Part shown: positions 1 through 57,240 of the stretch, piece after piece
How the letters are laid out: each line of letters starts with the position of its first letter
How positions within the stretch are numbered: position 1 is the first letter of the stretch
Virus record (IMG/VR): IMGVR_UViG_3300013126_000037
Span: 1-57,240 of that record
Source: a virus
Lineage: Duplodnaviria > Caudoviricetes
Reading direction: 5' to 3' (one strand)
Length of the DNA stretch: 57,240 nucleotides
The notes under the pieces: generated by a model
Database searches by the model: none
The model's input: only the letters and a program-made list of their open reading frames with translations
Told to the model about the DNA's origin: nothing
Program-made: the position numbers and the translations under genes

Positions 1-365
1 GTGCTGTAACAGAAATCGTAACAGGGATAATGACCGATGACCCAACTGTATATGCCAGCGGAACGGCAGGTTATTGGTTGTATCAATCTGGTCTTAACAG
101 TCAGCAGATTGTTGGTGACACTAGCACAATGGTTGGCAGTGCGTATGTTGAATCTATTGGTGATGCGTTACTTAACCGTAATATTGCTGGTGGTTCTAAT
201 GCTGGAAGACTTGTGAAAGAAGCACTGTATGCGTTGCGTAGTAAATCTGAAATCACGGGTTCGACGCTCAATGTGTATAACGCTGACGATTCCGCAATAG
301 CGTGGACTGCTACAGTTTCATCATCGCCATCCGCTAACCCTGTTACAGGAATTGACCCACCGTAA
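1..365 (+). CDS. Virion/tail-associated protein, 5'-truncated
   Basis: Frame of ORF 30..365 is open to the window edge; Ser/Thr/Gly-rich; TAATG stop/start overlap with the next gene; lies upstream of the tail cluster. Confidence 0.55.
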   Translation, partial: AVTEIVTGIMTDDPTVYASGTAGYWLYQSGLNSQQIVGDTSTMVGSAYVESIGDALLNRNIAGGSNAGRLVKEALYALRSKSEITGSTLNVYNADDSAIAWTATVSSSPSANPVTGIDPP

Positions 366-589
366 TGGCTGGTTATCGCTCTTACGCATTTAGGTGGTTC
401 ACAGGCTATGCTGTACCCTCTGATGGTCCAGAGCCACCGGGTCCATCTCCTGAATCATGTGCTTGCCCACCGTGGAAAGTAGATAGCACATTGCAGAATG
501 CGTTTACTCGTCTTGATGAAGGATTATGTGTTGAATACACTAAACCTGCGACGTTAGTAAATGCGTGGGTACGAAAGGGTTGTGGGTAA
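365..589 (+). CDS. Hypothetical 74-aa protein (Pro/Cys-rich)
   Basis: TAATG coupling at both ends (365 and 589). Confidence 0.6.
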   Translation: MAGYRSYAFRWFTGYAVPSDGPEPPGPSPESCACPPWKVDSTLQNAFTRLDEGLCVEYTKPATLVNAWVRKGCG

Positions 590-3500
590 TGCCTGATAAT
601 TCGCGTCAAATAAACACCGGCGTTCAGTCGTACATACTGGGCGATCGGCGTTTTGTAGGCATCGACACTAATCTTCAGCCAAACACATTGGATGTTGGGT
701 TTATGCAAGATGTCAATAATATGTTTGTTGATGGCACTAGCCTTACACCTAGGCCAGGTTGGCAAGCAGAACTTACGACCTCATTATCAGACCCGATATA
801 TGCATTAATTGGATACCGCACGAAAGACAACCAAGACAACAAAGTGTTATTCGTGAGTAATAATGCATTGTATTCACATGTTGTTTCTGACCCTGTGACA
901 AACACTAATACGCATCTAGGGTATGGACCATGGGTTGATGCAAGTCAAGTTAAACTTGTACAGCACGGCAAGTACATTTATGGTGTGCCTGGCGCGGGAA
1001 CAGACACAAATGGTGCAACGCCAGCAAAAACAGGCGGATGCATATTTAGAACAGATGGCACTAATCCTATTGAGTACATTCCGCAACTTGAAGCCGCTAC
1101 TACGGACGGAGAAACTTTCGTAAAAGCCTCAGTTAACTTAAGTGGCGTGCTAGTTAAATCTATTACGGCAAAAACAGATATAGACGAGGCGTATCTAACC
1201 ACGGCTGAAGCAGCGTTTGGTAAAGCAGCTGCTGTAACGGCAGGGTTCCCAACAGTATGGTCAGACAATTTACTAAAAAACTCCACAAGGACGCCAGCAT
1301 TATCACCGAAAATTCCAAGTGGTGACTTCGATGGATATGACGACGCGGCGTCTAGTGGTAATGCATATTTTGCTGCTGACTGGCAATCAAGTGGTGCATC
1401 AGTACACGCAAATATTAAATGGGCACAAGGCAGCATGAATGTCAAACAAGCGCCTAATAGTTCGACTTATACCAGTGCAGTTGGAGGAACAAAGAAATAC
1501 TTAATATTAGACAACACTGGTGAATACGTTGAGCAAATTATTGAAGGACTACCATATGAACAATGGGGGCCGGCTACTAGCACTACACCAATAGGATTGT
1601 ATAACCTTCAATGGTATTCGTTTGCAAACATTGTAAAAACAGAAGGCAGTGTCAAATATATGGTTACTGTCACAGGATTGGACAGCAGTGGCAATACTAT
1701 TACAGGCGCACAGTACAGCAAAGAGTTTAAACAAGCATATTCATTAAACGAAGCCGATTGGCTGTTGAACAATGTTGTAGTTGACTTCAGAGAATTTGCG
1801 AGTCAGTTAATCAAAATCAAATTACGTTTTGAAAGCACTGCGACGTATAAACAACAAGACATCATTATTGACAACATCAGGTTTCACGCAAGTGTTTCTG
1901 CTCTTACTACAGACTCCAGTAATCCCTTAACAAGTACTGGTTTAGTGTCAATAAAGTTTAAACAAGAGAACAATAATCTTGCTTTACGTAATGCAAGTTA
2001 CGTTAAAAATAGAGCAATTCGAGTTATAGGTTCTGCAACTACACCGTATCTAGATTTGACTAAGGTCAATACACTTTCATTTAAATGGGACTTTGAGACT
2101 GGAGCTGTTAGCGACACTGGTCGATACCCGAATGTAGTGTTAGGCATTCAAGCCAATGGCTCAAGCACTGTGTCGTGGGCATCTATTGGTGAATGGGATA
2201 AGACTAACCGATACATATCGTTTAACTTGTATAGGCTTAGCAATAGTGAAAAAGCCAACATTCAATATGTGTATGTCAAATTTTTAGAAGACGTAATGAA
2301 ATCGGATGGCACGTCTTTTACAAACTTAGAACCTGCATTTGGTATTGGAGATTTAGTAAAGACAGGTGAAAGTCTTACGCCAAATATGGCGTACGAATAC
2401 GCAGTAACAAGATGGTATCCAGAGAGCCTTACTGCTAAAGTTGCTCCTGATCAATTGTTGTCAGATGGCTTCACATCTAATGGATACGAGACAAACATAT
2501 CAGACGCATCCAACACGGTGTTTACTACACCCGCCCTCACGTCGGCCAGTGTGATGTTGAATCCAATGGTTGTTAGCGGTACTCAATCGTACGCAGTCGA
2601 CTTGTCCAAAGACAGAAAGAAAATAGTTGCTGTCACGGATGTAACAAACGTCGACCAACATCTAGTAACTGCTGTGCCATCTGAATATCAGATACGACTC
2701 ATCACGGCTAATACATCGTCTACCGTAACTTATATCGCGCTGGATGGCACAACTGTTACATTGACATCAGGAAGTTGGACTGCAATATCTGCGTCAGGGT
2801 ATTACTATTACTCTGTTCCGAAAACAGTATCCGGAAAGATAAGATACGTGACTTCTGTTACGGGTGCAGTGTGGCTTGAGTATTACGTTGCGTACGGCAA
2901 GGTGAATTACTATGCGTCTGTTACAGCAAGCAATACTGCAATCAGTGTGACAGCACCATTTGCTGTCAATGACCCAATTGTTTTTACTACAACACTAGGA
3001 AACCTCATTGGTGGGACAACCTATTACGTATTATCAAATAGTGGCACATCTATTACCGTGTCTCTGTCTGTAGGCGGCGCAGTGGTTACACCATCAGCAA
3101 GTACAGCAGCTGGTGCGTATGCAACTATACAAAGAACCACATTAGCACAGTACAGCCACGTGCTTGTTTACAGACGATGTAACACAATGTTTCCAGATGG
3201 TCGATTTAGACTTGTGGGCGTAGTTCCGTATGACCCAACGACATCAGGGCTACAGACAATAACTGGTACAGGTTGGACTGCGTCATACAATAACACATCT
3301 GCCACTGCACCTGGCGTCATCACGTTTGTTGACACAGTGCCTGACAGTAGTTTGCTGTACATACCAGAACTATATAAACAAGGTCATATTCAAGAAATTG
3401 GACGCGACAACTTACCCATAGGTGCTAGTTCAATTGCAATGTTTCAATCACGTTTATTTGTCAGTAAAGCAAACGTGGTGTACGCAAGTTGGGAACTTGA

Positions 3501-4581
3501 ACAAGGTCAAGAATATGGAATCTATACCACTATAGTTCCAGACATAAATGAACCAGGCGTGCAAAAAAAAGGTGCGTCATTTACTGTCGGCGGATACTAC
3601 GACAAAGAAATAATCAGAGCAATGATTAGTTCTTACGCTGAGGGGATACAGCAAAGTAACTCAACCACAGCCACATTGTATGTATTCAAAGACAATAGCC
3701 TCAGCACAATCATTGGCTTTGACCCTACTACGTTTACAGCACAACTGTGGATATCAACTCCAGGCTCAGGCATTACTGCGCCAAACTCATTAATAAATGC
3801 AGACGGACAAATCATTTGGTTAGGCGTAAATGGCGTCAATCAATACAATCAAGGACAGATTGTCCCACGGTCAACAGAACTAAGAAAGTTGTTGTCGCTC
3901 GACCCTACATTGCGTGGACCTGGAAACATTTCCAAAACGTTCTATCGACAATCGTTTTCTGTGTATGCAAACAGACGTTTGTTTTTAGTTAGTACGTCAA
4001 GCAATGCTGGCGGTGCAAATCAAACAGTATATGTGTTTGATTACAGGACTAATGGTTGGGTCAAATGGTCAACCATAAACAATATGACATACACATCGGG
4101 ATGCGTATTGTCGTTTAGTGACAGCATTCAATACGTCATAATGGGCAGCACAACAGGGCAACTGTACAGGCTAACAGGCACGACGGATAATTTAGACACC
4201 GCAACTACGGCTCCTATATCTTGGTCGATACTTACGAGGCAACATAGCCAAACCTATTCTGAAGGTATCGCATACCATGCTATCAACCGTGCATATCAAT
4301 TGGATTTGCACATGCAGAATAACGATGCCACAACTGCCACGGTTACTGGAGCAATGAGAGTTACATGGCGAGTCGAAACACAACAAGGTGTGTACCTGAA
4401 CAACGGAACAACCACTTATGATTTTGCTACAGGAACAAACAGGTCTATTGCTATACGTAATTTAAATAGAGCAATCAAAGCCACCGCATTACAGATACGA
4501 CTGTCGGGTACTACGTCTGGTACGTTCTATATACATGCAGCTCACATACATTGTTACGACACGGCTATACAGAGGTCATAA
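589..4581 (+). CDS. Tail nozzle/packaged-DNA stabilization protein (P22 gp10 / T7 gp12-like) with inserted beta-rich domains
   Basis: Start moved to ATG 589 (TAATG overlap). N-terminal 'F.GID..L.PN......Q...N....G.L..RPG' and C-terminal 'VYVFDYRTNGW..W' / 'LQIRLSG' patterns resemble podovirus nozzle proteins; sits just before the ejection-type genes. Confidence 0.65.
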   Translation: MPDNSRQINTGVQSYILGDRRFVGIDTNLQPNTLDVGFMQDVNNMFVDGTSLTPRPGWQAELTTSLSDPIYALIGYRTKDNQDNKVLFVSNNALYSHVVSDPVTNTNTHLGYGPWVDASQVKLVQHGKYIYGVPGAGTDTNGATPAKTGGCIFRTDGTNPIEYIPQLEAATTDGETFVKASVNLSGVLVKSITAKTDIDEAYLTTAEAAFGKAAAVTAGFPTVWSDNLLKNSTRTPALSPKIPSGDFDGYDDAASSGNAYFAADWQSSGASVHANIKWAQGSMNVKQAPNSSTYTSAVGGTKKYLILDNTGEYVEQIIEGLPYEQWGPATSTTPIGLYNLQWYSFANIVKTEGSVKYMVTVTGLDSSGNTITGAQYSKEFKQAYSLNEADWLLNNVVVDFREFASQLIKIKLRFESTATYKQQDIIIDNIRFHASVSALTTDSSNPLTSTGLVSIKFKQENNNLALRNASYVKNRAIRVIGSATTPYLDLTKVNTLSFKWDFETGAVSDTGRYPNVVLGIQANGSSTVSWASIGEWDKTNRYISFNLYRLSNSEKANIQYVYVKFLEDVMKSDGTSFTNLEPAFGIGDLVKTGESLTPNMAYEYAVTRWYPESLTAKVAPDQLLSDGFTSNGYETNISDASNTVFTTPALTSASVMLNPMVVSGTQSYAVDLSKDRKKIVAVTDVTNVDQHLVTAVPSEYQIRLITANTSSTVTYIALDGTTVTLTSGSWTAISASGYYYYSVPKTVSGKIRYVTSVTGAVWLEYYVAYGKVNYYASVTASNTAISVTAPFAVNDPIVFTTTLGNLIGGTTYYVLSNSGTSITVSLSVGGAVVTPSASTAAGAYATIQRTTLAQYSHVLVYRRCNTMFPDGRFRLVGVVPYDPTTSGLQTITGTGWTASYNNTSATAPGVITFVDTVPDSSLLYIPELYKQGHIQEIGRDNLPIGASSIAMFQSRLFVSKANVVYASWELEQGQEYGIYTTIVPDINEPGVQKKGASFTVGGYYDKEIIRAMISSYAEGIQQSNSTTATLYVFKDNSLSTIIGFDPTTFTAQLWISTPGSGITAPNSLINADGQIIWLGVNGVNQYNQGQIVPRSTELRKLLSLDPTLRGPGNISKTFYRQSFSVYANRRLFLVSTSSNAGGANQTVYVFDYRTNGWVKWSTINNMTYTSGCVLSFSDSIQYVIMGSTTGQLYRLTGTTDNLDTATTAPISWSILTRQHSQTYSEGIAYHAINRAYQLDLHMQNNDATTATVTGAMRVTWRVETQQGVYLNNGTTTYDFATGTNRSIAIRNLNRAIKATALQIRLSGTTSGTFYIHAAHIHCYDTAIQRS

Positions 4582-5000
4582 TGGGAATATATACAGCATC
4601 TGATCCAGGTCAAGGCGCGGTTGCAAGCAATGGTCAATCCATTGGGCAGAGCGAAACAATAGAAGATGACGTCATAGTTGTTTCGGATACATGGGATCCG
4701 TACAATACAAACTTTGTACCTTCAAACGAGATAGCAACATCTTCAACGTTAGATTTTGCACCAATGGTTGTGCTAGTTGATGCTAGTGGCGGAGCAGTAA
4801 CAATCACGTTACCTGAGCCTGACCACTTTGAGGGAAAAACTGTTACAATCCAGAAGATGGATACAACTGGCAATGCAGTCAACATCGCCACAGCATCAGG
4901 AGTTATATACGGTGGCTCAACCGCCATAACAACGCAGTACACGGCACGTGACTATACAGCCGTAAATAACACAACGTATCTTGGATGGGTAGGGAGATAA
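4581..5000 (+). CDS. Small tail-associated virion protein
   Basis: Start at TAATG overlap 4581; 'VLVDASGGAVTITLP...GKTVTIQK.D...NAVNI' resembles a domain common in phage tail/fibre proteins. Confidence 0.55.
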   Translation: MGIYTASDPGQGAVASNGQSIGQSETIEDDVIVVSDTWDPYNTNFVPSNEIATSSTLDFAPMVVLVDASGGAVTITLPEPDHFEGKTVTIQKMDTTGNAVNIATASGVIYGGSTAITTQYTARDYTAVNNTTYLGWVGR

Positions 5001-5004
5001 TAAA

Positions 5005-5835
5005 ATGCCACCGTGGATGTTAGCGCAAATGGGTATAAATCAAGCTGTTAAACCCGCTTTTGAGCAGCTGCGTAGTGATGCAATAATGGGCGAATTGGTA
5101 AATGATGAGACTGATTGGCCTGAAAGTAAAAGGTATGGCGGTGCTTTAGGTGGATGGAATAAACAATGGGATAAAGCAAATTATGCTGGCAAACTTGGCA
5201 TGGGATTGGGTGTAGCTGGTGCTGCTGCTGGTCTCATGTCAATGTTTGGTCGCCGTCAAGGTCCATCTCGTTACGAAATCGAACAAGAAGCATTAGCACG
5301 CAGTGGCATGGGCGCCGCTAACGCATACGCTGGTCTACTTGGCAATATGGGACAAGGTCTTCAGACTCAAGGGCTTCGCAATATGAATATGTATCGAGAT
5401 CGATATATGGACGAAGCAATGAACCCGGTAAACATGCAGACAGACATGGCGGCATTAGCGGCGCAAGACTCAGCCAGGCAACGTGGTATTTCTTCACGAT
5501 TTGGCATGATGGGTGGCAATCTTGGTGCAGCACGCGCAATGGGAGCCGCATACAATCCTGCGTTTGCAAGTGGAGTAGCAGGTCTTATTGGCGGGCAAAG
5601 ACAGCGACGTATGGGTGCGTTTGGTCAAGGCGCTCAATGGGGACAAAGCGACTTTGGTCAAGGCATGGGTATGTTAAATAATTCGTATAACGTTGCTGCT
5701 GGTGGCAGACAACAATTTGGTTCTGTGCTTGGACGACTTCAGCAAGCTGCTGATGCTAGACGAGCTGCTTCAGACCAGGCAATGATGGGTGCTGTTAAAG
5801 GCATTGGCTCTTTGGCTGGTGGAGGATTTGGCTAA
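5005..5835 (+). CDS. Internal virion / DNA ejection protein (Gly/Ala/Met-rich, P22 gp7-like position)
   Basis: Low-complexity G/A/Q/M composition, hydrophobic GxxxG stretch, first of three genes of increasing size after the nozzle. Confidence 0.6.
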   Translation: MPPWMLAQMGINQAVKPAFEQLRSDAIMGELVNDETDWPESKRYGGALGGWNKQWDKANYAGKLGMGLGVAGAAAGLMSMFGRRQGPSRYEIEQEALARSGMGAANAYAGLLGNMGQGLQTQGLRNMNMYRDRYMDEAMNPVNMQTDMAALAAQDSARQRGISSRFGMMGGNLGAARAMGAAYNPAFASGVAGLIGGQRQRRMGAFGQGAQWGQSDFGQGMGMLNNSYNVAAGGRQQFGSVLGRLQQAADARRAASDQAMMGAVKGIGSLAGGGFG

Positions 5836-7988
5836 TGGAAGGACTGGGATTACTGGCTGGCCTATTAGGCGGTTACGCTCAAGGTCGTCAACTGCGTCAA
5901 AATCGTGACATCAGAAAAGCACAAATTGAGCGGCAAACAGAGCAGGATAGGTATACTCGTGCCCATCAATTGAAGATGGAAGATATTGCTCAAAAACGAT
6001 TGCAACTAGCGCAGAATCCCGAACGAAATGTCGATACTGGCCCATCCTTAATATTTGACCGCCAGATTGACCCTATACGAGAGTATTGGAAGGCTTGGAA
6101 CAATAACATTAATAAAGAGACCACGATGGCTGGTCGAAGACGAGTCATTGATGAGGGTGTAGCAAAACTTCCATACCACAGGGAACTAATTAAAAGTGCC
6201 ATGGGGAGATACGGCACACAACTGGGATACACAAGCGACACCGATCCGGACCTTTTATTAGGAGGCATGCATGGCATGTCTGGTGTCGTATACGATCAAA
6301 AAACAGGAGCGTACGTTTCACCTAAAGATATTTATAAAAGTTTTGCACCTGCGGTGTCTGCTGCAGATAAAGCCAAAGTTCGAGATGAAATAACTAGAAT
6401 TACAAATTCTGGTACGTTACCAATAGCGGTACAACGTGCCCAAATGCAAGCACTACGAGATAGTCTGGCTGAGTTGTACGGAGAGGATAACGCAAAAGCA
6501 GAGATTCCGTATTTACCTGGAGACGAAGTAACTACGGGTTACAAACAACTAACTGTTGACGGAAAACCAGAAGCTTATGGTGCGCGTCCTCAACCTGTCT
6601 TCAGTGACACCACAAACCCGCTTTTAGGGACTAAAGTTGAAGGTGGAGTTGCGCGTAAAGCAGTTCCGCAACAGAGCATTCAACGCATGTTTGGCACAGA
6701 TGCTCCCGGCATGTTTGCCACACAGGAAGCTAAAGATGCTTATCAAGATGCTAGGTATAACGCGCCAGAAACCCTTGGCACGCTAACACCGGGTGCTTTT
6801 GATGTAACCAAGGGTCAACTTAATATTGCACCAACGTTTCAGCCATCGAAAATTAAAACACCCGCAAATTTCGCAGACCCAGACAAGGAATTTCGCCGTA
6901 ACTTTGCAATGCGTGTAATGACGGATCAACCGACAACTGAAGAAGAAGCAGGATTAGCTGAATTTATTAAATCGCAACGTGCATATAATCCAAACTTTAA
7001 TCCGTTTACAAATGCAGATGATTTGCGATTCACATTAACATTAGCTCCGCCAGATATTGCACCAACGTTACATAGGTCGGCAGCAAAAATGGCAGAAGCA
7101 AATGACTCATCGATGGAGTTTGTGCCACAAACGTCCAAGACAGTGCCAGTTACAGCGCCGTACACCATTGCACCAAAAGCATCAACTTTAAGTGCACTAG
7201 CGTCGATTGACTACACTAAAGCGAAAACACGCACAGAAGAACTTATGCGTCAACCTAACTTCAGGTTAGCAGTAGCAAGAGAAAAACAAATCAATGAAAA
7301 TATTGCTAATGATAGATGGCGACAAAAGTTTGACACAATAAAGTTTGACGATGAAAGCAAACGTGGATGGGCATCACTTGGTTTGTCAAGAGAAAGGTTA
7401 AATTTTGATAAAGCCAAAGAAGGTTTTGACCAATATATAAGAAAGCACAAGTTAACTCAAGAAGATGTGACATTTGTCCAGTCACTTACACAACACAAAG
7501 ACCTTGAAGTTAAAACATTAACATCTCAACTCAATAATATAAACACGCAGATTAATGCACTTAGTGCATCACAATGGTTAAATCACACGTCATTACAACG
7601 TGTTGATGATGCAGTTATGGCGAAAATTCAAGCAGGTAAAGAGCCTAGTCCTGACGAATGGGCCAATTTAGACCAAGAACAGAAAATGGCTGTAAACGAA
7701 CAACTGCGAATGATGCGCCTGTCCAAAAAAGCAGCTGCGTTGCAACAGCAATTGACTAGTGCAAATGATGACAAACAGACAGCAATAGATTGGGAAGCTA
7801 GTGTACGCAAACAATATTCCAGGCAAGCAGACCAAGAGAAAGCCATAATAGCAGCGTGGAAGAAAGTTGACCCACAAATGGATTCTACTTTATTGGCGGC
7901 TAAAGCTGAGCAAGGCATTTATCCGCCAGACAAAAAAGCAACTAAACAAAGTAAGCCTGTAAATAAAATTAATTGGGAATCTAAATAA
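5835..7988 (+). CDS. Internal virion / DNA ejection protein (P22 gp20-like position)
   Basis: N-terminus 'MEGLGLLAGLLGGYAQG' followed by a charged coiled coil; TAATG coupling; gene order. Confidence 0.6.
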   Translation: MEGLGLLAGLLGGYAQGRQLRQNRDIRKAQIERQTEQDRYTRAHQLKMEDIAQKRLQLAQNPERNVDTGPSLIFDRQIDPIREYWKAWNNNINKETTMAGRRRVIDEGVAKLPYHRELIKSAMGRYGTQLGYTSDTDPDLLLGGMHGMSGVVYDQKTGAYVSPKDIYKSFAPAVSAADKAKVRDEITRITNSGTLPIAVQRAQMQALRDSLAELYGEDNAKAEIPYLPGDEVTTGYKQLTVDGKPEAYGARPQPVFSDTTNPLLGTKVEGGVARKAVPQQSIQRMFGTDAPGMFATQEAKDAYQDARYNAPETLGTLTPGAFDVTKGQLNIAPTFQPSKIKTPANFADPDKEFRRNFAMRVMTDQPTTEEEAGLAEFIKSQRAYNPNFNPFTNADDLRFTLTLAPPDIAPTLHRSAAKMAEANDSSMEFVPQTSKTVPVTAPYTIAPKASTLSALASIDYTKAKTRTEELMRQPNFRLAVAREKQINENIANDRWRQKFDTIKFDDESKRGWASLGLSRERLNFDKAKEGFDQYIRKHKLTQEDVTFVQSLTQHKDLEVKTLTSQLNNINTQINALSASQWLNHTSLQRVDDAVMAKIQAGKEPSPDEWANLDQEQKMAVNEQLRMMRLSKKAAALQQQLTSANDDKQTAIDWEASVRKQYSRQADQEKAIIAAWKKVDPQMDSTLLAAKAEQGIYPPDKKATKQSKPVNKINWESK

Positions 7989-10900
7989 ATGGAAAATCAG
8001 CGACTCAAACAAATTGTCAAAGATCTAGGATTGACGCCAGATGCTAAAGCATCTCGTAAAAAAATAGAGTCTATTGCCACTGATCAATTTGTAATGAGTA
8101 ACGAGTTTAGAGCGCTGTTAGGCGGCGCTAAAGACTCACCTGCTGAATTTACTGCTCTTACTGGTTTAACAGCAAAAGACACAACAGCACTTCAAAACCT
8201 ACGCAATAGTGTAAGTACACGTGTGCGAAAGACTAGTCCACAGAAATTGGGATATGGCGGCGTATTAATGCCGTCGGTTGAAGAGGCACAGGCTTCTAGA
8301 CAACAGGCAAAACGATATGGGGCAGCAGGGATTGCCGCTGAACAAAAGATTAAGAGCCGAGGGTTATTTGAGCAGATTCCGGCATACGTACAAGGTTTTG
8401 CTGGAGGAGCAGCCGCAGACATGGCGGCTTCAAAACTTAAAGCACGTGGATATGACCCAGCGTTAGCATACATACAGGCCGGCAGCGAAACGGATTATGC
8501 TAAGCAGTTGGGTGCTGAAACTGGATTTACTGCATCCAAGACATTCCCGTCTACAGCAGCATCCGTTCCAACCATGGGAGTTGGTGGCGCTGTTGGAGAC
8601 GTTGTAACTGGGGCTTTAACGTCAGGTATTACGTCAGTGTCGCCAGCCTGGATGAGGGCAATTGCTGGAGGTGTACGATTTGGAGGACATCTTTACGGAG
8701 CAATACAAGGCGGGCATATTGGTTCTACATTAGCTGAAAAAGCTCAAGAGGCATTGACCAGCGGGAATCTTACACCAGAAGAACGTGGAATCGGACAAAG
8801 TATGTTCGGCGAGCAGACGCCTGGTGGAAAACTTGGTAGTACTGCCGCAACATTGTCACTGTTTAAACCGACTATCAAGTTGGCTGGTGCACCACTGCGT
8901 AAGCTACTGCCCGCAGTATTTCAGGATTATGGAAGTGTTGCACGTAACCCATACATGATGGCGTCGGTAAAAGACCTTGGTACGCGCGGTTATTTTGTGG
9001 CGCAAGCTGGTCAAAGCGTTGATCAAGGTAATGAGGCAGCAATACAACAAGCAACAAAAACGTTGGGTTATAAACCTACGGACGTTGAACAGCTAAGGCC
9101 ATTTGGATATAAAACGCAGGTTGAAAAACTAGCCGAGATGGGAATGATGGCACTACTTGGTGGCACAACTCGACTTGGCTCAGCATTAGGTAGCCTGGGG
9201 CACATTGATACTACACCTAGACCAAAGTTTAATGTAAACGATATTGCTCAGCAGGTTCAGGATGTACGTAATAAACGGACTGCGGAAGGCAACCAAGAAC
9301 CTGTAACGCCAGCGTCAGGCGTTGCTACTGCTGGCAGTTTCCCACGATTTGAAACAGTTGAAGGCGGAGTGCCAATTACAGTTGAGGAACGCAGTGGTAC
9401 TGATGTTGGTGTATCTCCAACACGCAAAGAGAACTTTGAGGTCATTCAAAAGTTCAACGCAACATTCGGCAGAAACGCCAATAAAGACGTTGCATTTACG
9501 CCAACGTCTGAAGGTGCGCAAAAACTTATCAGCATGAATGCTGATAACGATTACAACGTATTGCACCGCAATGCTGATGGAACCACTGAAATCAGGTCAT
9601 ACGGATGGACTGAACTACCGCAAGAATTAAAAGAACAAGCGAGTAGATTTTTTGGCACTACTACATTTATTGACAGGACAACTCCTGCACAAGAACCATT
9701 TAAATACGACCCAGCCACAACATCCGAGGAGGCACCAGGCAGAGACCGACGCACGTACAACACTGAAAACGATTTACGTGGCGTACCAGTTAAAGATCGA
9801 GCAGGTAATTGGAAGCCAGATATCTACAAGTTACGTAAAGACGGAGTTGACATTCCAGTTCGTGCCGTGTCCGATGTGGACACACGCAATGACAGTGTTG
9901 GCGTTAAGACATTTAGTGGCAATTACTACAGAGTTCCAATTAGTTCACTGCGAGATAGTGCTAACAAACCTATTACCAGGGTAAAGATTTCGGCGTGGCC
10001 AGAACAGGCGTATCGTAAGTCGTACCGTCCAAACGATGTTGTAGGTGACGCAGTGCGGTTTGCTGAGTCTGACTGGAGGATTAGTCCTGACGACCGAGAA
10101 AAAGTTACAGCAGGTGATGAAGAAAGTTGGAAAGACAGTTATGACGTTGATGCCTTAGAGGCAGAGTATTCTGGCGCGGCAGAACGCATTGAAGAACTAC
10201 AACAGATAGAGCGCGGGACAGTATTTGCAGACCGTTACAGCGGTGACAGAGTAGTGCTACTCAAACATGTTGACCAGACTGTAGAAGGTCGACGCATGGT
10301 TGGTATGCTTGTGTACGATGTAGATAGTCGCGTATACGAGCCATACGTAATGAGTTATGCCGATGCTACAGATGTATCGGAAGCAGTCAAAATTAAAGAA
10401 TCTCTGAAAAAGACTACGGAAGTAGAAGACGGCAAAGTCGATAACACAGATGAAGGTGAAGATACCGGACCTGAAGATGGTGAAGGCCCCGGAGATGGCA
10501 CCGATGAAGGTGAAGGTGAAGGTCCTGAAGATGAAGCAGGAGAAGGTGAAGGCCCTGGGGATGGAAAAGTTGAAGGTGAAGATGCAGAATCTGAAGACGA
10601 TGCAGGAGAAGGTCCAGGCTCAGGTGCCGATGACATTGAGCCTCCAAGGATAGCTTCGCGCGGAGATAGTGCAGTTGATTTTGTCAAGTCGCAAATTGTT
10701 AGATATTTAAAACAGAAAACAAACGCCACAAGGCCAACAGTCACACAAGAAGAGCTTGAATCCCAAGACTTTATCCCACAAACACTTACGCAATTAAAAC
10801 GTTTTAAGGATACTGGCGTTAGACAAGGCGTTAATCGTGAAATAGTCGACCAAGCGTATAGTGAACTAGAAGAAGACGGCATTATTGTTGCTCCTAGTCC

Positions 10901-13900
10901 TGATGGTTTTGACAGGGATATTGCACGTGGCGCCAATTTTGATACTGCTGTTGAAAAACTCAAATTTGGGGTCAAGACTCCAAGGGATGCGTCTCTTAGC
11001 TTTGGGGATAAGTTCGGGTCTAAAGAAATAGAACCAGAAGAAAACTTACCGCAACGTACACAATCGTCAGTGGGTAGTGCAACTGGTGAACGTGAAGAAG
11101 ATTATGAATGGTACAGGCAGACAGAAGGAGAGGAACTCCGGACAACTGCAAGTGTTACGCAAGAAGAAATAAAATCAATCCTAAAAGCATATTCACCACT
11201 GGAATCTCGCCCACGAGTAATAAATGTAGAACACGAATTTAGCGCGTCAGATGGTTCAAAAATTGTTGCATTATTGGAGGCTGAAGGCGTCAGCAATGAG
11301 CAAGATGTTGTGCGTGTCATTCAACAACGGTGGAACGCTACAGAACAACAAGCAAAAGCAATAGGTCGATATGTTGATGCATGGGCAACTGGCTGGTCTA
11401 TGACTGTCGCCCGTATGGAAGGCGTCAATTTAAACAAACGTTTGATGGCTGTGAAAACGGATGCTGAAAAAGCTAATGATCAACTTGCATTTGTAAAAAA
11501 AGGTGTTGTTGAACAACTTAAAAACAGTGGAGTTGTGCTTACCCCAACTAGAGTTGCAGAGATTGCAAATGAAGCAATTAAGAATGATGGAAAAGTAAAT
11601 GTAGACGGGAAACAGTACAACATTCCAGTGATTCAAGAATTTAAAAATTTTGATCAATGGAAAAAAGATTTTAGGGAAATTAGTATATTTAATAATACAA
11701 ATGCCAATAGGCAATTATTGTCTGACCTCAAACAGGTTTATTACGAGCAGCACTTAGGCTCATTCATGCAACTTACAGCAGGAGCAGGAAGATTATTTAG
11801 ACCTGGAACCGCCAGTTATGCTCACGTGTCGAATGCTGTAAAAGTGTTAATGAATGGCACTACCGCTTATGCTGGTCGATTAATAGCAGTTGAAAGCACG
11901 GCTACACTTGAAACAATGCTTCATGAATTACATCATGCTTTACTGGAGTCAATGCCACGAGCTGTTTATCACGAAGTATTACGCCATAGATTTCCATCGT
12001 TAGCAATGGTGGAGTTGAAGTACGGTGACAATAAAGGTTTCCTAACTACAGAACAACGTAAAGGCGTATGGATAAACACAAGTTTTGAAGAAGAAATGGT
12101 TGCTGCACTAACTAATGCAGTTTTTACTACCGACGTTAATGGCTATCAGTTTAGATATGAATTTGGTAACAACGCATATGAAGTGCATGTGGCACAAGCA
12201 GTTGTCGAATTAGGTGAATTTATACGTACGCAAAATGCAATCGTGAATGAACTGCAAGCAAACAGTGCCGATCCATCACGAACTCAATGGGTAATGGGTA
12301 ACTTCTATGGAAGAGGTGATGCACTTGATGCGAAAGACATGGCTGGCAATGTTTTTAACTTTGAGTACACAAGAGGCACAACAGTAACTCTTACTGACAA
12401 TGTGACAGGTAGTCAGAGACAAGGAAAAGTATTTGAAATTTTGGGTAATGAACGTTCGCCAGGTATTAAAAGAAAACTTGCGAACATACGCATTACTATA
12501 AAGTTTAATGACGGCCAGCAACAAACAGTCCCGGTTTTAGATGTCCTCAATAAATCTGATGTAAAGACATTAAAAGACCAAGATACTTTTGATATGTCAG
12601 GAATAGATTTAAATACTTTAGCCGACAAATCAAAATATCAAATTCAACGTTTTGGTCGCATTAATCCTCAATTAGAAAAAGCAGGAGATACAGTAGCTAG
12701 AATATTTGGACACTATCAAAAATTTGTAAATCAACAAATAAAAGATGTTGCCCCCTTAATACCAAGTAGTTTGTCATCCGAGCCGCAGACAGATGTTTTT
12801 GCACAGGCTACACCGAATAAGGGTTATGCGTATTCAGCAGGGTACAGGTGGTACGTAAATGCAAAAACTGCCGCTGCGGAATACGGTCAAACAGGGCGGC
12901 CCCAAAAAGGTTATTACGAAGGAAACATGTCCGACAGTCGTTTAGCAAAACGAATGAGGGATTCCTATTTAGGATGGTTGGACGTTGGCGGGTATTCTTC
13001 ATGGGCACAAACAATTGGGGGAGATCCGACAAGTTCTCACGAGCTTTATCGTCAGACTGGGCCCATACCAACTGGTATGTCATATGACACTATGAGGCTT
13101 ATTTATGAGTCAGCAAATACCAAAGAGCAAGCATGGTATGCAAACAGAGGTGTTAGTAATGTAGAAGCAGGTACTGGTGAAAGTGCAGAAACAGGCATAA
13201 CTAAAGTCGAGGGTGGAGAAGTAGATGCCGGGGGAGGTCCTGCGTTTGAGTTGGACTTCGATGTTATGTCAAGCCCTAGTGCTCCTAGTGAATCACAATC
13301 TGAAACGGATATTAATGTTGACGAAGGGCTTAAAGTTGACACCGAGGACATAAATAAGTACGGGTCCGCTTCAGAACGAAGATTTATTTCAAGAGACACT
13401 TTGACAAGCAAATTGGCAAGCGAAGACAAAGTTATTGCTGAAGCAATCATGTTGAAACTTACCGAAGGTAATGATGCCGCGGAAATCTACAATGAAAAGA
13501 CAAAACGAACAGTAGGCTTTTATCTTGCTGAGTATGATGCTGCAGGAAAGGAATCTTTAATTAGACGCATTGCACGATTATTTGACGCCGCATCGACAAA
13601 TGGAAACGGCGATGATGTAGCCTTGGATTACTTAGCCAGCATCAAATCAGATTCGGCAAAAGTCGACGCAATCACAACACATATTGTCGACCTCCTAACA
13701 GACACAAACAAGCGCCGTGCTGACCAGAATGCGCGTTTCAGTGCAATTACTCGATCACGTCAAGAGATTGCTAGGCAGTCGGCATTAAATACTATAGCTG
13801 GCGACATTTATAATACATTAAAGGCTGGAATTGAACGCAAGGTGTCTGACAGCGTAATGGCAACAGTCGTTGATGGAGAAGTAAATAATGCTGGTTTGAC

Positions 13901-16900
13901 ATTTGAGCAAAAGCAATCGGCGCTTGAAGATGCAAAGCCTGATGTCATTGAGTCACTAAAATCTCAATACGATGGCGTGCTTGATGAAGCACTAATCACC
14001 AAAATGGTTGATCAATCTATTGAGAGGTTGTTGGCAGCTCACATACCAACCGACGCCGAAGCTAATAGTGCACAAGAGTTACGGCAGTATGAAGAAGAAC
14101 AATTGAAATTGCAATTGGCTATTGATCGTGCTGATAACAGTGGCGAACAAGCAGATTTCTTTAAAAAACAATTGAATAGTGTACTAGAACAGTCAATGAG
14201 CAACAAAGCAAAAGCCGCTTCTGATGCGGGTTTGTGGAGGCGCGTAATTGCCAATAACATCTTTGGGGCTTACATAAACAACTGGGTAATGAAGGGCTTT
14301 AGGATGCGCGTACCTGAAGCCATGTATCTGCGTTACCCATTGGCAAAGAACACTCGAGTTCTTGATTACTTAGCTGGTAGTTTTGACGTCGGCAAAATCC
14401 GCAGTGGTCTTTCTATTGCCGACGCAAACCTTAATAAATGGGGAGACATGATATCCGGAATCCCATTTATTACTAATACTCAATATAGGCAAGTCGAAGT
14501 ATTGCGTACTCAGTGGCGGCAGATTATGCGCAATGTTTATAAAGCAGAATTTGCAAAAAAAGATTTGTCACCAGCTCGAGAAATTACTGAACTTAACAAA
14601 CTAATGGATGTCTTTCGTGATGAATACAAAATAGACGAAAGGTCTAACGTTAAATCTGGAGAGGTTATTGAAAAGAATAAAGATTTAATCCTACGGATTT
14701 TATCTAAAACAAATGACCCTGAATTAAAACAACGATTTCTCGATTGGGTTTATGAATACAATAAACTTGCAAGTAGCAGTACGTATTTTGACAATGTACT
14801 GCAAGACTTGGCTGAACCAAAAGAAAAACGTAAGGGTTATTCAACACTTAGAGTTGAATCGCAACAATATGACGACTTGCTAAATGGAAAAAAAGTCGTG
14901 TACTACGTATCCAACTGGGGAACTCTGCGTGAATCGTTAGCGCATGTCAAGGCACAACAAGCCACAATCGAGCGTACGCTTGATTCGTGGAATCCATTTG
15001 GTCCAAAATCGACTGAATTTAGATACGAGTTTGTACAAGTCGTTAATACTGAAGTACTGAAAGAAGTACGTAACTTCATCCTTAATACTCGTCAAGTTAC
15101 GGAGGGTGGCGTCAGGTATTACATCTATGATTCGTACAATGAGAAGCAAGGTTTAACGCCGTCGGATAAGTTGACGTTTGATGAATACACATCAGTAGTA
15201 ATGAAGTTAATGCGCAGTACAGCGCGTAACGCTGTTGGACAGTTTTTTGCGCAGATTGACCCAACAGCCACAATAGCTCCAGATATCACAGTCAAAATTA
15301 AACGTGCCGAAAACGACCTTGATAATGACATTGCGTGGAAAAACACGCAGCCAACGGCGTCACAGCATGCAGAGGAAGCATTGCGTCGACACACGATTTA
15401 CTCTATGGCTGCAGGTATAAAAAATCGTGGTGTGTATGCGGATCAATCTGCCCGAATGATTGAGTCAGCAATGCAAGCAAGTCGAGCAGTTGGTAATGAG
15501 CCAGGTAAACCATGGAACACTGTTGAGTTTAACGGTGTTAAATACAAAACTGAAGAGTCGTTCAATAACGCAATCAGTGCATACGATGCCACTGGGCATG
15601 CATATATTGATGTAGTCGACGCCGTTAATGACGCAATTCGTATTAAGAAGTCTGGTGCATTAGAGTCTGATGCATACGGATTTACAGATCTATCATTAGA
15701 GCAACTTGACGAATTGGCATCTATGGCTAAAGGTGCAGAGCGTGATCAACAAGGATTCGATGACTTTAGGGAGTACATCGAAAAAACTGCGTATACGCGT
15801 AATGTCCCAGGCTTACTATTCAGAGCGTCAATGCATGAGCGACAATCAGCCTATCAGCCATCTGTGTGGAGTGTTGGACCGGACAGCAAGCGTACCTTGC
15901 GGATGCTGGGCATTGATGTAAATGACGTTGAAGCACAAGTCAAAAGCAATCGTGCGTTACTTGAAAGAAAACGTCGTCAAAACAGTATTGCTCGCACGGT
16001 AAGCAATGAAATCAATAAAGATGATGAGTCATTCACTATTGAACAGGGATTTACATTTGACTATCTAGAATCCATGGATGCAGATAGAGCTGATCGAGTT
16101 GAATTCTTTAATCTGTTTAATACTATTAATGCATCTAATAGTGGCATTTTGACAAAAGAATTTTCTGAGTCATTCATTCGTGACCTATCAAACAGACCGT
16201 TTGTAATGAAGATTGGTGTTGAAAAGGCAACGTCAGCAGCTGATTACCTAACCTTTAATCAAACAATTGAAGCGATTAATCGGTTGAGTTCAGAAATTGG
16301 CGATTACAAACAAATGCTAAAAATCAACCCTGGTGACAAAGACATCACGGAACGAATGAACCAAGCAGTTCAGGACAGGGTCGAATTAAACAAAAGATAT
16401 AGAGAATCGTTTGACAAGTTTGAAAAACAAAATGACCCTATGTTCCGATTAATCGGCAAAAAAATTGACGCCCTGACATTATTGGCTGAAAATTTTGCAG
16501 ATGGTCTAGGTTTAAAAGGCAATGCTCGACTAGAAAAAATTGGTGAATTGACAGGCGTCCTGTATGACCTAGCCGTTGATTTGCAGGGTGCTAAACAGAA
16601 CGTCGATATGAAAGAAAGTGAAAGACGAAGATTCTTCATTGCTAACTTGTTGCGAAATTCGGGTGCTCGTAACGCTCGGACGTTATTCATGGCATCGACA
16701 TTTGCTGGCTACTCTGAATCGGTGATTGTTCGGGGTACGCTTGATAGATCGTTTCCGCCAGATACTACTTTGCGTGAAGCATTAAACGAGACGCTGAAAG
16801 ACAGTGGACTTACGCTTGATGAACTTGTCATTGGATTGGCGTTTACTTCAGAGAAAATAACATCCGAAGTTCAATCAATTATTAGTGAGCCAGGTGAGTA

Positions 16901-19900
16901 TGAAGCATTCATAAAACGAGTTGCTGCTAACCGTGATTTGTGGAATGGAACCAAAGAGAAAAAAGGATATCTTGATCAGCCTGTAAGTGATATTCAGGCA
17001 AACAAAGAATTACTTAAGGTAATGAACAATGAAATCAGAACTACAGAATTTCTGATTAATAAAATTGTTGAAAACTATCGTAAGCCAGCCAATGCAGCAA
17101 CCGATATGTCCATGCTGTATGAGCAGTTAGCAAAATCCGTAACTCCCCTTGAGGACATGGTTCTTGAGATGAAGCGTCAACATGTGCTCAAAAATGGCAT
17201 GACGGCACAAGAATCATTTTCCACAGCCGTAATGAACGCCACGCAACGTGGTACAGGGGAAGTGCAGTCAGCAATAAAATCTGCTCTTAAACGACAGTCC
17301 GACGTTGAAAATGCACAAATGCAAACACACATGGACGAAGCGCGCTTAAATCAAGATGGACACTACAACCTTGTAGCACGTGGCATGCAACGTGTTTTAA
17401 AAGACATTGAACGCATGGAAGATGCATTTAGCTTCTTGTCAAAAGACAAGAAGTCTATACCTGTAGACACATCTCAAGTCAACGCACAATTAAAACAACA
17501 TGGCGACTATGTATCGTTTATTGTCCTTGACGAGCACGTCAAAGGTGCAACGTCTCAATCATGGCTGTCGCTTCGAGGGCAACGCATCTTAGTGCCATCT
17601 AGTTTTTACAATGCCACCACAGGTCGTGTGACGTTTAAAAGTAATCATTCGTTCCTGCCAAATAACCTGACACCAATGGAAAAGCAAGCTTACATTCTCA
17701 CGTCATGGTTTGTAGAAAACAATGCTGTAGATGGACTACCTATCGGTAGAGCATTATCTGAAAACGTACGCAATTTGTTTAGCCGAGCAATTTCTGATTT
17801 TGATACATCAAAACAAGCAGAACGGCAGTTTAAGGCTACAGTGCTTCATTATACAAATGATGTTCTTAACTCACTTGTTATGCGATTCCCTCTGCGTAAT
17901 GAAAACCTCCGGTACACAAACACTGGAACAATAACAATAAAAGATCAAGTTCCATCAGACGTGCCGAAGAAAATACAATCATGGCTTGCAAACAATGATG
18001 TCAACTGGTTCCGATATTCAACAAAGGCTCGCAACTTTAACTTTGAGCAGCTATTGACTCGCCTAAGAGCCGATGGGATTGAGGTGTCATATCTGTCAAA
18101 CAAAGACTTGTGGGCACTAACTGAAAAACAAGGCGCTGCATCCAATCGTTATTCTGTATGGAAAGAACTTGTTGATGCACGTGACAAATACATTGTTGAC
18201 CCGTTGAAGTCCAGGTTGGAATCGTCAAGCAAATTGATGTCACAAATGTCGCTGCATGAACTCAACATGGAATTGCGTGACTCGGGTTGGACAAACACTG
18301 ATAGGGCGGCATTCTTTGCAGATTACTGGCACATTACGCAGACACGCCAAGGAAACATTCCACGCGACTACATGATTGCAACAGGTGAATTCCCAACACG
18401 TGAGGCAATTCGTCAATACGTAGACAAAACTATGCAAGGTAAATCCGAAGACGAACGCCTTCTTGCGTATACCGAGCAAGTTAAAAATCTTGATGCCCTT
18501 GAACAGATGATTGCTACTGCTGGCTATGAGGCAACTGTTAAAACATCGTCTATTACACAGGCTGAAGTTAGATACAACAATGACCCAAATTCAAGTTACG
18601 TCTTAACTGGCATCATGCGAGATGTACAGGCTGACGCTCTTGATGGCGAGCAACAACAAGTTCGAGAGACGTTGCTTAGTCAGACAGAGTTGTTGACTGG
18701 TAACGCAAAATCAGTCATGAGTGACTTGTTGACGCAAGTAGGGGAACTCAAAACAGAAGCAAAAAGTTTGATGACAGAGTTCTTAAACAATCCAGAAAAA
18801 CTCAACATCAAAAATATCACGGACATTCTAATTACAGGCTCGCAACCAGCTGGTGCTAGAAACATCAAGGTTCCATCCCTGAAAGGAAAGACAACTGAGC
18901 TTGAATCCGAGACTCGCCGTATGGCTGTCCATGTTGAAGTAAGTGCAACAAACAATCTAAAAACACTGCAAGAGAATCTGAAAGATGGCCCACTATCGTT
19001 GGAAATCAGTCGCAACTTGGCTGAGCTTGGAGTAAACGTTGGACGTGGTCGAGTAAAAATACAAGACCTAATAACCGGGCATTCGTCATTCGTGCCAACG
19101 CGTACAATGACTACAGCGCAGCAACAACAAGTGCAACTTATATCAAGTAAGGTCAAAGCATATGTTCAAGCACAAGCACGTGTACTTATTGGTGCTAGGC
19201 TAGAGTTATTACGTAGTATGAATGACTTCGCATATGTAGGATACGAGTATCGGCAAAATGGTCCAAGTGTAGATGTGTACGAACAAGGCGTAAAAAAGTA
19301 CACAATTGATTATAAGAATGGCAAAGTATCAACAATAAATCACGAGGAAATTTTGGCTATTGGGTCAAAAACATCACCGAGTGAATGGTCTTCTGTCTTA
19401 AATGGTTTAGATGAAGGTTTCCAGAACCAAGTAAAAACACTAGATATCGCACAACTCAAGCAATTAGATTTGATGATTACTATTGCTAAGCGTCCAGGTG
19501 AAGCATACATTGGTGGCTCAATAGAAACGCATGCCGATGCAGTTAAAACACTAATTGAAAGCATTCGCACTAATGCAAAGGCAGTACCTGCGGTGTATTG
19601 GCACGGTATTGCAAAAATGCAACGCCCTGAAGAGCCTGGAGCCGAGATGTACACACAGCCCGCAATGTCGCCAGCAAGAGTAGACATGGAATACGGCACT
19701 ATCGACCCTAGTACGAGGCGTACGTTTGTAAACCCAGTTATTGACAAATGGTTGCATTCGTCTACTGGGCAGCCACAACGTGTTGTTCTTAATCACAACA
19801 ATGAGGTTGGGCGTGATGAGTACGGCTACACTGTATACCGTGAAGACGGTAATCGTAGTCATATATATCGCAACCTAGTCGAGTCTGGGCTTAGCCGAAA

Positions 19901-22514
19901 CAAAGCACTAGAAGTCTATGCACTTACTGAACACCCATCATTTAAATCGTGGGCAACTGGCACAATGCTTGACAACTTGGAGTCCAGATCTTCTGGTACA
20001 GGACTAACGACAAGCCCACAGGTTAAACCCGAGCAATATAAAGCCCTTCGAGTGTTTGACGCTATGAAACTTAGACAAACATTGAAGTATCAAATGACCG
20101 ACCCAACCGAAGAAAATTATCAAACAGCAAAGCAATTGTATGGTGAAACACTAGGGTCACATTTGAACGATGCTCAACTAGACAAGTCGTTTGACAAGTT
20201 GACCAACAAGGGTGACGACGTTGCTCCAATATTGATGGAAGTAGATCGATACATTGATCAGTTCATGACAGAAGATATTGCCAAAATGACTAAGGTTTAC
20301 GACAGCCAATTACAGTCAGAGCAAAAAATAATTACTGGCGCACCATTTACCACATTGGCATTTGGTCCAGACGTCGATGGCGTGTTGTACGACACAATGC
20401 CTGGTATTCAAGTTCACGACCTTGTAACCGGGAACCATGTAAGAAAAAACCGAATGCAACAACCACGGTTTATTAAAATGGAGAACCCATTGGTTATTGA
20501 TGCTGGTAACACGGGTGTAAGCGTACCAATGCGCAACGATGCAATTAAAGATGCTGTTAAGGGCAAGCATGATGGCGTTGTATTTACTAACGTCGTTCAA
20601 TCAGCAATGAGTACTGAAACAACGGCAGTGGCATATACGCTTAACGATGCTAACGTTCGTGCTGCATCTAATATGCTTGGCGAGGCTAAAGATACTGAAA
20701 CCAAACCGTCAGCAAAAACAATAGAGGAATACACCGCAGATATTCCATTAAGCACTGAAGCTGCACCGATGGCTACACCAATTATGTATCAAGGCAAAGA
20801 GAATGCACCGCCTTTAGCAATATCCGTAGGTCAAGTCAAAGCCAATAAAACAATGGGTATGCAAGCATTAGACGGGCTTGACAGGCTTGAGCGTGAATGG
20901 CAGGGTTTTACTCGACTTAGCCTTGCAATGGACTTAGCGTATCCTGTCATCCAAGGTGGCAAGTATGCAATGGGAATATTTACGGGTAGGCCTTACGACA
21001 CAGTCATTTGGCTGAATGCATTCAAAAGTGCCTCTAAGGGACTAGCACCCAGGCTTGCGTTTACAGGTGAAAAAGGCAAGCAGCTTGGAGCGCACATGGG
21101 TCGCCGCGAATACATAAAGTTGTTTTTGGAAATCAGCAATGATCCGTTTTATGAGGTCATGAAAGAACTTGGTGTGCCATTAAACTTTTATAACTATGAG
21201 CGTGCAATACACAAAGCCAGACAACGTACATACCAAGAAGGTAAAGGCAAAGTTGCTTGGCAAGATGTGTATGTTGACTTAATGCAAATCAGTGAGGTTG
21301 GACACGTACAACAAGATATGGTCAAGGATGCAATGGTTAATAAATTACCAGTTGCTGGAATGGCTGAACGGTTTACGTCACTCAATCACGACATATTAAT
21401 GTTCAACTTGGTTAAATGGCAGCTGCAAAATAATCCGTTGTTAAAAGACGTTCCACTCAAAGACATTAAGTATCAACGATCCGCTAAGGAAGTTGCGAAC
21501 TTTGTTGCACTTAGCCTTGGTGACTTCCAATATTCAACCAATGAGGACATTGACATAATTGTTGGACGCGCCGCTAAATGGGTGTCCGTTGCACCACGTT
21601 GGCAACTAGCAAACTGGCTAATGAAACCACATTGGAACTACCTATTTGGCAACATGAAAATAACACGCAAGTTGCTTGGTGACAAAAACCGTGTGTTCAA
21701 TGCGGTTGCATCTAATCAGACTAACCCAGCGTTACGTAATTACCAATACAGCGTAATATACGGATCGATGATATTTGTTGCCGCTATGCAAGCGGCTGTT
21801 CATTATCTTGGTCAGTTGTTGTTTAAACGTGAGGATGTAAAAGCCGACCCAACAAAAATAGGTAAATTTAGAGTAGGCGATTGGGTTTATGCTGATAGCA
21901 GTGGCGTGTGGGATGACATCAATAAAATACGAACGGTTTACGATGCAATCAATAAACCAATCAAACAAGAAGAACGATTTGGTGACACTCCAGAATTAGA
22001 CTGGTTAGTTGGTGCTAGTAACCGCCTTGGTTACAACGTCAGTCCTGCAATTATCAAGATGATATTTGAACCATTGTCTGGCAAAGATGTTATTGGTCGA
22101 TCTGTTTACGAAACCGACGAGGAGTGGCGATATCTGTACGATAAAAAGATTAAACCGTCTGTTGCTTTTGCTCCTGAAAAATGGAACATGTCGCAATACA
22201 TAACATCGACATTCCCTACAGGTTTAAACGAAGTTGTAGACACAACATATGAAACAAGACACGAAAACAAGTCAGTTCAAGAAGCAGCTGTTTTGACTCA
22301 AGCAATAGCAAGTACTCTTGGTTCAAGATTGCAGTACGACAAGTACATTCCAGGGCGAATGATGAAACGCGAAAGAATTATTCGACAACATCAACGTAAC
22401 TGGCAAAATGCACCAAACGTATTAGATGTAATGTCTAAAGCAAACAAGAGTAATTCAAACATACTTGATAAGAGTATTGGGATAGTAAAAAAGACTACCA
22501 CTGGTAAGTACTAA
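7989..22514 (+). CDS. Giant (4841 aa) internal virion/ejection protein of polyvalent type
   Basis: Uninterrupted 14.5-kb ORF, last gene of the virion operon. Contains HELHH (HExxH) plus a downstream EEE, ART-PolyVal-like motifs (PSFKSW; FIKMENPLVID; GKHDGVVF) and a C-terminal 'SP...IFEPLSGKDVIGRSV' pattern like LPD38-type tails. Confidence 0.75.
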   Translation: MENQRLKQIVKDLGLTPDAKASRKKIESIATDQFVMSNEFRALLGGAKDSPAEFTALTGLTAKDTTALQNLRNSVSTRVRKTSPQKLGYGGVLMPSVEEAQASRQQAKRYGAAGIAAEQKIKSRGLFEQIPAYVQGFAGGAAADMAASKLKARGYDPALAYIQAGSETDYAKQLGAETGFTASKTFPSTAASVPTMGVGGAVGDVVTGALTSGITSVSPAWMRAIAGGVRFGGHLYGAIQGGHIGSTLAEKAQEALTSGNLTPEERGIGQSMFGEQTPGGKLGSTAATLSLFKPTIKLAGAPLRKLLPAVFQDYGSVARNPYMMASVKDLGTRGYFVAQAGQSVDQGNEAAIQQATKTLGYKPTDVEQLRPFGYKTQVEKLAEMGMMALLGGTTRLGSALGSLGHIDTTPRPKFNVNDIAQQVQDVRNKRTAEGNQEPVTPASGVATAGSFPRFETVEGGVPITVEERSGTDVGVSPTRKENFEVIQKFNATFGRNANKDVAFTPTSEGAQKLISMNADNDYNVLHRNADGTTEIRSYGWTELPQELKEQASRFFGTTTFIDRTTPAQEPFKYDPATTSEEAPGRDRRTYNTENDLRGVPVKDRAGNWKPDIYKLRKDGVDIPVRAVSDVDTRNDSVGVKTFSGNYYRVPISSLRDSANKPITRVKISAWPEQAYRKSYRPNDVVGDAVRFAESDWRISPDDREKVTAGDEESWKDSYDVDALEAEYSGAAERIEELQQIERGTVFADRYSGDRVVLLKHVDQTVEGRRMVGMLVYDVDSRVYEPYVMSYADATDVSEAVKIKESLKKTTEVEDGKVDNTDEGEDTGPEDGEGPGDGTDEGEGEGPEDEAGEGEGPGDGKVEGEDAESEDDAGEGPGSGADDIEPPRIASRGDSAVDFVKSQIVRYLKQKTNATRPTVTQEELESQDFIPQTLTQLKRFKDTGVRQGVNREIVDQAYSELEEDGIIVAPSPDGFDRDIARGANFDTAVEKLKFGVKTPRDASLSFGDKFGSKEIEPEENLPQRTQSSVGSATGEREEDYEWYRQTEGEELRTTASVTQEEIKSILKAYSPLESRPRVINVEHEFSASDGSKIVALLEAEGVSNEQDVVRVIQQRWNATEQQAKAIGRYVDAWATGWSMTVARMEGVNLNKRLMAVKTDAEKANDQLAFVKKGVVEQLKNSGVVLTPTRVAEIANEAIKNDGKVNVDGKQYNIPVIQEFKNFDQWKKDFREISIFNNTNANRQLLSDLKQVYYEQHLGSFMQLTAGAGRLFRPGTASYAHVSNAVKVLMNGTTAYAGRLIAVESTATLETMLHELHHALLESMPRAVYHEVLRHRFPSLAMVELKYGDNKGFLTTEQRKGVWINTSFEEEMVAALTNAVFTTDVNGYQFRYEFGNNAYEVHVAQAVVELGEFIRTQNAIVNELQANSADPSRTQWVMGNFYGRGDALDAKDMAGNVFNFEYTRGTTVTLTDNVTGSQRQGKVFEILGNERSPGIKRKLANIRITIKFNDGQQQTVPVLDVLNKSDVKTLKDQDTFDMSGIDLNTLADKSKYQIQRFGRINPQLEKAGDTVARIFGHYQKFVNQQIKDVAPLIPSSLSSEPQTDVFAQATPNKGYAYSAGYRWYVNAKTAAAEYGQTGRPQKGYYEGNMSDSRLAKRMRDSYLGWLDVGGYSSWAQTIGGDPTSSHELYRQTGPIPTGMSYDTMRLIYESANTKEQAWYANRGVSNVEAGTGESAETGITKVEGGEVDAGGGPAFELDFDVMSSPSAPSESQSETDINVDEGLKVDTEDINKYGSASERRFISRDTLTSKLASEDKVIAEAIMLKLTEGNDAAEIYNEKTKRTVGFYLAEYDAAGKESLIRRIARLFDAASTNGNGDDVALDYLASIKSDSAKVDAITTHIVDLLTDTNKRRADQNARFSAITRSRQEIARQSALNTIAGDIYNTLKAGIERKVSDSVMATVVDGEVNNAGLTFEQKQSALEDAKPDVIESLKSQYDGVLDEALITKMVDQSIERLLAAHIPTDAEANSAQELRQYEEEQLKLQLAIDRADNSGEQADFFKKQLNSVLEQSMSNKAKAASDAGLWRRVIANNIFGAYINNWVMKGFRMRVPEAMYLRYPLAKNTRVLDYLAGSFDVGKIRSGLSIADANLNKWGDMISGIPFITNTQYRQVEVLRTQWRQIMRNVYKAEFAKKDLSPAREITELNKLMDVFRDEYKIDERSNVKSGEVIEKNKDLILRILSKTNDPELKQRFLDWVYEYNKLASSSTYFDNVLQDLAEPKEKRKGYSTLRVESQQYDDLLNGKKVVYYVSNWGTLRESLAHVKAQQATIERTLDSWNPFGPKSTEFRYEFVQVVNTEVLKEVRNFILNTRQVTEGGVRYYIYDSYNEKQGLTPSDKLTFDEYTSVVMKLMRSTARNAVGQFFAQIDPTATIAPDITVKIKRAENDLDNDIAWKNTQPTASQHAEEALRRHTIYSMAAGIKNRGVYADQSARMIESAMQASRAVGNEPGKPWNTVEFNGVKYKTEESFNNAISAYDATGHAYIDVVDAVNDAIRIKKSGALESDAYGFTDLSLEQLDELASMAKGAERDQQGFDDFREYIEKTAYTRNVPGLLFRASMHERQSAYQPSVWSVGPDSKRTLRMLGIDVNDVEAQVKSNRALLERKRRQNSIARTVSNEINKDDESFTIEQGFTFDYLESMDADRADRVEFFNLFNTINASNSGILTKEFSESFIRDLSNRPFVMKIGVEKATSAADYLTFNQTIEAINRLSSEIGDYKQMLKINPGDKDITERMNQAVQDRVELNKRYRESFDKFEKQNDPMFRLIGKKIDALTLLAENFADGLGLKGNARLEKIGELTGVLYDLAVDLQGAKQNVDMKESERRRFFIANLLRNSGARNARTLFMASTFAGYSESVIVRGTLDRSFPPDTTLREALNETLKDSGLTLDELVIGLAFTSEKITSEVQSIISEPGEYEAFIKRVAANRDLWNGTKEKKGYLDQPVSDIQANKELLKVMNNEIRTTEFLINKIVENYRKPANAATDMSMLYEQLAKSVTPLEDMVLEMKRQHVLKNGMTAQESFSTAVMNATQRGTGEVQSAIKSALKRQSDVENAQMQTHMDEARLNQDGHYNLVARGMQRVLKDIERMEDAFSFLSKDKKSIPVDTSQVNAQLKQHGDYVSFIVLDEHVKGATSQSWLSLRGQRILVPSSFYNATTGRVTFKSNHSFLPNNLTPMEKQAYILTSWFVENNAVDGLPIGRALSENVRNLFSRAISDFDTSKQAERQFKATVLHYTNDVLNSLVMRFPLRNENLRYTNTGTITIKDQVPSDVPKKIQSWLANNDVNWFRYSTKARNFNFEQLLTRLRADGIEVSYLSNKDLWALTEKQGAASNRYSVWKELVDARDKYIVDPLKSRLESSSKLMSQMSLHELNMELRDSGWTNTDRAAFFADYWHITQTRQGNIPRDYMIATGEFPTREAIRQYVDKTMQGKSEDERLLAYTEQVKNLDALEQMIATAGYEATVKTSSITQAEVRYNNDPNSSYVLTGIMRDVQADALDGEQQQVRETLLSQTELLTGNAKSVMSDLLTQVGELKTEAKSLMTEFLNNPEKLNIKNITDILITGSQPAGARNIKVPSLKGKTTELESETRRMAVHVEVSATNNLKTLQENLKDGPLSLEISRNLAELGVNVGRGRVKIQDLITGHSSFVPTRTMTTAQQQQVQLISSKVKAYVQAQARVLIGARLELLRSMNDFAYVGYEYRQNGPSVDVYEQGVKKYTIDYKNGKVSTINHEEILAIGSKTSPSEWSSVLNGLDEGFQNQVKTLDIAQLKQLDLMITIAKRPGEAYIGGSIETHADAVKTLIESIRTNAKAVPAVYWHGIAKMQRPEEPGAEMYTQPAMSPARVDMEYGTIDPSTRRTFVNPVIDKWLHSSTGQPQRVVLNHNNEVGRDEYGYTVYREDGNRSHIYRNLVESGLSRNKALEVYALTEHPSFKSWATGTMLDNLESRSSGTGLTTSPQVKPEQYKALRVFDAMKLRQTLKYQMTDPTEENYQTAKQLYGETLGSHLNDAQLDKSFDKLTNKGDDVAPILMEVDRYIDQFMTEDIAKMTKVYDSQLQSEQKIITGAPFTTLAFGPDVDGVLYDTMPGIQVHDLVTGNHVRKNRMQQPRFIKMENPLVIDAGNTGVSVPMRNDAIKDAVKGKHDGVVFTNVVQSAMSTETTAVAYTLNDANVRAASNMLGEAKDTETKPSAKTIEEYTADIPLSTEAAPMATPIMYQGKENAPPLAISVGQVKANKTMGMQALDGLDRLEREWQGFTRLSLAMDLAYPVIQGGKYAMGIFTGRPYDTVIWLNAFKSASKGLAPRLAFTGEKGKQLGAHMGRREYIKLFLEISNDPFYEVMKELGVPLNFYNYERAIHKARQRTYQEGKGKVAWQDVYVDLMQISEVGHVQQDMVKDAMVNKLPVAGMAERFTSLNHDILMFNLVKWQLQNNPLLKDVPLKDIKYQRSAKEVANFVALSLGDFQYSTNEDIDIIVGRAAKWVSVAPRWQLANWLMKPHWNYLFGNMKITRKLLGDKNRVFNAVASNQTNPALRNYQYSVIYGSMIFVAAMQAAVHYLGQLLFKREDVKADPTKIGKFRVGDWVYADSSGVWDDINKIRTVYDAINKPIKQEERFGDTPELDWLVGASNRLGYNVSPAIIKMIFEPLSGKDVIGRSVYETDEEWRYLYDKKIKPSVAFAPEKWNMSQYITSTFPTGLNEVVDTTYETRHENKSVQEAAVLTQAIASTLGSRLQYDKYIPGRMMKRERIIRQHQRNWQNAPNVLDVMSKANKSNSNILDKSIGIVKKTTTGKY
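10440..10635 (+). repeat. Low-complexity acidic GEGEGP(E/G)D linker repeats within the giant protein
   Basis: Recurrent GAAGGTGAA / GAAGGCCC units encoding G/E/D/P. Confidence 0.8.
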
Positions 22515-22516
22515 AT

Positions 22517-22558
22517 AATTAAACACGCCCACCTGATAAAAGTTGGGCGTGTTTAATT
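22517..22558. terminator. Hairpin between convergent operons (probable bidirectional terminator)
   Basis: 15-bp perfect inverted repeat AATTAAACACGCCCA / TGGGCGTGTTTAATT between the stop codons at 22514 (+) and 22565 (-). Confidence 0.8.
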
Positions 22559-22564
22559 GTGTGT

Positions 22565-22834
22565 TTAATTAACGACGGAGTTTGCACGCACTACATATGG
22601 AACGTAATGCTGCTTAACGCCTTCCACAATTGCGTACTTATCGCCAGTCATGTAGTCAACTGCAAGTGTGGCTTGCTTGACTTCCCCAGTGCTGGTTAGG
22701 AATTCTAGTGTTTCACCAGCACGTTTATATATCGTCTTCTTGTATTTGTCACTAATACTGCTCACAAGCATTGCAGTAATGATAAACCAAACGCTGCTAG
22801 TTGCTAACACAGTGCAGATTATAATTGTCAACAT
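22565..22834 (-). CDS. Hypothetical protein with N-terminal transmembrane segment
   Basis: Hydrophobic residues 1-27; overlaps the upstream gene end; last gene of the leftward operon. Confidence 0.6.
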   Translation of the reverse strand: MLTIIICTVLATSSVWFIITAMLVSSISDKYKKTIYKRAGETLEFLTSTGEVKQATLAVDYMTGDKYAIVEGVKQHYVPYVVRANSVVN

Positions 22835-23130
22835 TCCTCATCTCCTTCCAAGTCAACTGTCACTCCGGGTTCAAGTTGTACTTTTGTGTCACCAACCCAT
22901 GTTGGTAACTCATCATAATTGATTTTTAATAAGTTTAACTTAAGTGCTGCATGATTAAGTGTGGTAACACCAAGTATTGATTTGACGTTCCTTAGTATTA
23001 CACTGTGCTGATGTGCACTCACTTTAAGTTGTTTCCTAGCTTCCTTACCGTCCTTGGCAAGAAGGGTAACTATGACTACCCATCTGTGCCAAGGACTCAC
23101 CTTTTTAATCACAGTAAATCTCCATCCCAA
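22828..23130 (-). CDS. Divergent LuxR-type HTH protein
   Basis: 'SPWHRWVV..LL...KEARKQLKVSAHQHSVILRNVKSILGV' follows LuxR C-terminal HTH spacing. Confidence 0.45.
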   Translation of the reverse strand: MGWRFTVIKKVSPWHRWVVIVTLLAKDGKEARKQLKVSAHQHSVILRNVKSILGVTTLNHAALKLNLLKINYDELPTWVGDTKVQLEPGVTVDLEGDEEC

Positions 23131-24431
23131 CTGTGAAACTTCGGAACTGTCGGAAGGAATGTCAGTTTGACTGACCCAACTTGACCGTTCCGATTCTTGG
23201 CAACAATGAACTCCGCGTCCTCTGTTTCAAGTTCCTGCCGCTCATCCGGTGTTGCATAGTACATTGGTCGGTACAAGAAACAGATTTTGTCTGCGTCAAA
23301 CTCAATGCCGCCAGCCTCACGCAAGTCAGACATGATTGGGCGCTTATCGTCACGCTTCTCGACACCTCGGTTCAAACTGGCTAACGCAATGATTGTCGTG
23401 TCAAGTTCTTTGGCAAGAGCTTTTAACCCACGGCTAACGGCATCTAGCTCGTTGCTCCGATTGTCTCCACCTTTGGTTGTTATCATCTGTAGATAATCAA
23501 CAACCACGAGATCGAGCGTCCCGCACTTAGCCTTGACTTGCACTGCCCTATTCTGAAGTATCTGTAACGTACAAGGACTATCGTCAGACAGATACAACGG
23601 CAATCCCTTGTATGTCTTGATTACACCCTTTGCACTTGCTATTTCAGATGGATAAAGAACAGTTGTCTGTAATCTGCGACTGTTAATACCAGTCTCCATC
23701 GCAAGCAACCGTTGCACTAAGTCATCTAGCCCCATCTCAATACTCATAAATAGCGTGGCATGATTTTGACGTGCGGCATTTACAGCCATCTGCATAGCCA
23801 AGGCTGACTTACCCATCGATGGGCGAGCGCCTAGGATGATTAACTCACGTGACTTCCATCCGCCGATAAGAAAGTCAATTGCTTCAAACCCTGTAGATAT
23901 GACATGGGTTTCCGCATCAGTCCTGGACTCCATGTTAGTTACATTAGATTCCAGCACATCAGCAACATGCTTGACCTTTAGACTAGTGGATTCGAGTGAC
24001 CCATGCATGTCAGTCGTTGTTGCCTTGGCTTTCTCTATGTCGCCATCCTCAGCAAGTTGAGCTGCCCGTATGTATGACTCCATCATGTGACGCTGATTGG
24101 ATACCGTCTTTACTCGCTCAGCGTAGTACATGACGTTTGCAGTTGTCGGTACAAAGTCACCAATCTGCATAAGGTAAGCAAGCCCACCAACCTTTGATAA
24201 ATCATCGTCTTCGCTTAGCATGGCGTTAAGAGACACTATGTCAATGGGGTCATTGTAGTCATGCAGTGACTTCATTGCGTCAAAGATGATGCTATGAGCA
24301 AACCTGTAGAAGTCGATGGGCTTTAGGATGCTCATCACGTCAGATAACTTTCGGTTATCCAACATGATGGCTCCTAGCACCGCCATCTCAGCCTCAATGT
24401 CGTGAGGCACTTTAACGTCGACTACATTCAT
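23109..24431 (-). CDS. dnaB: Replicative DNA helicase DnaB
   Basis: PHDIEAEMAVLG N-terminus, Walker A GARPSMGKS, VVVDYLQ, LNRGVEKR.DKRP..SDLRE.G.IE.DAD, AKNRNG. Confidence 0.97.
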   Translation of the reverse strand: MNVVDVKVPHDIEAEMAVLGAIMLDNRKLSDVMSILKPIDFYRFAHSIIFDAMKSLHDYNDPIDIVSLNAMLSEDDDLSKVGGLAYLMQIGDFVPTTANVMYYAERVKTVSNQRHMMESYIRAAQLAEDGDIEKAKATTTDMHGSLESTSLKVKHVADVLESNVTNMESRTDAETHVISTGFEAIDFLIGGWKSRELIILGARPSMGKSALAMQMAVNAARQNHATLFMSIEMGLDDLVQRLLAMETGINSRRLQTTVLYPSEIASAKGVIKTYKGLPLYLSDDSPCTLQILQNRAVQVKAKCGTLDLVVVDYLQMITTKGGDNRSNELDAVSRGLKALAKELDTTIIALASLNRGVEKRDDKRPIMSDLREAGGIEFDADKICFLYRPMYYATPDERQELETEDAEFIVAKNRNGQVGSVKLTFLPTVPKFHSWDGDLL

Positions 24432-24964
24432 CTCTCTGCCAAAGCCTTAACCATCTGTGTTCCTTCTTCAAGCAACAATGGGTTTTCTGGAGCAGATGTA
24501 ATCAATGAGTCCAACTGATATGAAGACCAGTTGTCCTTGATAAAGTCATGGACAAACTGAAGATTGTAGTCGGTTGACTTACTTCCAAACGACATCCATC
24601 CACCAGCACGTTCAATGATTTGCTTTGCGTATGGCGGTAGTTTGCCAGCATCGATTGAGTCCTCAATGAGTTTGTTCCGTTTCTCTGAATCAAATGCGAT
24701 AGCAATGATGCGGCTGATCTCATTGTGGATTGCATGTGCATTCAAGTTTGGAGCAACCAACTTAATGGCAATAGTTCGCAGCTCAGATACGGATGGGCGC
24801 CACTCGCAGTTGAGCAACACATGCCGTGTAACAAGCCCAACAACCGCATCATCCCAACCCTTCATTGCAATGGCATACATCGTTGCTACGTCATCGTTCC
24901 AAGGAACATTTGATGGCAACATGCTCAACACACTGCACACACCAGCAAAAACCTGTTTATTCAT
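24428..24964 (-). CDS. Putative helicase loader/inhibitor (SPP1 G39P-like)
   Basis: Located between the initiator and dnaB; 'WRPSVSELR' and 'GGW' motifs resemble this class. Confidence 0.6.
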   Translation of the reverse strand: MNKQVFAGVCSVLSMLPSNVPWNDDVATMYAIAMKGWDDAVVGLVTRHVLLNCEWRPSVSELRTIAIKLVAPNLNAHAIHNEISRIIAIAFDSEKRNKLIEDSIDAGKLPPYAKQIIERAGGWMSFGSKSTDYNLQFVHDFIKDNWSSYQLDSLITSAPENPLLLEEGTQMVKALAER

Positions 24965-24983
24965 TCAAACCTCCGATTCCTTT

Positions 24984-25808
24984 TTATCCTTCACCAAACA
25001 ATTTGTCCAGAGTTGTAAACACCCTGTTTGCCTGACGCATATTTGTTTCCACGACAGAAACATCAGTTGGTTCTGCTGTAGCCCAATGTTTCCATAGAGC
25101 GTGCAAAGTAACCATGTGTGCCTTCTGCCATTTACCAATCAGGCACTTTGTCCTGGCAGCCAACTCATCGGGAGACACTCCGTGATGAACCATCTGCCTC
25201 AAAACAATATGCACTCCCTGCCATTCACCAATGGTGAACAATGACGCTCTGGCTTCCGACATAAACGATGTTCGATAGGCGATAAACAATGCCTTTGCGG
25301 GATCTTCGTCAGTTGGAAGTTTGATTGTCCGTTTGCGTGTCCCCCGTTGGGGGACTATAGGGGGTATATATTCTTCTTTATGTATATTCTTCAATGTAAT
25401 GGGGGTGTTGATTTCTGCACCCTCCCCCCTGTTGATTTCTGCACCCTCCCCCTCTGTTGCTGCACTAAAACCATCAGGCAAGATGATGTAGCCATTGCTT
25501 GTCTGCCTTCCGCACATCGCATGTCTTGTGTCTACACGAAGCACGGTATAAGCCCGTGTGGTGACCGTAGAGAGACTTTTGATGCACTGACTGACTAATC
25601 TGCTACTCATGCCAGTTTCGTTGGCTATGGTGGCAATTGAAGGGCAACTGAACCCCGTCTCGTCAGCGTGTAATGACAAGCATGTCAGCACCATCCATTC
25701 GCTCGGTGTAAAGTCCTTCAGACAAGTAAGGAGTTCGTGATGTAGCACCACGAACCCCTTGCTTAACCGCTTCTTGTTGATTGAACTACCCTGAAACAAC
25801 CCAATCAT
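24984..25808 (-). CDS. Replication initiator (N-terminal winged HTH, lambda O-like architecture)
   Basis: 'L..HAD..G.SCPSIATIA.ETGMS.R.V...IK.L' HTH_36-like motif, 'SNGY.I', internal iteron repeats, upstream of loader and dnaB. Confidence 0.85.
   Translation of the reverse strand: MIGLFQGSSINKKRLSKGFVVLHHELLTCLKDFTPSEWMVLTCLSLHADETGFSCPSIATIANETGMSSRLVSQCIKSLSTVTTRAYTVLRVDTRHAMCGRQTSNGYIILPDGFSAATEGEGAEINRGEGAEINTPITLKNIHKEEYIPPIVPQRGTRKRTIKLPTDEDPAKALFIAYRTSFMSEARASLFTIGEWQGVHIVLRQMVHHGVSPDELAARTKCLIGKWQKAHMVTLHALWKHWATAEPTDVSVVETNMRQANRVFTTLDKLFGEG
25407..25465. repeat. Iteron-like 24-bp tandem repeats (putative replication origin)
   Basis: GTTGATTTCTGCACCCTCCCCC at 25407 and 25431, partial GTTGCTGCAC at 25456, next to an AT-rich patch at 25365-25400 inside the initiator gene. 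Confidence 0.75.
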
Positions 25809-26377
25809 TTTTCTCTATGATAAGGACAATAGGCACAAAGTTTTACGTCATTGGTAAGCAAGCACACTGCTGTGTCAAGAACTTGATTTGCAACAGTTGT
25901 GCTCAGCCCTACAGGAACAGGCACGCTATCGCTGATGCTCTTCTCTGTCACAGGCGTTCCCCTTACAACCTCCGTCAATGTGTCTACCGTCCACTCCTTT
26001 CGTTCTGCTTCGTCAAGTAATTTTCGTTGCTCTTCCACATCAAGTTTGCTTACAGCTCGATGATGTGTCCAAGACAGATTTGCGTTTCTGTTTTCTGGAG
26101 GAACAGATCGAGCAACCCATGCAAAGTTAGCAAGGGCGCTGTAAGTAAGCTTAGTGCTTTCAAGAGCTTGACTATACTTCTCGCCGTATCGCGTGTTGCC
26201 ATAGTTCAAGGCATCGCCGAGCATCCACTGTATCGCACCGTTCATTGTGTACAAGCGATTAAGCAGAACCTCCCATTGGTCAAATGAGAGGTCTGCGGTA
26301 AACGCTAATCCAGTTGGTGTGCCGTGAACTCCATCAGGGAATTCCTTAATCTTGCTCAGTTCGCTCATCAGACTCAT
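25805..26377 (-). CDS. LmbU-like DNA-binding protein
   Basis: 'W.LGD.LNYG..RYGEKY..A', 'WVAR.....R...LSW.HH..V', 'L..A....WT...L' pattern. Confidence 0.7.
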   Translation of the reverse strand: MSLMSELSKIKEFPDGVHGTPTGLAFTADLSFDQWEVLLNRLYTMNGAIQWMLGDALNYGNTRYGEKYSQALESTKLTYSALANFAWVARSVPPENRNANLSWTHHRAVSKLDVEEQRKLLDEAERKEWTVDTLTEVVRGTPVTEKSISDSVPVPVGLSTTVANQVLDTAVCLLTNDVKLCAYCPYHREK

Positions 26378-26921
26378 CCTTTGTGATGCCAGTGAACGTC
26401 ACCGATTCCCCGCCAAGCTCAATGCGTAGTCCCTTTGGCATGAAATCAACGATTTTCAGCCATCGTTCTACTTGTTCCTTAGGCAGCTTGCTGACTAACA
26501 CTGACTGCTTGACGGCTTCAGGTGCATGCTTCAGTGCCCAAGGCGTGAACAAGTCTTGGTCTTCAATGACGAGTTTGTCCTTTGTTGTCCTAAAAGAAAC
26601 TTTTCCGTAGGGTGACGTGTAAGTCTTACTCCCCTTAAGCAACAATGACTTAGCCACATCTGCGGCGCTTACACCGTAACGAAGGTCTAGCCACTTCATG
26701 CGTGACTCAAGTCTTTTGATGCGTGCTTCGCAGTTAGCAACGATTGACTTCATCATCAGGCGCTCAGCTGCAATCTTTGATTCAGTTTCAAGCATGCGTT
26801 TCTGCAATATCCACAGTTGCTTTTCATCCTCAACATGACCATCAATCTGCCATCCTTGGATACCAACAACTTCGCCCGTCTCGGTGTCGATAATCCAATC
26901 GTCTTCAATTACAGTTGCCAT
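26346..26921 (-). CDS. Host-nuclease inhibitor Gam-like / Gp157-like protein
   Basis: Coiled coil followed by 'KTYTSPYGKVSFRT' as in the Mu Gam family; adjacent to the putative SSAP. Confidence 0.65.
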   Translation of the reverse strand: MATVIEDDWIIDTETGEVVGIQGWQIDGHVEDEKQLWILQKRMLETESKIAAERLMMKSIVANCEARIKRLESRMKWLDLRYGVSAADVAKSLLLKGSKTYTSPYGKVSFRTTKDKLVIEDQDLFTPWALKHAPEAVKQSVLVSKLPKEQVERWLKIVDFMPKGLRIELGGESVTFTGITKDESDERTEQD

Positions 26922-27544
26922 TACAGATTCACCTCCGGTATTAACATAGTCTCGGGTGCGTCTTCCATGAACAAGTCGGCCTCTGCTTCAGCAGCATCTG
27001 CGTAACTGGCAAGTACTTGGGCTGCGGCAGCAAGTGATTCGGCGTTAGGTTTACTTGTTGGCCATGCTCTAGTGAATATGGCTTTACATTCATCAGTGGA
27101 GATGCTGACTCCCCATATACGGCGGCACTGCTGAACGTATGGGTTTGGAGCCTTCTGTACGGTAGGTTGTGCTTCTATAACTAATGCTCCAGGTATTGGT
27201 GCGTCAACAATACGCTCGCCTTCATCGAGTTCGTCGAGAGCATATTGAGTGCCATAGCCAGCCATCAGTAGCGCACGCCCGACTGCTCCGGTGAGAGATT
27301 TCTCTTCAAAATCAGGAAAGTGCGCGCGATGCTCACGCTTGTGTCCAGTTGCAACCACTCGCCCTTGTGGGTCGGTGATTGATGCACGGGACAAGCACGA
27401 TACCTCGTCAGTGTCAACTATCTCAGCGTTGATGCCCCAGCCATCCGATACGGGATGCTCTTCCCTAAAAAGAGCAATCCTGACGTAAACGGGGGCGTAT
27501 AATTTGCCCCCTTTCATTTTGACCAAGTGGTCTTCAATTCTCAT
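26921..27544 (-). CDS. Putative single-strand annealing recombinase (Rad52/Sak-like fold)
   Basis: 'LY.PV..R...FREEHP', 'A.I.D..GRV.ATGH', 'EK..T.AVGRAL...GYG' pattern; recombination-module context. Confidence 0.6.
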   Translation of the reverse strand: MRIEDHLVKMKGGKLYAPVYVRIALFREEHPVSDGWGINAEIVDTDEVSCLSRASITDPQGRVVATGHKREHRAHFPDFEEKSLTGAVGRALLMAGYGTQYALDELDEGERIVDAPIPGALVIEAQPTVQKAPNPYVQQCRRIWGVSISTDECKAIFTRAWPTSKPNAESLAAAAQVLASYADAAEAEADLFMEDAPETMLIPEVNL

Positions 27545-28220
27545 TGTTGTTCTCCTCTGCCTTGTTGATAAATTCCTCTTCTGGGTCTATGCCATCTTCA
27601 GGATAAGTGTTCTTTACTAGGTCAACTAAAAACGCCGTGTTCTTCATCATTGCCCGAGCAACGTTATGCACACTGCCTCGGTACATGACAGATTGCTCGT
27701 TGTTAGCAAAATGTAGAAGAGGCATAGCAATAATGTTAGTGTTGAGTTCTGCAATGAGCGTGACATCAAAGTTGTCGAGTTGCACGATAAGGTCTGCGGG
27801 TGTTGCTCCAATCACAATGCCACCATTGCGTTCAATGTATGCACCGTCAGACATAATGGCGTATGCCCATGTGTATGGGTCGCATACAAGTGATGCGTCA
27901 TCAGCAGGTGCTTCAGTCAGCCCTGTGGCTTGCCAAGTCAGCCCACCCTTAATGAGTATGATTTCGCCATTGTAAATGGCCATGCGCCAATCAACCGCAA
28001 GAGTGTGCCATGTGGTGACCCCAGCCGTGTAGGACTCGTCGGAAAATGTCCTGGCAAGATCGATGATTTCATCAGGTGTGTCAGCCAAGACAATGGCTCT
28101 GTGGTTAACAGTTTCAATAGCCAGGACGCTGTTGTTGCTAGTGGCAGCGTAATAGACCAACTCGCGATGGTCGTGTGGGACGACGTAGTTATAGTTTGCA
28201 GGAAACTTCATTCTTAGCAA
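27534..28220 (-). CDS. Hypothetical protein
   Basis: 228-aa ORF overlapping both neighbours in the operon. Confidence 0.65.
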   Translation of the reverse strand: MLRMKFPANYNYVVPHDHRELVYYAATSNNSVLAIETVNHRAIVLADTPDEIIDLARTFSDESYTAGVTTWHTLAVDWRMAIYNGEIILIKGGLTWQATGLTEAPADDASLVCDPYTWAYAIMSDGAYIERNGGIVIGATPADLIVQLDNFDVTLIAELNTNIIAMPLLHFANNEQSVMYRGSVHNVARAMMKNTAFLVDLVKNTYPEDGIDPEEEFINKAEENNNEN

Positions 28221-28596
28221 TAAACCTTTCTAACCTTTCGCACTGCACGGATTCGCCGTACAGCCTTTCGTACTCGAGTACGACTTCAATCACGTGGTTA
28301 ACACTACGGCATATGACCGTCATCTTTTGGTCAGCCATTGCTTTTTGCTCTGCACGCACGGCGCCTTTCGTTGTCTTTAATTCGACAGCAATAGCAACGG
28401 GCATCTTCCAGTGTGGGCAATGTATGTACAAGTCAGGGCAGCCTAGTGTGTTTCCTTGCCACCCGGTTGGGTAGTGCATGTTGGAACATCGTGGGCATCG
28501 CACCTTACGCCTTGCCTTTCCAGTTTCAATGACTGTGTAGCCTAAAAAACCAAGCGTGTTTTTGACGAGTAATTGCAGGGCGGATTCGTCTTTCAT
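28189..28596 (-). CDS. VRR-NUC (PD-(D/E)xK) nuclease with CxxC insert; possible Holliday junction resolvase
   Basis: 'E..LQ', 'G.PDL', 'VELKT.KG.V..EQ' motifs; start set at ATG 28596 (RBS GAGGTG). Confidence 0.85.
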   Translation of the reverse strand: MKDESALQLLVKNTLGFLGYTVIETGKARRKVRCPRCSNMHYPTGWQGNTLGCPDLYIHCPHWKMPVAIAVELKTTKGAVRAEQKAMADQKMTVICRSVNHVIEVVLEYERLYGESVQCERLERFIAKNEVSCKL

Positions 28597-28726
28597 ATGC
28601 CACCTCATGTGGTATGATTGAACTGAATCACCCTGAAACTGATTCAAACCTCCTCTTGTTCTAATACAGCAGCTCCGCCTTATCCTTCAGGTGGGGCTGT
28701 TGTCATTTCTACGTGCGTAGTAGTTC

Positions 28727-28755
28727 ATCATACGACAAATATATCTACGGAGCAA
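28727..28755 (-). promoter_or_regulatory. Sigma70-like promoter for the recombination/replication operon
   Basis: Minus strand TTGCTC-N17-TATGAT; overlapped or flanked by TATCTACG direct repeats at 28742 and 28763. Confidence 0.6.
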
Positions 28756-28774
28756 AGTAGTTTATCTACGCTAA

Positions 28775-29347
28775 TCATTTACGCTTGACTGAGTTGACCC
28801 AATCCCAGCAATAACGGCATAATCCCAGGGTGAGCTTGTATCCTTTAACTGACGTGTTGACCTGTGCTACGGTGCATGCGAACATGCATGCTCTGTGGTC
28901 AGGAGCTCGTCGGAATAAATCCTCAATCTCTGGGTTTGCGTGTACTGTTGCTACCCAATCTGCGTGTATGTGAGTTGGATGAGCATGTGACGTTATAGGA
29001 TCCATGTGTATCTTTTGCCGTTTGCGGTTCCACTTTTGCTCGACCACTACAACTCCTTTGTCGATGCCGATTAAATACGCTCTTCGTGCTGGATGTTGTC
29101 CATTGAGAGCTGCCAATAACCTGTCATGGCTACGCAAACTGATGTTGTATGTATCTACAGCAACGGTTGTTGTAAGCTTGTCAGTGACCGCAGAGCGCGC
29201 CCACTCAGTCGCAACTGAGTGAGCATGCTCGCGATCTGTGAACCATTCGGTTTTGTATCCGGATGTTACGCGATAGTAAATCACAAAGGCAAAACCTTCA
29301 TTTGTTTTCGCTGATGGCAGCATCTGCATGTCCACCATGGTGTCCAT
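28775..29347 (-). CDS. Hypothetical protein
   Basis: 190-aa ORF co-oriented with the operon; exact start uncertain. Confidence 0.6.
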   Translation of the reverse strand: MDTMVDMQMLPSAKTNEGFAFVIYYRVTSGYKTEWFTDREHAHSVATEWARSAVTDKLTTTVAVDTYNISLRSHDRLLAALNGQHPARRAYLIGIDKGVVVVEQKWNRKRQKIHMDPITSHAHPTHIHADWVATVHANPEIEDLFRRAPDHRACMFACTVAQVNTSVKGYKLTLGLCRYCWDWVNSVKRK

Positions 29348-29730
29348 TCGCCAGCAAGAAACGAGTCGACGAGTTCAGCTGCGGGCATAACTATCAAGTT
29401 GCGTCCAGGATACTTAGTGTGTGCCACCTGGGCGTGAACAATGACGGGTCCAGCCTGTTCCGTGAGTTCGCCTTCGACCAGGACAATGTGCTGGCTGTTA
29501 ATCAGTGATTGAGGATTTACACCTGATAAAGACTCAGGTACATCAAATGTCACAATGGACAAGTCCCATTCAGGCCAATTGAGCGTGCATTTAAATGACG
29601 AATTATCATCCCGATGAGTCCAAATGAAAGGTGATACCTTTTGCCACCTTTGTTGCAACTCTGGTTCAGCAGCTGCAGCCCATTCATTCATAAGCAGATG
29701 AACAATTGCATCTGCATCATTACGTTTCAT
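29281..29730 (-). CDS. Hypothetical protein
   Basis: 149-aa ORF, ATGA-coupled to the small upstream ORF. Confidence 0.6.
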   Translation of the reverse strand: MKRNDADAIVHLLMNEWAAAAEPELQQRWQKVSPFIWTHRDDNSSFKCTLNWPEWDLSIVTFDVPESLSGVNPQSLINSQHIVLVEGELTEQAGPVIVHAQVAHTKYPGRNLIVMPAAELVDSFLAGEWTPWWTCRCCHQRKQMKVLPL

Positions 29731-29831
29731 TTCAATACCCTCGCAGCAATCACAATAAACTCAACCAATCCGCGTACTACGTGATAGACGGTCACTAATA
29801 CGCCCGATAAAAAGAAGAGGATGATCAGCAT
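29727..29831 (-). CDS. Small membrane peptide (34 aa, MLIILFFLSGVLVTVYHVVRGLVEFIVIAARVLK)
   Basis: Read manually (below the track cutoff); stop overlaps the next start (ATGA); GGTGA RBS-like sequence upstream. Confidence 0.45.
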   Translation of the reverse strand: MLIILFFLSGVLVTVYHVVRGLVEFIVIAARVLK

Positions 29832-29992
29832 AGATGTCACCCCGTAAAACAAATGCAACAAAGATTTACTCCTTCAATAAATAACTTGCATCCAACCCAA
29901 TATAAACTTGCACTTAACCACAAAGCACAGTTATTTGCCAACCATAATCAGAGCAATACCTGCGTGTGTGTGTAATGGTTTTGCCGTCAGGC

Positions 29993-30021
29993 AAAAAAAT
30001 AGCCGACCCGAAGGTCGGCTA
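29993..30021 (-). terminator. Intrinsic terminator (part of truncated repeat R0)
   Basis: TAGCCGACC-TTCG-GGTCGGCTA followed by T7 on the minus strand. Confidence 0.9.
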
Positions 30022-30026
30022 AGTAA

Positions 30027-30254
30027 TTACCACTGCTTCTCCCATTCTTCGTAGTGGTTCCAGCCAGCATCTGTGATTAGCCAGTAGGTGCAACCCCGCT
30101 CATCAGCACCCTGTGGCGCTACAAAACCTTTCTCAACCAAGACTGCCATTTCGTCTGCAAACTCCGTCTCCGGAATCATGCAGAACCTATGACCCGTACG
30201 CTTGGCAACATATACATGATGCAACAAGTGCGACTCTCTGTATTTTAGATACAT
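30027..30254 (-). CDS. Hypothetical protein (possible winged-helix fragment)
   Basis: RBS GAAAGG; 'LVEKGFV......YWLITDAG' resembles a wHTH wing. Confidence 0.6.
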   Translation of the reverse strand: MYLKYRESHLLHHVYVAKRTGHRFCMIPETEFADEMAVLVEKGFVAPQGADERGCTYWLITDAGWNHYEEWEKQW

Positions 30255-30266
30255 TTATTGACCTTT

Positions 30267-30902
30267 CTACGAGAGCATCCCTGCCACCGTTGTGAGCAGT
30301 ACACGTGTTGGACTGCCAATCATCGTGTACGTGTGGCGAGATGTCTCACCAATCTTGACGCTGACACAGGTGAAATACGTGTCATCGTCAGGACGGCGGA
30401 ACTGCACATGAACAGCGCCCCTCGAACTGTTGGACGAGAGTTCGATGATTTCGACATCGCCCTTGTCATCGGAAAGGCGATTGTGCGTAATCTGCATCGA
30501 CTTACGTACAAAGACGTTGTCGAACTTTGCGACTGCATCCAGCACGTCCAACGTGCACAACCGATGTTGGTCACTGAGAGCTTGAAGCACTTCGTGGATG
30601 CCCGCTGCGTCCGTCTTGACGTACCAGTGAAAGAACTGGCACATCTCAGGGTGCGACTGAATCAGCGATGGTTGCTGATACAACTCGGCAGAAACAGGGG
30701 TGTTTCCATTCTCTGATAATCCGTCCAGGCTGAAGACTTCCAACTTTACGATGTGAAACTTGGACGCTTCATTGACGAGTGCGTCAGCCAGTTTGCGGTG
30801 TGGGAAGAAGGCGTTGCCATCGCAGACATAGATGTCCACGTCTGCCCACTCGTTCGACTCTTCATTGACAACATGCGTAACACGCAAATAAATCTTGTTC
30901 AT
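30267..30902 (-). CDS. Hypothetical protein
   Basis: Start moved to ATG 30902 (RBS GAGGAGG, 5-nt spacer). Confidence 0.7.
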   Translation of the reverse strand: MNKIYLRVTHVVNEESNEWADVDIYVCDGNAFFPHRKLADALVNEASKFHIVKLEVFSLDGLSENGNTPVSAELYQQPSLIQSHPEMCQFFHWYVKTDAAGIHEVLQALSDQHRLCTLDVLDAVAKFDNVFVRKSMQITHNRLSDDKGDVEIIELSSNSSRGAVHVQFRRPDDDTYFTCVSVKIGETSRHTYTMIGSPTRVLLTTVAGMLS

Positions 30903-30914
30903 ACAAACCTCCTC

Positions 30915-30942
30915 GCTGGTGATTCGCCCCACCAGCAGGGCG
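30915..30942 (-). ncRNA. Predicted H-type pseudoknot in mRNA leader (copy 1)
   Basis: CGCCC-U-GCUGGUG-GGGCG-AAU-CACCAGC directly before GAGGAGG; second copy shows compensatory changes. Confidence 0.7.
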
Positions 30943-30950
30943 CTCAAACA

Positions 30951-31241
30951 TTACGATACGACTTCCCACCCCATCTGTTCGAGGGCGGTATCACCCTTGA
31001 GCAGTGGAACATTGCCTTTTTCACGAGCATGCCACAAAGCAACGTTGACCTGCATCAACTGCCCGTTGATTGGACGTGTCAGGTAAACCTGATCGCCTTC
31101 AGTGTGCGTTGTCGCAGCGATTGACTGTGCTTCAACGTCCCACACCGCCGCCTGCTCCATTCGGCAAGCGGAATCAATCGCACGTGCCAGATTGACGAAA
31201 ACGATTGCCCGTTGATTCGGGGCTTTGACTACAAAACTCAT
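30951..31241 (-). CDS. Hypothetical protein
   Basis: ATGA coupling to the upstream gene. Confidence 0.65.
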   Translation of the reverse strand: MSFVVKAPNQRAIVFVNLARAIDSACRMEQAAVWDVEAQSIAATTHTEGDQVYLTRPINGQLMQVNVALWHAREKGNVPLLKGDTALEQMGWEVVS

Positions 31242-31456
31242 TGGTCACCATCCTTCACCTGAAGCGTCACGCCGTCGACCTTGTATGCATCATGCATGTT
31301 GGACGCAAAGGTCATCGCTTGGTCAAGCGTATCGAACTGATGTGTGGTGTTACTCAACAGGTTGTTCTGTCCGTTGTCGTATCGCACGTAGCGATAGACG
31401 TGGACAGTCTTGGCGCCCTTGTCGAGCGTAATCGTGCCATCGTAATGGGCTTTCAT
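31238..31456 (-). CDS. Hypothetical protein (72 aa, MKAHYDG...)
   Basis: Start at the ATGA overlap with the upstream stop. Confidence 0.65.
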   Translation of the reverse strand: MKAHYDGTITLDKGAKTVHVYRYVRYDNGQNNLLSNTTHQFDTLDQAMTFASNMHDAYKVDGVTLQVKDGDQ

Positions 31457-31788
31457 CTGTTTCTCTCTGCCTCCTTGTTCTCTGCAACATGGTCGAGGTA
31501 TTGAAACCATTTCTCCTCTTCCCATGCTTCGTTGGCTTCGTTGTCATCTCGCAGACTGTATGTCGGTGCAACGCCGTTAACGAAGTCTTCATCAAACGTT
31601 TGCCCGCAACGGTCGCACATTGGCTCCAACCCAAACTCGACAATCTCACCCTTGGTGAGTCTGAAGTCCGAGCTGGGCGCCAAGTCTGGACAGCAGTCCA
31701 AACACATGAACTGTTCGCCGATTGCGGAACCAACCACGCCAAACAATATGGCGTGGTCATCCTTCACATCCCAAAGTTTACTAGTCAA
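31453..31788 (-). CDS. Acidic CxxC...CxxC zinc-finger-like protein
   Basis: CLDC...CDRC; RBS GGAGG. Confidence 0.65.
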   Translation of the reverse strand: MTSKLWDVKDDHAILFGVVGSAIGEQFMCLDCCPDLAPSSDFRLTKGEIVEFGLEPMCDRCGQTFDEDFVNGVAPTYSLRDDNEANEAWEEEKWFQYLDHVAENKEAERNR

Positions 31789-32398
31789 GAGGAACCTCCT
31801 TGTTGAGAATGACGGCGTGTACTTGTTCCACCGTCAATGGTTTGATTTTGTAGTTGAGTTCAGGGTCATCACTGCGGCAGTCGCATGCCCCACCGCAACA
31901 TGCACAACTCTCACGTTTCTGACACCAGCACTGACGGCAGTCAGACAACCGACTCTCAATGTGCGATGGATACTTGATGTAATTAAGCACTGGTACGCCG
32001 TTGAGAGCAACCGTCAGTTCAAACTCAAAGCGAAGCACCTCATGCTTGACCGTGATGTACACGTGAGCAAAAGATGCTTGTGTTGTGAGTTCTAACCACT
32101 TGTTCCAGTTGCCAACCATGTGTACGTTGACAGTGATGTCGTTTGGATACGCATTACAGATGCTCACCAACAGGTTGGATGGCGTGACCGTGCCGGGGAA
32201 GTTATGCCCGACATTGCCACAGACCACACTAGTCTCACACTTGTATGGGTTGCCCCATGCGACAGCGTGAAACAACTCAGGAGTCACAAGCAGTTCTGTA
32301 CCAGCACCACACGCCCACGTAGTGGACGGGTGCGTGATGATTTTCTGCACAAGAGACTGAACATCAGACTCATGATAATGACTAAAACGAGAATCCAT
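31781..32398 (-). CDS. Hypothetical protein with Cys-rich C-terminus
   Basis: Start at ATG 32398 (RBS GAGGAGG); 'CRQCWC....CACCGGACDC'. Confidence 0.65.
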   Translation of the reverse strand: MDSRFSHYHESDVQSLVQKIITHPSTTWACGAGTELLVTPELFHAVAWGNPYKCETSVVCGNVGHNFPGTVTPSNLLVSICNAYPNDITVNVHMVGNWNKWLELTTQASFAHVYITVKHEVLRFEFELTVALNGVPVLNYIKYPSHIESRLSDCRQCWCQKRESCACCGGACDCRSDDPELNYKIKPLTVEQVHAVILNKEVPLD

Positions 32399-32410
32399 AC
32401 AAACCTCCTC

Positions 32411-32438
32411 GCCTGTGTTTCGCCCCACAGGCAGGGCG
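32411..32438 (-). ncRNA. Predicted H-type pseudoknot in mRNA leader (copy 2)
   Basis: CGCCC-U-GCCUGUG-GGGCG-AAA-CACAGGC directly before GAGGAGG. Confidence 0.7.
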
Positions 32439-32448
32439 CTGGAAAAAA

Positions 32449-32808
32449 CTAAAGAGTCTTGGCTTCCAAGTCCATGTCAATGAACTCGTCCCAAAACCAC
32501 TGCACACGCCACTTCAAACCGTGTGCGTCCCATTCGACCCGCCAGCACGTCTCAGGGTCATCGGTGTAGTTGATGCGTGTAATGGTGAACTTAGCACCCT
32601 CACCGACACGGCGAACAATGTTCACAATGTCGTAGTGCATCACAGCAGTCATGTCCATCACAATGACTTGCGTCTTCGGTGTCTTACGCACCGCCATCAG
32701 CCAATAACCTTCCGCATGGGTAGGGGCGTTGTGAATCAGCAGATTCGTCATCGCCCTCCCACCCTTGATAGGCACAACACTCATTCTCTCGAGTTTATAG
32801 ATGCTCAT
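32449..32808 (-). CDS. Hypothetical protein
   Basis: RBS GGAGGTGA; ATGA overlap with the upstream gene. Confidence 0.65.
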   Translation of the reverse strand: MSIYKLERMSVVPIKGGRAMTNLLIHNAPTHAEGYWLMAVRKTPKTQVIVMDMTAVMHYDIVNIVRRVGEGAKFTITRINYTDDPETCWRVEWDAHGLKWRVQWFWDEFIDMDLEAKTL

Positions 32809-33257
32809 GGAATCACCTCCAGTTCCATCATCAACAAACGGTCATCGAACTCACCAAGCAGTTCCCCAAGGTTCCACAGAAACCAAGTGAACGCATAGTC
32901 GTAATCCTCGCCGAGGTTCTCAGGCACGCCGTGACCATGCACATAGTCAAACACGTCAGAGATGACAACGTCATAACCAATCGTGTCAGCAAGCGTGCGA
33001 ACATACTCACCAAACGCCATGCAGCGGGGCATCGTTGTCAAGGCGCCATCCTCTGCTTCCTCCTCGGTCACTTCATTGTAGTGATGCTCGAGCAAGTCCA
33101 CTGCAACATCACCGTCAACACCCCACTTCGACAAACCAAACCACAACGCCTTGTGAAAGACAGGAGCGTCAGATGCAAACAACGAACGAACATACGACTG
33201 CAAACGCAGTCCTTCAGCGACCAACATTGGCTTATCGCCATTCAGATAATCAGACAT
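32805..33257 (-). CDS. Acidic hypothetical protein
   Basis: Start moved to ATG 33257 (RBS GAAAGGTGA); D/E-rich. Confidence 0.65.
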   Translation of the reverse strand: MSDYLNGDKPMLVAEGLRLQSYVRSLFASDAPVFHKALWFGLSKWGVDGDVAVDLLEHHYNEVTEEEAEDGALTTMPRCMAFGEYVRTLADTIGYDVVISDVFDYVHGHGVPENLGEDYDYAFTWFLWNLGELLGEFDDRLLMMELEVIP

Positions 33258-33465
33258 AAATGTCACCTTTCGTAGAAACAATCCAAACAAGACAAACCCC
33301 AACAATACACACCAATACACATATCACTCACAACAGATACATCCGTGACAAACAAAGATGACCGCTAGGGCATTTTTCTTGACGAATCAAGGCTAAAACC
33401 CAAGATTTGGTACATCTATACGGGAACTCTTGTAGAGTCTGTGTATGGGCTTCCTACGTGCCTAC

Positions 33466-33560
33466 GGAGGCATGCAGAAATCGACCCCCTCCGTGTCGCT
33501 AAGTCACGGGGAGGGTGCAGAATCTGCACCGCAGGTATTGGGGAGGGTGCAGAATCTGCA
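33466..33560 (+). repeat. Intergenic copies of the initiator-gene iteron
   Basis: GGGGAGGGTGCAGAATCTGCA at 33508 and 33540; degenerate GGAGGCATGCAGAAATCGAC at 33466; the 15-mer core is the exact reverse complement of the 25407/25431 repeats. Confidence 0.8.
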
Positions 33561-33562
33561 TC

Positions 33563-33783
33563 CCACAGTAAAAGTACAAGTCGTGGCACGCCACTAACTC
33601 AAACGGAACGGTACTTGCGGGGATGATATAGATTGTGCGGGCAATCAATTTTCAAATACTTGCGTGGTGTATGTGTGCTACCGCCAAGCCCTGGCAATCC
33701 AAACCAGAGCAGTACTAGCGGGTTGTGTGTGTGGTCTCGATTTCGAGACAAAAAAAGGGCGGGGAGCCGAAGCCCCCCCACCC
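33563..33783 (-). promoter_or_regulatory. Cassette repeat R1 (terminator + hairpin + three boxes + degenerate -10 block)
   Basis: Boxes TACTTGCG 33612, TACTTGCG 33657, TACTAGCG 33713; CCAC..GTAC block 49 bp before box 1; TTCG-loop terminator with T7. Confidence 0.75.
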
Positions 33784-33786
33784 TGT

Positions 33787-34272
33787 TTAGTTGTCCGCCC
33801 AGTGAGCGATGAGAACATCAAGAGCGTTCTTGAGTTCTGCTCGAACAATGACCTTGATGTCATCGTTGGATGGGACGTTCTCCCTGACCGACTCGTCAAT
33901 GAGTTCGGCAAGTTGGGACTTGAACGCCCACGAATCGCAGTAGCGTTCTACAGCTGCGTCAACGTCAATGTCTGGCTCGTCCGTGTCCTCCAAATCGCTG
34001 ACACGGCTTTCGATGTCGTCAACCTTGCTGTCAAGGTCGGAGATGTCCGACTCAGCCTCGCCGATACGCTCAACGAGTTTGCACTCGTTGTTGTCGGTAG
34101 CGACAACGTGGTCTACGAACTCCCGGCGAATCTCTTCCTTGAAAGGGTCGATTGAAGCGTCGATGATTTGCTGGATGTCTTCGACTCGTGTGCCAGTTGG
34201 AGTCAGTTCGACTTTCATGGCTCCGATGAGTTCGATGACGAGGTCTGCGATGCGTTTGGACTGATTGTCCAT
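33787..34272 (-). CDS. Acidic coiled-coil protein (cassette cargo)
   Basis: Heptads ISDLDSK-VDDIESR-VSDLED; RBS GGGAGA; sits between R2 and R1. Confidence 0.75.
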   Translation of the reverse strand: MDNQSKRIADLVIELIGAMKVELTPTGTRVEDIQQIIDASIDPFKEEIRREFVDHVVATDNNECKLVERIGEAESDISDLDSKVDDIESRVSDLEDTDEPDIDVDAAVERYCDSWAFKSQLAELIDESVRENVPSNDDIKVIVRAELKNALDVLIAHWADN

Positions 34273-34326
34273 GGTGGTTCTCCCACACGTCCTAAGTGAT
34301 GCAGTCGATGTACGCTACACCCTTGA

Positions 34327-34488
34327 ACACTATATAAGTACAGATGCAGTAGGATGCCTAACTGTAGCCAACCCATACCTGCGTGGTTTATGTAGATTGT
34401 GGCGGTTGCTTAATTTCCCAATACTAGCGTGGTGTGCTTGTGGTTTTTGCCAACGGCAAAAAAAGGGAGGGGGCTTTCGCCCCATCCC
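34327..34488 (-). promoter_or_regulatory. Cassette repeat R2
   Basis: ACAC 34327, boxes 34376 and 34422, GAAA-loop terminator. Confidence 0.85.
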
Positions 34489-34489
34489 A

Positions 34490-35296
34490 TCAACCCATCG
34501 GGAGAGTCACCCACTTTTCCGATGGACCGTGTGCCCGGATTGCAACGTTGCGGGTTCCGTCGCATTTCAGGCATCGTTCGCACGGTATCAGTTCCATGCG
34601 TCCCTTGAACTGCGGGTCGGACACACACGACGTGGTGCGCGTCAATGACCGAAACAGTTCTTTGTAGTTGTCATGCGGAAGCACAGTGAATGTGCCCCAC
34701 CCGGCATGCACAGCACGGTAATGGTCATCGGGTGAATCACACGAAGCCATCACGGTACCACGAAGCCATTCGCCATGCTTCGCATTCCACTGGTGAGTGT
34801 ACCCAGTACGCCCTTTCGCATACGGTAGTATGCATTCCCACACGTGCTGTGGGATAGCCGCTGGGTCACCATAGGCACCCATGCGTAATGGGCGACCCGT
34901 CGCCGCTATCGCACGTTGCACAGTGTGAACATCTGGCATGGGAACATTACCGCGTTCCCATGCACGCCAGATTGTCAAAGGACCCTGCCCGACATTTACG
35001 TAACAGGTCCTCATTACTTTGACTTTGCCCTTTGCATTGCGGCGTTCCTGCATCATGTGTGGGCATCGATTCTTTCCGATACCGCAGATGCTACCGTCCA
35101 ATCCAAGCTTTATCGCTTGAACTGGGTCAATATCCAAACGCATGATATACGTTTGAATCATTGCACCAGTCTTGCGATTACGGGAAAGATTGGACAATCC
35201 CGAAACAAACAATCCAATGGGGGCGCCATCGATTGCAGACGGTCCTGCCCACAGCAGGAACGTGTTATGACGTGAAATACCGTGTTTTGTAAACAT
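34490..35296 (-). CDS. Conserved-looking Cys-motif phage protein, possibly metal/Fe-S binding (cassette cargo)
   Basis: Start at ATG 35296 (RBS GAAAGG); motifs NRKTG.M.Q, SICG...CPH, CYV, R.G.YGDP, TGYTHQW, MASCD, C..C..C, AHG. Confidence 0.7.
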   Translation of the reverse strand: MFTKHGISRHNTFLLWAGPSAIDGAPIGLFVSGLSNLSRNRKTGAMIQTYIMRLDIDPVQAIKLGLDGSICGIGKNRCPHMMQERRNAKGKVKVMRTCYVNVGQGPLTIWRAWERGNVPMPDVHTVQRAIAATGRPLRMGAYGDPAAIPQHVWECILPYAKGRTGYTHQWNAKHGEWLRGTVMASCDSPDDHYRAVHAGWGTFTVLPHDNYKELFRSLTRTTSCVSDPQFKGRMELIPCERCLKCDGTRNVAIRAHGPSEKWVTLPMG

Positions 35297-35318
35297 GGCA
35301 TACCTTTCAAACATCACA

Positions 35319-35494
35319 GTGTAATCACTATTAATTACACTTTATAAGTACACATCGGACAATCTGCTATACCGTAGCCAACCCATACCTGCGAGGTTGA
35401 TGTAGTTTGTTTGCTTTGACTATGTTGGCAATACTAGCGTGGTGTGTTTGTGGTTTGCCGCACAGGCAAAAAAAGTGGAGGGCCGAAGCCCTCC
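35319..35494 (-). promoter_or_regulatory. Cassette repeat R3
   Basis: ACAC 35337, boxes 35386 and 35432, cTTCGg terminator. Confidence 0.85.
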
Positions 35495-35497
35495 TAA

Positions 35498-35818
35498 TTA
35501 CGCTACTACGTAGAACGATGTGTACGACGGTTCGCCGATGTCGTCTGCAAACCGTTGTACTAATGCCTCCCATGCCTTGGTTTGCTCAGGTTCCCACTTT
35601 CCGGGACCGGTGCGATACCCAAGCAGGACGCGAACATCAAGTAACTGAAAGTTACCTTCGTCACATTCTAAAGCGTCTTGAACCTCTGAAAGAATACGGG
35701 TTGCTTCCGAAGGCTTTAGAACCTTTTCTTTTACGAGAATATCTACCCAGTCAATAAATGATTCACCTGTAACTGATGCAAATGTGGTTTTTTGTAATCC
35801 ACGTGGTCTGATTTCCAT
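35498..35818 (-). CDS. Hypothetical protein (cassette cargo)
   Basis: RBS GGAGG; start directly follows the upstream stop. Confidence 0.7.
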   Translation of the reverse strand: MEIRPRGLQKTTFASVTGESFIDWVDILVKEKVLKPSEATRILSEVQDALECDEGNFQLLDVRVLLGYRTGPGKWEPEQTKAWEALVQRFADDIGEPSYTSFYVVA

Positions 35819-36049
35819 CTAATCCTCCAATACTGCGTTAACACGTTCCGCTATTTCATCCCATTGTGCGTGCCACAAAAGATGATTAAAGATACTGTGA
35901 AGGGCTGTGCCCTCAGTCATCTTGCCGTCAAAGTCTTCATACACGAATTCCCTGCACCATTCTGCGGTAACAGGTTCTTTCGTTTCTTCTACCTGTAGCA
36001 CCATGCTGTCGCCGTACCACAGCCACAGCTCCTGTGAAATCCATTCCAT
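35819..36049 (-). CDS. Acidic, Trp-rich 76-aa protein (cassette cargo)
   Basis: Start at ATG 36049 after the GGAGG of R4; ends WDEIAERVNAVLED. Confidence 0.7.
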   Translation of the reverse strand: MEWISQELWLWYGDSMVLQVEETKEPVTAEWCREFVYEDFDGKMTEGTALHSIFNHLLWHAQWDEIAERVNAVLED

Positions 36050-36053
36050 GATA

Positions 36054-36229
36054 GTAACCCTCCATTGGTTACACTTTATTTGTACACTTCCACACGTACC
36101 GCTAACTGTAGCCAACCCATACTTGCGAGGTGTGTGTAGTTTGTCCTGGTTGACTATGTTTGCAGTACTAGCGTGGTGCTTGTGTGCTTCGAGGTCAATG
36201 CACAAAAAAAGAGGGGCTTTCGCCCCTCT
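36054..36229 (-). promoter_or_regulatory. Cassette repeat R4
   Basis: ACAC 36071, boxes 36120 and 36166, GAAA-loop terminator. Confidence 0.85.
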
Positions 36230-36232
36230 GAT

Positions 36233-36670
36233 TCAAACGTACTTTGTGATTTTCACGCCGCCACGTTTACCAAAGTGTACTTTGAAATCAGGACAACCGT
36301 ATTCTAGATTGTCTGGGTTCATGTAGTACACTTCAAACGACGCACGGGTGTCCACGCAGGGATAACGGCGCTGATTATTTATGCGCTCTTGCAATTCCGC
36401 CTTGATTGCCTTGACGCTAGTAAATACCTCAAAGCCATCAAACGCATAATAATGTTCATTGACAAAGCGTGCGTAGAAATACGCAGGACGTCTTGTTGGC
36501 TTTATAACACGTTGCGTCAAGGTTTCGTAAATATACGCAGGATATGCCTTCATGCTGCGGCTCCTGTTAGCGTTGACGCCTAACGCGCAACGCATTGCGT
36601 TGCTAAACGATAGGAATTCCCCGTGAACGTACGTCTCACCTAAAGGTGAACGTTGTTTTACCTGATACAT
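36233..36670 (-). CDS. Hypothetical 145-aa protein (cassette cargo)
   Basis: Start at ATG 36670 after the GGAGG of R5. Confidence 0.7.
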   Translation of the reverse strand: MYQVKQRSPLGETYVHGEFLSFSNAMRCALGVNANRSRSMKAYPAYIYETLTQRVIKPTRRPAYFYARFVNEHYYAFDGFEVFTSVKAIKAELQERINNQRRYPCVDTRASFEVYYMNPDNLEYGCPDFKVHFGKRGGVKITKYV

Positions 36671-36674
36671 GATA

Positions 36675-36850
36675 ATAACCCTCCAATGGTTACACTTTAT
36701 ATGTACACTTGACGCAGTGTAGCCAACCAAAGCCAACCTGTACCTGCGTGAGTTATGTAGTTCGTTTGGTTTATCTAATATGCCAATACTAGCGTGGTGC
36801 GTGTGTGGCCCGGATCCCGGGCATAAAAAAACCCGAGGTTTCCCTCGGGT
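36675..36850 (-). promoter_or_regulatory. Cassette repeat R5
   Basis: ACAC 36692, boxes 36741 and 36787, ACCCGAGG-GAAA-CCTCGGGT terminator with T-run. Confidence 0.85.
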
Positions 36851-36905
36851 CTGCATACATCGGTAGCCGGGAGTATCACCAGTAGCAGCTACCTGATTAT
36901 GCATA

Positions 36906-37127
36906 TTAGAACAAACTCATAATGTCGTCGTCTACGCCGTCTTGCTCGGACATAGCGTGTTCAGCTGCGTCGCGCACGGCTTGCTTCCAGAACTCAGCGT
37001 CCTCGGGTTCAGGACTGTAATAATCCCAGAGGTCCACGTCAGCCAAGTCGTCGAGTCCAACGCCGATACGGCGTGCAATGTAGTTCGAGACCCGTGTCCA
37101 GAACTGGTCGAATGTCATGCTAATCAT
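36906..37127 (-). CDS. Small highly acidic protein (cassette cargo)
   Basis: 73 aa, about 17 D/E versus 5 K/R; RBS supplied by R6. Confidence 0.75.
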   Translation of the reverse strand: MISMTFDQFWTRVSNYIARRIGVGLDDLADVDLWDYYSPEPEDAEFWKQAVRDAAEHAMSEQDGVDDDIMSLF

Positions 37128-37131
37128 GATA

Positions 37132-37305
37132 GTAAGCCTCCATCGCTTACACTATATAGGTACACTTCCACGTGTACCGCTAACTGTAGCCAACCCATAC
37201 CTGCGTGGTTTATGTAGTTTGTTTGGTTAAGGCTATTTTGCAGTACTAGCGTGGTATGTGTGTGGCCCGGATGCCGGGCATAAAAAAAGGAGGCCGAAGC
37301 CTCCT
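37132..37305 (-). promoter_or_regulatory. Cassette repeat R6
   Basis: ACAC 37149, boxes 37198 and 37244, cTTCGg terminator. Confidence 0.85.
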
Positions 37306-37309
37306 AAAA

Positions 37310-37426
37310 TTAGAACTCAAAGTCCACGAGGTAAACCCCGTTGGACACGCACCACATCCAACACAGTCCGATGGTTATAAAGATTGCCACCATTAGGGCA
37401 TCCCACAATCTAATCTTCGTCTTCAT
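37310..37426 (-). CDS. Small membrane protein, 38 aa (cassette cargo)
   Basis: ATG 37426 with RBS GGAGG; one hydrophobic helix. Confidence 0.6.
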   Translation of the reverse strand: MKTKIRLWDALMVAIFITIGLCWMWCVSNGVYLVDFEF

Positions 37427-37655
37427 CGCTAAATACCTCCTCCTGACACACCGGGCAAAAACCCGACATGAAGAATTCTCGAGCAGTAATCTCGAGGTGC
37501 TGCGGAATACTGTTATTCCATCGCATTGCCACGTGGTCATCTTCGCTAACAACAACCTTCACCTTGTCGCCACACAGCACACACGGCGCACTGTATTCGA
37601 CATCTGTTGACATAATGGATGCATCGCGTACGGTGCATAACTCAAAGTAACGCAT
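37410..37655 (-). CDS. Small zinc-finger-like protein (cassette cargo)
   Basis: ATG 37655; CVLC...REFFMSGFCPVC; acidic tail. Confidence 0.75.
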   Translation of the reverse strand: MRYFELCTVRDASIMSTDVEYSAPCVLCGDKVKVVVSEDDHVAMRWNNSIPQHLEITAREFFMSGFCPVCQEEVFSDEDED

Positions 37656-37659
37656 GATA

Positions 37660-37834
37660 GTAAGCCTCCATCGCTTACACTCTATAAGTACACTTGACGC
37701 AGTAGCACCAACTATACCAAACCTATACGTGCGAGGACTATGTAGTTCGCCCTGGTTGGTCATATTGCAGTACTAGCGTGGTGTGTGTATGCTCCGCTTT
37801 TTTGGACAAAAAAAGTGGAGGGCCGAAGCCCTCC
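37660..37834 (-). promoter_or_regulatory. Cassette repeat R7
   Basis: ACAC 37677, boxes 37726 and 37771, cTTCGg terminator. Confidence 0.85.
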
Positions 37835-37837
37835 GAG

Positions 37838-38020
37838 TCAATCCTTCTTTGTTAGGTGCTCGTGAATCTCGGGTATATACCCGATAGTCCACGCTACAAC
37901 AATGGACGCCAAAAACGAAGCGTACCAGAAGTACGACTTGAAGCCCCCGGCGAACATCAGCGATACGACGGCGTGAATAAACGCCACAGCGAATACACCC
38001 AGCAAAAGTCCTTTTTTCAA
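37838..38020 (-). CDS. Two-helix membrane protein, 60 aa (cassette cargo)
   Basis: TTG start with RBS GGAGG, preceded by a strong GTTCCCCGG/CCGGGGAAC hairpin. Confidence 0.65.
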   Translation of the reverse strand: MKKGLLLGVFAVAFIHAVVSLMFAGGFKSYFWYASFLASIVVAWTIGYIPEIHEHLTKKD

Positions 38021-38066
38021 GGCAAAACCTCCGTTCCCCGGTTTCCCGGGGAACTGTCACAAACCC

Positions 38067-38267
38067 CTACGATGCTTGACGAATGACAGCCCTGACAAAG
38101 TTTGTCAGGTGGTGAAGGGTACACATCTCGCTGTCAAACTCGAAGCACCCTACGCTGTCAATATCTACGGTTGTTATCCCGTTTTTATCGAGTTCGACTT
38201 CGCAGTCGTACCCTTCAAAACGAAACTCAATCCGTAAGAATCCGTTTTGACGATATGAATACGTCAT
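38067..38267 (-). CDS. Hypothetical 66-aa protein (cassette cargo)
   Basis: RBS GAAAGGA; first gene after R8. Confidence 0.7.
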   Translation of the reverse strand: MTYSYRQNGFLRIEFRFEGYDCEVELDKNGITTVDIDSVGCFEFDSEMCTLHHLTNFVRAVIRQAS

Positions 38268-38290
38268 ATTCGATTCCTTTCACAAAACAA

Positions 38291-38467
38291 TGTAGGCAAT
38301 CCCGCCATACACTTTATAAGTACACTTGACGCAGTGTAGCCAACCAGAGCCAACCTATACGTACGAGGTGTATGTAGTTTGTCCCTATTGACTAGATCCG
38401 CATTACTAGCGTGGTTGTGAGATGCTCCACGCTTTTAGGCAAAAAAAGTGGAGGGCCGAAGCCCTCC
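38291..38467 (-). promoter_or_regulatory. Cassette repeat R8
   Basis: ACAC 38309, boxes 38358 and 38404, cTTCGg terminator. Confidence 0.85.
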
Positions 38468-38481
38468 GCCTCTAGGTTTCC

Positions 38482-38577
38482 CTAGAGGTTAATGACGATG
38501 AAGGCGCCGATAAGCGCCGTTGCCACTGCAAGGGCAATTACCGTTGCAGTGGTGGTGCGAATAGTTATACTTTTCAT
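38482..38577 (-). CDS. Small membrane peptide, 31 aa (cassette cargo)
   Basis: ATG 38577 with RBS AAAGGAG; MKSITIRTTTATVIALAVATALIGAFIVINL. Confidence 0.55.
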   Translation of the reverse strand: MKSITIRTTTATVIALAVATALIGAFIVINL

Positions 38578-38600
38578 ACCATTCTCCTTTCTAAAAGATT

Positions 38601-38618
38601 GGAGGGCCGAAGCCCTCC
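38601..38618 (-). terminator. Isolated copy of the repeat's cTTCGg hairpin (weak terminator or processing/stability hairpin)
   Basis: GGAGGGCCGAAGCCCTCC, identical to the R3/R7/R8 stem but with an interrupted T-tract and no boxes. Confidence 0.55.
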
Positions 38619-38620
38619 GT

Positions 38621-38890
38621 TCAGACAACGACACGACGGTACGATATGTACATCGTGTACCGCCCGTCGTAACTTTGGAGCCATGCCTTAGCATGACGCC
38701 AATTCCCGCCGTACTTGACGACGTGCCATTCCTCACGATTGAATCTCGGGAGGATGAGAAAAGCGGAGTCAATCGCTTCACCCATGTACACGTGCAACGA
38801 CTCAGTTTGCAGCGCCCATTCCTGACGCTTTGAAACAACGATGTCGCCAAACATATTGGCGACCTTGACTGTAATGACTTCATTCGTCAT
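38621..38890 (-). CDS. Hypothetical 89-aa protein (first cassette cargo)
   Basis: ATG 38890 after the AGGAGG of R9. Confidence 0.7.
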   Translation of the reverse strand: MTNEVITVKVANMFGDIVVSKRQEWALQTESLHVYMGEAIDSAFLILPRFNREEWHVVKYGGNWRHAKAWLQSYDGRYTMYISYRRVVV

Positions 38891-38895
38891 GATTC

Positions 38896-39015
38896 GTAAC
38901 CTCCTAGTTACACCTATAACGTACAAATAACGCAGTATCGCCAACCGAAGACACACCCTACCTGCGAGGGGGAAGTAGTTTCACCTTCCCCTTTATATAC
39001 ACGCTACCTGCGTGG
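38896..39015 (-). promoter_or_regulatory. Cassette repeat R9 (array-leading copy, no terminator)
   Basis: ACAC 38910, TACCTGCG boxes at 38959 and 39005. Confidence 0.8.
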
Positions 39016-39036
39016 CAGTCAGACACTCCATGCATG

Positions 39037-39138
39037 CCCCCTGCCTCCTCCTACCCCCTCCCCCTCCCCCGTACACCAATACACCCCCTATATGGCAAGC
39101 CCCCTACCCCATGTAATCCATTAATCCTCCCCGCCCCC
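39037..39138. other. C-run tract (G-runs on minus strand) at the divergence point of the two genome arms
   Basis: Nine runs of 4-5 C in about 100 bp of non-coding DNA. Confidence 0.7.
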
Positions 39139-39202
39139 TACAGAACATATTTTCTCCAGCCCTCCTCTACCGACGTAGAATATACTATACCTGCCAAATG
39201 TT

Positions 39203-39231
39203 TTGCACTTACACACAAAGAAATGTATAGT
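39203..39231 (+). promoter_or_regulatory. Sigma70-like promoter of the rightward arm
   Basis: TTGCAC-N17-TATAGT, followed by RBS GGAGG and ATG 39249. Confidence 0.75.
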
Positions 39232-39248
39232 AGTAGTGGAGGTTTGTT

Positions 39249-39488
39249 ATGAAGAAAGTTGATTTACGGTCGGAGTACGACCAGATTCTTAGTGATATGC
39301 TGCTGATGCAGTATCGGGTTGAGGTTTTTCGTCGTCGTATGCAGGTTGAGCATAGTGTTAGTTGCAGTCAGGTGAGTTTGGCTATTGACGAGTCTGTTGA
39401 AGAGTTGACTGACCTTGGGACTAGACTTTGTTTGGCTCCTGTAGTGAAGAAGTCGTGGTGGGAAATTGAGTTTAAGCAACGCTCGTAG
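39249..39488 (+). CDS. Hypothetical protein
   Basis: RBS GGAGG; first gene after the promoter. Confidence 0.7.
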   Translation: MKKVDLRSEYDQILSDMLLMQYRVEVFRRRMQVEHSVSCSQVSLAIDESVEELTDLGTRLCLAPVVKKSWWEIEFKQRS

Positions 39489-39759
39489 CATTGGGTCGGT
39501 TTGTAAGCGTGATAAGCGAAGGCGTGAATATCGTCCAGCTGTGCGTTTGCTCGATCACATATCGCAATCTACCCAGGAAGTGATTTGGGTTTGGTATAAG
39601 GCAGGTGTTAGTCGTCGAAAAATGAGCGAGGCACTGCTTAAATTAGGTGTGCCTAGTCCTCCGATGAAAGTGCCGTGGGGTGATAGTGCAATCCGTGTTG
39701 TTGTAGAGAAGTATAAGAGGCTGGAGGCGGCTAATGGATCGGCGGAAGAAGTTAACTGA
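39466..39759 (+). CDS. Small basic protein resembling the DNA-binding 'recombinase' domain of large serine recombinases (no catalytic domain)
   Basis: 'GVSRRKMSEALLKLGVPSP....WGDSAIRVVV' pattern. Confidence 0.5.
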   Translation: MSLSNARSIGSVCKRDKRRREYRPAVRLLDHISQSTQEVIWVWYKAGVSRRKMSEALLKLGVPSPPMKVPWGDSAIRVVVEKYKRLEAANGSAEEVN

Positions 39760-40105
39760 CGAGCAGGTTGCTGAGATTCGTGCGTTGTTTGCAGCTGGTG
39801 ACACGGGTGAGGCTATCGCCAGGCAATATGGAATAAGCCCCACTCATGCGTTCAACATCAAGAATAACCAGAAACGTTGTGTAAAGTCTGGCTTCGCAAA
39901 TGTGAGTAGGGCGTTTGCGTGGTTGCTTAAGGGATATTCTGTAAAGCGTGAGTGCTGGGAGGACGATGAATACCTGCGGTATGACAATCAGTCTCATATG
40001 TTTGTTATGACGTCAGGTGATGACACTTGGCAGTTTGATGTGTTTGAAATCGGCGGTATGGACTTATCTGTACACGATTGGAAGCGAGTAAATAATGAAG
40101 GATGA
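39734..40105 (+). CDS. HTH fused to a DUF2829/Tad2-like domain
   Basis: N-terminal 'KLTDEQVAEIR....G.....IARQYGIS......I'; C-terminal 'F.....A...LLKG.SVKR..W......Y...DLSVHDW'. Confidence 0.6.
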   Translation: MDRRKKLTDEQVAEIRALFAAGDTGEAIARQYGISPTHAFNIKNNQKRCVKSGFANVSRAFAWLLKGYSVKRECWEDDEYLRYDNQSHMFVMTSGDDTWQFDVFEIGGMDLSVHDWKRVNNEG

Positions 40106-40331
40106 TGAGATTCCACGTAACTACGACCAGATTGCGGAAGAGTTTTCCAAGTTGGTGAAAGAGGCTCGTACGTCAGGCATTGATGTACTGCTTGTGATGC
40201 GTGAGTCTAGTATGTTTTCGCAAGCAACGAGGGTGTCGTTTTCAAGGAACTGCGATGATATCCTGGCATATGGATTAATCCAGTTTGCGTTTGAAACGGT
40301 TGGTGCGTGTGGGCATTTGGAGGAAGAGTAA
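40095..40331 (+). CDS. Hypothetical protein
   Basis: Overlap-coupled 78-aa ORF. Confidence 0.6.
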   Translation: MKDDEIPRNYDQIAEEFSKLVKEARTSGIDVLLVMRESSMFSQATRVSFSRNCDDILAYGLIQFAFETVGACGHLEEE

Positions 40332-40682
40332 GTGACAAAAGCAACGTTGTATCAGTACAAGTTGAAGAATATCTCCGTGGTAGATGGAGACACGTTGAAG
40401 GCTGACGTAGATCTTGGGTTTGGTGTTGTTTTGGCAAGCAAAAAAATACGTCTAGCGCACATCAATTGCCCAGAGAAAAACACCGATGAAGGTCAAGAGG
40501 CTCGGTGGCATACAGAATCTCTGGTGCTTGGCATGGAAGATGTCGTCGTGGTCGTCAAGAACCATCGTGAGGATAAGTATGGACGCATTCTTGGTGATGT
40601 ACTAGTTGCTGGACATGACCTGGCTACCATGATTAAAGAAGATGGCCATGGTGTTGACTACGAGGGTGGAAAGCGAGCGTGA
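40332..40682 (+). CDS. Thermonuclease (SNase-like) family nuclease
   Basis: VVDGDT, IRL..INCPE, DKYGRILG motifs. Confidence 0.9.
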   Translation: MTKATLYQYKLKNISVVDGDTLKADVDLGFGVVLASKKIRLAHINCPEKNTDEGQEARWHTESLVLGMEDVVVVVKNHREDKYGRILGDVLVAGHDLATMIKEDGHGVDYEGGKRA

Positions 40683-40688
40683 TAGCAA

Positions 40689-42239
40689 GTGAGGTATTTG
40701 AGTGTTTGTTCAGGAGTTGAAGCTGCTAGTTTGGGGTGGCATGATTTAGGTTGGACACCTGTAGGGTTTGCGGAAATTGAGCCGTATCCATCAAGGGTAC
40801 TTGCGGATAGATTCCCTCATGTAAAGAACTATGGGGACATGACCCGTTATAAGGAATGGGATATTGACAGAACATCAATTGACATTATTGTCGGAGGAAC
40901 CCCCTGCCAAGCCTTCAGCGTTGCGGGAATGCGAAAAGGAATGGAAGACCCTAGGGGAAATCTCGCCTTGGTCTTTATTGGTATGGTTGATTTCTTTAGA
41001 CCCGAATGGGTTGTCTGGGAAAACGTACCCGGTTGCCTTAGTGTCAACGGAGGAAGGGACTTTGGCTCCATCCTCGGGGCGTTTTCAGAGCTCGGGTATG
41101 GGTGGTCCTATCGGATCTTGGACGCTCAGTACTTCGGCGTGCCCCAAAGACGCCAAAGAGTCTTTCTTGTCGGACATTCTTCAGGAGATCCACGACGTTC
41201 CGGAAAAGTACTATTTGAGTCCGACTGCGTGCGAAGGCATTCTCAGGAGAGCCGAAAAACGAGGAAAGTCACTCCCACCGCTACTACGACAGGCACTGTT
41301 AGCAGTAAGTGGGCGAAAGGAGCAGGAGGACCAGCAGGAGACGAAGCCTACAACTTAGTCACGGTAATGTATGAAAACCATCCTAATGACAGCCGGGTCA
41401 CTGGACCTGTTGATGAATCACCTACAGTCGCAGCTCGGTGGGGTACAGGTGGAGGTAATACTCCACTTGTACAGCATGCATATCGCAAGTCGAGGCGCGC
41501 TCAGAGCACTGAAGACCATGAGACGTGGGTCGAAGACGAGGTCGCAAACACGTTAAACACGTTTGACGTTGGCGATATTCGCAGTACTAACTTGGCTGTG
41601 CAACCTATTGCTCTTGCTGAAAACACAATAGGTCGACAGCCAACTAACGGAGGTAATGGAAACGGGTTTACGGTTGGTGGACCAATGTATACACTCAATG
41701 CAACAGGCGTGCATGGTGTAGCCCAAGCGTTCACGGCCGCCCAGGTACGTCGAAGCGGTACGGTGCAACTGAGCGACATATCGCCAACGCTAACATCGCA
41801 AAACAAGCAAGGTGACACAGCACCATTGGTATTCGCATTTGAGCCAGGATCGATAGCTCGCAACGCTGGTCCAACGGGCATGGATACTGTATGCTCTACT
41901 CTTCGAGCAGACATGGGTGACAATCAACCCGCAGTACTTTCGGTTGAGCCAAGCACATTCAAAGTGCGTGGTGGATGCGACGGTGGAGGTAAAGGTTATC
42001 TTGGACAAACGGAAAAGGCATTTACTGTGTCAACTACACAGGATCAATATCTGTCACTGAACATGGTAGTGCGTAGGCTCACACCGACCGAATGCGAACG
42101 CTTGCAAGGTATGCCTGACGAGTGGGCTAAGGCTTCAGGTAAAGAGTCAGATTCGGCTCGTTACAAGGCAATAGGTAACAGCATGGCAGTGCCTGTTATG
42201 AAGTGGATTGGTGAAAGGATACAAAAGGAAAGTTTATGA
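40689..42239 (+). CDS. C5 cytosine DNA methyltransferase with a long variable region
   Basis: Motif I SVCSGVEA, IV GGTPCQAFS, VI WENVPG, VIII PQRRQRVF, IX RRLTPTECERLQG, X RYKAIGNS. Confidence 0.95.
   Translation: MRYLSVCSGVEAASLGWHDLGWTPVGFAEIEPYPSRVLADRFPHVKNYGDMTRYKEWDIDRTSIDIIVGGTPCQAFSVAGMRKGMEDPRGNLALVFIGMVDFFRPEWVVWENVPGCLSVNGGRDFGSILGAFSELGYGWSYRILDAQYFGVPQRRQRVFLVGHSSGDPRRSGKVLFESDCVRRHSQESRKTRKVTPTATTTGTVSSKWAKGAGGPAGDEAYNLVTVMYENHPNDSRVTGPVDESPTVAARWGTGGGNTPLVQHAYRKSRRAQSTEDHETWVEDEVANTLNTFDVGDIRSTNLAVQPIALAENTIGRQPTNGGNGNGFTVGGPMYTLNATGVHGVAQAFTAAQVRRSGTVQLSDISPTLTSQNKQGDTAPLVFAFEPGSIARNAGPTGMDTVCSTLRADMGDNQPAVLSVEPSTFKVRGGCDGGGKGYLGQTEKAFTVSTTQDQYLSLNMVVRRLTPTECERLQGMPDEWAKASGKESDSARYKAIGNSMAVPVMKWIGERIQKESL
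40864..41358 (+). CDS. Nested +1-frame ORF in the methyltransferase gene (M.EcoHK31I beta-polypeptide-like)
   Basis: 164-codon open alternative frame, AAGGA RBS before TTG, 'LSDILQ...VP.KYYLSP.AC.GILRRA..RGK.LP..L..AL' motif. Confidence 0.65.
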   Translation: MTEHQLTLLSEEPPAKPSALRECEKEWKTLGEISPWSLLVWLISLDPNGLSGKTYPVALVSTEEGTLAPSSGRFQSSGMGGPIGSWTLSTSACPKDAKESFLSDILQEIHDVPEKYYLSPTACEGILRRAEKRGKSLPPLLRQALLAVSGRKEQEDQQETKPTT

Positions 42240-42694
42240 AGTTGATTTACGAAGTTATGGAGCATGGCGTAGAACCCTTCGCCGTGCCTCTACCTGAGTA
42301 TAAAGGTAACGCCGCATGCTTCGATATCGCAGCTGCTGTGAAGAAACCAGTGTCTATACACCCAGGTAAATACGCAGTTATCCCTACAGCACTTAAATTC
42401 AAGATACCTGCGGGTTACGAGTTGCAAGTTAGGTCACGCAGTGGCTTGGCGGCATCGTATGGATTGTTTGTGCTAAACGCACCAGGCACAATTGATGAAG
42501 ACTTTCAAGGTGAACTAAAAGTTATCTTGATGAATCTAGGGGAAAACGTAGAACATATTTGCAGGGGGTCACGAATTGCTCAGGTATCACTCAGCCCGGT
42601 CACAAAGGCAGAACTCATTGAACTCAACACGGGAGACTTATTTGAACAACAAACTGAAAGAGGGAGTAACGGGTTTGGATCAACAGGTAGATAA
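42236..42694 (+). CDS. dut: Trimeric dUTPase
   Basis: ACFDI, VRSRSGLA, GTIDEDFQGE, RIAQ, RG.NGFGSTG motifs. Confidence 0.96.
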   Translation: MKLIYEVMEHGVEPFAVPLPEYKGNAACFDIAAAVKKPVSIHPGKYAVIPTALKFKIPAGYELQVRSRSGLAASYGLFVLNAPGTIDEDFQGELKVILMNLGENVEHICRGSRIAQVSLSPVTKAELIELNTGDLFEQQTERGSNGFGSTGR

Positions 42695-43022
42695 AGGCAC
42701 TGTTGTACACGGACTCAATGAACACTACCGACGTAACGCAATAGATGCTGTAGAAGTGTCCGATGACTGGGAACTTACCCGTTATGAATTCTCAGCACTT
42801 AAGTATTTGCAGCGACGTGGGCAGAAGCCAGGTACTACGTACAACAAAGATTTGTGCAAAGCCATCTGGTATCTCGTATATTGTGTAACCAAGGACAAGA
42901 AGTTTACTGGATGCATCACAGAAATGGTGCTTGCATACACAGGTGAATGTCCAAACGCACAAGCAAACGAAGTTACTAAATACATGCGAAGGGAAAAGTA
43001 TGGACCGACCAATTGCAGTTAG
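42675..43022 (+). CDS. DUF3310-like (T7 gp1.7/SaV-like) protein
   Basis: 'HY....IDA', 'ALKYL.R...K....DL.KAIWYL'; start set at TTG 42675. Confidence 0.8.
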   Translation: MDQQVDKGTVVHGLNEHYRRNAIDAVEVSDDWELTRYEFSALKYLQRRGQKPGTTYNKDLCKAIWYLVYCVTKDKKFTGCITEMVLAYTGECPNAQANEVTKYMRREKYGPTNCS

Positions 43023-43545
43023 AGCAATCATGAATGCCCGTCTAAATCTTGGTGTGTGCGAGACGGGTGGTGAAAACAGAGGCAAAGAAGTCGAAGCGTA
43101 TTTGGCTAGTTGCGTGCCTCCATTGCCACCAGGTTCACCCTGGTGTGTTGCTCATGTACGCTACAGGCTCAAACAAGCAGCTACAGACTTGGGGCTTACG
43201 TATGACACATCTATGCCAAGGACTGGTTACACTCCTAATTGGGTAAGGTGGGCGAAACGTACAAATAACTGGGTGTCTGTCAAAGCAGCAAAAGCCAACC
43301 CGCATCTATTGCGTGAAGGTGACGTTGTGTGCTTTTACTTTAAAACACTTGGTAGATGCGCACACATGGGAATGATTGACGCCGTACGGTCAGATGGTTC
43401 TGGCGTGCTTACTGTCGAAGGCAACACATCACCAGAAAAAGGGGATGACAATTATGTCGACCGAGACGGTGATGGGCTGTACCCAAAAGTACGCGATTGG
43501 AGTGAACTTGGCGAGTTTGGCGGGTTCATTACAATAAACTTTTAA
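43000..43545 (+). CDS. CHAP-domain peptidoglycan hydrolase (probable endolysin)
   Basis: 'GV.E.GG.NRG..V..Y', PWC, HMG, VEGNT motifs; start at ATG 43000. Confidence 0.85.
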   Translation: MDRPIAVRAIMNARLNLGVCETGGENRGKEVEAYLASCVPPLPPGSPWCVAHVRYRLKQAATDLGLTYDTSMPRTGYTPNWVRWAKRTNNWVSVKAAKANPHLLREGDVVCFYFKTLGRCAHMGMIDAVRSDGSGVLTVEGNTSPEKGDDNYVDRDGDGLYPKVRDWSELGEFGGFITINF

Positions 43546-43553
43546 AGATGGTA

Positions 43554-43583
43554 AAGTATCTTGTGGTAAGACACAAGATACTT
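43554..43583. promoter_or_regulatory. 12-bp inverted repeat (operator or hairpin) upstream of the XRE gene
   Basis: AAGTATCTTGTG-GTAAGA-CACAAGATACTT, overlapping a TGgTAAAGT extended -10-like sequence. Confidence 0.6.
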
Positions 43584-43599
43584 ACCTGAAAGGAATCAT

Positions 43600-43902
43600 A
43601 TGGCAAGACCACATGTGAAGCGGACAAAGCTGCATCATCTGTGTGACCGGGCCGGCTTGACGCAACGTATGTTCGCCGAGCAGGTAGGTGCAGATGAATC
43701 AACAACATCTCTATGGCTCAGCGGAAAAAGAATGCCTAGTGCAAATGTAGTACCAAAGATTGCAGAAGTACTTGGGATGGAAGCCAACTACTTACTTGGA
43801 CTGTTTGTGGCTATGGAGCTTCGACGGAATTACGGCGACACGGTATGTAGATTCGTCTACACACATCTGAATCAACTATCGGCGGAAGAAGACTATTCAT
43901 AA
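43600..43902 (+). CDS. XRE/Cro-CI family HTH regulator
   Basis: 'GLTQ..FAEQVG.....TS.W.SGKR.P......KIAEVLG'. Confidence 0.9.
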   Translation: MARPHVKRTKLHHLCDRAGLTQRMFAEQVGADESTTSLWLSGKRMPSANVVPKIAEVLGMEANYLLGLFVAMELRRNYGDTVCRFVYTHLNQLSAEEDYS

Positions 43903-43903
43903 A

Positions 43904-44287
43904 ATGATTAACTGCGTAACGCTTACTGGAAGACTATGTGCAGACCCTGAATTCAAACAGACAACAGGTTCATTGCCCATAGCAAAACTCAACATTGCTG
44001 TCGACAGGAAAGGACGTGAAAAGGAAACGGACTTTTTTGACGCTGTATGTTTTGGTAAAACGGCTGACTTTGCATGTACCTACTTGTCAAAGGGACAACT
44101 AGTAGGAATCACTGGGAGCCTTAAGATGCGTCAGTATCAAGCCAAGGATGGCAGTAATCGCAAAGTAGTTGAAGTTGTCGTTGACAAACTTACGCCACTT
44201 GAGTACAAAGACAAGCAAGCAAGCTCGTCACAGTCAATGAATCAAGCACCTATTGCTATCGATGACATTGAAGACCCGTTTGCCTAA
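43904..44287 (+). CDS. ssb: Single-stranded DNA-binding protein
   Basis: 'N.VTL.GRL.ADPE', 'ETDFF', 'KG.LV.I.G.L..R.Y', acidic tail DDIEDPFA. Confidence 0.96.
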   Translation: MINCVTLTGRLCADPEFKQTTGSLPIAKLNIAVDRKGREKETDFFDAVCFGKTADFACTYLSKGQLVGITGSLKMRQYQAKDGSNRKVVEVVVDKLTPLEYKDKQASSSQSMNQAPIAIDDIEDPFA

Positions 44288-44299
44288 AAGATGCCTGGG

Positions 44300-44605
44300 C
44301 TATTTTATATAGCCCAGTTTTCTACCCTTGTTGCATGCTTGCGTACGTGCATCACGTCCACTGCAACCAAGTTTCCAATACATTGAATCCATATGAAACT
44401 GCACTGTCCTGTGGCTGATACCTAAACTTGCAGCCATCTGTTTTGCGGTCAACTTACTTGGCATCATTCCAAGGATTTGACGCTCTCGATCTGATAGTTC
44501 GTATATTACGTCTGTACGAGATTCTTTTTCTGCTGGCGCTTCATCATGTGAACGCCAAGTAAAACCATCAAAATACATACCCTCACGGGAATCTTCCATA
44601 AACAT
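44300..44605 (-). CDS. LuxR-type HTH regulator
   Basis: 'LSDRERQIL......T.KQMA..LGIS.RTV.FH....Y.KLG'. Confidence 0.88.
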   Translation of the reverse strand: MFMEDSREGMYFDGFTWRSHDEAPAEKESRTDVIYELSDRERQILGMMPSKLTAKQMAASLGISHRTVQFHMDSMYWKLGCSGRDARTQACNKGRKLGYIK

Positions 44606-44671
44606 TACCTTTCATGTACAATCCAATTGTGTTTTATCTGCGATTGTAGCATACCTGCTAGCGAGGTTATC

Positions 44672-44923
44672 ATGGGAGTTGTAAAAAAATATCAGAATCC
44701 GTCTGGTGGACTCAATGCCGCTGGGCGTGCGCACTTCAAGAAAACTGAAGGATTAAACCTTAAGCCTCCAGCGCCAAACCCCAAAACGCCTAAAGATGCA
44801 TCAAGGCGCAAGTCTTTTTGTGCACGTATGGAAGGCATGAAGCGTGTAAACACGTCAGCAAAAACTGCAAATGATCCGAATAGTCGAATCAACAAATCAC
44901 TTAGAGCTTGGAACTGTAAATAA
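44672..44923 (+). CDS. Small basic conserved phage protein (DUF6321-like)
   Basis: 'NP.GGLN.AGR....', 'RRKSFCARM.G', 'DPNSR..KSLR.WNC'; start at ATG 44672 (RBS GAGG). Confidence 0.75.
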   Translation: MGVVKKYQNPSGGLNAAGRAHFKKTEGLNLKPPAPNPKTPKDASRRKSFCARMEGMKRVNTSAKTANDPNSRINKSLRAWNCK

Positions 44924-44958
44924 AGCAGACTCTACATGTAGGGTGAAAGGAAACAACT

Positions 44959-45393
44959 ATGCCTCAATCAACGCCACCGCGCCCGTCAGCTAATCCTGGT
45001 GGAGAGCGTGGACTGTATCGCAGTGATGCATCACGAGCAACTGTACCGGGGTCAAGGCGACCACAGACTGCAGCGCAGCGTGCTTTGAACCCTGGTCGAG
45101 TTGCACATGCTGCATCTGAAGCCCGTGGTCAATCACGGGGAAGAGCACAAGGAGTTGGCATTGGTGCAACATTAATCGGGTCGGCGATGGCTATTAAAGG
45201 CGCATATGACAACCAAATGGCAGAAAATGCTAAGTTTAATGCGTTTAATAGAGGTAAAGCTGCTGGTCGACAAACGGATTCCGCTGGTCGGTCAACGTCA
45301 CCTGTAGGTAAAAATCCTAAAGAAACGTATAAAGCACCTGTGACAAAAGCACTATTGAATGACGGTCGGAAACCAGTCGTCAAACCAAAATAA
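44959..45393 (+). CDS. Basic Arg/Ala/Gly-rich hypothetical protein
   Basis: RBS GAAAGGA; 144 aa. Confidence 0.7.
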   Translation: MPQSTPPRPSANPGGERGLYRSDASRATVPGSRRPQTAAQRALNPGRVAHAASEARGQSRGRAQGVGIGATLIGSAMAIKGAYDNQMAENAKFNAFNRGKAAGRQTDSAGRSTSPVGKNPKETYKAPVTKALLNDGRKPVVKPK

Positions 45394-45441
45394 CTTGGCT
45401 ATATGAGGTAGCAAAATGGTTACCAGAAAAGGAAAAACAAG

Positions 45442-45597
45442 ATGAGTTGCAAACAGTGTGGTAGTCCAATGTACGGTGGTGCATGTATGAAATGTAGTGG
45501 GAAGGGCAAACCCATGGACAATAAAAATATGAAACCATCGACAAAAGGTAAAGGTAAGAACATGATGCCTATGATGGCAGCCAAACGAGGTAAGTAA
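45442..45597 (+). CDS. Small basic Lys/Met-rich CxxC...CxxC protein (51 aa)
   Basis: Read manually: MSCKQCGSPMYGGACMKCSGKGKPM...; RBS AAAGGA; TAATG overlap with the next gene. Confidence 0.65.
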   Translation: MSCKQCGSPMYGGACMKCSGKGKPMDNKNMKPSTKGKGKNMMPMMAAKRGK

Positions 45598-45806
45598 TGA
45601 ACACTGTGCCCAGTAAGCCAAAAGATGGTAAAGCTACGCCTACAAAAGAAGAAATTAAGGCTGTGATGCCTAATAATGCCATGCCAGCGCATATGCCAAT
45701 GCGTGGCTTGTCTAGGCTGATGCAAGCTCGTCAAGAAAATGGTGCTGGGCGCAGTATTAATAACTTAATGAACGCTCAGGCAAGACAAACCAAATTCAGA
45801 GGCTGA
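45597..45806 (+). CDS. Small basic hypothetical protein
   Basis: Translationally coupled 69-aa ORF. Confidence 0.65.
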   Translation: MNTVPSKPKDGKATPTKEEIKAVMPNNAMPAHMPMRGLSRLMQARQENGAGRSINNLMNAQARQTKFRG

Positions 45807-45807
45807 T

Positions 45808-47151
45808 ATGGACGAAAAAAAGAAACAAGAATTAGCCGGACTATTAAGCATGGTTGGTGTTGTCGGGGGCGGTGTGGGCACGCTTGCTGGTGGTGGGTCA
45901 TTGATTCACAACGCAGTCGGTGCAAATAAAGCCATTGACCAACAGTATCAAAATCGCATTTTAGGTAAAACAAATACATTTACTCTAGCAAGTCTTAATC
46001 CACAACAAAGAGCTGCTGTAAAACGCTTGACTGGCCATGATGTAAGCACGTGGGAAGGGGGCATGCCAGTTGGCGAGTTGCCAGTTAAAGTTAATGGAAG
46101 AGATTTTTTATTAAAAGAACTTATTTTTGATAAGCAATATGGTGTCAATGCAAAATTGCCTAAAGATGCGGGGGGATTACAACTTCGTGAGGCTATTAAT
46201 CAGTTGGTTGTTCCAGTTCAACAGCAGGTATTAAATGAAGCACAAAATAAAGTTAGAAGCCGTGAAGTTTTAAAAGACACGTTATCGCAGCATGTTGCCG
46301 AAGGCGGTTTAATTCCTAAAGTCGAACGAGGTAGCGGTCGATTTAATATGATTGGGCAAGGGACAAGCGCATCAGCACTAAGGCAAGGCGCTGCTGGTTC
46401 AACTGCTCCGACATCGTCACTTATCACAAATGAAGGATTTGAGACTGGGCCGAGGATGTCGTTTAATCAAATTGCTGGTCGACTACCTGCGGGACACCCA
46501 TCGGCGTTTTCGGGCAACAAGGTTCCGGGTACAGACGTAATATCTACACAGCGTGGATTACAGGGACAAACCACTCCGTCAACTTTGACGGAGCCTGTGC
46601 CACAGGCACCTGGTGCGCCTCGAACGCCAATGGCAACTCAGACAAACAATTTCACGGGACCAGAAACATTTCCGGAACGACAAGCCGCGTATCGTGAAAC
46701 AGTTAAGCAATTAAGGCCAACTGGACTTAATGCACTGAGGGCGAAGATTAAAGTGCCAGGTACAGGGACGCAAGCAGTCAAGGGTTTAGTGCGCGGTGCA
46801 GCCAGAGGCATAGCCAGATCACCAACATCTGCCAAAGTAGGAGCTGGAGCATTGGTTGCGGGCGGAGCTTTAAAGTTTTTAGCTGACAATTACACTTCTG
46901 ACAAAATGGTAGAAGATGCAATTCGTGATCCTGTTGAAGGAACGCAACCTGGCGCTAGACCGCCAGCAGGTTCGACTAAAAACACACCTGTGCCGAATGA
47001 AGGTGAACAACAAATCATAGATATATTTGACCAAAAGTACAATTATCTTTCTAAAGACGATAAGTTATCAATAGCCAAACGAATGGCAGCTGAAGGGAAA
47101 AGTTTCAGTGCTACCGCTCGGATATGGTTGAAGTACAATGCCTCAAACTAA
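45808..47151 (+). CDS. Hypothetical Gly/Ala/Pro-rich protein (possibly virion-associated)
   Basis: 447-aa ORF with two hydrophobic GxxxG stretches. Confidence 0.7.
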   Translation: MDEKKKQELAGLLSMVGVVGGGVGTLAGGGSLIHNAVGANKAIDQQYQNRILGKTNTFTLASLNPQQRAAVKRLTGHDVSTWEGGMPVGELPVKVNGRDFLLKELIFDKQYGVNAKLPKDAGGLQLREAINQLVVPVQQQVLNEAQNKVRSREVLKDTLSQHVAEGGLIPKVERGSGRFNMIGQGTSASALRQGAAGSTAPTSSLITNEGFETGPRMSFNQIAGRLPAGHPSAFSGNKVPGTDVISTQRGLQGQTTPSTLTEPVPQAPGAPRTPMATQTNNFTGPETFPERQAAYRETVKQLRPTGLNALRAKIKVPGTGTQAVKGLVRGAARGIARSPTSAKVGAGALVAGGALKFLADNYTSDKMVEDAIRDPVEGTQPGARPPAGSTKNTPVPNEGEQQIIDIFDQKYNYLSKDDKLSIAKRMAAEGKSFSATARIWLKYNASN

Positions 47152-48079
47152 TAAAATCAGTAAGTTGATTAACTTACTGCAACGTGCCAACGCTGGTACA
47201 AAACCAGTTAGGCAGTTTGCAGGTAAGGCTGGAATGACTGGATTACAAGGCGTTACAGCCATGGGTGCAGGACAGACGTTTGCGCCAAACAAGTCATTAG
47301 AACAAGGCATTCATTACATGATGCCAGGTACATATGTAGATTTAATTGCCAATGGCGTAGGTGGACCTGCGGGTAGTGCAATGACAGCGGCAAAAACAGG
47401 ATGGGAAAACGTTATTTCTAAAGGCAGAGAAATACTTGACCCATACGCTGCTAGAGATTTGTTTCATAGCGCATATGACCCAGAAGGCAAATACGCTGCG
47501 GTAACAAGAGGTGTGGCAGATGTTTTAGATGTACCCGTGCAATCAGTAATGGACTACGCATCATTACCGATTCCCGGCGCAATGCCATTTTTACTGAAAG
47601 CAAACGCTGTCAATCAACTTGCAAATGTTGCAGTGAGAGACGTCAATCTTCCGGGCATTAACACACCAGATAGATACAAAATACCAATACTTCACGATCC
47701 AGATGAGGCGCCTGACGATTACGATAGAGAATACAATCAAGGCGTTTATGAACACAATAAAAATGTTAATCGTGGATATGACAATGCGGATGATGTTTGG
47801 AAGTTAGCTCAGAAACGCGCTGCGGATTTATCAGCAATTACGTCTGGAATAGTCAGGGAAGGCAAACGCATTGGATTATCTGTAAAACAAATAGAAGCAC
47901 GCATAAAAGATGCAAAACGCAAATATGGAGCAACGGGTGCGGATGTGTTACGTGCTGGCGTCGAACCCGGCGGTATTCCAAAAGATTTCACGAACATTAA
48001 AAATCAAATTGAAGCCAGTAGACTTACAGGTGGGAAGCAAACTGGCTACGGCTATAACTCTTGGGATAGACGGCGGTAA
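47138..48079 (+). CDS. Hypothetical protein (possibly virion-associated)
   Basis: 313-aa ORF overlapping the upstream gene. Confidence 0.7.
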   Translation: MPQTNKISKLINLLQRANAGTKPVRQFAGKAGMTGLQGVTAMGAGQTFAPNKSLEQGIHYMMPGTYVDLIANGVGGPAGSAMTAAKTGWENVISKGREILDPYAARDLFHSAYDPEGKYAAVTRGVADVLDVPVQSVMDYASLPIPGAMPFLLKANAVNQLANVAVRDVNLPGINTPDRYKIPILHDPDEAPDDYDREYNQGVYEHNKNVNRGYDNADDVWKLAQKRAADLSAITSGIVREGKRIGLSVKQIEARIKDAKRKYGATGADVLRAGVEPGGIPKDFTNIKNQIEASRLTGGKQTGYGYNSWDRRR

Positions 48080-48088
48080 TATGGCTTT

Positions 48089-48847
48089 ATGTCAGAGATT
48101 ACAGTTATCGATGGAAAACGCTATAGGATTGACGGTACATCTAAAACAAAGTTATGCAACGGTATTGTCGTTGACAATGTATTAGACGGAACTACGCGGA
48201 ACTGCAATGCTCGCGCAATGAAGGGGCGTGATTATTGCCAATACCACGGAGGTAAGGCATTAATAGGTCCAGAGCATCCAAACTTTATTACAGGGCTTGC
48301 AAGTAAAAACAAAAAGCGTTTTAGCACTGTCGGAAAGCAATTATTAGATCGCATTGAGGAATTGCGAGAAGACGTTGACCTATTCAGTTTAAAGGATGAC
48401 GCAGCGTTTATCACTGCAATTATGGACAAGCGTGCGGAAGCGGCAGCTGAAGGGGTTGGGATTGACCAGTACAAAAAAGTGCAAGCAGCTTACGGGTTAG
48501 CACACAGTAAACTTGGTAGTCCAGATTTTGTAGATGCGTTTGAGCAAATTGGAGATGTCCTAACAGACACTCTAACTATGTATGATGCAAGCAGAGATGT
48601 TATAGAGTTAATAGAGAAGCGTGTAGATATTGTTGAAGCAGAACAAAGAATGATGCACGCAAAGGCGTATACTCTGGAAATAGACCAAGCGTTTTCGTTA
48701 GTGATGCAAGTGTTAGAGATAGTCAAAGATAATGTGCGGTCGTCTGAGGAGTTAATCGCCATACAAGCAGGATTCCAGAAGTTACTTAAGGTTTATCAAG
48801 CTCCTGATGAAGACGTCGTTGACGCGGAGATTATAAGTGAATCTTAG
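48089..48847 (+). CDS. Putative terminase small subunit
   Basis: C...C..C.YHGG (HGGxSTG-like) N-terminus, helical body, directly upstream of TerL. Confidence 0.7.
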   Translation: MSEITVIDGKRYRIDGTSKTKLCNGIVVDNVLDGTTRNCNARAMKGRDYCQYHGGKALIGPEHPNFITGLASKNKKRFSTVGKQLLDRIEELREDVDLFSLKDDAAFITAIMDKRAEAAAEGVGIDQYKKVQAAYGLAHSKLGSPDFVDAFEQIGDVLTDTLTMYDASRDVIELIEKRVDIVEAEQRMMHAKAYTLEIDQAFSLVMQVLEIVKDNVRSSEELIAIQAGFQKLLKVYQAPDEDVVDAEIISES

Positions 48848-50570
48848 AGACTTAGAGAAACTCACACCAAAGAAATTTAAACAGTTTGCAAGGCCAGACA
48901 AGCCGTTGGCTAACGCGTTGTTGGAAGCAATGGACGCTCGGTTAAAAGACATCATCGACACTGGGGACTACAACAGCGGGAGGGCATATTCTATTAACGG
49001 CGCAGAATTAGATTATCAACGGTGGCTCAAAACCTATGCTCCGCACGCAGCAAGTTCTAGTCTTGGCGAGCATCATAAACGTGCGTGGGAGTGGGCGGAA
49101 AACATAACACAAGGTGAACCTCCTCCTGCACTCATCGAGTGCTGGTTTCGTGGGGGCGGTAAAAGCACGACAATGGAATTGATATCTGCTCGTATTGCAG
49201 TCAAAGGTTCCAGAAGGTTTTTGCTATACGTTTGTTCTACTCAAGAAGCAGCTGACCGTCACGTTACTGACATTGCAACCACAATGGAACGCTGTGGAAT
49301 TGAAAGGGCTATGAACCGCTATGGCTTCTCGAAAGGTTGGAATGCGTCAAAGCTTAGAACTGCTAACGGGTTTAATGTTCTTGCCTTTGGTCTCGATACT
49401 GGTGCTCGTGGTGTTAAGTTGGACCATCTACGTCCAGATTTCATCATCTTGGACGATATTGATGAATTGGATGATTCGGTTACTAGAGTCGATAAAAAAA
49501 TCGCTACTATAACGCAAACCATTTTGCCAGCAAAGTCAAATGACTGCGCTATTGTTTTTGTTCAAAACAAAATTCATGCTAACTCAGTAATGAGCCAAGT
49601 ACTTTCTGGTGAACTGGACATGTTGCAAAATCGTGTGCAATCACCCATAGTTCCTGCTGTCCTTGACCTGCGATATGAACCTATCGAAAAAGAAGATGGT
49701 CGTATGGGTTACAAGATAACTGGCGGAACAGCATCATGGGAACACAAATCACTGGAGAATTGCCAGCGTGAAATTGACGACTACGGGCTTATATCGTTTT
49801 TGCGAGAATGTCAACATGACGTTGGTGTTGGAGGAAGATTTTTCCCTGAGTTTAAGCAACATGATGAAAAAGGTAATCCTTGGCATGTTGTTGATGTGGT
49901 GGATGTAAAACCTTGGTGGCGCGTGTGGGCATCTCACGACTTTGGTACAAACAGCCCCTGTGCATTCTTGTTATTTGCCTCAGACGATGTTGAAAACATA
50001 TATGTCATCGGAGAGGTTTATAAAAACGGTATGGTGTCTAGCCAACAGGCTGATGCGGCTCTAGAGTTGCTACGTGCGCGAGAAATGGCTGCACCTGTGG
50101 ACAAAGACATACCTGGTGGGCAGTGGAACACTAAACTTGAGGCGATTGCATTTGACTGGGGTAACACATTTCCTCCAGAAAAATACGATCAACGAATTGG
50201 TGAGTATCCCGTAGAAGTCTGGTGGCGTAAGGGTTTGCCAGCAGTGCGCGCTGTTAAAGACCGTAAGGCTGGATGGCGACGGTTAAAAGAATGGCTGGCG
50301 GCAAGTCGCATGACCGACGGAGTTGTTACACCTAGATTTCGTATATTGCGGAACAGTTGCCCGAACCTGATTAGAGAACTTGAGGGTGCAATGGCTGACC
50401 CGAAAGACCCTGAAGACCTTGACAACGGCACTAAAAGCGACCACGCACTTGACTCATGTCGATACGGTGTCATGTGGCGTGAATATCCAGTGAAGTGTGA
50501 TGAGGTAATTATCAACCCGGCTACAAAACCACACTGGTTGCAAGGCAAGAAGAACGAGGATTACTTGTGA
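48837..50570 (+). CDS. terL: Terminase large subunit
   Basis: Walker A-like RGGGKST, Walker B IILDDID, RNase H-like HDFG...P and DHALDS.RY. Confidence 0.92.
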   Translation: MNLRDLEKLTPKKFKQFARPDKPLANALLEAMDARLKDIIDTGDYNSGRAYSINGAELDYQRWLKTYAPHAASSSLGEHHKRAWEWAENITQGEPPPALIECWFRGGGKSTTMELISARIAVKGSRRFLLYVCSTQEAADRHVTDIATTMERCGIERAMNRYGFSKGWNASKLRTANGFNVLAFGLDTGARGVKLDHLRPDFIILDDIDELDDSVTRVDKKIATITQTILPAKSNDCAIVFVQNKIHANSVMSQVLSGELDMLQNRVQSPIVPAVLDLRYEPIEKEDGRMGYKITGGTASWEHKSLENCQREIDDYGLISFLRECQHDVGVGGRFFPEFKQHDEKGNPWHVVDVVDVKPWWRVWASHDFGTNSPCAFLLFASDDVENIYVIGEVYKNGMVSSQQADAALELLRAREMAAPVDKDIPGGQWNTKLEAIAFDWGNTFPPEKYDQRIGEYPVEVWWRKGLPAVRAVKDRKAGWRRLKEWLAASRMTDGVVTPRFRILRNSCPNLIRELEGAMADPKDPEDLDNGTKSDHALDSCRYGVMWREYPVKCDEVIINPATKPHWLQGKKNEDYL

Positions 50571-50695
50571 TTATTCTCGGCATATGTGCATGCGTGCTAT
50601 TAGCAGCATCTGTAGTAATGCAATTTGCAATATACTTCTATTTAAAGACGTTGGTTAAAACGCCTTGGTATTACAAGGAAAATAGGTATTTGTAA
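50567..50695 (+). CDS. Small membrane protein (42 aa) between terL and portal
   Basis: Read manually: GTGA overlap with the terL stop and TAATG overlap with the portal start; one hydrophobic helix. Confidence 0.55.
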   Translation: MIILGICACVLLAASVVMQFAIYFYLKTLVKTPWYYKENRYL

Positions 50696-52920
50696 TGGAT
50701 ATACGGGAAATATTGCAAGCGGCTATACAACGCACGCAACAACCAAAGGTGACTGCATTGCAAGCACCAAATGCTAAAGGTACGCCAGGCAGTTTTGATG
50801 TAGAGAATTTACTGCTCAATAAGGATGATGATTTATCAATTGACCACGGTAAATCGGAATGGCGAGTTAGTCCTGAGAACGACAAGGAAGAAGCACTCAA
50901 AGTCATTGCTTATGTAAAAAAGCAGTTTGATATGGCATATGTGTCTAGACTAGAAATGGAACTCGAATGGACACAAGCACTAGCATTTTTTGAGGGTAGG
51001 CAGTGGTTCAGGATTAATAGTCAGACACGTAACCTTGTTAATTTGCAAAACCCTAATGAGGCAGCACGTTATGTGACCGTAAATAAAATGCGTCCACTAA
51101 TTGATGGTGTTGTTGGCAAACTCACACAGTGCGCTCCAGATGCTAGGGCGGTACCACTTTCGTATAGCGAATTTGACCAACAGGCTAGCGAAGAAGCAAA
51201 CTTTATTGCTGGCCATTACACCAGGAAGTTTGGACGAGAAACACAAACTAAAGAGCGTGTTCGATGGGCGTGTGTTACGGGTACATCATTTGTAAAGGTT
51301 TGGTGGAATGCTAAAGCAGAACAAGTTGTTCCAGAATTTTCAATCATGGATGGTTCTGTCACAGGCTTTAAGTCAATGGCGATAGGGGATGTAGAAGAAC
51401 AAATTGTCCCGTGTTTTAACGTTTACTATGACCCAGTTGCACAGACAGATGATCAAGTTAGGTGGTTAATACATGCGTGCATTCGTCCTCTATCTTGGTT
51501 TGTCGACAATTACGGTGATGCTGGTAAAAAGGTGGTTCCAGATGCTATTGCTGGAGATAATGCGGGTTATGTGGATGCATACTTGGAAGGGTTGGGTAAC
51601 ACAGGGTTTGGGTGGGTTCAACCGTCGACAGCACGATTAAATAACGCTGACCATAAAAAACGAGCTGCTATTGTTTATGAGTATTGGGAAAAACCTACAG
51701 AACAGTATCCTAATGGTAGGTTTATTGTTAGCACAAACAGTGCATTGTTGTACGCTGGTGAATGGCCTTATGAGAAGAAAGACGAGTTTCCATTTGTGCC
51801 ATTGCGCTGGCAACCGCGTAGCGGTACGCCATACGGGCACAGCCTAGGGTTTGACTTGTGCCCGTTACAGCTTACCTACAACCGCCTGTATTCCAGAGCC
51901 GTAGAACAACTGGAGACTACTAAAGACTATGTGCTGGTGGAGCGTAACAGTAATATTGGGGCAGATGCCTTTAATAACACTAGTGATGACATCGAGGACA
52001 AGAATAGAACATATCGAAAAGTTTATTACAATCGAGGAAGTCACCCACCAACTATTACAAGAGCACCCGGAATAAGTGGTGACCTATTCCCGTTCATGCA
52101 AACTATCGAAAAAGACATGATGGATATCGCTGGACTACATGATGTATCTCAGGGTCAAGCACAAGCAGGTACTCCAGCGGAATCGGTCAAGTTACTGCAA
52201 CGGGCTGATAATACGCAGCACTCATACATACGTGCTGATATCGAAATTAGTATTGCGAAGATAAAGGAGTGGGAGATTGCACTCGTTAAAGAATTCGCAC
52301 CCGCTCCATTTGTTGGCAGTGTCGATGATCAAATTAATAGCAAGAGTCCTGCTCAACAAGGGATTGTTGATTTTCAAGCTATCCGTGAAGGTGGCATGTA
52401 TAAGGTTGTGTATGTACCTGGGTCATCTCAAGAAGACAGTCCTGAACAGAAGTTGCAAAAGATTGCAGCGTTAAGACAGATGGGTTTATTTGGTGATCCG
52501 GCTGACCCAGAAACAAATGCCCTCGTAGTCAAGATGTTACAGTTGCCAGAAACAGGAGAGATACTTGACCATCTTGCACGGCAAAACGAAAAGCAACAAC
52601 AGATGCAACAACAAATGATGGAAATGCAACAGCAACAAATGATGGCTCAACAACAGGGTCGAGGTCAGCAATATGACCCGGAGGCTGAAGGACACAAAGC
52701 AGAAATTGATGCGGAAAAGCAATCCGCTTTAGCAGAACAAAAAGCCCAACTTGAGCAACAGAAAATACAGGCACAAAGCAAAGCAAAGCAAGAAGAATAC
52801 GCTGCACAAAAAATTGCAGACATCAATCACGCTATGGCAATGCAAGCAGTTTCTCCGGAACCAAAAGAAACTTCTACTCCCGGAGGAAAGCAGAAACCGC
52901 AACCTGCACCAAAAAAATAA
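50695..52920 (+). CDS. Portal protein (P22-like, with Gln-rich C-terminal barrel)
   Basis: 'F..G.QW', 'N...P.I...VG', 'FPFVP', 'Q..YN', 'G..D...G', polyQ/M coiled coil; follows terL. Confidence 0.9.
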   Translation: MDIREILQAAIQRTQQPKVTALQAPNAKGTPGSFDVENLLLNKDDDLSIDHGKSEWRVSPENDKEEALKVIAYVKKQFDMAYVSRLEMELEWTQALAFFEGRQWFRINSQTRNLVNLQNPNEAARYVTVNKMRPLIDGVVGKLTQCAPDARAVPLSYSEFDQQASEEANFIAGHYTRKFGRETQTKERVRWACVTGTSFVKVWWNAKAEQVVPEFSIMDGSVTGFKSMAIGDVEEQIVPCFNVYYDPVAQTDDQVRWLIHACIRPLSWFVDNYGDAGKKVVPDAIAGDNAGYVDAYLEGLGNTGFGWVQPSTARLNNADHKKRAAIVYEYWEKPTEQYPNGRFIVSTNSALLYAGEWPYEKKDEFPFVPLRWQPRSGTPYGHSLGFDLCPLQLTYNRLYSRAVEQLETTKDYVLVERNSNIGADAFNNTSDDIEDKNRTYRKVYYNRGSHPPTITRAPGISGDLFPFMQTIEKDMMDIAGLHDVSQGQAQAGTPAESVKLLQRADNTQHSYIRADIEISIAKIKEWEIALVKEFAPAPFVGSVDDQINSKSPAQQGIVDFQAIREGGMYKVVYVPGSSQEDSPEQKLQKIAALRQMGLFGDPADPETNALVVKMLQLPETGEILDHLARQNEKQQQMQQQMMEMQQQQMMAQQQGRGQQYDPEAEGHKAEIDAEKQSALAEQKAQLEQQKIQAQSKAKQEEYAAQKIADINHAMAMQAVSPEPKETSTPGGKQKPQPAPKK

Positions 52921-52951
52921 AACTGTTGTGGTAAAGTGAGGAAAACAACTA

Positions 52952-53767
52952 ATGTCTGACGAGATGGTGACACCAACTCCCGATTCACCAGCGGGAGCGT
53001 CTGACTCCAACCTTGGTGGAGCTTTTGCTGAATTCATTCAGGACGCCGCCGGTCCTGAAGGTGATGCGACAGGGGCGTTAAACGCAGATGCAGTCAGCAA
53101 TGCAAGTCCGGATGACGTCATTAACGAGTTGCTTGGCCTAGAAGGTGACAAGCCCGGTAATGTCCCGTACGAGCGGTTCCGAGAGGTCAATGAGCGTGCA
53201 AAGCAAGCCGATGCCACATCTAATGAATTAGGTCAGTGGAAAGGTGTAATTGATGAGTTACGCGCCCAAGGATTTAATAGCGCCGCTGATGTACAGAAGG
53301 CCCTTGCAGAACAACAAGCACAAATGCAAGAGCAGGAAATCAGAGATCGCTACGAGCGCCTTTCGGAAGCTAATCTCATTGATGCGCAGAGCGCGTATGC
53401 TCAGCAGGAAGCTGAAATCACTCGACTTCGTTATGAACGACAGATGGGTGAAGTGCAACAGTATATGCTTGATAAGCAGATGACTGAAGCAATTACTCAG
53501 TTCCCTCTAGCAAAGCGGTCGCCAGACTTAGTTGCGAGTCTAGTGCAGTCAGGGATTAATCCCGCACAAGCTGCAGAACAGGTTCACAATATAGTCAAAG
53601 CAACTGCACAAGCTTTACTCCCAGATTTAACGAACAGGTTGAACAAGGGTGGAGCAGTTACACCAATGAGTAGCGGTCGGACACCAGCACCTGCTGTACA
53701 GCCTCCCGCTGCACAACGTGGACTATCTACCATTACGCAACTGCTAGGAATATCTAAAGACTCCTAA
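52952..53767 (+). CDS. Capsid scaffolding protein
   Basis: Acidic N-terminus, 'VPYERFREVN', coiled coil; between portal and capsid. Confidence 0.8.
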   Translation: MSDEMVTPTPDSPAGASDSNLGGAFAEFIQDAAGPEGDATGALNADAVSNASPDDVINELLGLEGDKPGNVPYERFREVNERAKQADATSNELGQWKGVIDELRAQGFNSAADVQKALAEQQAQMQEQEIRDRYERLSEANLIDAQSAYAQQEAEITRLRYERQMGEVQQYMLDKQMTEAITQFPLAKRSPDLVASLVQSGINPAQAAEQVHNIVKATAQALLPDLTNRLNKGGAVTPMSSGRTPAPAVQPPAAQRGLSTITQLLGISKDS

Positions 53768-53783
53768 GTAAAGGAAAGACAGT

Positions 53784-54836
53784 ATGGCAATTGACTTCAA
53801 CGGAGCGCTGACACTTGCAGACTATGCAGCTATCTCCAACGACAATCTCGTAAAAGAGATTACAAAAAGTCTGCACAAGACGTGGAATGCACTTAAGGAC
53901 ATCCCTCTGCACACTAGCCCAACATTGCGACAGGTTGGAATGCGTTACCTTAACGCTAACATTCCTGCTCCAAACTGGACTGGTATTAACTCAGAACCCG
54001 TTGCGTTCCGCAGTAAACCAAAATCTTACGAAGAGCAGTTGTACCTGGTTCGCAATAAACTAACCGTAGACCGACGTTTGCTTAACCAACCAAACTCTAT
54101 TATTGATCCAATCGAAGCACAGGTGCAGATGTTCCTCGAGGGCTTCGCCTATGATTTCAATGATAAATTTATAAACAATAACCCGGCAAGTGGTGCTGCC
54201 GGGAACTCAGCGGATTGTTTTCCGGGTTTGAATTATCGCCTGAATAACTACGCTGACTATGACATTCCATCAGAAATGATTATTCCATCACAGAACATTT
54301 CTGCTGGAACATTGGGTCTATTCCCAGCTTCGGGCAGTGGTGCAACGCCTGCTAATAAGTTTTTTGCAGACGTACAGCAGTTGTTTGACAACATGAATAG
54401 CCCAGACGGTGACGGAATTGTCCTGTACATGTCGGAGCTCACGAAGCGTCAAATGGAAATGGCAGTACGTGTCATGGGTATTGGTGCTGGATTTGATATC
54501 ACCCAAGATTCCTACGACCGACCTGTTGAAAAGTACAAGTCTGCAACAATTAGGACCGTTGGGCGTAAGTCTGACGGCGTGACGTCAGTCATTGGCAACA
54601 ACCAAGCATTGACGACTGCTGCTGGTGCTCAAACGGAAAAGTGTTCCTCCATTTTTGCAGTTCGATATGGCACTGGATACGTTACTGGCTGGCAGTCAGA
54701 GCCGTTCAAGCCAAAGTACTTGGGTTTGTCAAACGAAAATGGCATCATGCACAACGTGCTGTTTGACTGGGGTGTTGGCTTGTGGATTCCGCATAACCGC
54801 GCTCTTGGTCGTCTTGACCTCACGGTAGCGGTGTAA
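53784..54836 (+). CDS. Major capsid protein
   Basis: 'LTLAD.A', 'W..IN', 'F.GL..RL', 'SSI.AVRYG', C-terminal 'R.LGRL'; strong RBS; position. Confidence 0.88.
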   Translation: MAIDFNGALTLADYAAISNDNLVKEITKSLHKTWNALKDIPLHTSPTLRQVGMRYLNANIPAPNWTGINSEPVAFRSKPKSYEEQLYLVRNKLTVDRRLLNQPNSIIDPIEAQVQMFLEGFAYDFNDKFINNNPASGAAGNSADCFPGLNYRLNNYADYDIPSEMIIPSQNISAGTLGLFPASGSGATPANKFFADVQQLFDNMNSPDGDGIVLYMSELTKRQMEMAVRVMGIGAGFDITQDSYDRPVEKYKSATIRTVGRKSDGVTSVIGNNQALTTAAGAQTEKCSSIFAVRYGTGYVTGWQSEPFKPKYLGLSNENGIMHNVLFDWGVGLWIPHNRALGRLDLTVAV

Positions 54837-54864
54837 TTACTAACGGTTTTAAGGAGAATAAATT

Positions 54865-55710
54865 ATGGCACGTGATGCTAAACTCACAATCAAATGGGAC
54901 AACTCCGTTACTGGAATAAAAGCCCTGCCTAACGCTACTCAAACTATTGCTGGCGCAGCAAATGCCACTAACAGCAGTACGAGCCTTTGGGTTAACTTTG
55001 GCGGTTTCTTGCAGACAGTTGCAGATGCCGCATCATTTGCAGCACAGGCTGATGCACCTGCACCCGGATCGTCGGCTGTTCCACTGTTGAATTCGGGTGG
55101 TCGTGACCAGTTGTACATGCGTGTTGCCTACCAAGTAAACACGGCTTATGCGAACGCAGGTGACTTGAAGTTTGAAGTGCAAGCAACACAAGATGCGACT
55201 GTAGCGACTCCTGTAACGTATGTTATTGGGCAGACTGTTGCGCCTAATGGTATTACAGGTGGCGCGGCTATTTCTGGGTCAGCGGCAACTGCTACTGTCA
55301 CAGCGGTATCAGGAACCGTTTTGACAGCAGCTTCCCATGGTCTTAGTGTTGGAGACTATGTGCAACTGACTACTGTTGGTGGGTTGGTAATTAATAGCCA
55401 GACGCCACCAGCAAACTCGGTTTATCAAGTTCTTACTGTCCCAACAACAGGTACATTTACAATTGGACTTGGTCCTGGGTCGCTGTATAGCGGAGCAAGC
55501 ACATATGCGACAACTCCACTACCAGTATCTGGAACAATCTCTGGATGTGTATTTAAACGTGCATCCGGCGGACGCATCGCGTCAATTCCTATTGCACCAA
55601 ACCGTGCGGGAAGTCTTAGACTAAATACGGTTGGTGTGTCTGGTGCAGGAAGTCTAATTATTACTTCTGCATCGGTTGCATACGGACGTGATTCCGCTGC
55701 TATTGGCTAG
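54865..55710 (+). CDS. Capsid cement/decoration protein with inserted beta domain
   Basis: 'MARDAKL' start directly after the capsid gene; internal 'HGLSVGD.V.......Y.V..V....FTI' module. Confidence 0.6.
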   Translation: MARDAKLTIKWDNSVTGIKALPNATQTIAGAANATNSSTSLWVNFGGFLQTVADAASFAAQADAPAPGSSAVPLLNSGGRDQLYMRVAYQVNTAYANAGDLKFEVQATQDATVATPVTYVIGQTVAPNGITGGAAISGSAATATVTAVSGTVLTAASHGLSVGDYVQLTTVGGLVINSQTPPANSVYQVLTVPTTGTFTIGLGPGSLYSGASTYATTPLPVSGTISGCVFKRASGGRIASIPIAPNRAGSLRLNTVGVSGAGSLIITSASVAYGRDSAAIG

Positions 55711-55718
55711 GTGATGAC

Positions 55719-56366
55719 ATGACAAGAGGCGAGATTAAACGACGCATTAGGCTACTCGGCAGACATTATTTTGCTGGGGATAATGACCTAGACCCGTTTG
55801 GTCTTGACCTCTTGATTACGGAAGTCACTAATCAAATAGCACGGTCAACCGACTGTTACATTGGTAGGCGATACCTAGATATAGTCGCTGGCACAAGTGA
55901 ATATTGTGACAGCGACTTATATCGTGTCAAGAATATATTTGTATTGCAGCAAGACGGTGATTACGTCAGGGCCAAGTTAATTGACTGGGCAGACGCTCGG
56001 TCTCGTGACTTTAGACGTACCGATTTAGATACAGTGCCAACACACGCTATTGTGTTTGGCATGAACCGAATTAAACTGTACCCACAGCCATCAACGGCGA
56101 TAACCAATGGATTGATGATTGAGGGTTATGCTATCCCTGGCGATTACTGGTTGTATGACACATCAGGGAATCCTGTAACTCTTACAGATGCACATACGTG
56201 TCCTCTGCCTGAATCTGGACACGACGCAGTTGTATATGGCGTTCTCATGGAAAAAGCGTTGCAGATGCGTGACGGTGATGCCGCACAGATATACACGCAG
56301 AAATACCAAGATCGAGTTGGGCAATTAGAGTCCAATGCAGCCGTATACAGTAGGAGGACTCTGTAA
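55719..56366 (+). CDS. Head-tail adaptor protein
   Basis: 'MT..EI..RIR', 'LYP.P', 'P...HDA.VYG' pattern; position. Confidence 0.7.
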   Translation: MTRGEIKRRIRLLGRHYFAGDNDLDPFGLDLLITEVTNQIARSTDCYIGRRYLDIVAGTSEYCDSDLYRVKNIFVLQQDGDYVRAKLIDWADARSRDFRRTDLDTVPTHAIVFGMNRIKLYPQPSTAITNGLMIEGYAIPGDYWLYDTSGNPVTLTDAHTCPLPESGHDAVVYGVLMEKALQMRDGDAAQIYTQKYQDRVGQLESNAAVYSRRTL

Positions 56367-57109
56367 TGGCGTTATCAATTGCTAACATTAGAGAAGAAGC
56401 CTACAGACTCTTAAACGAAACTGACAGCAGTGTCTTGGGGCAATTACCTGATGGCACTGGCGGAGTTGACACTATATCTCCGACAGACGGTGTCACAACT
56501 TTTATCGTTGAAGCGATTACTGATTTATGTAAGACATGTGTCTATGTACCAGTAAGTGCAACACTTGCTTTTGCAAATAATAGCTTGTCATCAAATATTA
56601 CATCTGCTAGTGCAGTCACTAATAGTGGTTCTATATGGACTATAACAGACGTCTACTACGGCTCCACAAGATTATTGCATGCTAGCGAGCAATCTATCAG
56701 GGCAAATGACCTTAGTTATAAACAAACAACGGCTGGGTCAGTTGCTGGCATATTGTATTGGTATAAACCTGACGCTTATCGCGTGGCGGTGTATCCGTCC
56801 AATGCGACTGGTGGGTCAATCAATATGACTGTTTATGGTGCAGGTATACCGCCAATGCCCGTAGATGACGCAACGCCATCGTTAGACTTTTTGGCAGATG
56901 ATTTACTCAAGCAGTTACTGGCAACATATGTTGCAATGAAACTTATCATGAAAAATATTGATGACCCAAGTTTGGCTCAACGTATGTTTTGGCGCAACTG
57001 GTACGACGAGCAGCGCATGAAATTGTGGATGCAAATGGATATGTCCATGAAAACACCAGGTGCACCATTTGCCATACCGCCAGTTAATCCTTCAGGAGGC
57101 AAAAAATGA
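56366..57109 (+). CDS. Second adaptor-like/tail tubular protein
   Basis: Similar layout to the preceding gene ('IR......L', 'VYP', 'L..YVA'); TAATG coupling. Confidence 0.6.
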   Translation: MALSIANIREEAYRLLNETDSSVLGQLPDGTGGVDTISPTDGVTTFIVEAITDLCKTCVYVPVSATLAFANNSLSSNITSASAVTNSGSIWTITDVYYGSTRLLHASEQSIRANDLSYKQTTAGSVAGILYWYKPDAYRVAVYPSNATGGSINMTVYGAGIPPMPVDDATPSLDFLADDLLKQLLATYVAMKLIMKNIDDPSLAQRMFWRNWYDEQRMKLWMQMDMSMKTPGAPFAIPPVNPSGGKK

Positions 57110-57240
57110 GTATCGCGTGGGGACGGTTAATTTTAATTGCAATAGGTGCGTTTACTGCAAGTGCAGCTCCAGAGTTTGATTCTGCGTGGAAAGCACAACA
57201 CATTGCAGATACGGCTCCGTTTGGCGTTGTCATGCGTGTA
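57106..57240 (+). CDS. 3'-truncated protein with hydrophobic N-terminus
   Basis: ATGA overlap, RBS GGAGG; MSIAWGRLILIAIGAFTASAAPEF... runs off the window. Confidence 0.55.
   Translation, partial: MSIAWGRLILIAIGAFTASAAPEFDSAWKAQHIADTAPFGVVMRV

Follow-up and report, generated by a model that had tools for sequence, protein, structure and literature searches.

A 28-nt RNA element that abuts the ribosome-binding site of small, unrelated genes is present twice in the window, the whole stretch of 57,240 nt of phage DNA that was analyzed, and recurs in its nearest relatives. The element is certainly a hairpin and probably a compact pseudoknot, and it is best read as a portable RNA leader that acts in cis as part of the mRNA. 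It is far better conserved than the genes behind it and so is probably a new signal that controls protein synthesis and can be moved between genes. The RNA motif itself is new, although its general kind is already known; it is absent from Rfam and is a well-supported candidate with a clean seed alignment.

The window copies and their genes

Both 28-nt cores that had been quoted in an earlier note on this DNA are present exactly on the minus strand (Table 1). Each can be laid out as a 5-bp S1, a 1-nt L1, a 7-bp S2, an L2 of zero length, and a 3-nt L3. The two copies differ in S2 at two adjacent pairs, both of which are compensated (U-A to C-G and G-C to U-A), and the stretch made up of the Shine-Dalgarno (SD) sequence, spacer, and ATG is identical between them. 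A repeat finder recovers them as a two-copy family, D11, of 45 nt with 89% identity and a separation of 1496 nt, which includes the SD and start codon. This is indeed a second repeat family, separate from the nine-copy families found at 33.6-39.0 kb (D1-D3). A pattern in which only S1 and the SD are fixed has 2 matches in the window, where shuffles expect 0.02 and none of 100 reaches 2. Ten related phage genomes, scanned on both strands (589 kb), contain the exact 5/1/7/3 geometry 9 times, and 6 of these occurrences belong to the element family; composition shuffles of the same ten genomes give a mean of 0.65.

Table 1. Positions of the element, its parts, and neighboring features in the window
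Feature	Position	Strand	Basis
Copy 1 core, 28 nt	30915-30942	minus	sequence read, pattern match, repeat D11, pair counts
Copy 1 S1 5' arm, CGCCC	30938-30942	minus	sequence read
Copy 1 L1 (T)	30937	minus	sequence read
Copy 1 S2 5' arm	30930-30936	minus	sequence read
Copy 1 S1 3' arm, the hairpin loop GGGCG	30925-30929	minus	sequence read
Copy 1 L3	30922-30924	minus	sequence read
Copy 1 S2 3' arm	30915-30921	minus	sequence read
Copy 1 SD GAGGAGG (30908-30914), 5-nt spacer, ATG (30900-30902)	30900-30914	minus	sequence; 45-nt repeat
Copy 2 core, 28 nt	32411-32438	minus	sequence read, pattern match, repeat D11
Copy 2 S1 5' arm	32434-32438	minus	sequence read
Copy 2 L1	32433	minus	sequence read
Copy 2 S2 5' arm	32426-32432	minus	sequence read
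Copy 2 S1 3' arm	32421-32425	minus	sequence read
Copy 2 L3	32418-32420	minus	sequence read
Copy 2 S2 3' arm	32411-32417	minus	sequence read
Copy 2 SD GAGGAGG (32404-32410), spacer, ATG (32396-32398)	32396-32410	minus	sequence read
P0001, gene downstream of copy 1, 211-aa ORFan	30267-30902	minus	translation; no PHROG/Pfam family
P0002, gene downstream of copy 2, 205-aa cysteine-rich ORFan	31781-32398	minus	translation; no PHROG/Pfam family
P0003, gene upstream of copy 1, 96 aa	30951-31241	minus	TAA stop 8 nt before S1
P0004, gene upstream of copy 2, 119 aa	32449-32808	minus	TAG stop 10 nt before S1
Probable transcription unit with both copies	30000-33784	minus	terminator-like hairpins at 33784-33756 and 30021-30000; consensus matches only

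The two genes behind the copies are unrelated, as had been claimed: their products of 211 and 205 aa reach a best BLASTP E value of 5.0. P0001 has no relative in the seven other element loci that were examined, and a peptide-pattern search of IMG/VR found none for P0002. Both copies are taken to be intercistronic because a consensus scan finds no sigma-70-like promoter just upstream of either one. Seven terminator-like sites lie within 29500-34500, none of them at the elements, and no U-tract follows S2. An extended hairpin that would sequester the SD (CCU with AGG) can be drawn for the window copies and is unconserved in relatives. Modeled SD accessibility shows no consistent effect of the pseudoknot (means of 0.41, 0.42, and 0.46).

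Relatives, conservation, and fold

A search of Rfam and phage contigs, as the earlier note had proposed, gave no Rfam match and a total of 27 copies, which comprise 13 distinct cores and are spread over 9 phage records of IMG/VR and 10 metagenome contigs. None of the 4227 Rfam models matches anywhere in the window at gathering score, and none matches in 30850-32500 at E values up to 10. In GenBank, a blastn search of the 45-nt element against 50,697 phage records returned 4 chance-level matches at E 9, and a megablast search of 30000-33500 against the phages returned no match. The IMG/VR pattern with S1 and the SD fixed hit 17 loci, all of which are attributed to chance, with at most 5 of 7 S2 pairs. 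A generic descriptor of a pseudoknot followed by an SD did not turn up an analogous element with another S1 in the genomes scanned. The element is restricted to the clade nearest the window and is missing from 49 remoter relatives; cultured relatives of the window portal protein are only about 25% identical to it.

The suggestion that this is a portable leader module is borne out by its placement. All 27 copies lie on the sense strand with the end of S2 0-4 nt 5' of an SD, and they precede at least seven unrelated ORFan families that lack a Pfam or PHROG match, with one to three element-bearing genes per phage genome. The upstream stop codon of intercistronic copies is found 5-10 nt before S1, and copies of family A are separated by 60-65 nt from the ORF before them and appear to lie in a 5' UTR. 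Three relatives (G053, G055, and G056) have kept the upstream gene but carry a different one behind the element. A similar arrangement is seen when the window is compared with G001, as the flanks are common to both, the genes between them differ, and the element sits inside the variable region.

In 36 pairs of orthologous loci core identity is 0.88, compared with 0.52 for third codon positions of the first 33 codons and 0.54 for the 30 nt upstream in the same pairs. The proteins encoded downstream are 25-90% identical. Of the 28 core columns, 17 show no variation and 6 others are conserved at 90% or more; in the 7-bp form no change is seen in the three inner pairs of S1, the U of L1, or the two A's of L3, although S2 covaries freely. 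These comparisons show that, judged from aligned sequence, strong purifying selection acts on the 28-nt unit as a whole. As the copies are few and related, with 13 distinct cores, part of the invariance could stem from recent recombinational spread and not from selection on each base.

The description of the copies as two covarying pseudoknots is overstated, because one helix covaries and the other is merely consistent. Among 20 aligned copies, three of the seven S2 pairs have changed on both sides and one has changed to G.U, with 99.3% of cells paired. The covariation score of the whole structure exceeds that of 500/500 shuffles and of all slid controls, and RNAalifold recovers the same S2 helix. 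Two further copies carry a different 6-bp S2 and yet keep the flank, the loop, and the AA. On the sense-strand RNA, 21 cells are G.U or U.G wobbles, which would be A.C mismatches on the other strand, and only one cell is C.A. Covariation on this scale is comparative proof that the 7-bp S2 stem forms, and the model energy of the S2 hairpin is about -11 to -12.7 kcal/mol.

The second helix, S1, is complementary throughout and shows no double compensatory change. It had been proposed that failure of S1 to be conserved in homologues would count against the fold; S1 is complementary in 27/27 copies, each of which keeps 4-5 of its 5 pairs. In the 20 aligned rows no S1 pair has changed on both sides, two have changed on one side, and three are invariant. 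The pair adjoining L1 has changed only from C to U opposite G, and the outermost position is C, U, or A, giving an A.G outer pair in 3/20 rows. Conservation on the 5' side starts at the S1 arm, and no S1-variant copies were found in the sequences searched. A scan with both S1 arms left free gave 22 matches; the 8 that are family members all have the GGGCG loop and 4-5 of 5 S1 pairs, and the other 14 have 1-3 of 5. Modeling assigns the S1 duplex a contribution of -5.1 to -8.3 kcal/mol, including the initiation term. We consider it probable that the GGGCG loop pairs with the 5' flank, (N)GCC(C/U), and that with its 1-nt L1 and 3-nt AAN L3 the element would fold as a compact coaxial H-type pseudoknot against the SD. 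This pseudoknot is probable but unproven because S1 varies only by C-G to U.G, with no pair changed on both sides.

It is also possible, although rather unlikely, that only a hairpin forms. RNAalifold favors an 8-bp stem that adds to S2 a pair between the U of L1 and the purine that follows the helix (20/20 rows), and this extended hairpin is its consensus. Such a stem would display a conserved 8-nt loop (GGGCGAAN), the 5' flank would be read as a single strand by a protein or the ribosome, and the complementarity between flank and loop would be a coincidence. The lack of any double compensatory change in S1 and the A.G outer pair in 3/20 rows fit this picture. Coincidence is, however, difficult to reconcile with flank and loop being complementary in all 27 copies, with changes at the L1-adjacent pair that are limited to C to U opposite G, and with an S1 duplex worth -5 to -8 kcal/mol. 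By a rough estimate, a conserved 4-mer would match one of the five loop windows by chance in ~2% of cases. C is also absent from the third position of L3 (0/27), where it would compete with S1, but this fits both models.

Candidate functions

How the leader acts can be stated with less confidence than how it folds. Our tentative preference, held at somewhat below even confidence, is for an operator: the folded element would be recognized in a sequence-specific manner and would set 30S access. Candidates for the bound factor are proteins of phage or host and the 30S platform itself; the factor would sit beside the SD and so determine access of the 30S subunit. Reading of specific bases is favored by the lack of any variation in the inner S1 pairs, the U of L1, and the A's of L3 next to an S2 that covaries. 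The one to three element-bearing genes of each phage would in this way come under common translational control. Together with its strong SD, the unit would make up a portable cassette leader that is inherited within one clade and re-used by recombination ahead of new ORFans. Five protein families are present in 5/5 element-bearing genomes and in 0/5 element-free genomes, but these are simply clade-specific, and no trans-acting factor was identified among the clade-specific families. One of the five is a Cro/C1-type DNA-binding HTH protein. In the window, clade-specific ORFs are found at 27534-28220, 39249-39488, and 5005-5835. For the 228-aa family among the five, an Atlas search was without result, the AlphaFold model has a pLDDT of 67.9, and Foldseek gave TM scores of at most 0.28 apart from a 90-residue piece, with no informative fold match.

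The operator is only slightly more likely than an autonomous enhancer or nuclease block, and all three functions, nuclease block, enhancer, and operator, are live options. An autonomous structural leader would need no specific partner; as a mechanically stable knot beside the SD, it may do one or more of the following: shield the ribosome-binding site from upstream context, enhance initiation by stacking on the helix between SD and anti-SD, or block 5'-to-3' decay by RNase J or 5'-end-dependent RNase E and so let the downstream cistron persist. Taken by itself this possibility is somewhat doubtful. It would account for a compact, GC-rich fold that stands ahead of at least seven unrelated genes, whether between cistrons or in a 5' UTR, that always has a strong SD behind it, and for which no partner protein was found. 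A purely structural S1 should nevertheless covary as S2 does, but its three inner pairs do not vary, nor do the U of L1 and the A's of L3. The models show no consistent rise in SD accessibility, and only one to three genes per genome carry the element although most genes would benefit.

The remaining explanations are much less probable. It is improbable that the feature acts at the level of DNA, either as a linker for recombination at mosaic junctions or as a palindrome bound by a protein, with the RNA fold being incidental. The element does lie at boundaries where the downstream genes of relatives differ, as in the variable region between conserved flanks that separates the window from G001, and PeSL cassettes are described as mediating such shuffling in T4-type phages (PMC2839356). 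Compensatory changes of both half-sites within one genome would, however, be unexpected for a palindrome read by a protein, the 21 wobble cells pair on the sense strand only, orientation and SD distance are fixed in 27/27 copies, and the element carries no promoter or terminator, unlike PeSL. A compact pseudoknot riboswitch that controls translation in response to a small molecule is, in our view, highly improbable: the size and SD-adjacent position of the element are typical of translational pseudoknot aptamers, but no Rfam model matches even at E 10, an L2 of zero and an L1 of 1 nt probably leave little room for a pocket, and the ORFans downstream are unrelated and have neither a metabolic theme nor a common function. 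There is equally little to be expected from a recoding or termination device for the upstream gene, whether by readthrough, frameshifting, or holding the ribosome for re-initiation. Intercistronic copies do have a stop 5-10 nt before S1 (8 and 10 nt in the window), and the stop and next ATG around copy 1 are in frame (51 nt) with no stop between. Copy 2, on the other hand, is out of frame, with 53 nt from stop to ATG, family A copies are 60-65 nt from the previous ORF, and there is no conserved slippery heptamer.

Returning to the operator, a more speculative and doubtful extension is a small translational regulon, in which one sequence-specific factor or the host 30S platform would read the SD-clamped knot and recombined-in ORFans would fall under the same control. 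A bolder variant would have the element protect internal cistrons as a cap that resists exoribonucleases, a bacterial-virus equivalent of the viral xrRNAs. If the regulon exists, it would be a kind of translational regulon that is undescribed for phages. The element itself shows how accessory ORFans in this uncultured phage clade can be exchanged while their expression signal stays fixed. If both the fold and a partner are real, the element would also provide synthetic biology with a ready-made 28-nt portable leader.

Comparison with known systems

The nearest comparison in geometry is the autoregulatory pseudoknot of T-even gene 32, to which the earlier note had tied the element. In NMR work on the T2 version, a 1-nt loop reportedly crosses a 7-bp stem 2, as it would here. 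Both are found in phage mRNA leaders, and the two coaxial stems of an H-type knot, described for gene 32 in a T4 review (PMC3014915), are probable in the element. By that account 67 nt separate the gene 32 knot from the start codon downstream, the knot nucleates cooperative gp32 binding along an unstructured A+U-rich tract that comes after it and overlaps the ribosome-binding site, and the gene served is that for the single-stranded DNA-binding protein, SSB (PMC3014915). The tie does not extend beyond geometry, as the element has no A+U-rich tract, abuts the SD (0-4 nt in 27/27 copies), occurs one to three times per genome ahead of unrelated ORFans instead of before the SSB gene only, and has no sequence or Rfam similarity to the gene 32 knot. 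SSB, which had been named as a candidate binding protein, also loses its footing, with no recognizable SSB in or near the element operons. The review mentions the rpsO knot and describes gene 32 as possibly the sole viral example of a knot in translational autoregulation (PMC3014915). Should both fold and partner hold for the element, it would be a second, architecturally different form of pseudoknot-based translational control in phages.

A precedent for a leader pseudoknot with a role in translation initiation is given by timP mRNA, where the knot is reported to be essential for initiation and to be targeted by a trans-acting regulator (PMC11228461). The timP mRNA belongs to the enterobacterial timPR type I toxin-antitoxin system and differs from the element in that its knot is a long-range one between stem-loops far upstream of the ribosome-binding site. 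It is also a single chromosomal locus with an antisense sRNA as its regulator, and it has no sequence relation to the element. The PeSL of T4-type phages are described as short, conserved modules between genes that border ORFans in hyperplastic regions and serve as markers of recombination boundaries (PMC2839356). The element likewise marks the boundaries of exchanged ORFans (G053, G055, and G056; window versus G001), but a PeSL consists of a strong sigma-70-like promoter and a terminator stem-loop, whereas the element has neither and is tied to the ribosome-binding site. Separately, the nine-copy family of the window at 33.6-39.0 kb is the better PeSL analogue.

The preQ1-I/II, SAM-II, and guanidine-III riboswitches are compact pseudoknots of similar size that lie next to the SD. 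The element is set apart from them by the lack of an Rfam match, by loops that are probably too short for a pocket, and by genes without a common function. Ribosomal-protein pseudoknot operators such as rpsO/S15 are bound by a protein that controls 30S function; they are autogenous and single-copy, include the SD and start codon within the fold, and mimic an rRNA site. The element, with one to three copies per genome ahead of unrelated ORFans, leaves the SD outside its fold.

Two copies beside the ribosome-binding site

Direct reading of the minus strand finds both of the copies proposed in the earlier note, and they share one layout: a 5-nt arm (CGCCC), one U (L1), a 7-nt arm, the loop GGGCG, AAU or AAA (L3) and the complement of the 7-nt arm. 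S1 is the 5-bp helix of CGCCC and the loop, and S2 is the 7-bp helix. Immediately 3' of each 28-nt core, without a gap, come GAGGAGG, five bases and ATG. The copies differ at five bases, four of them making two compensated S2 pairs and the other being the third L3 base. A pattern with only S1 and the Shine-Dalgarno (SD) sequence fixed matches twice in the window, against 0.02 matches expected from shuffles, and none of 100 shuffles reaches two. The repeat finder reports a two-copy family (45 nt, 89% identity, copies 1496 nt apart) distinct from the nine-copy families at 33.6-39.0 kb, as had been proposed. In that array each ~40-130-nt intergenic repeat, spaced 457-1010 nt from the next, is paired with a GC-rich hairpin and T-run (minus strand) between short minus-strand ORFs; by analogy, it resembles an array of PeSL-like terminator, promoter-like and leader cassettes. 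Its shared CGCAGGTA-type motif recurs in relatives behind the gene of family A, a family found downstream of the element.

The downstream proteins of the window copies (211 and 205 aa) are indeed unrelated to each other, and no PHROG or Pfam family was found for either of them or for the two upstream proteins. The genes upstream have their stop codons 8 and 10 nt ahead of S1. Because consensus scans gave no sigma-70-like site just upstream of either copy and placed terminator-like hairpins on the flanks, both copies look intercistronic, within what would be a single ORFan operon of the early or middle class. The remainder of the arm codes for a DnaB-like helicase, a replication-initiator-like protein and a resolvase-like protein. 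The 57,240-base IMG/VR record, estimated to be 92% complete, also carries a 4841-aa ORF that belongs to no Pfam or PHROG family and whose counterparts occur in five of five element-bearing genomes and in none of five more distant ones (BLASTP clustering). The CCCCCTGTTGATTTCTGCACCCTCCCC-like C-rich direct repeats, inside or adjoining the replication-initiator-like gene, are possibly origin iterons.

Coordinates of the element and of neighbouring features
Feature	Record	Position	Strand
Element, copy 1	window	30915-30942	minus
Element, copy 2	window	32411-32438	minus
Terminator-like hairpin (consensus scan)	window	33784-33756	minus
Terminator-like hairpin (consensus scan)	window	30021-30000	minus
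Nine-copy intergenic repeat	window	33597-38981	
4841-aa ORF	window	7989-22514	plus
Degenerate acidic and glycine-rich tandem repeats in the 4841-aa ORF	window	10448-10633	
Replication-initiator-like gene	window	24984-25808	
C-rich direct repeats	window	25401-25454	
C-rich direct repeats	window	39037-39066	
516-aa DNA methyltransferase (PHROG 116, E 7e-87), start of plus-strand arm	window	40689-42239	plus
100-aa Cro/C1-type protein (Pfam HTH_31, E 7e-10)	window	43600-43902	plus
Conserved upstream gene, element, then different ORFs	L142; L144; L153	8100-8330; 7500-7690; 16265-16450	minus
Conserved intergenic region upstream of family A	L143	9784-9900	minus

Fold of the element

The structural alignment holds 20 copies, two variants with a 6-bp S2 having been left out because MAFFT misaligned them. 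Three S2 pairs are altered on both sides, one G-C pair becomes G.U and one cell is C.A. In S1, three pairs are invariant. The other two vary on a single side: the one adjoining L1 is either C-G or U.G, and at the outermost one three rows of 20 have A.G and the rest C-G or U.G. No S1 pair in the alignment is altered on both sides. Paired cells amount to 98.3% overall, and none of 500 shuffles and no slid control reaches the covariation score. The two variants, with a different S2 and an A at L1, keep the flank, the loop and the AA. Since 21 wobble cells could pair on the sense strand alone and the orientation relative to the gene is identical in 27 of 27 copies, the fold is an RNA fold.

RNAalifold recovers S2 together with a pair between the U of L1 and the purine after S2, possible in all 20 rows, and the alternative to a knot would be a hairpin only, S2 extended by this pair. 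Folding energies are about -11 to -12.7 kcal/mol for the S2 hairpin and -5.1 to -8.3 kcal/mol for the S1 duplex, initiation included; by our own estimate, usual pseudoknot penalties would leave the knot at least competitive. No copy with a different S1 sequence was found among the sequences examined. S2 is therefore proven and S1 is consistent, and a pseudoknot fold appears fairly likely. Of the two helices that the earlier note called covarying pseudoknots, S2 covaries and S1 is complementary in every copy.

Distribution, selection and portability

Megablast gave no close GenBank phage; the portal protein reaches at best ~25% identity, to actinobacterial phages, and has relatives at 60 IMG/VR loci. 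A covariance model from three copies matches one of 50 portal-relative records. A scan with both S1 arms free returned 22 matches, eight of which are the element, all with loop GGGCG and 4-5 of 5 S1 pairs, while the other 14 have 1-3 of 5. Further model, pattern and protein-based searches added copies, and a metagenome search with the protein family commonest after the element gave 10 loci, all 10 with the element at the orthologous upstream position. The original observation is thereby widened to a conserved family of 27 copies with 13 distinct cores, drawn from nine IMG/VR records and from metagenome contigs, part of the latter being duplicates of IMG/VR entries. When loosened to GCCY, 7-8 bases and GGGCGAA, the core pattern matches one of the 50 portal-relative records, already known as element-bearing, and none of the 49 more distant ones, four of them at least 90% complete. 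As the element occurs only in the genomes nearest the window (TerL 82-96%, DnaB 45-87% identical, against 67-75% and 36-43% in element-free genomes), it appears to be a trait of one clade. Nothing similar was found in 50,697 GenBank phages, and no Rfam model matches, whether the whole window is scanned at the gathering score or the surroundings of the copies at E 10.

For the commonest downstream family, nine orthologous loci were compared in 36 pairs (proteins 25-90% identical); mean identity is 0.88 in the core, 0.52 at third positions of the first 33 codons and 0.54 in the 30 nt upstream of the core. Of the 28 core columns, 17 are invariant and six more at least 90% conserved. The suggestion of a portable leader module is borne out, with at least seven unrelated gene groups behind the element, none with a Pfam or PHROG family. 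In three genomes the gene upstream is conserved and the gene after the element differs, and a comparison of the window with the relative closest to it puts the element in a variable stretch with conserved flanks on either side. The conserved gene in the three genomes (loci L142, L144 and L153) has a hydrophobic C-terminus ending in ...GYVETQxKP and precedes the element and then different ORFs; this arrangement is a gene-replacement slot with the element as its 5' boundary.

In the commonest context the element stands ~60-65 nt past the previous ORF. In the conserved region upstream of family A (L143 and orthologous stretches of L141, L144, L145 and L153), an inverted repeat of the form TGTCACA, 5 nt, TGTG-like is accompanied by a -10-like hexamer (TAATAT/TATCAT) that stands ~17 nt ahead of the element, and the region looks like a promoter with an operator. 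Given these signals, the element probably heads the transcript in this context.

Mode of action and known systems

These data show an RNA structure on the sense strand that is under strong selection and keeps a fixed place against the SD of genes that can be exchanged; judged from sequence, its function would be that of a cis-acting RBS leader. The preferred reading, held tentatively, is a sequence-specific operator read by a factor; sitting 0-4 nt from the SD, such a factor would govern the access of 30S. A read surface fits better than a purely mechanical block because the three inner S1 pairs, the U of L1 and the A's of L3 are invariant in the 7-bp form, beside a freely covarying S2. An autonomous enhancer, insulator or nuclease block is nearly as likely as the operator: no partner turned up, and the element serves in many contexts. 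The same invariance argues against this autonomous reading.

Consistent SD unmasking was not seen in folding models, and an SD-pairing extension present in the window copies is not conserved in relatives. Readings as a riboswitch, a recoding device, a terminator or a DNA palindrome all conflict with one or more of the features tested. Phyletic profiling returned five protein families present in five of five element-bearing and none of five element-free genomes, a result that any marker of the clade would yield. One is the DNA-binding helix-turn-helix protein listed in the table; for another candidate partner, of 228 aa, structure searches led nowhere.

The likeness to gene 32 that the earlier note drew rests on loop 1, a single nucleotide across a 6-7 bp S2 in T-even gene 32 knots such as that of T2. 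It stands for the general geometry alone: the gene 32 operator, as described in PMC3014915, lies 67 nt upstream, with an A+U-rich tract, a single autogenous target and an SSB partner, all of which are missing from the element. No SSB, the binding candidate named in the earlier note, was recognisable in the genes examined near the element. PeSL cassettes, described in PMC2839356 as promoter-terminator units, are likewise conserved intergenic modules at ORFan exchange points, but the element is no such unit, the consensus scan giving no promoter-like or terminator-like site at either window copy. For a leader pseudoknot required for initiation, timP mRNA offers a precedent as described in PMC11228461. 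The element, a probable pseudoknot, is a motif new in itself and of a general kind already known.

Follow-up and report, generated by a model that had tools for sequence, protein, structure and literature searches.

The window (the whole stretch of viral DNA that was analysed, 57,240 nt) carries a repeat family of nine copies, R1–R9, all intergenic and on the minus strand, recovered by a find-repeats scan, by blastn with one copy and by nhmmer (Table 1). Each copy is a cassette of ~190 nt, and the cassettes separate the first-expressed genes of this uncultured lake phage. The initial annotation had placed the family at 35460–38467; the family is real and has nine members, but it reaches further, from 33540 to 39088.

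Table 1 Cassettes, early genes and recombination-related ORFs in the window.
Feature	Position	Strand	Description
R9	38887–39088	−	First in leftward early array; Box1, Box2, promoter-like core, ribosome-site hairpin; G-rich stretch on the upstream side where other cassettes have the terminator
R8	38286–38469	−	Terminator 38450–38467, Box1 38404–38414, promoter-like core 38308–38324, hairpin 38286–38307
R7	37654–37836	−	Terminator 37817–37834, Box1 37771–37781, Box2 37726–37736, core 37676–37692, ribosome-site hairpin 37654–37675
R6	37126–37307	−	Second hairpin 37262–37280 R5-like; Box2b+V2 37166–37196 R4/R2-like; ribosome-site hairpin 37126–37147 identical to that of R7
R5	36669–36852	−	R8-like tract over Box2b+V2 into core, columns 173–217, about 36695–36739; 5′ side of the tract R6-like, 3′ hairpin R4-like; positional orthologs have the other V2 type
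R4	36048–36231	−	Terminator 36210–36229, Box1 36166–36176, Box2 36120–36130, core 36070–36086
R3	35314–35496	−	Terminator 35477–35494 identical to those of R7 and R8; hairpin 35314–35335 not linked to a ribosome site
R2	34304–34488	−	Exact 38-nt tract 34358–34395 common to R6
R1	33540–33784	−	Most divergent copy; terminator 33756–33784; extra second-hairpin/Box1-like module between terminator and Box1
Lone terminator hairpin	38601–38618	−	Same hairpin, outside cassettes, between gene 9 and the 31-aa ORF
Small early genes, overall	33787–38890	−	Interspersed among cassettes
Early genes, right part	38621–38890, 38482–38577, 38067–38267, 37838–38020	−	38482–38577: 31 aa, hydrophobic
Early genes, middle	37410–37655, 37310–37420, 36906–37127, 36233–36670	−
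Early genes, left part	35819–36049, 35498–35818, 34490–35296, 33787–34272	−
207-aa ORF	26921–27544	−	Predicted Rad52/Sak-like single-strand annealing fold
191-aa ORF	26346–26921	−	Weakly Mu-Gam-like

The cassettes are composite, combining an intrinsic terminator with a pair of conserved boxes, a promoter-like core and a hairpin that bears the ribosome site. Along the minus strand, the terminator, which closes the upstream gene, is followed by a short variable hairpin, a CA-rich run with Box1, a position-specific spacer (V1), a conserved block ending in Box2 (45–46 nt after Box1), a variable block (V2) of at least two types, the promoter-like core (TGTAY, eight AT-rich bases, TGTA) and a last hairpin, which begins at the second TGTA of the core and whose loop and 3′ arm usually hold the ribosome site. 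Terminator-like sites in 33000–39600 numbered 22, compared with 6.1 ± 2.9 in shuffles, and a strong minus-strand terminator hairpin with its T-run lies at each of R1–R8. All 16 window matches to the Box motif CCNCGCNNGTA fall within cassettes (expected 0.84), on the minus strand and in pairs 45–46 nt apart. For TGTAY-N8-TGTA, seven of nine window matches are in cassettes (expected 1.3), and a conserved promoter-like core stands ahead of each gene. In 28 of 31 copies the minimum-energy fold includes the core-adjacent hairpin, in the same place and with many different stems (mean z −1.57; z below −1 in 23 of the 31).

A scan for the sigma-70 consensus in 33000–39600 gave 5 sites, compared with 6.8 ± 2.7 in shuffles, none of them on the gene strand within a cassette. 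The DNA upstream of the core is not AT-rich and has the Box1 and Box2 motifs there instead. Because neither strand yielded a consensus RNA structure over the boxes, Box1 and Box2 most likely act as DNA sites; Rfam likewise gave no match above noise for the cassettes. The best explanation of this layout, as read from sequence, is that the cassettes would turn the small early genes, singly or in pairs, into separate transcription units, each with its own predicted promoter.

The genes between the cassettes are poorly represented in family databases. None of nine early ORFs scanned matched a curated Pfam family, and among the eight scanned against PHROGs (the three smallest, 38482–38577, 37838–38020 and 37310–37420, being left out) seven had no match; the eighth, a 275-aa reading of 34490–35317, matches phrog_2554, a family of unknown function. 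Early-gene proteins are 40 to 92% identical to their orthologs in relatives.

Two further ORFs, at 26346–27544, had been labelled as a single-strand annealing protein (SSAP) and a Gam-like protein. The first label is supported by predicted fold. The AlphaFold model of the 207-aa ORF (pLDDT 79) has a helix, three strands and a helix over residues 19–94, consistent with the N-terminal beta-beta-beta-alpha annealing fold of Rad52/Sak-type proteins, and its best Foldseek matches in the PDB are RAD52, Mgm101 and the Sak protein of phage 80alpha (E 5e-4 to 6e-3, probability 0.82–1.0, TM 0.3–0.47). Sequence searches with this ORF found no Pfam match even at E up to 10, no PDB-sequence match and no PHROG family of known function; an Atlas lead was PF27148, with SSAP_Sak on 10–13% of members in some clusters. 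Judged from its model, the 207-aa protein looks like a Rad52/Sak-type annealing protein. The 191-aa ORF is weakly Gam-like: it scored under the Pfam cutoff for Phage_Mu_Gam (E = 0.021; 15.2 bits against 28.3), and its Atlas lead had a score of 0.95 and a TM of 0.71 to Gam clusters.

Sub-blocks of the cassettes are shared in a mosaic fashion. Five strings had been reported in the initial annotation as common to particular copies, and a literal search of the window found each of them exactly, and solely in the copies named: R6 and R7 (37125, 37653), R4 and R6 (36082, 37160), R5 and R8 (36703, 38320), R5 and R6 (36801, 37258), and R3, R7 and R8 (35467, 37807, 38440). A further exact tract, absent from that list, covers 38 nt in R2 (34358) and R6 (37180); the longest exact tracts common to two window copies measure 16–38 nt.

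That the closest relative of a copy changes along the element, as the same annotation had held, is statistically supported within the window alone. We refer to the window's cassettes in the alignment as W1–W9 and to those of relatives by the prefixes B, C and D. In a PHI-type test on W1–W9, in which compensatory stem changes and block replacements can inflate local compatibility, mean incompatibility between sites no more than five informative sites apart was 0.407, compared with 0.563 ± 0.025 in 3,000 column shuffles (p = 3e-4, the floor); near sites are thus more compatible than far sites across the window cassettes. This signal was gone at 20-site windows (W2–8, p = 0.11; W3–8, p = 0.47). 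We also screened 504 parent/parent/child triples and re-ran 14 with 400,000 permutations, of which six had p × 504 below 0.05. In one of these, W5 has a W8-like tract at columns 173–215, with a W6-like 5′ side and a W4-like 3′ side (p = 2.5e-6, the floor). The permutation tests therefore reject a history of simple duplication with tree-like divergence afterwards, an account that the initial annotation had also found inadequate. Tree tests, a check originally proposed, were weak: among ten AU tests for the monophyly of positional orthologs (two halves at each of five positions, with groups picked after the trees were seen), two fell below 0.05 (3′ half of position 5, p = 0.019; 5′ half of position 7, p = 0.04), but none survives correction.

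The window is a metagenome contig, and Logan unitigs break at exact repeats of 31–38 nt, which could favour chimeric assembly as the source of the mosaic; another artefact of this sort would be tandem duplication and subsequent tree-like divergence in which homoplasy arose by chance. Both are extremely improbable. The unitigs of four runs, one of which may be the window's own source, showed 0–2 differences per piece from the window, with four of 38 pieces differing, and whole cassettes are spanned by unitigs longer than the shared sub-blocks (R3, R4, R5 and R7 in run X1 and R3 in X2, with R7 spanned in X3 by two overlapping pieces). The same kind of mosaic is present in three independently assembled relatives, and the permutation tests reject tree-like divergence.

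Those relatives, B and C from IMG/VR and D from a metagenome, make four close genomes with the window (W), all of them metagenome assemblies. B, C and D have the same cassette array in the same gene order, and the gene set and order between cassettes are identical in W, B, D and the available part of C. No gene gain, loss or reordering was found at cassettes among the four phages; what has been exchanged is therefore sub-blocks, not genes. This bears directly on the modular shuffling described for the promoter-early stem-loops (PeSLs) of T4-type phages (Arbiol et al. 2010, PMC2839356; Comeau et al. 2014, PMC4122927), in which reciprocal crossovers would excise, insert or reorder flanked genes and leave mosaic cassettes as chimeric junctions. 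In favour of such shuffling, the design here, a terminator and a promoter flanking genes without known function, is that of PeSLs, and chimeric PeSLs are a documented product in T4-type phages (PMC2839356); contigs of the relatives often end inside the array. We nevertheless regard it as unlikely. Crossing-over between direct repeats should remove or duplicate genes, of which there is no instance in the four phages, and the contigs of the four runs examined contained no joints or loose ends.

Across genomes, the blocks of a cassette have different histories. The nearest neighbour of V1, over 30 copies, was the ortholog in 21 and an own-genome paralog in none; for V2 it was the ortholog only in 1 and a non-ortholog in 22, and for Box2b these figures were 2 and 20. 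In its promoter-proximal blocks, a cassette is thus usually nearer to cassettes elsewhere than to its positional counterpart. The V2 type at a single position varies among phages: the V2 of W5 is 100% identical to those of W8, D7 and B9, compared with 29–57% to those of its own orthologs. In 502 tests for an own-genome paralog tract on an ortholog background, 18 reached the floor of 5e-5 (×502 = 0.025), mostly in columns 173–243, although what looks like such a tract in one phage may reflect a change in the background ortholog instead. The limits of the 18 strongest cross-genome tracts group at columns 109–114, 173–182 and 202–217 and at the alignment end, adjoining conserved stretches partly by construction, because those stretches are without informative sites and push the limits beside them. 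We thus find tracts closer to paralogs, between ortholog-like flanks and with no rearrangement of flanking genes, as expected of gene conversion among dispersed repeats.

Recombination confined to allelic positions in related phages, together with ancestral polymorphism and no exchange across positions, would also generate mosaics. Inter-phage mosaicism is indeed strong: the gene 9 proteins of B and D are 92% identical while those of gene 8a are 95% identical in C and D, nucleotide identity among relatives switches at R8, and every cassette from R1 to R8 has at least one switch of closest pair. However, these switches show no significant clustering within cassettes (10 of 24, compared with 6.8 expected; p = 0.11), and allelic exchange offers no way for one V2 or hairpin block to turn up at several positions, with the type at a given position differing by phage. 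We consider an allelic origin alone improbable.

Functional convergence, in which selection drives alternative modules to the same sequence in several cassettes, draws on the shared terminator, a near-ideal hairpin that also stands alone outside the cassettes, and on the promoter core, whose similarity is higher among cassettes of one genome (0.74) than among non-orthologous cassettes of different genomes (0.69). Within-genome homogenization of the core could owe something to selection. As a general account, convergence is very improbable: identity over 14–38 nt, including positions free to vary elsewhere, is unreachable by independent point mutation. Phage D has its own core version, with the same five changes, in six cassettes (D3, D5, D6, D7, D8 and D9), where W keeps another, while B holds several versions together, including one of W type (B8) and one of D type (B9). 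Different versions can therefore function side by side in a single genome, with no need for co-adaptation.

The cassette design extends beyond these four phages. In a wider clade, with annealing proteins 62–65% identical, 4–6 cassettes are visible in the upstream DNA examined. They keep the architecture and the 46-nt spacing of the boxes, although their sequence is clade-specific, and positional equivalence holds at least for the one that precedes the gene-5 homolog.

Together, these results point to short-patch gene conversion among dispersed paralogous cassettes, with gene order untouched, as the probable origin of the mosaic. The initial annotation had proposed crossovers or gene conversion inside the element. 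Exchange within the element is upheld by the permutation tests and the syntenic relatives, but crossovers are not, gene order being kept; with order and content the same in four phages, non-reciprocal short-patch exchange fits better than crossing-over. The mosaic would stem from the nature of the cassettes as direct repeats that are dispersed and contain conserved stretches. A short, non-reciprocal homologous exchange would copy a sub-block from one cassette into another, by gene conversion or by template switching during replication, within one genome or between co-infecting relatives, while the genes between cassettes would stay put. Exchange may start in the conserved boxes, and any direction given to an event is inferred. 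The Rad52-like annealing protein of the phage might catalyse these exchanges; the 207-aa protein is named here, quite speculatively, as the candidate enzyme.

SPO1-, T5- and Twort-like phages keep host-takeover early gene blocks in long terminal repeats, as rows of small early genes that each have their own strong promoter and terminator. A terminal repeat gives higher read depth, as is seen here over 34366–38466, where depth, from unitig means only, is about 2.4 times that of the rest of the genome, with a single haplotype; the expected ratio would be 2. It is conceivable, though unlikely, that the 4.1-kb block from R8 to R2 is a long direct terminal repeat that drives conversion, with a non-host-type polymerase or phage factor reading the promoters. 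Each cassette would then be present twice per virion, the factor or polymerase would bind the two phased boxes, and regeneration of the repeat in each round, aided by the Rad52-like protein, would drive continuous cassette conversion. If true, this would be a built-in machine that homogenizes early promoters without disturbing gene order.

Terminator–promoter cassettes are thought to drive the plasticity of early regions in phages by moving genes. Short-patch conversion would reveal the other side of the same homology, in which control units swap pieces of tens of bases and are partly homogenized within each genome, here in four phages whose early proteins are 40–92% identical and with no rearrangement. 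Should this be confirmed, the early promoters of such phages would form a family that evolves by gene conversion. That has consequences for inferring how regulation evolved, for the dating of recombination and for metagenome assembly, in which breaks occur at these units. Members of the clade abound in lake metagenomes (800 homologs of one clade protein were found), and the clade could therefore offer many natural replicates for measuring the shortest homology that a Rad52-type phage recombinase uses in nature.

Among known systems, the repeats of halovirus HF2 (PMC8707807) are likewise repeated intergenic viral elements that supply promoters, but they are short (29 and 58 bp) and of archaeal type, and the accessible part of their description mentions neither a terminator nor phased boxes, nor any analysis of mosaicism. 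Gene conversion and concerted evolution in rRNA operons (PMC8022953, in part) resemble our case in that paralogs are nearer than orthologs over tracts and exchange is non-reciprocal with gene order preserved; here, in contrast, the units are ~190-nt non-coding phage regulatory elements and the tracts span tens of bases. A literature search on the concerted evolution of phage intergenic promoters found nothing on phage regulatory cassettes. The closest known kind is the PeSL cassette of T4-type phages, with the following comparison resting on partial views of its published accounts. The PeSL promoter has strong sigma-70-like −35 and −10 elements with an AT-rich upstream region (PMC2839356), whereas no host-type −35/−10 consensus was found in our cassettes, whose unit is about twice as long and has two phased boxes upstream of the core. 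The phage here is an unrelated uncultured lake phage of about 60 kb, and the cassette-bounded insertions, deletions or replacements of flanked genes that mark close relatives among PeSL phages have no counterpart among our four. In PeSL phages, recombination between neighbouring cassettes also gives circular excision products. In both systems, composite intergenic cassettes join a stem-loop terminator to an early promoter (here a promoter-like core), many repeats lie between small genes of unknown function in a variable region, and some 100 bp or more of conserved sequence offers sites for homologous recombination, with chimeric cassettes as the footprint of exchange.

The repeats singled out by the initial annotation proved to be the intergenic regions of the early leftward arm, and the family extends beyond the interval originally assigned to it, with nine minus-strand cassettes (R1–R9) read in the transcription order R9 to R1. 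The window, an entire IMG/VR virus record, is linear, with 57,240 bases and a completeness estimate of 92%. Small genes open the leftward arm from ~39.0 kb and replication genes come after them. Of the small genes scanned from this arm, none matched a curated Pfam family, and the largest alone had a PHROG match, to a family without known function. Searches of Pfam, PHROGs and PDB sequences with the 4841-aa open reading frame (ORF) gave no meaningful match, and polymerase-like motifs, sought by regular expression, were absent from it and from three other large ORFs.

Positions of the cassette array and of other features of the phage genome
Feature	Position	Strand	Remark
Cassettes R9 to R1	39088 down to 33540	-	nine copies
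4841-aa single ORF	7989-22514	+	family not detectable
Acidic, Gly- and Pro-rich tandem repeats	~10448-10633		within 4841-aa ORF
Replication-initiator-like helix-turn-helix gene	24984-25808
C-rich repeat with embedded near-palindrome	25401-25454, 33517-33560, 39037-39066
207-aa ORF	26921-27544		predicted Rad52/Sak-like fold
45-nt hairpin and ribosome-site copies	30900-30944, 32396-32440	-	89% identical
Additional module in R1	33694-33755		CA-run and Box1-like sequence
Largest leftward-arm small gene	34490-35317
Differing bases in R3 hairpin	35329, 35333		run X1 against window
Block of raised depth in run X1	34366-38466		R2–R8
Exact-repeat nodes in run X1	34358-34395, 35464-35494		depth 140 and 125, respectively
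31-aa hydrophobic ORF	38482-38577
Lone copy of the common terminator	38601-38618	-
Helix-turn-helix proteins	39734-40105, 43600-43902	+	rightward arm
Terminase, portal, major head protein	48.8-54.8 kb
DnaB-type helicase; DNA methyltransferase			encoded in window
dUTPase, endolysin-like, SSB, helix-turn-helix proteins			rightward arm

Two other repeat families were seen. The C-rich repeat occurs as two tandem copies inside the replication-initiator-like gene, with related copies immediately downstream of R1 and within the divergent region that lies upstream of R9, and may represent origin iterons or operator sites. The 45-nt copies directly precede two genes of the middle region and make up another, smaller repeat family consisting of 5′ leaders.

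Read on the minus strand, the cassette plan could be divided into eight parts. Copies R1–R8 begin with a strong intrinsic terminator, and terminator-like sites numbered 22 in the array region, compared with 6.1 ± 2.9 in shuffled sequences. A short variable hairpin follows, which in several copies pairs with the T-run, and then a CA-rich run leading into the conserved motif Box1, a spacer of ~22 nt (V1), a conserved block with Box2 at its end, and a second variable block (V2) of at least two types. The box motif, CCNCGCNNGTA, matched the window 16 times, every time within a cassette and on the minus strand (0.84 expected), and the matches are paired, with 45–46 nt between partners. The seventh part is a promoter-like core (TGTAY, eight AT-rich bases, TGTA), a pattern with seven of its nine window matches in cassettes (1.3 expected). 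The eighth is a hairpin that runs from the second TGTA onward and usually presents the ribosome site; among 31 copies from four phages, 28 formed it in their minimum-energy fold, the stems having many different sequences, and the mean z was −1.57. Because R3 and R8 keep this hairpin although their ribosome sites lie further downstream, it is not solely a translation signal.

Some local departures from this plan were observed. R1 is ~60 nt longer than the others, its additional module lying between the terminator and the regular Box1. The lone terminator is followed by the 31-aa ORF, a unit without a cassette of its own; in the equivalent place, two related phages (B and D, below) have 29-aa ORFs that are 93% identical to each other, and these gave no BLAST match to the window ORF, which falls under the length cutoff of the script. 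Of the two bases in the R3 hairpin at which the dominant sequence of X1, a public sequencing run, differs from the window, one falls in the loop and the other converts a stem G-U pair to G-C.

The five shared strings on which a mosaic had been proposed are exact, lie where they were reported and are confined to the copies named; R2 and R6 have a further 38 exact bases in common. That the closest relative of a copy changes along the element was borne out on the window copies alone, where mosaicism exceeded chance in compatibility and three-sequence tests. Incompatibility between sites at most five informative sites apart was 0.407, against 0.563 ± 0.025 after shuffling (p=3e-4, the floor), a signal that fades at the 20-site range for the inner copies. 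A screen covered 504 three-sequence tests, and of the 14 that were re-run with 400,000 permutations, six stayed below 0.05 after multiplication by 504. R5 shows the mosaic most clearly: its Box2b (the block accompanying V2), V2 and the start of its core resemble R8, with one mismatch over 37 nt, its 5′ part is R6-like and its 3′ hairpin R4-like.

Scanning by pattern and with an nhmmer profile identified the cassette family in three other assemblies, at ~70–80% nucleotide identity to the window: B (62,008 bases, nine cassettes), C (a 22-kb contig ending inside the array, four cassettes) and D (an 11.6-kb metagenome contig with nine cassettes, the first of them truncated where the contig ends). 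A megablast search of the phage collection with 35000-39500 returned zero matches. Had the copies predated the split of these phages and only diverged, each block would have its nearest match in the cassette that occupies the same position in another phage, and we regard this comparison of orthologues and paralogues as the decisive one. For V1, the nearest neighbour was the orthologue in 21 of 30 copies and a paralogue of the same genome in none. For V2, it was the orthologue only in one copy and a non-orthologue in 22, and the corresponding counts for Box2b were two and 20. Core similarity was 0.74 among paralogues of the same genome, 0.75 among orthologues and 0.69 among non-orthologues of other genomes. 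With window copies numbered W1–W9 and those of the relatives likewise by position, the V2 of W5 is 100% identical to those of W8, D7 and B9, as against 29–57% to its own orthologues; the second hairpins of W5 and W6 are 95% alike, those of the orthologues 37–68%. The ribosome-site hairpin is identical in W6 and W7, and again in C6 and C7, while the B and D orthologues are 23–68% alike. Tracts from a paralogue of the same genome within an orthologous background reached the permutation floor of 5e-5 in 18 of 502 tests, mostly in columns 173–243. D has its own version of the core in six cassettes where the window has a different one, and several versions coexist in B; such side-by-side occurrence argues that the versions are interchangeable, so that co-adaptation to an altered polymerase need not be invoked.

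Trees, as called for by the initial annotation, were built for the two halves of the cassette. On the 5′-half and 3′-half trees, position labels required 11 and 14 changes, respectively (minimum 8), and starred branches of the latter imply multiple origins of positions 3, 4, 5, 7 and 9. Approximately unbiased (AU) tests gave two of ten values below 0.05 (0.019 and 0.04) and eight non-significant ones, with none surviving correction; since the halves comprise just 65 and 71 columns, the trees are only weakly informative.

It is unlikely that the mosaic is an artefact of assembly, as unitigs from four sequencing runs span whole cassettes with 0–2 differences and the three independent assemblies contain the same kind of mosaic. 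In X1, which may be the source of the window itself, the R2–R8 block appears as a single haplotype covered by three unitigs with a mean word depth of 46–51, and the flanking unitigs (33.8 kb and 13.5 kb) have mean depths of 19–21. A long direct terminal repeat could account for the raised depth, as could co-occurring strains sharing the block; both fit these figures, which are unitig means and do not separate the two.

Between the cassettes, all four phages have the same set of genes in the same order (protein identities 40–92%), which indicates that gene shuffling is absent at this depth. A cassette-bounded gene swap between R9 and R8 had been suspected in C from a missing blastn match, but the proteins turned out to be orthologues with 40–49% identity, and the idea was dropped. 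The four genomes are mosaics of each other: gene 9 is 92% identical in protein between B and D, gene 8a 95% between C and D, and nucleotide identity between phages switches at R8. Switches of the closest pair among the window, B and D were not significantly concentrated in cassettes, which held 10 of 24 (6.8 expected, p=0.11) or, under a different setting, 10 of 27 (p=0.21). Of the crossovers or gene conversion originally envisaged inside the element, the retained synteny favours the latter, and short-patch, non-reciprocal exchange among cassettes would account for the mosaic. The strongest tracts have their ends clustered next to the CA-run and Box1, where Box2 ends, and within the core, stretches of identity in which homologous exchange could start; these stretches are also devoid of informative sites, so that site-specific and homology-driven exchange are not separable here. 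As for the enzymes, the naming of single-strand annealing (SSAP) and Gam-like proteins was broadly right: the 207-aa ORF has a predicted Rad52/Sak-like fold, but the likeness of the neighbouring 191-aa ORF to Gam is weak, and PDB sequence searches with both gave nothing meaningful. We infer only that the annealing protein might cause the exchanges.

A scan for the sigma-70 consensus found no promoter on the gene strand within cassettes, and none of several hexamer and spacer registers tried by hand on the core suited every copy. Rfam yielded no family over 33000-39600, with three sub-threshold chance matches only. RNAalifold was applied to 24 copies (positions 2–8 of the window, B, C and D), using four column ranges for the gene strand and the full range for the reverse strand. 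Neither strand gave a consensus structure across the boxes, on an alignment that was not structure-aware and in which even the hairpin of the eighth part went undetected; a structured leader or antisense RNA was set aside on this result. Given these three negative results, we read Box1 and Box2 as putative DNA sites. The two rightward-arm helix-turn-helix proteins, whose PHROG matches are to DNA-binding and XRE-type regulators, are candidates for a factor that binds them. The 15-base Box1 pattern gave single chance matches only in genome_contigs, among the matches listed (80 of at least 120 loci), and no clue to the host; the many lone matches among viral and metagenome contigs were likewise dismissed as chance, since B, C and D alone yielded cassettes to nhmmer.

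More distant relatives (62–65% identity in the annealing protein; contigs of 31–62 kb) have four to six cassettes each in the upstream 4–5 kb examined. Part order and the 46-nt box spacing are the same, but box and core sequences are clade-specific, another word replacing the first TGTAY, and at least one cassette, before the gene-5 homologue, is positionally equivalent. Kept architecture with clade-specific sequence is the pattern of concerted evolution. A literature search for phage intergenic promoters that evolve in concert gave nothing relevant. Among described systems, the nearest is that of the promoter-early stem-loop (PeSL) cassettes of T4-type phages, which two papers present as composite units that join a sigma-70 early promoter to a stem-loop terminator and that undergo recombination among themselves, bringing about gene indels and mini-circles (PMC2839356, PMC4122927). 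Like PeSLs, the present cassettes would both insulate, as stop-and-start units, and provide substrates for recombination. Unlike PeSLs, they are without a sigma-70 consensus and are accompanied by no gene indels among the relatives of this phage, and the PeSL plan is extended in them by a long upstream portion that holds two phased boxes.
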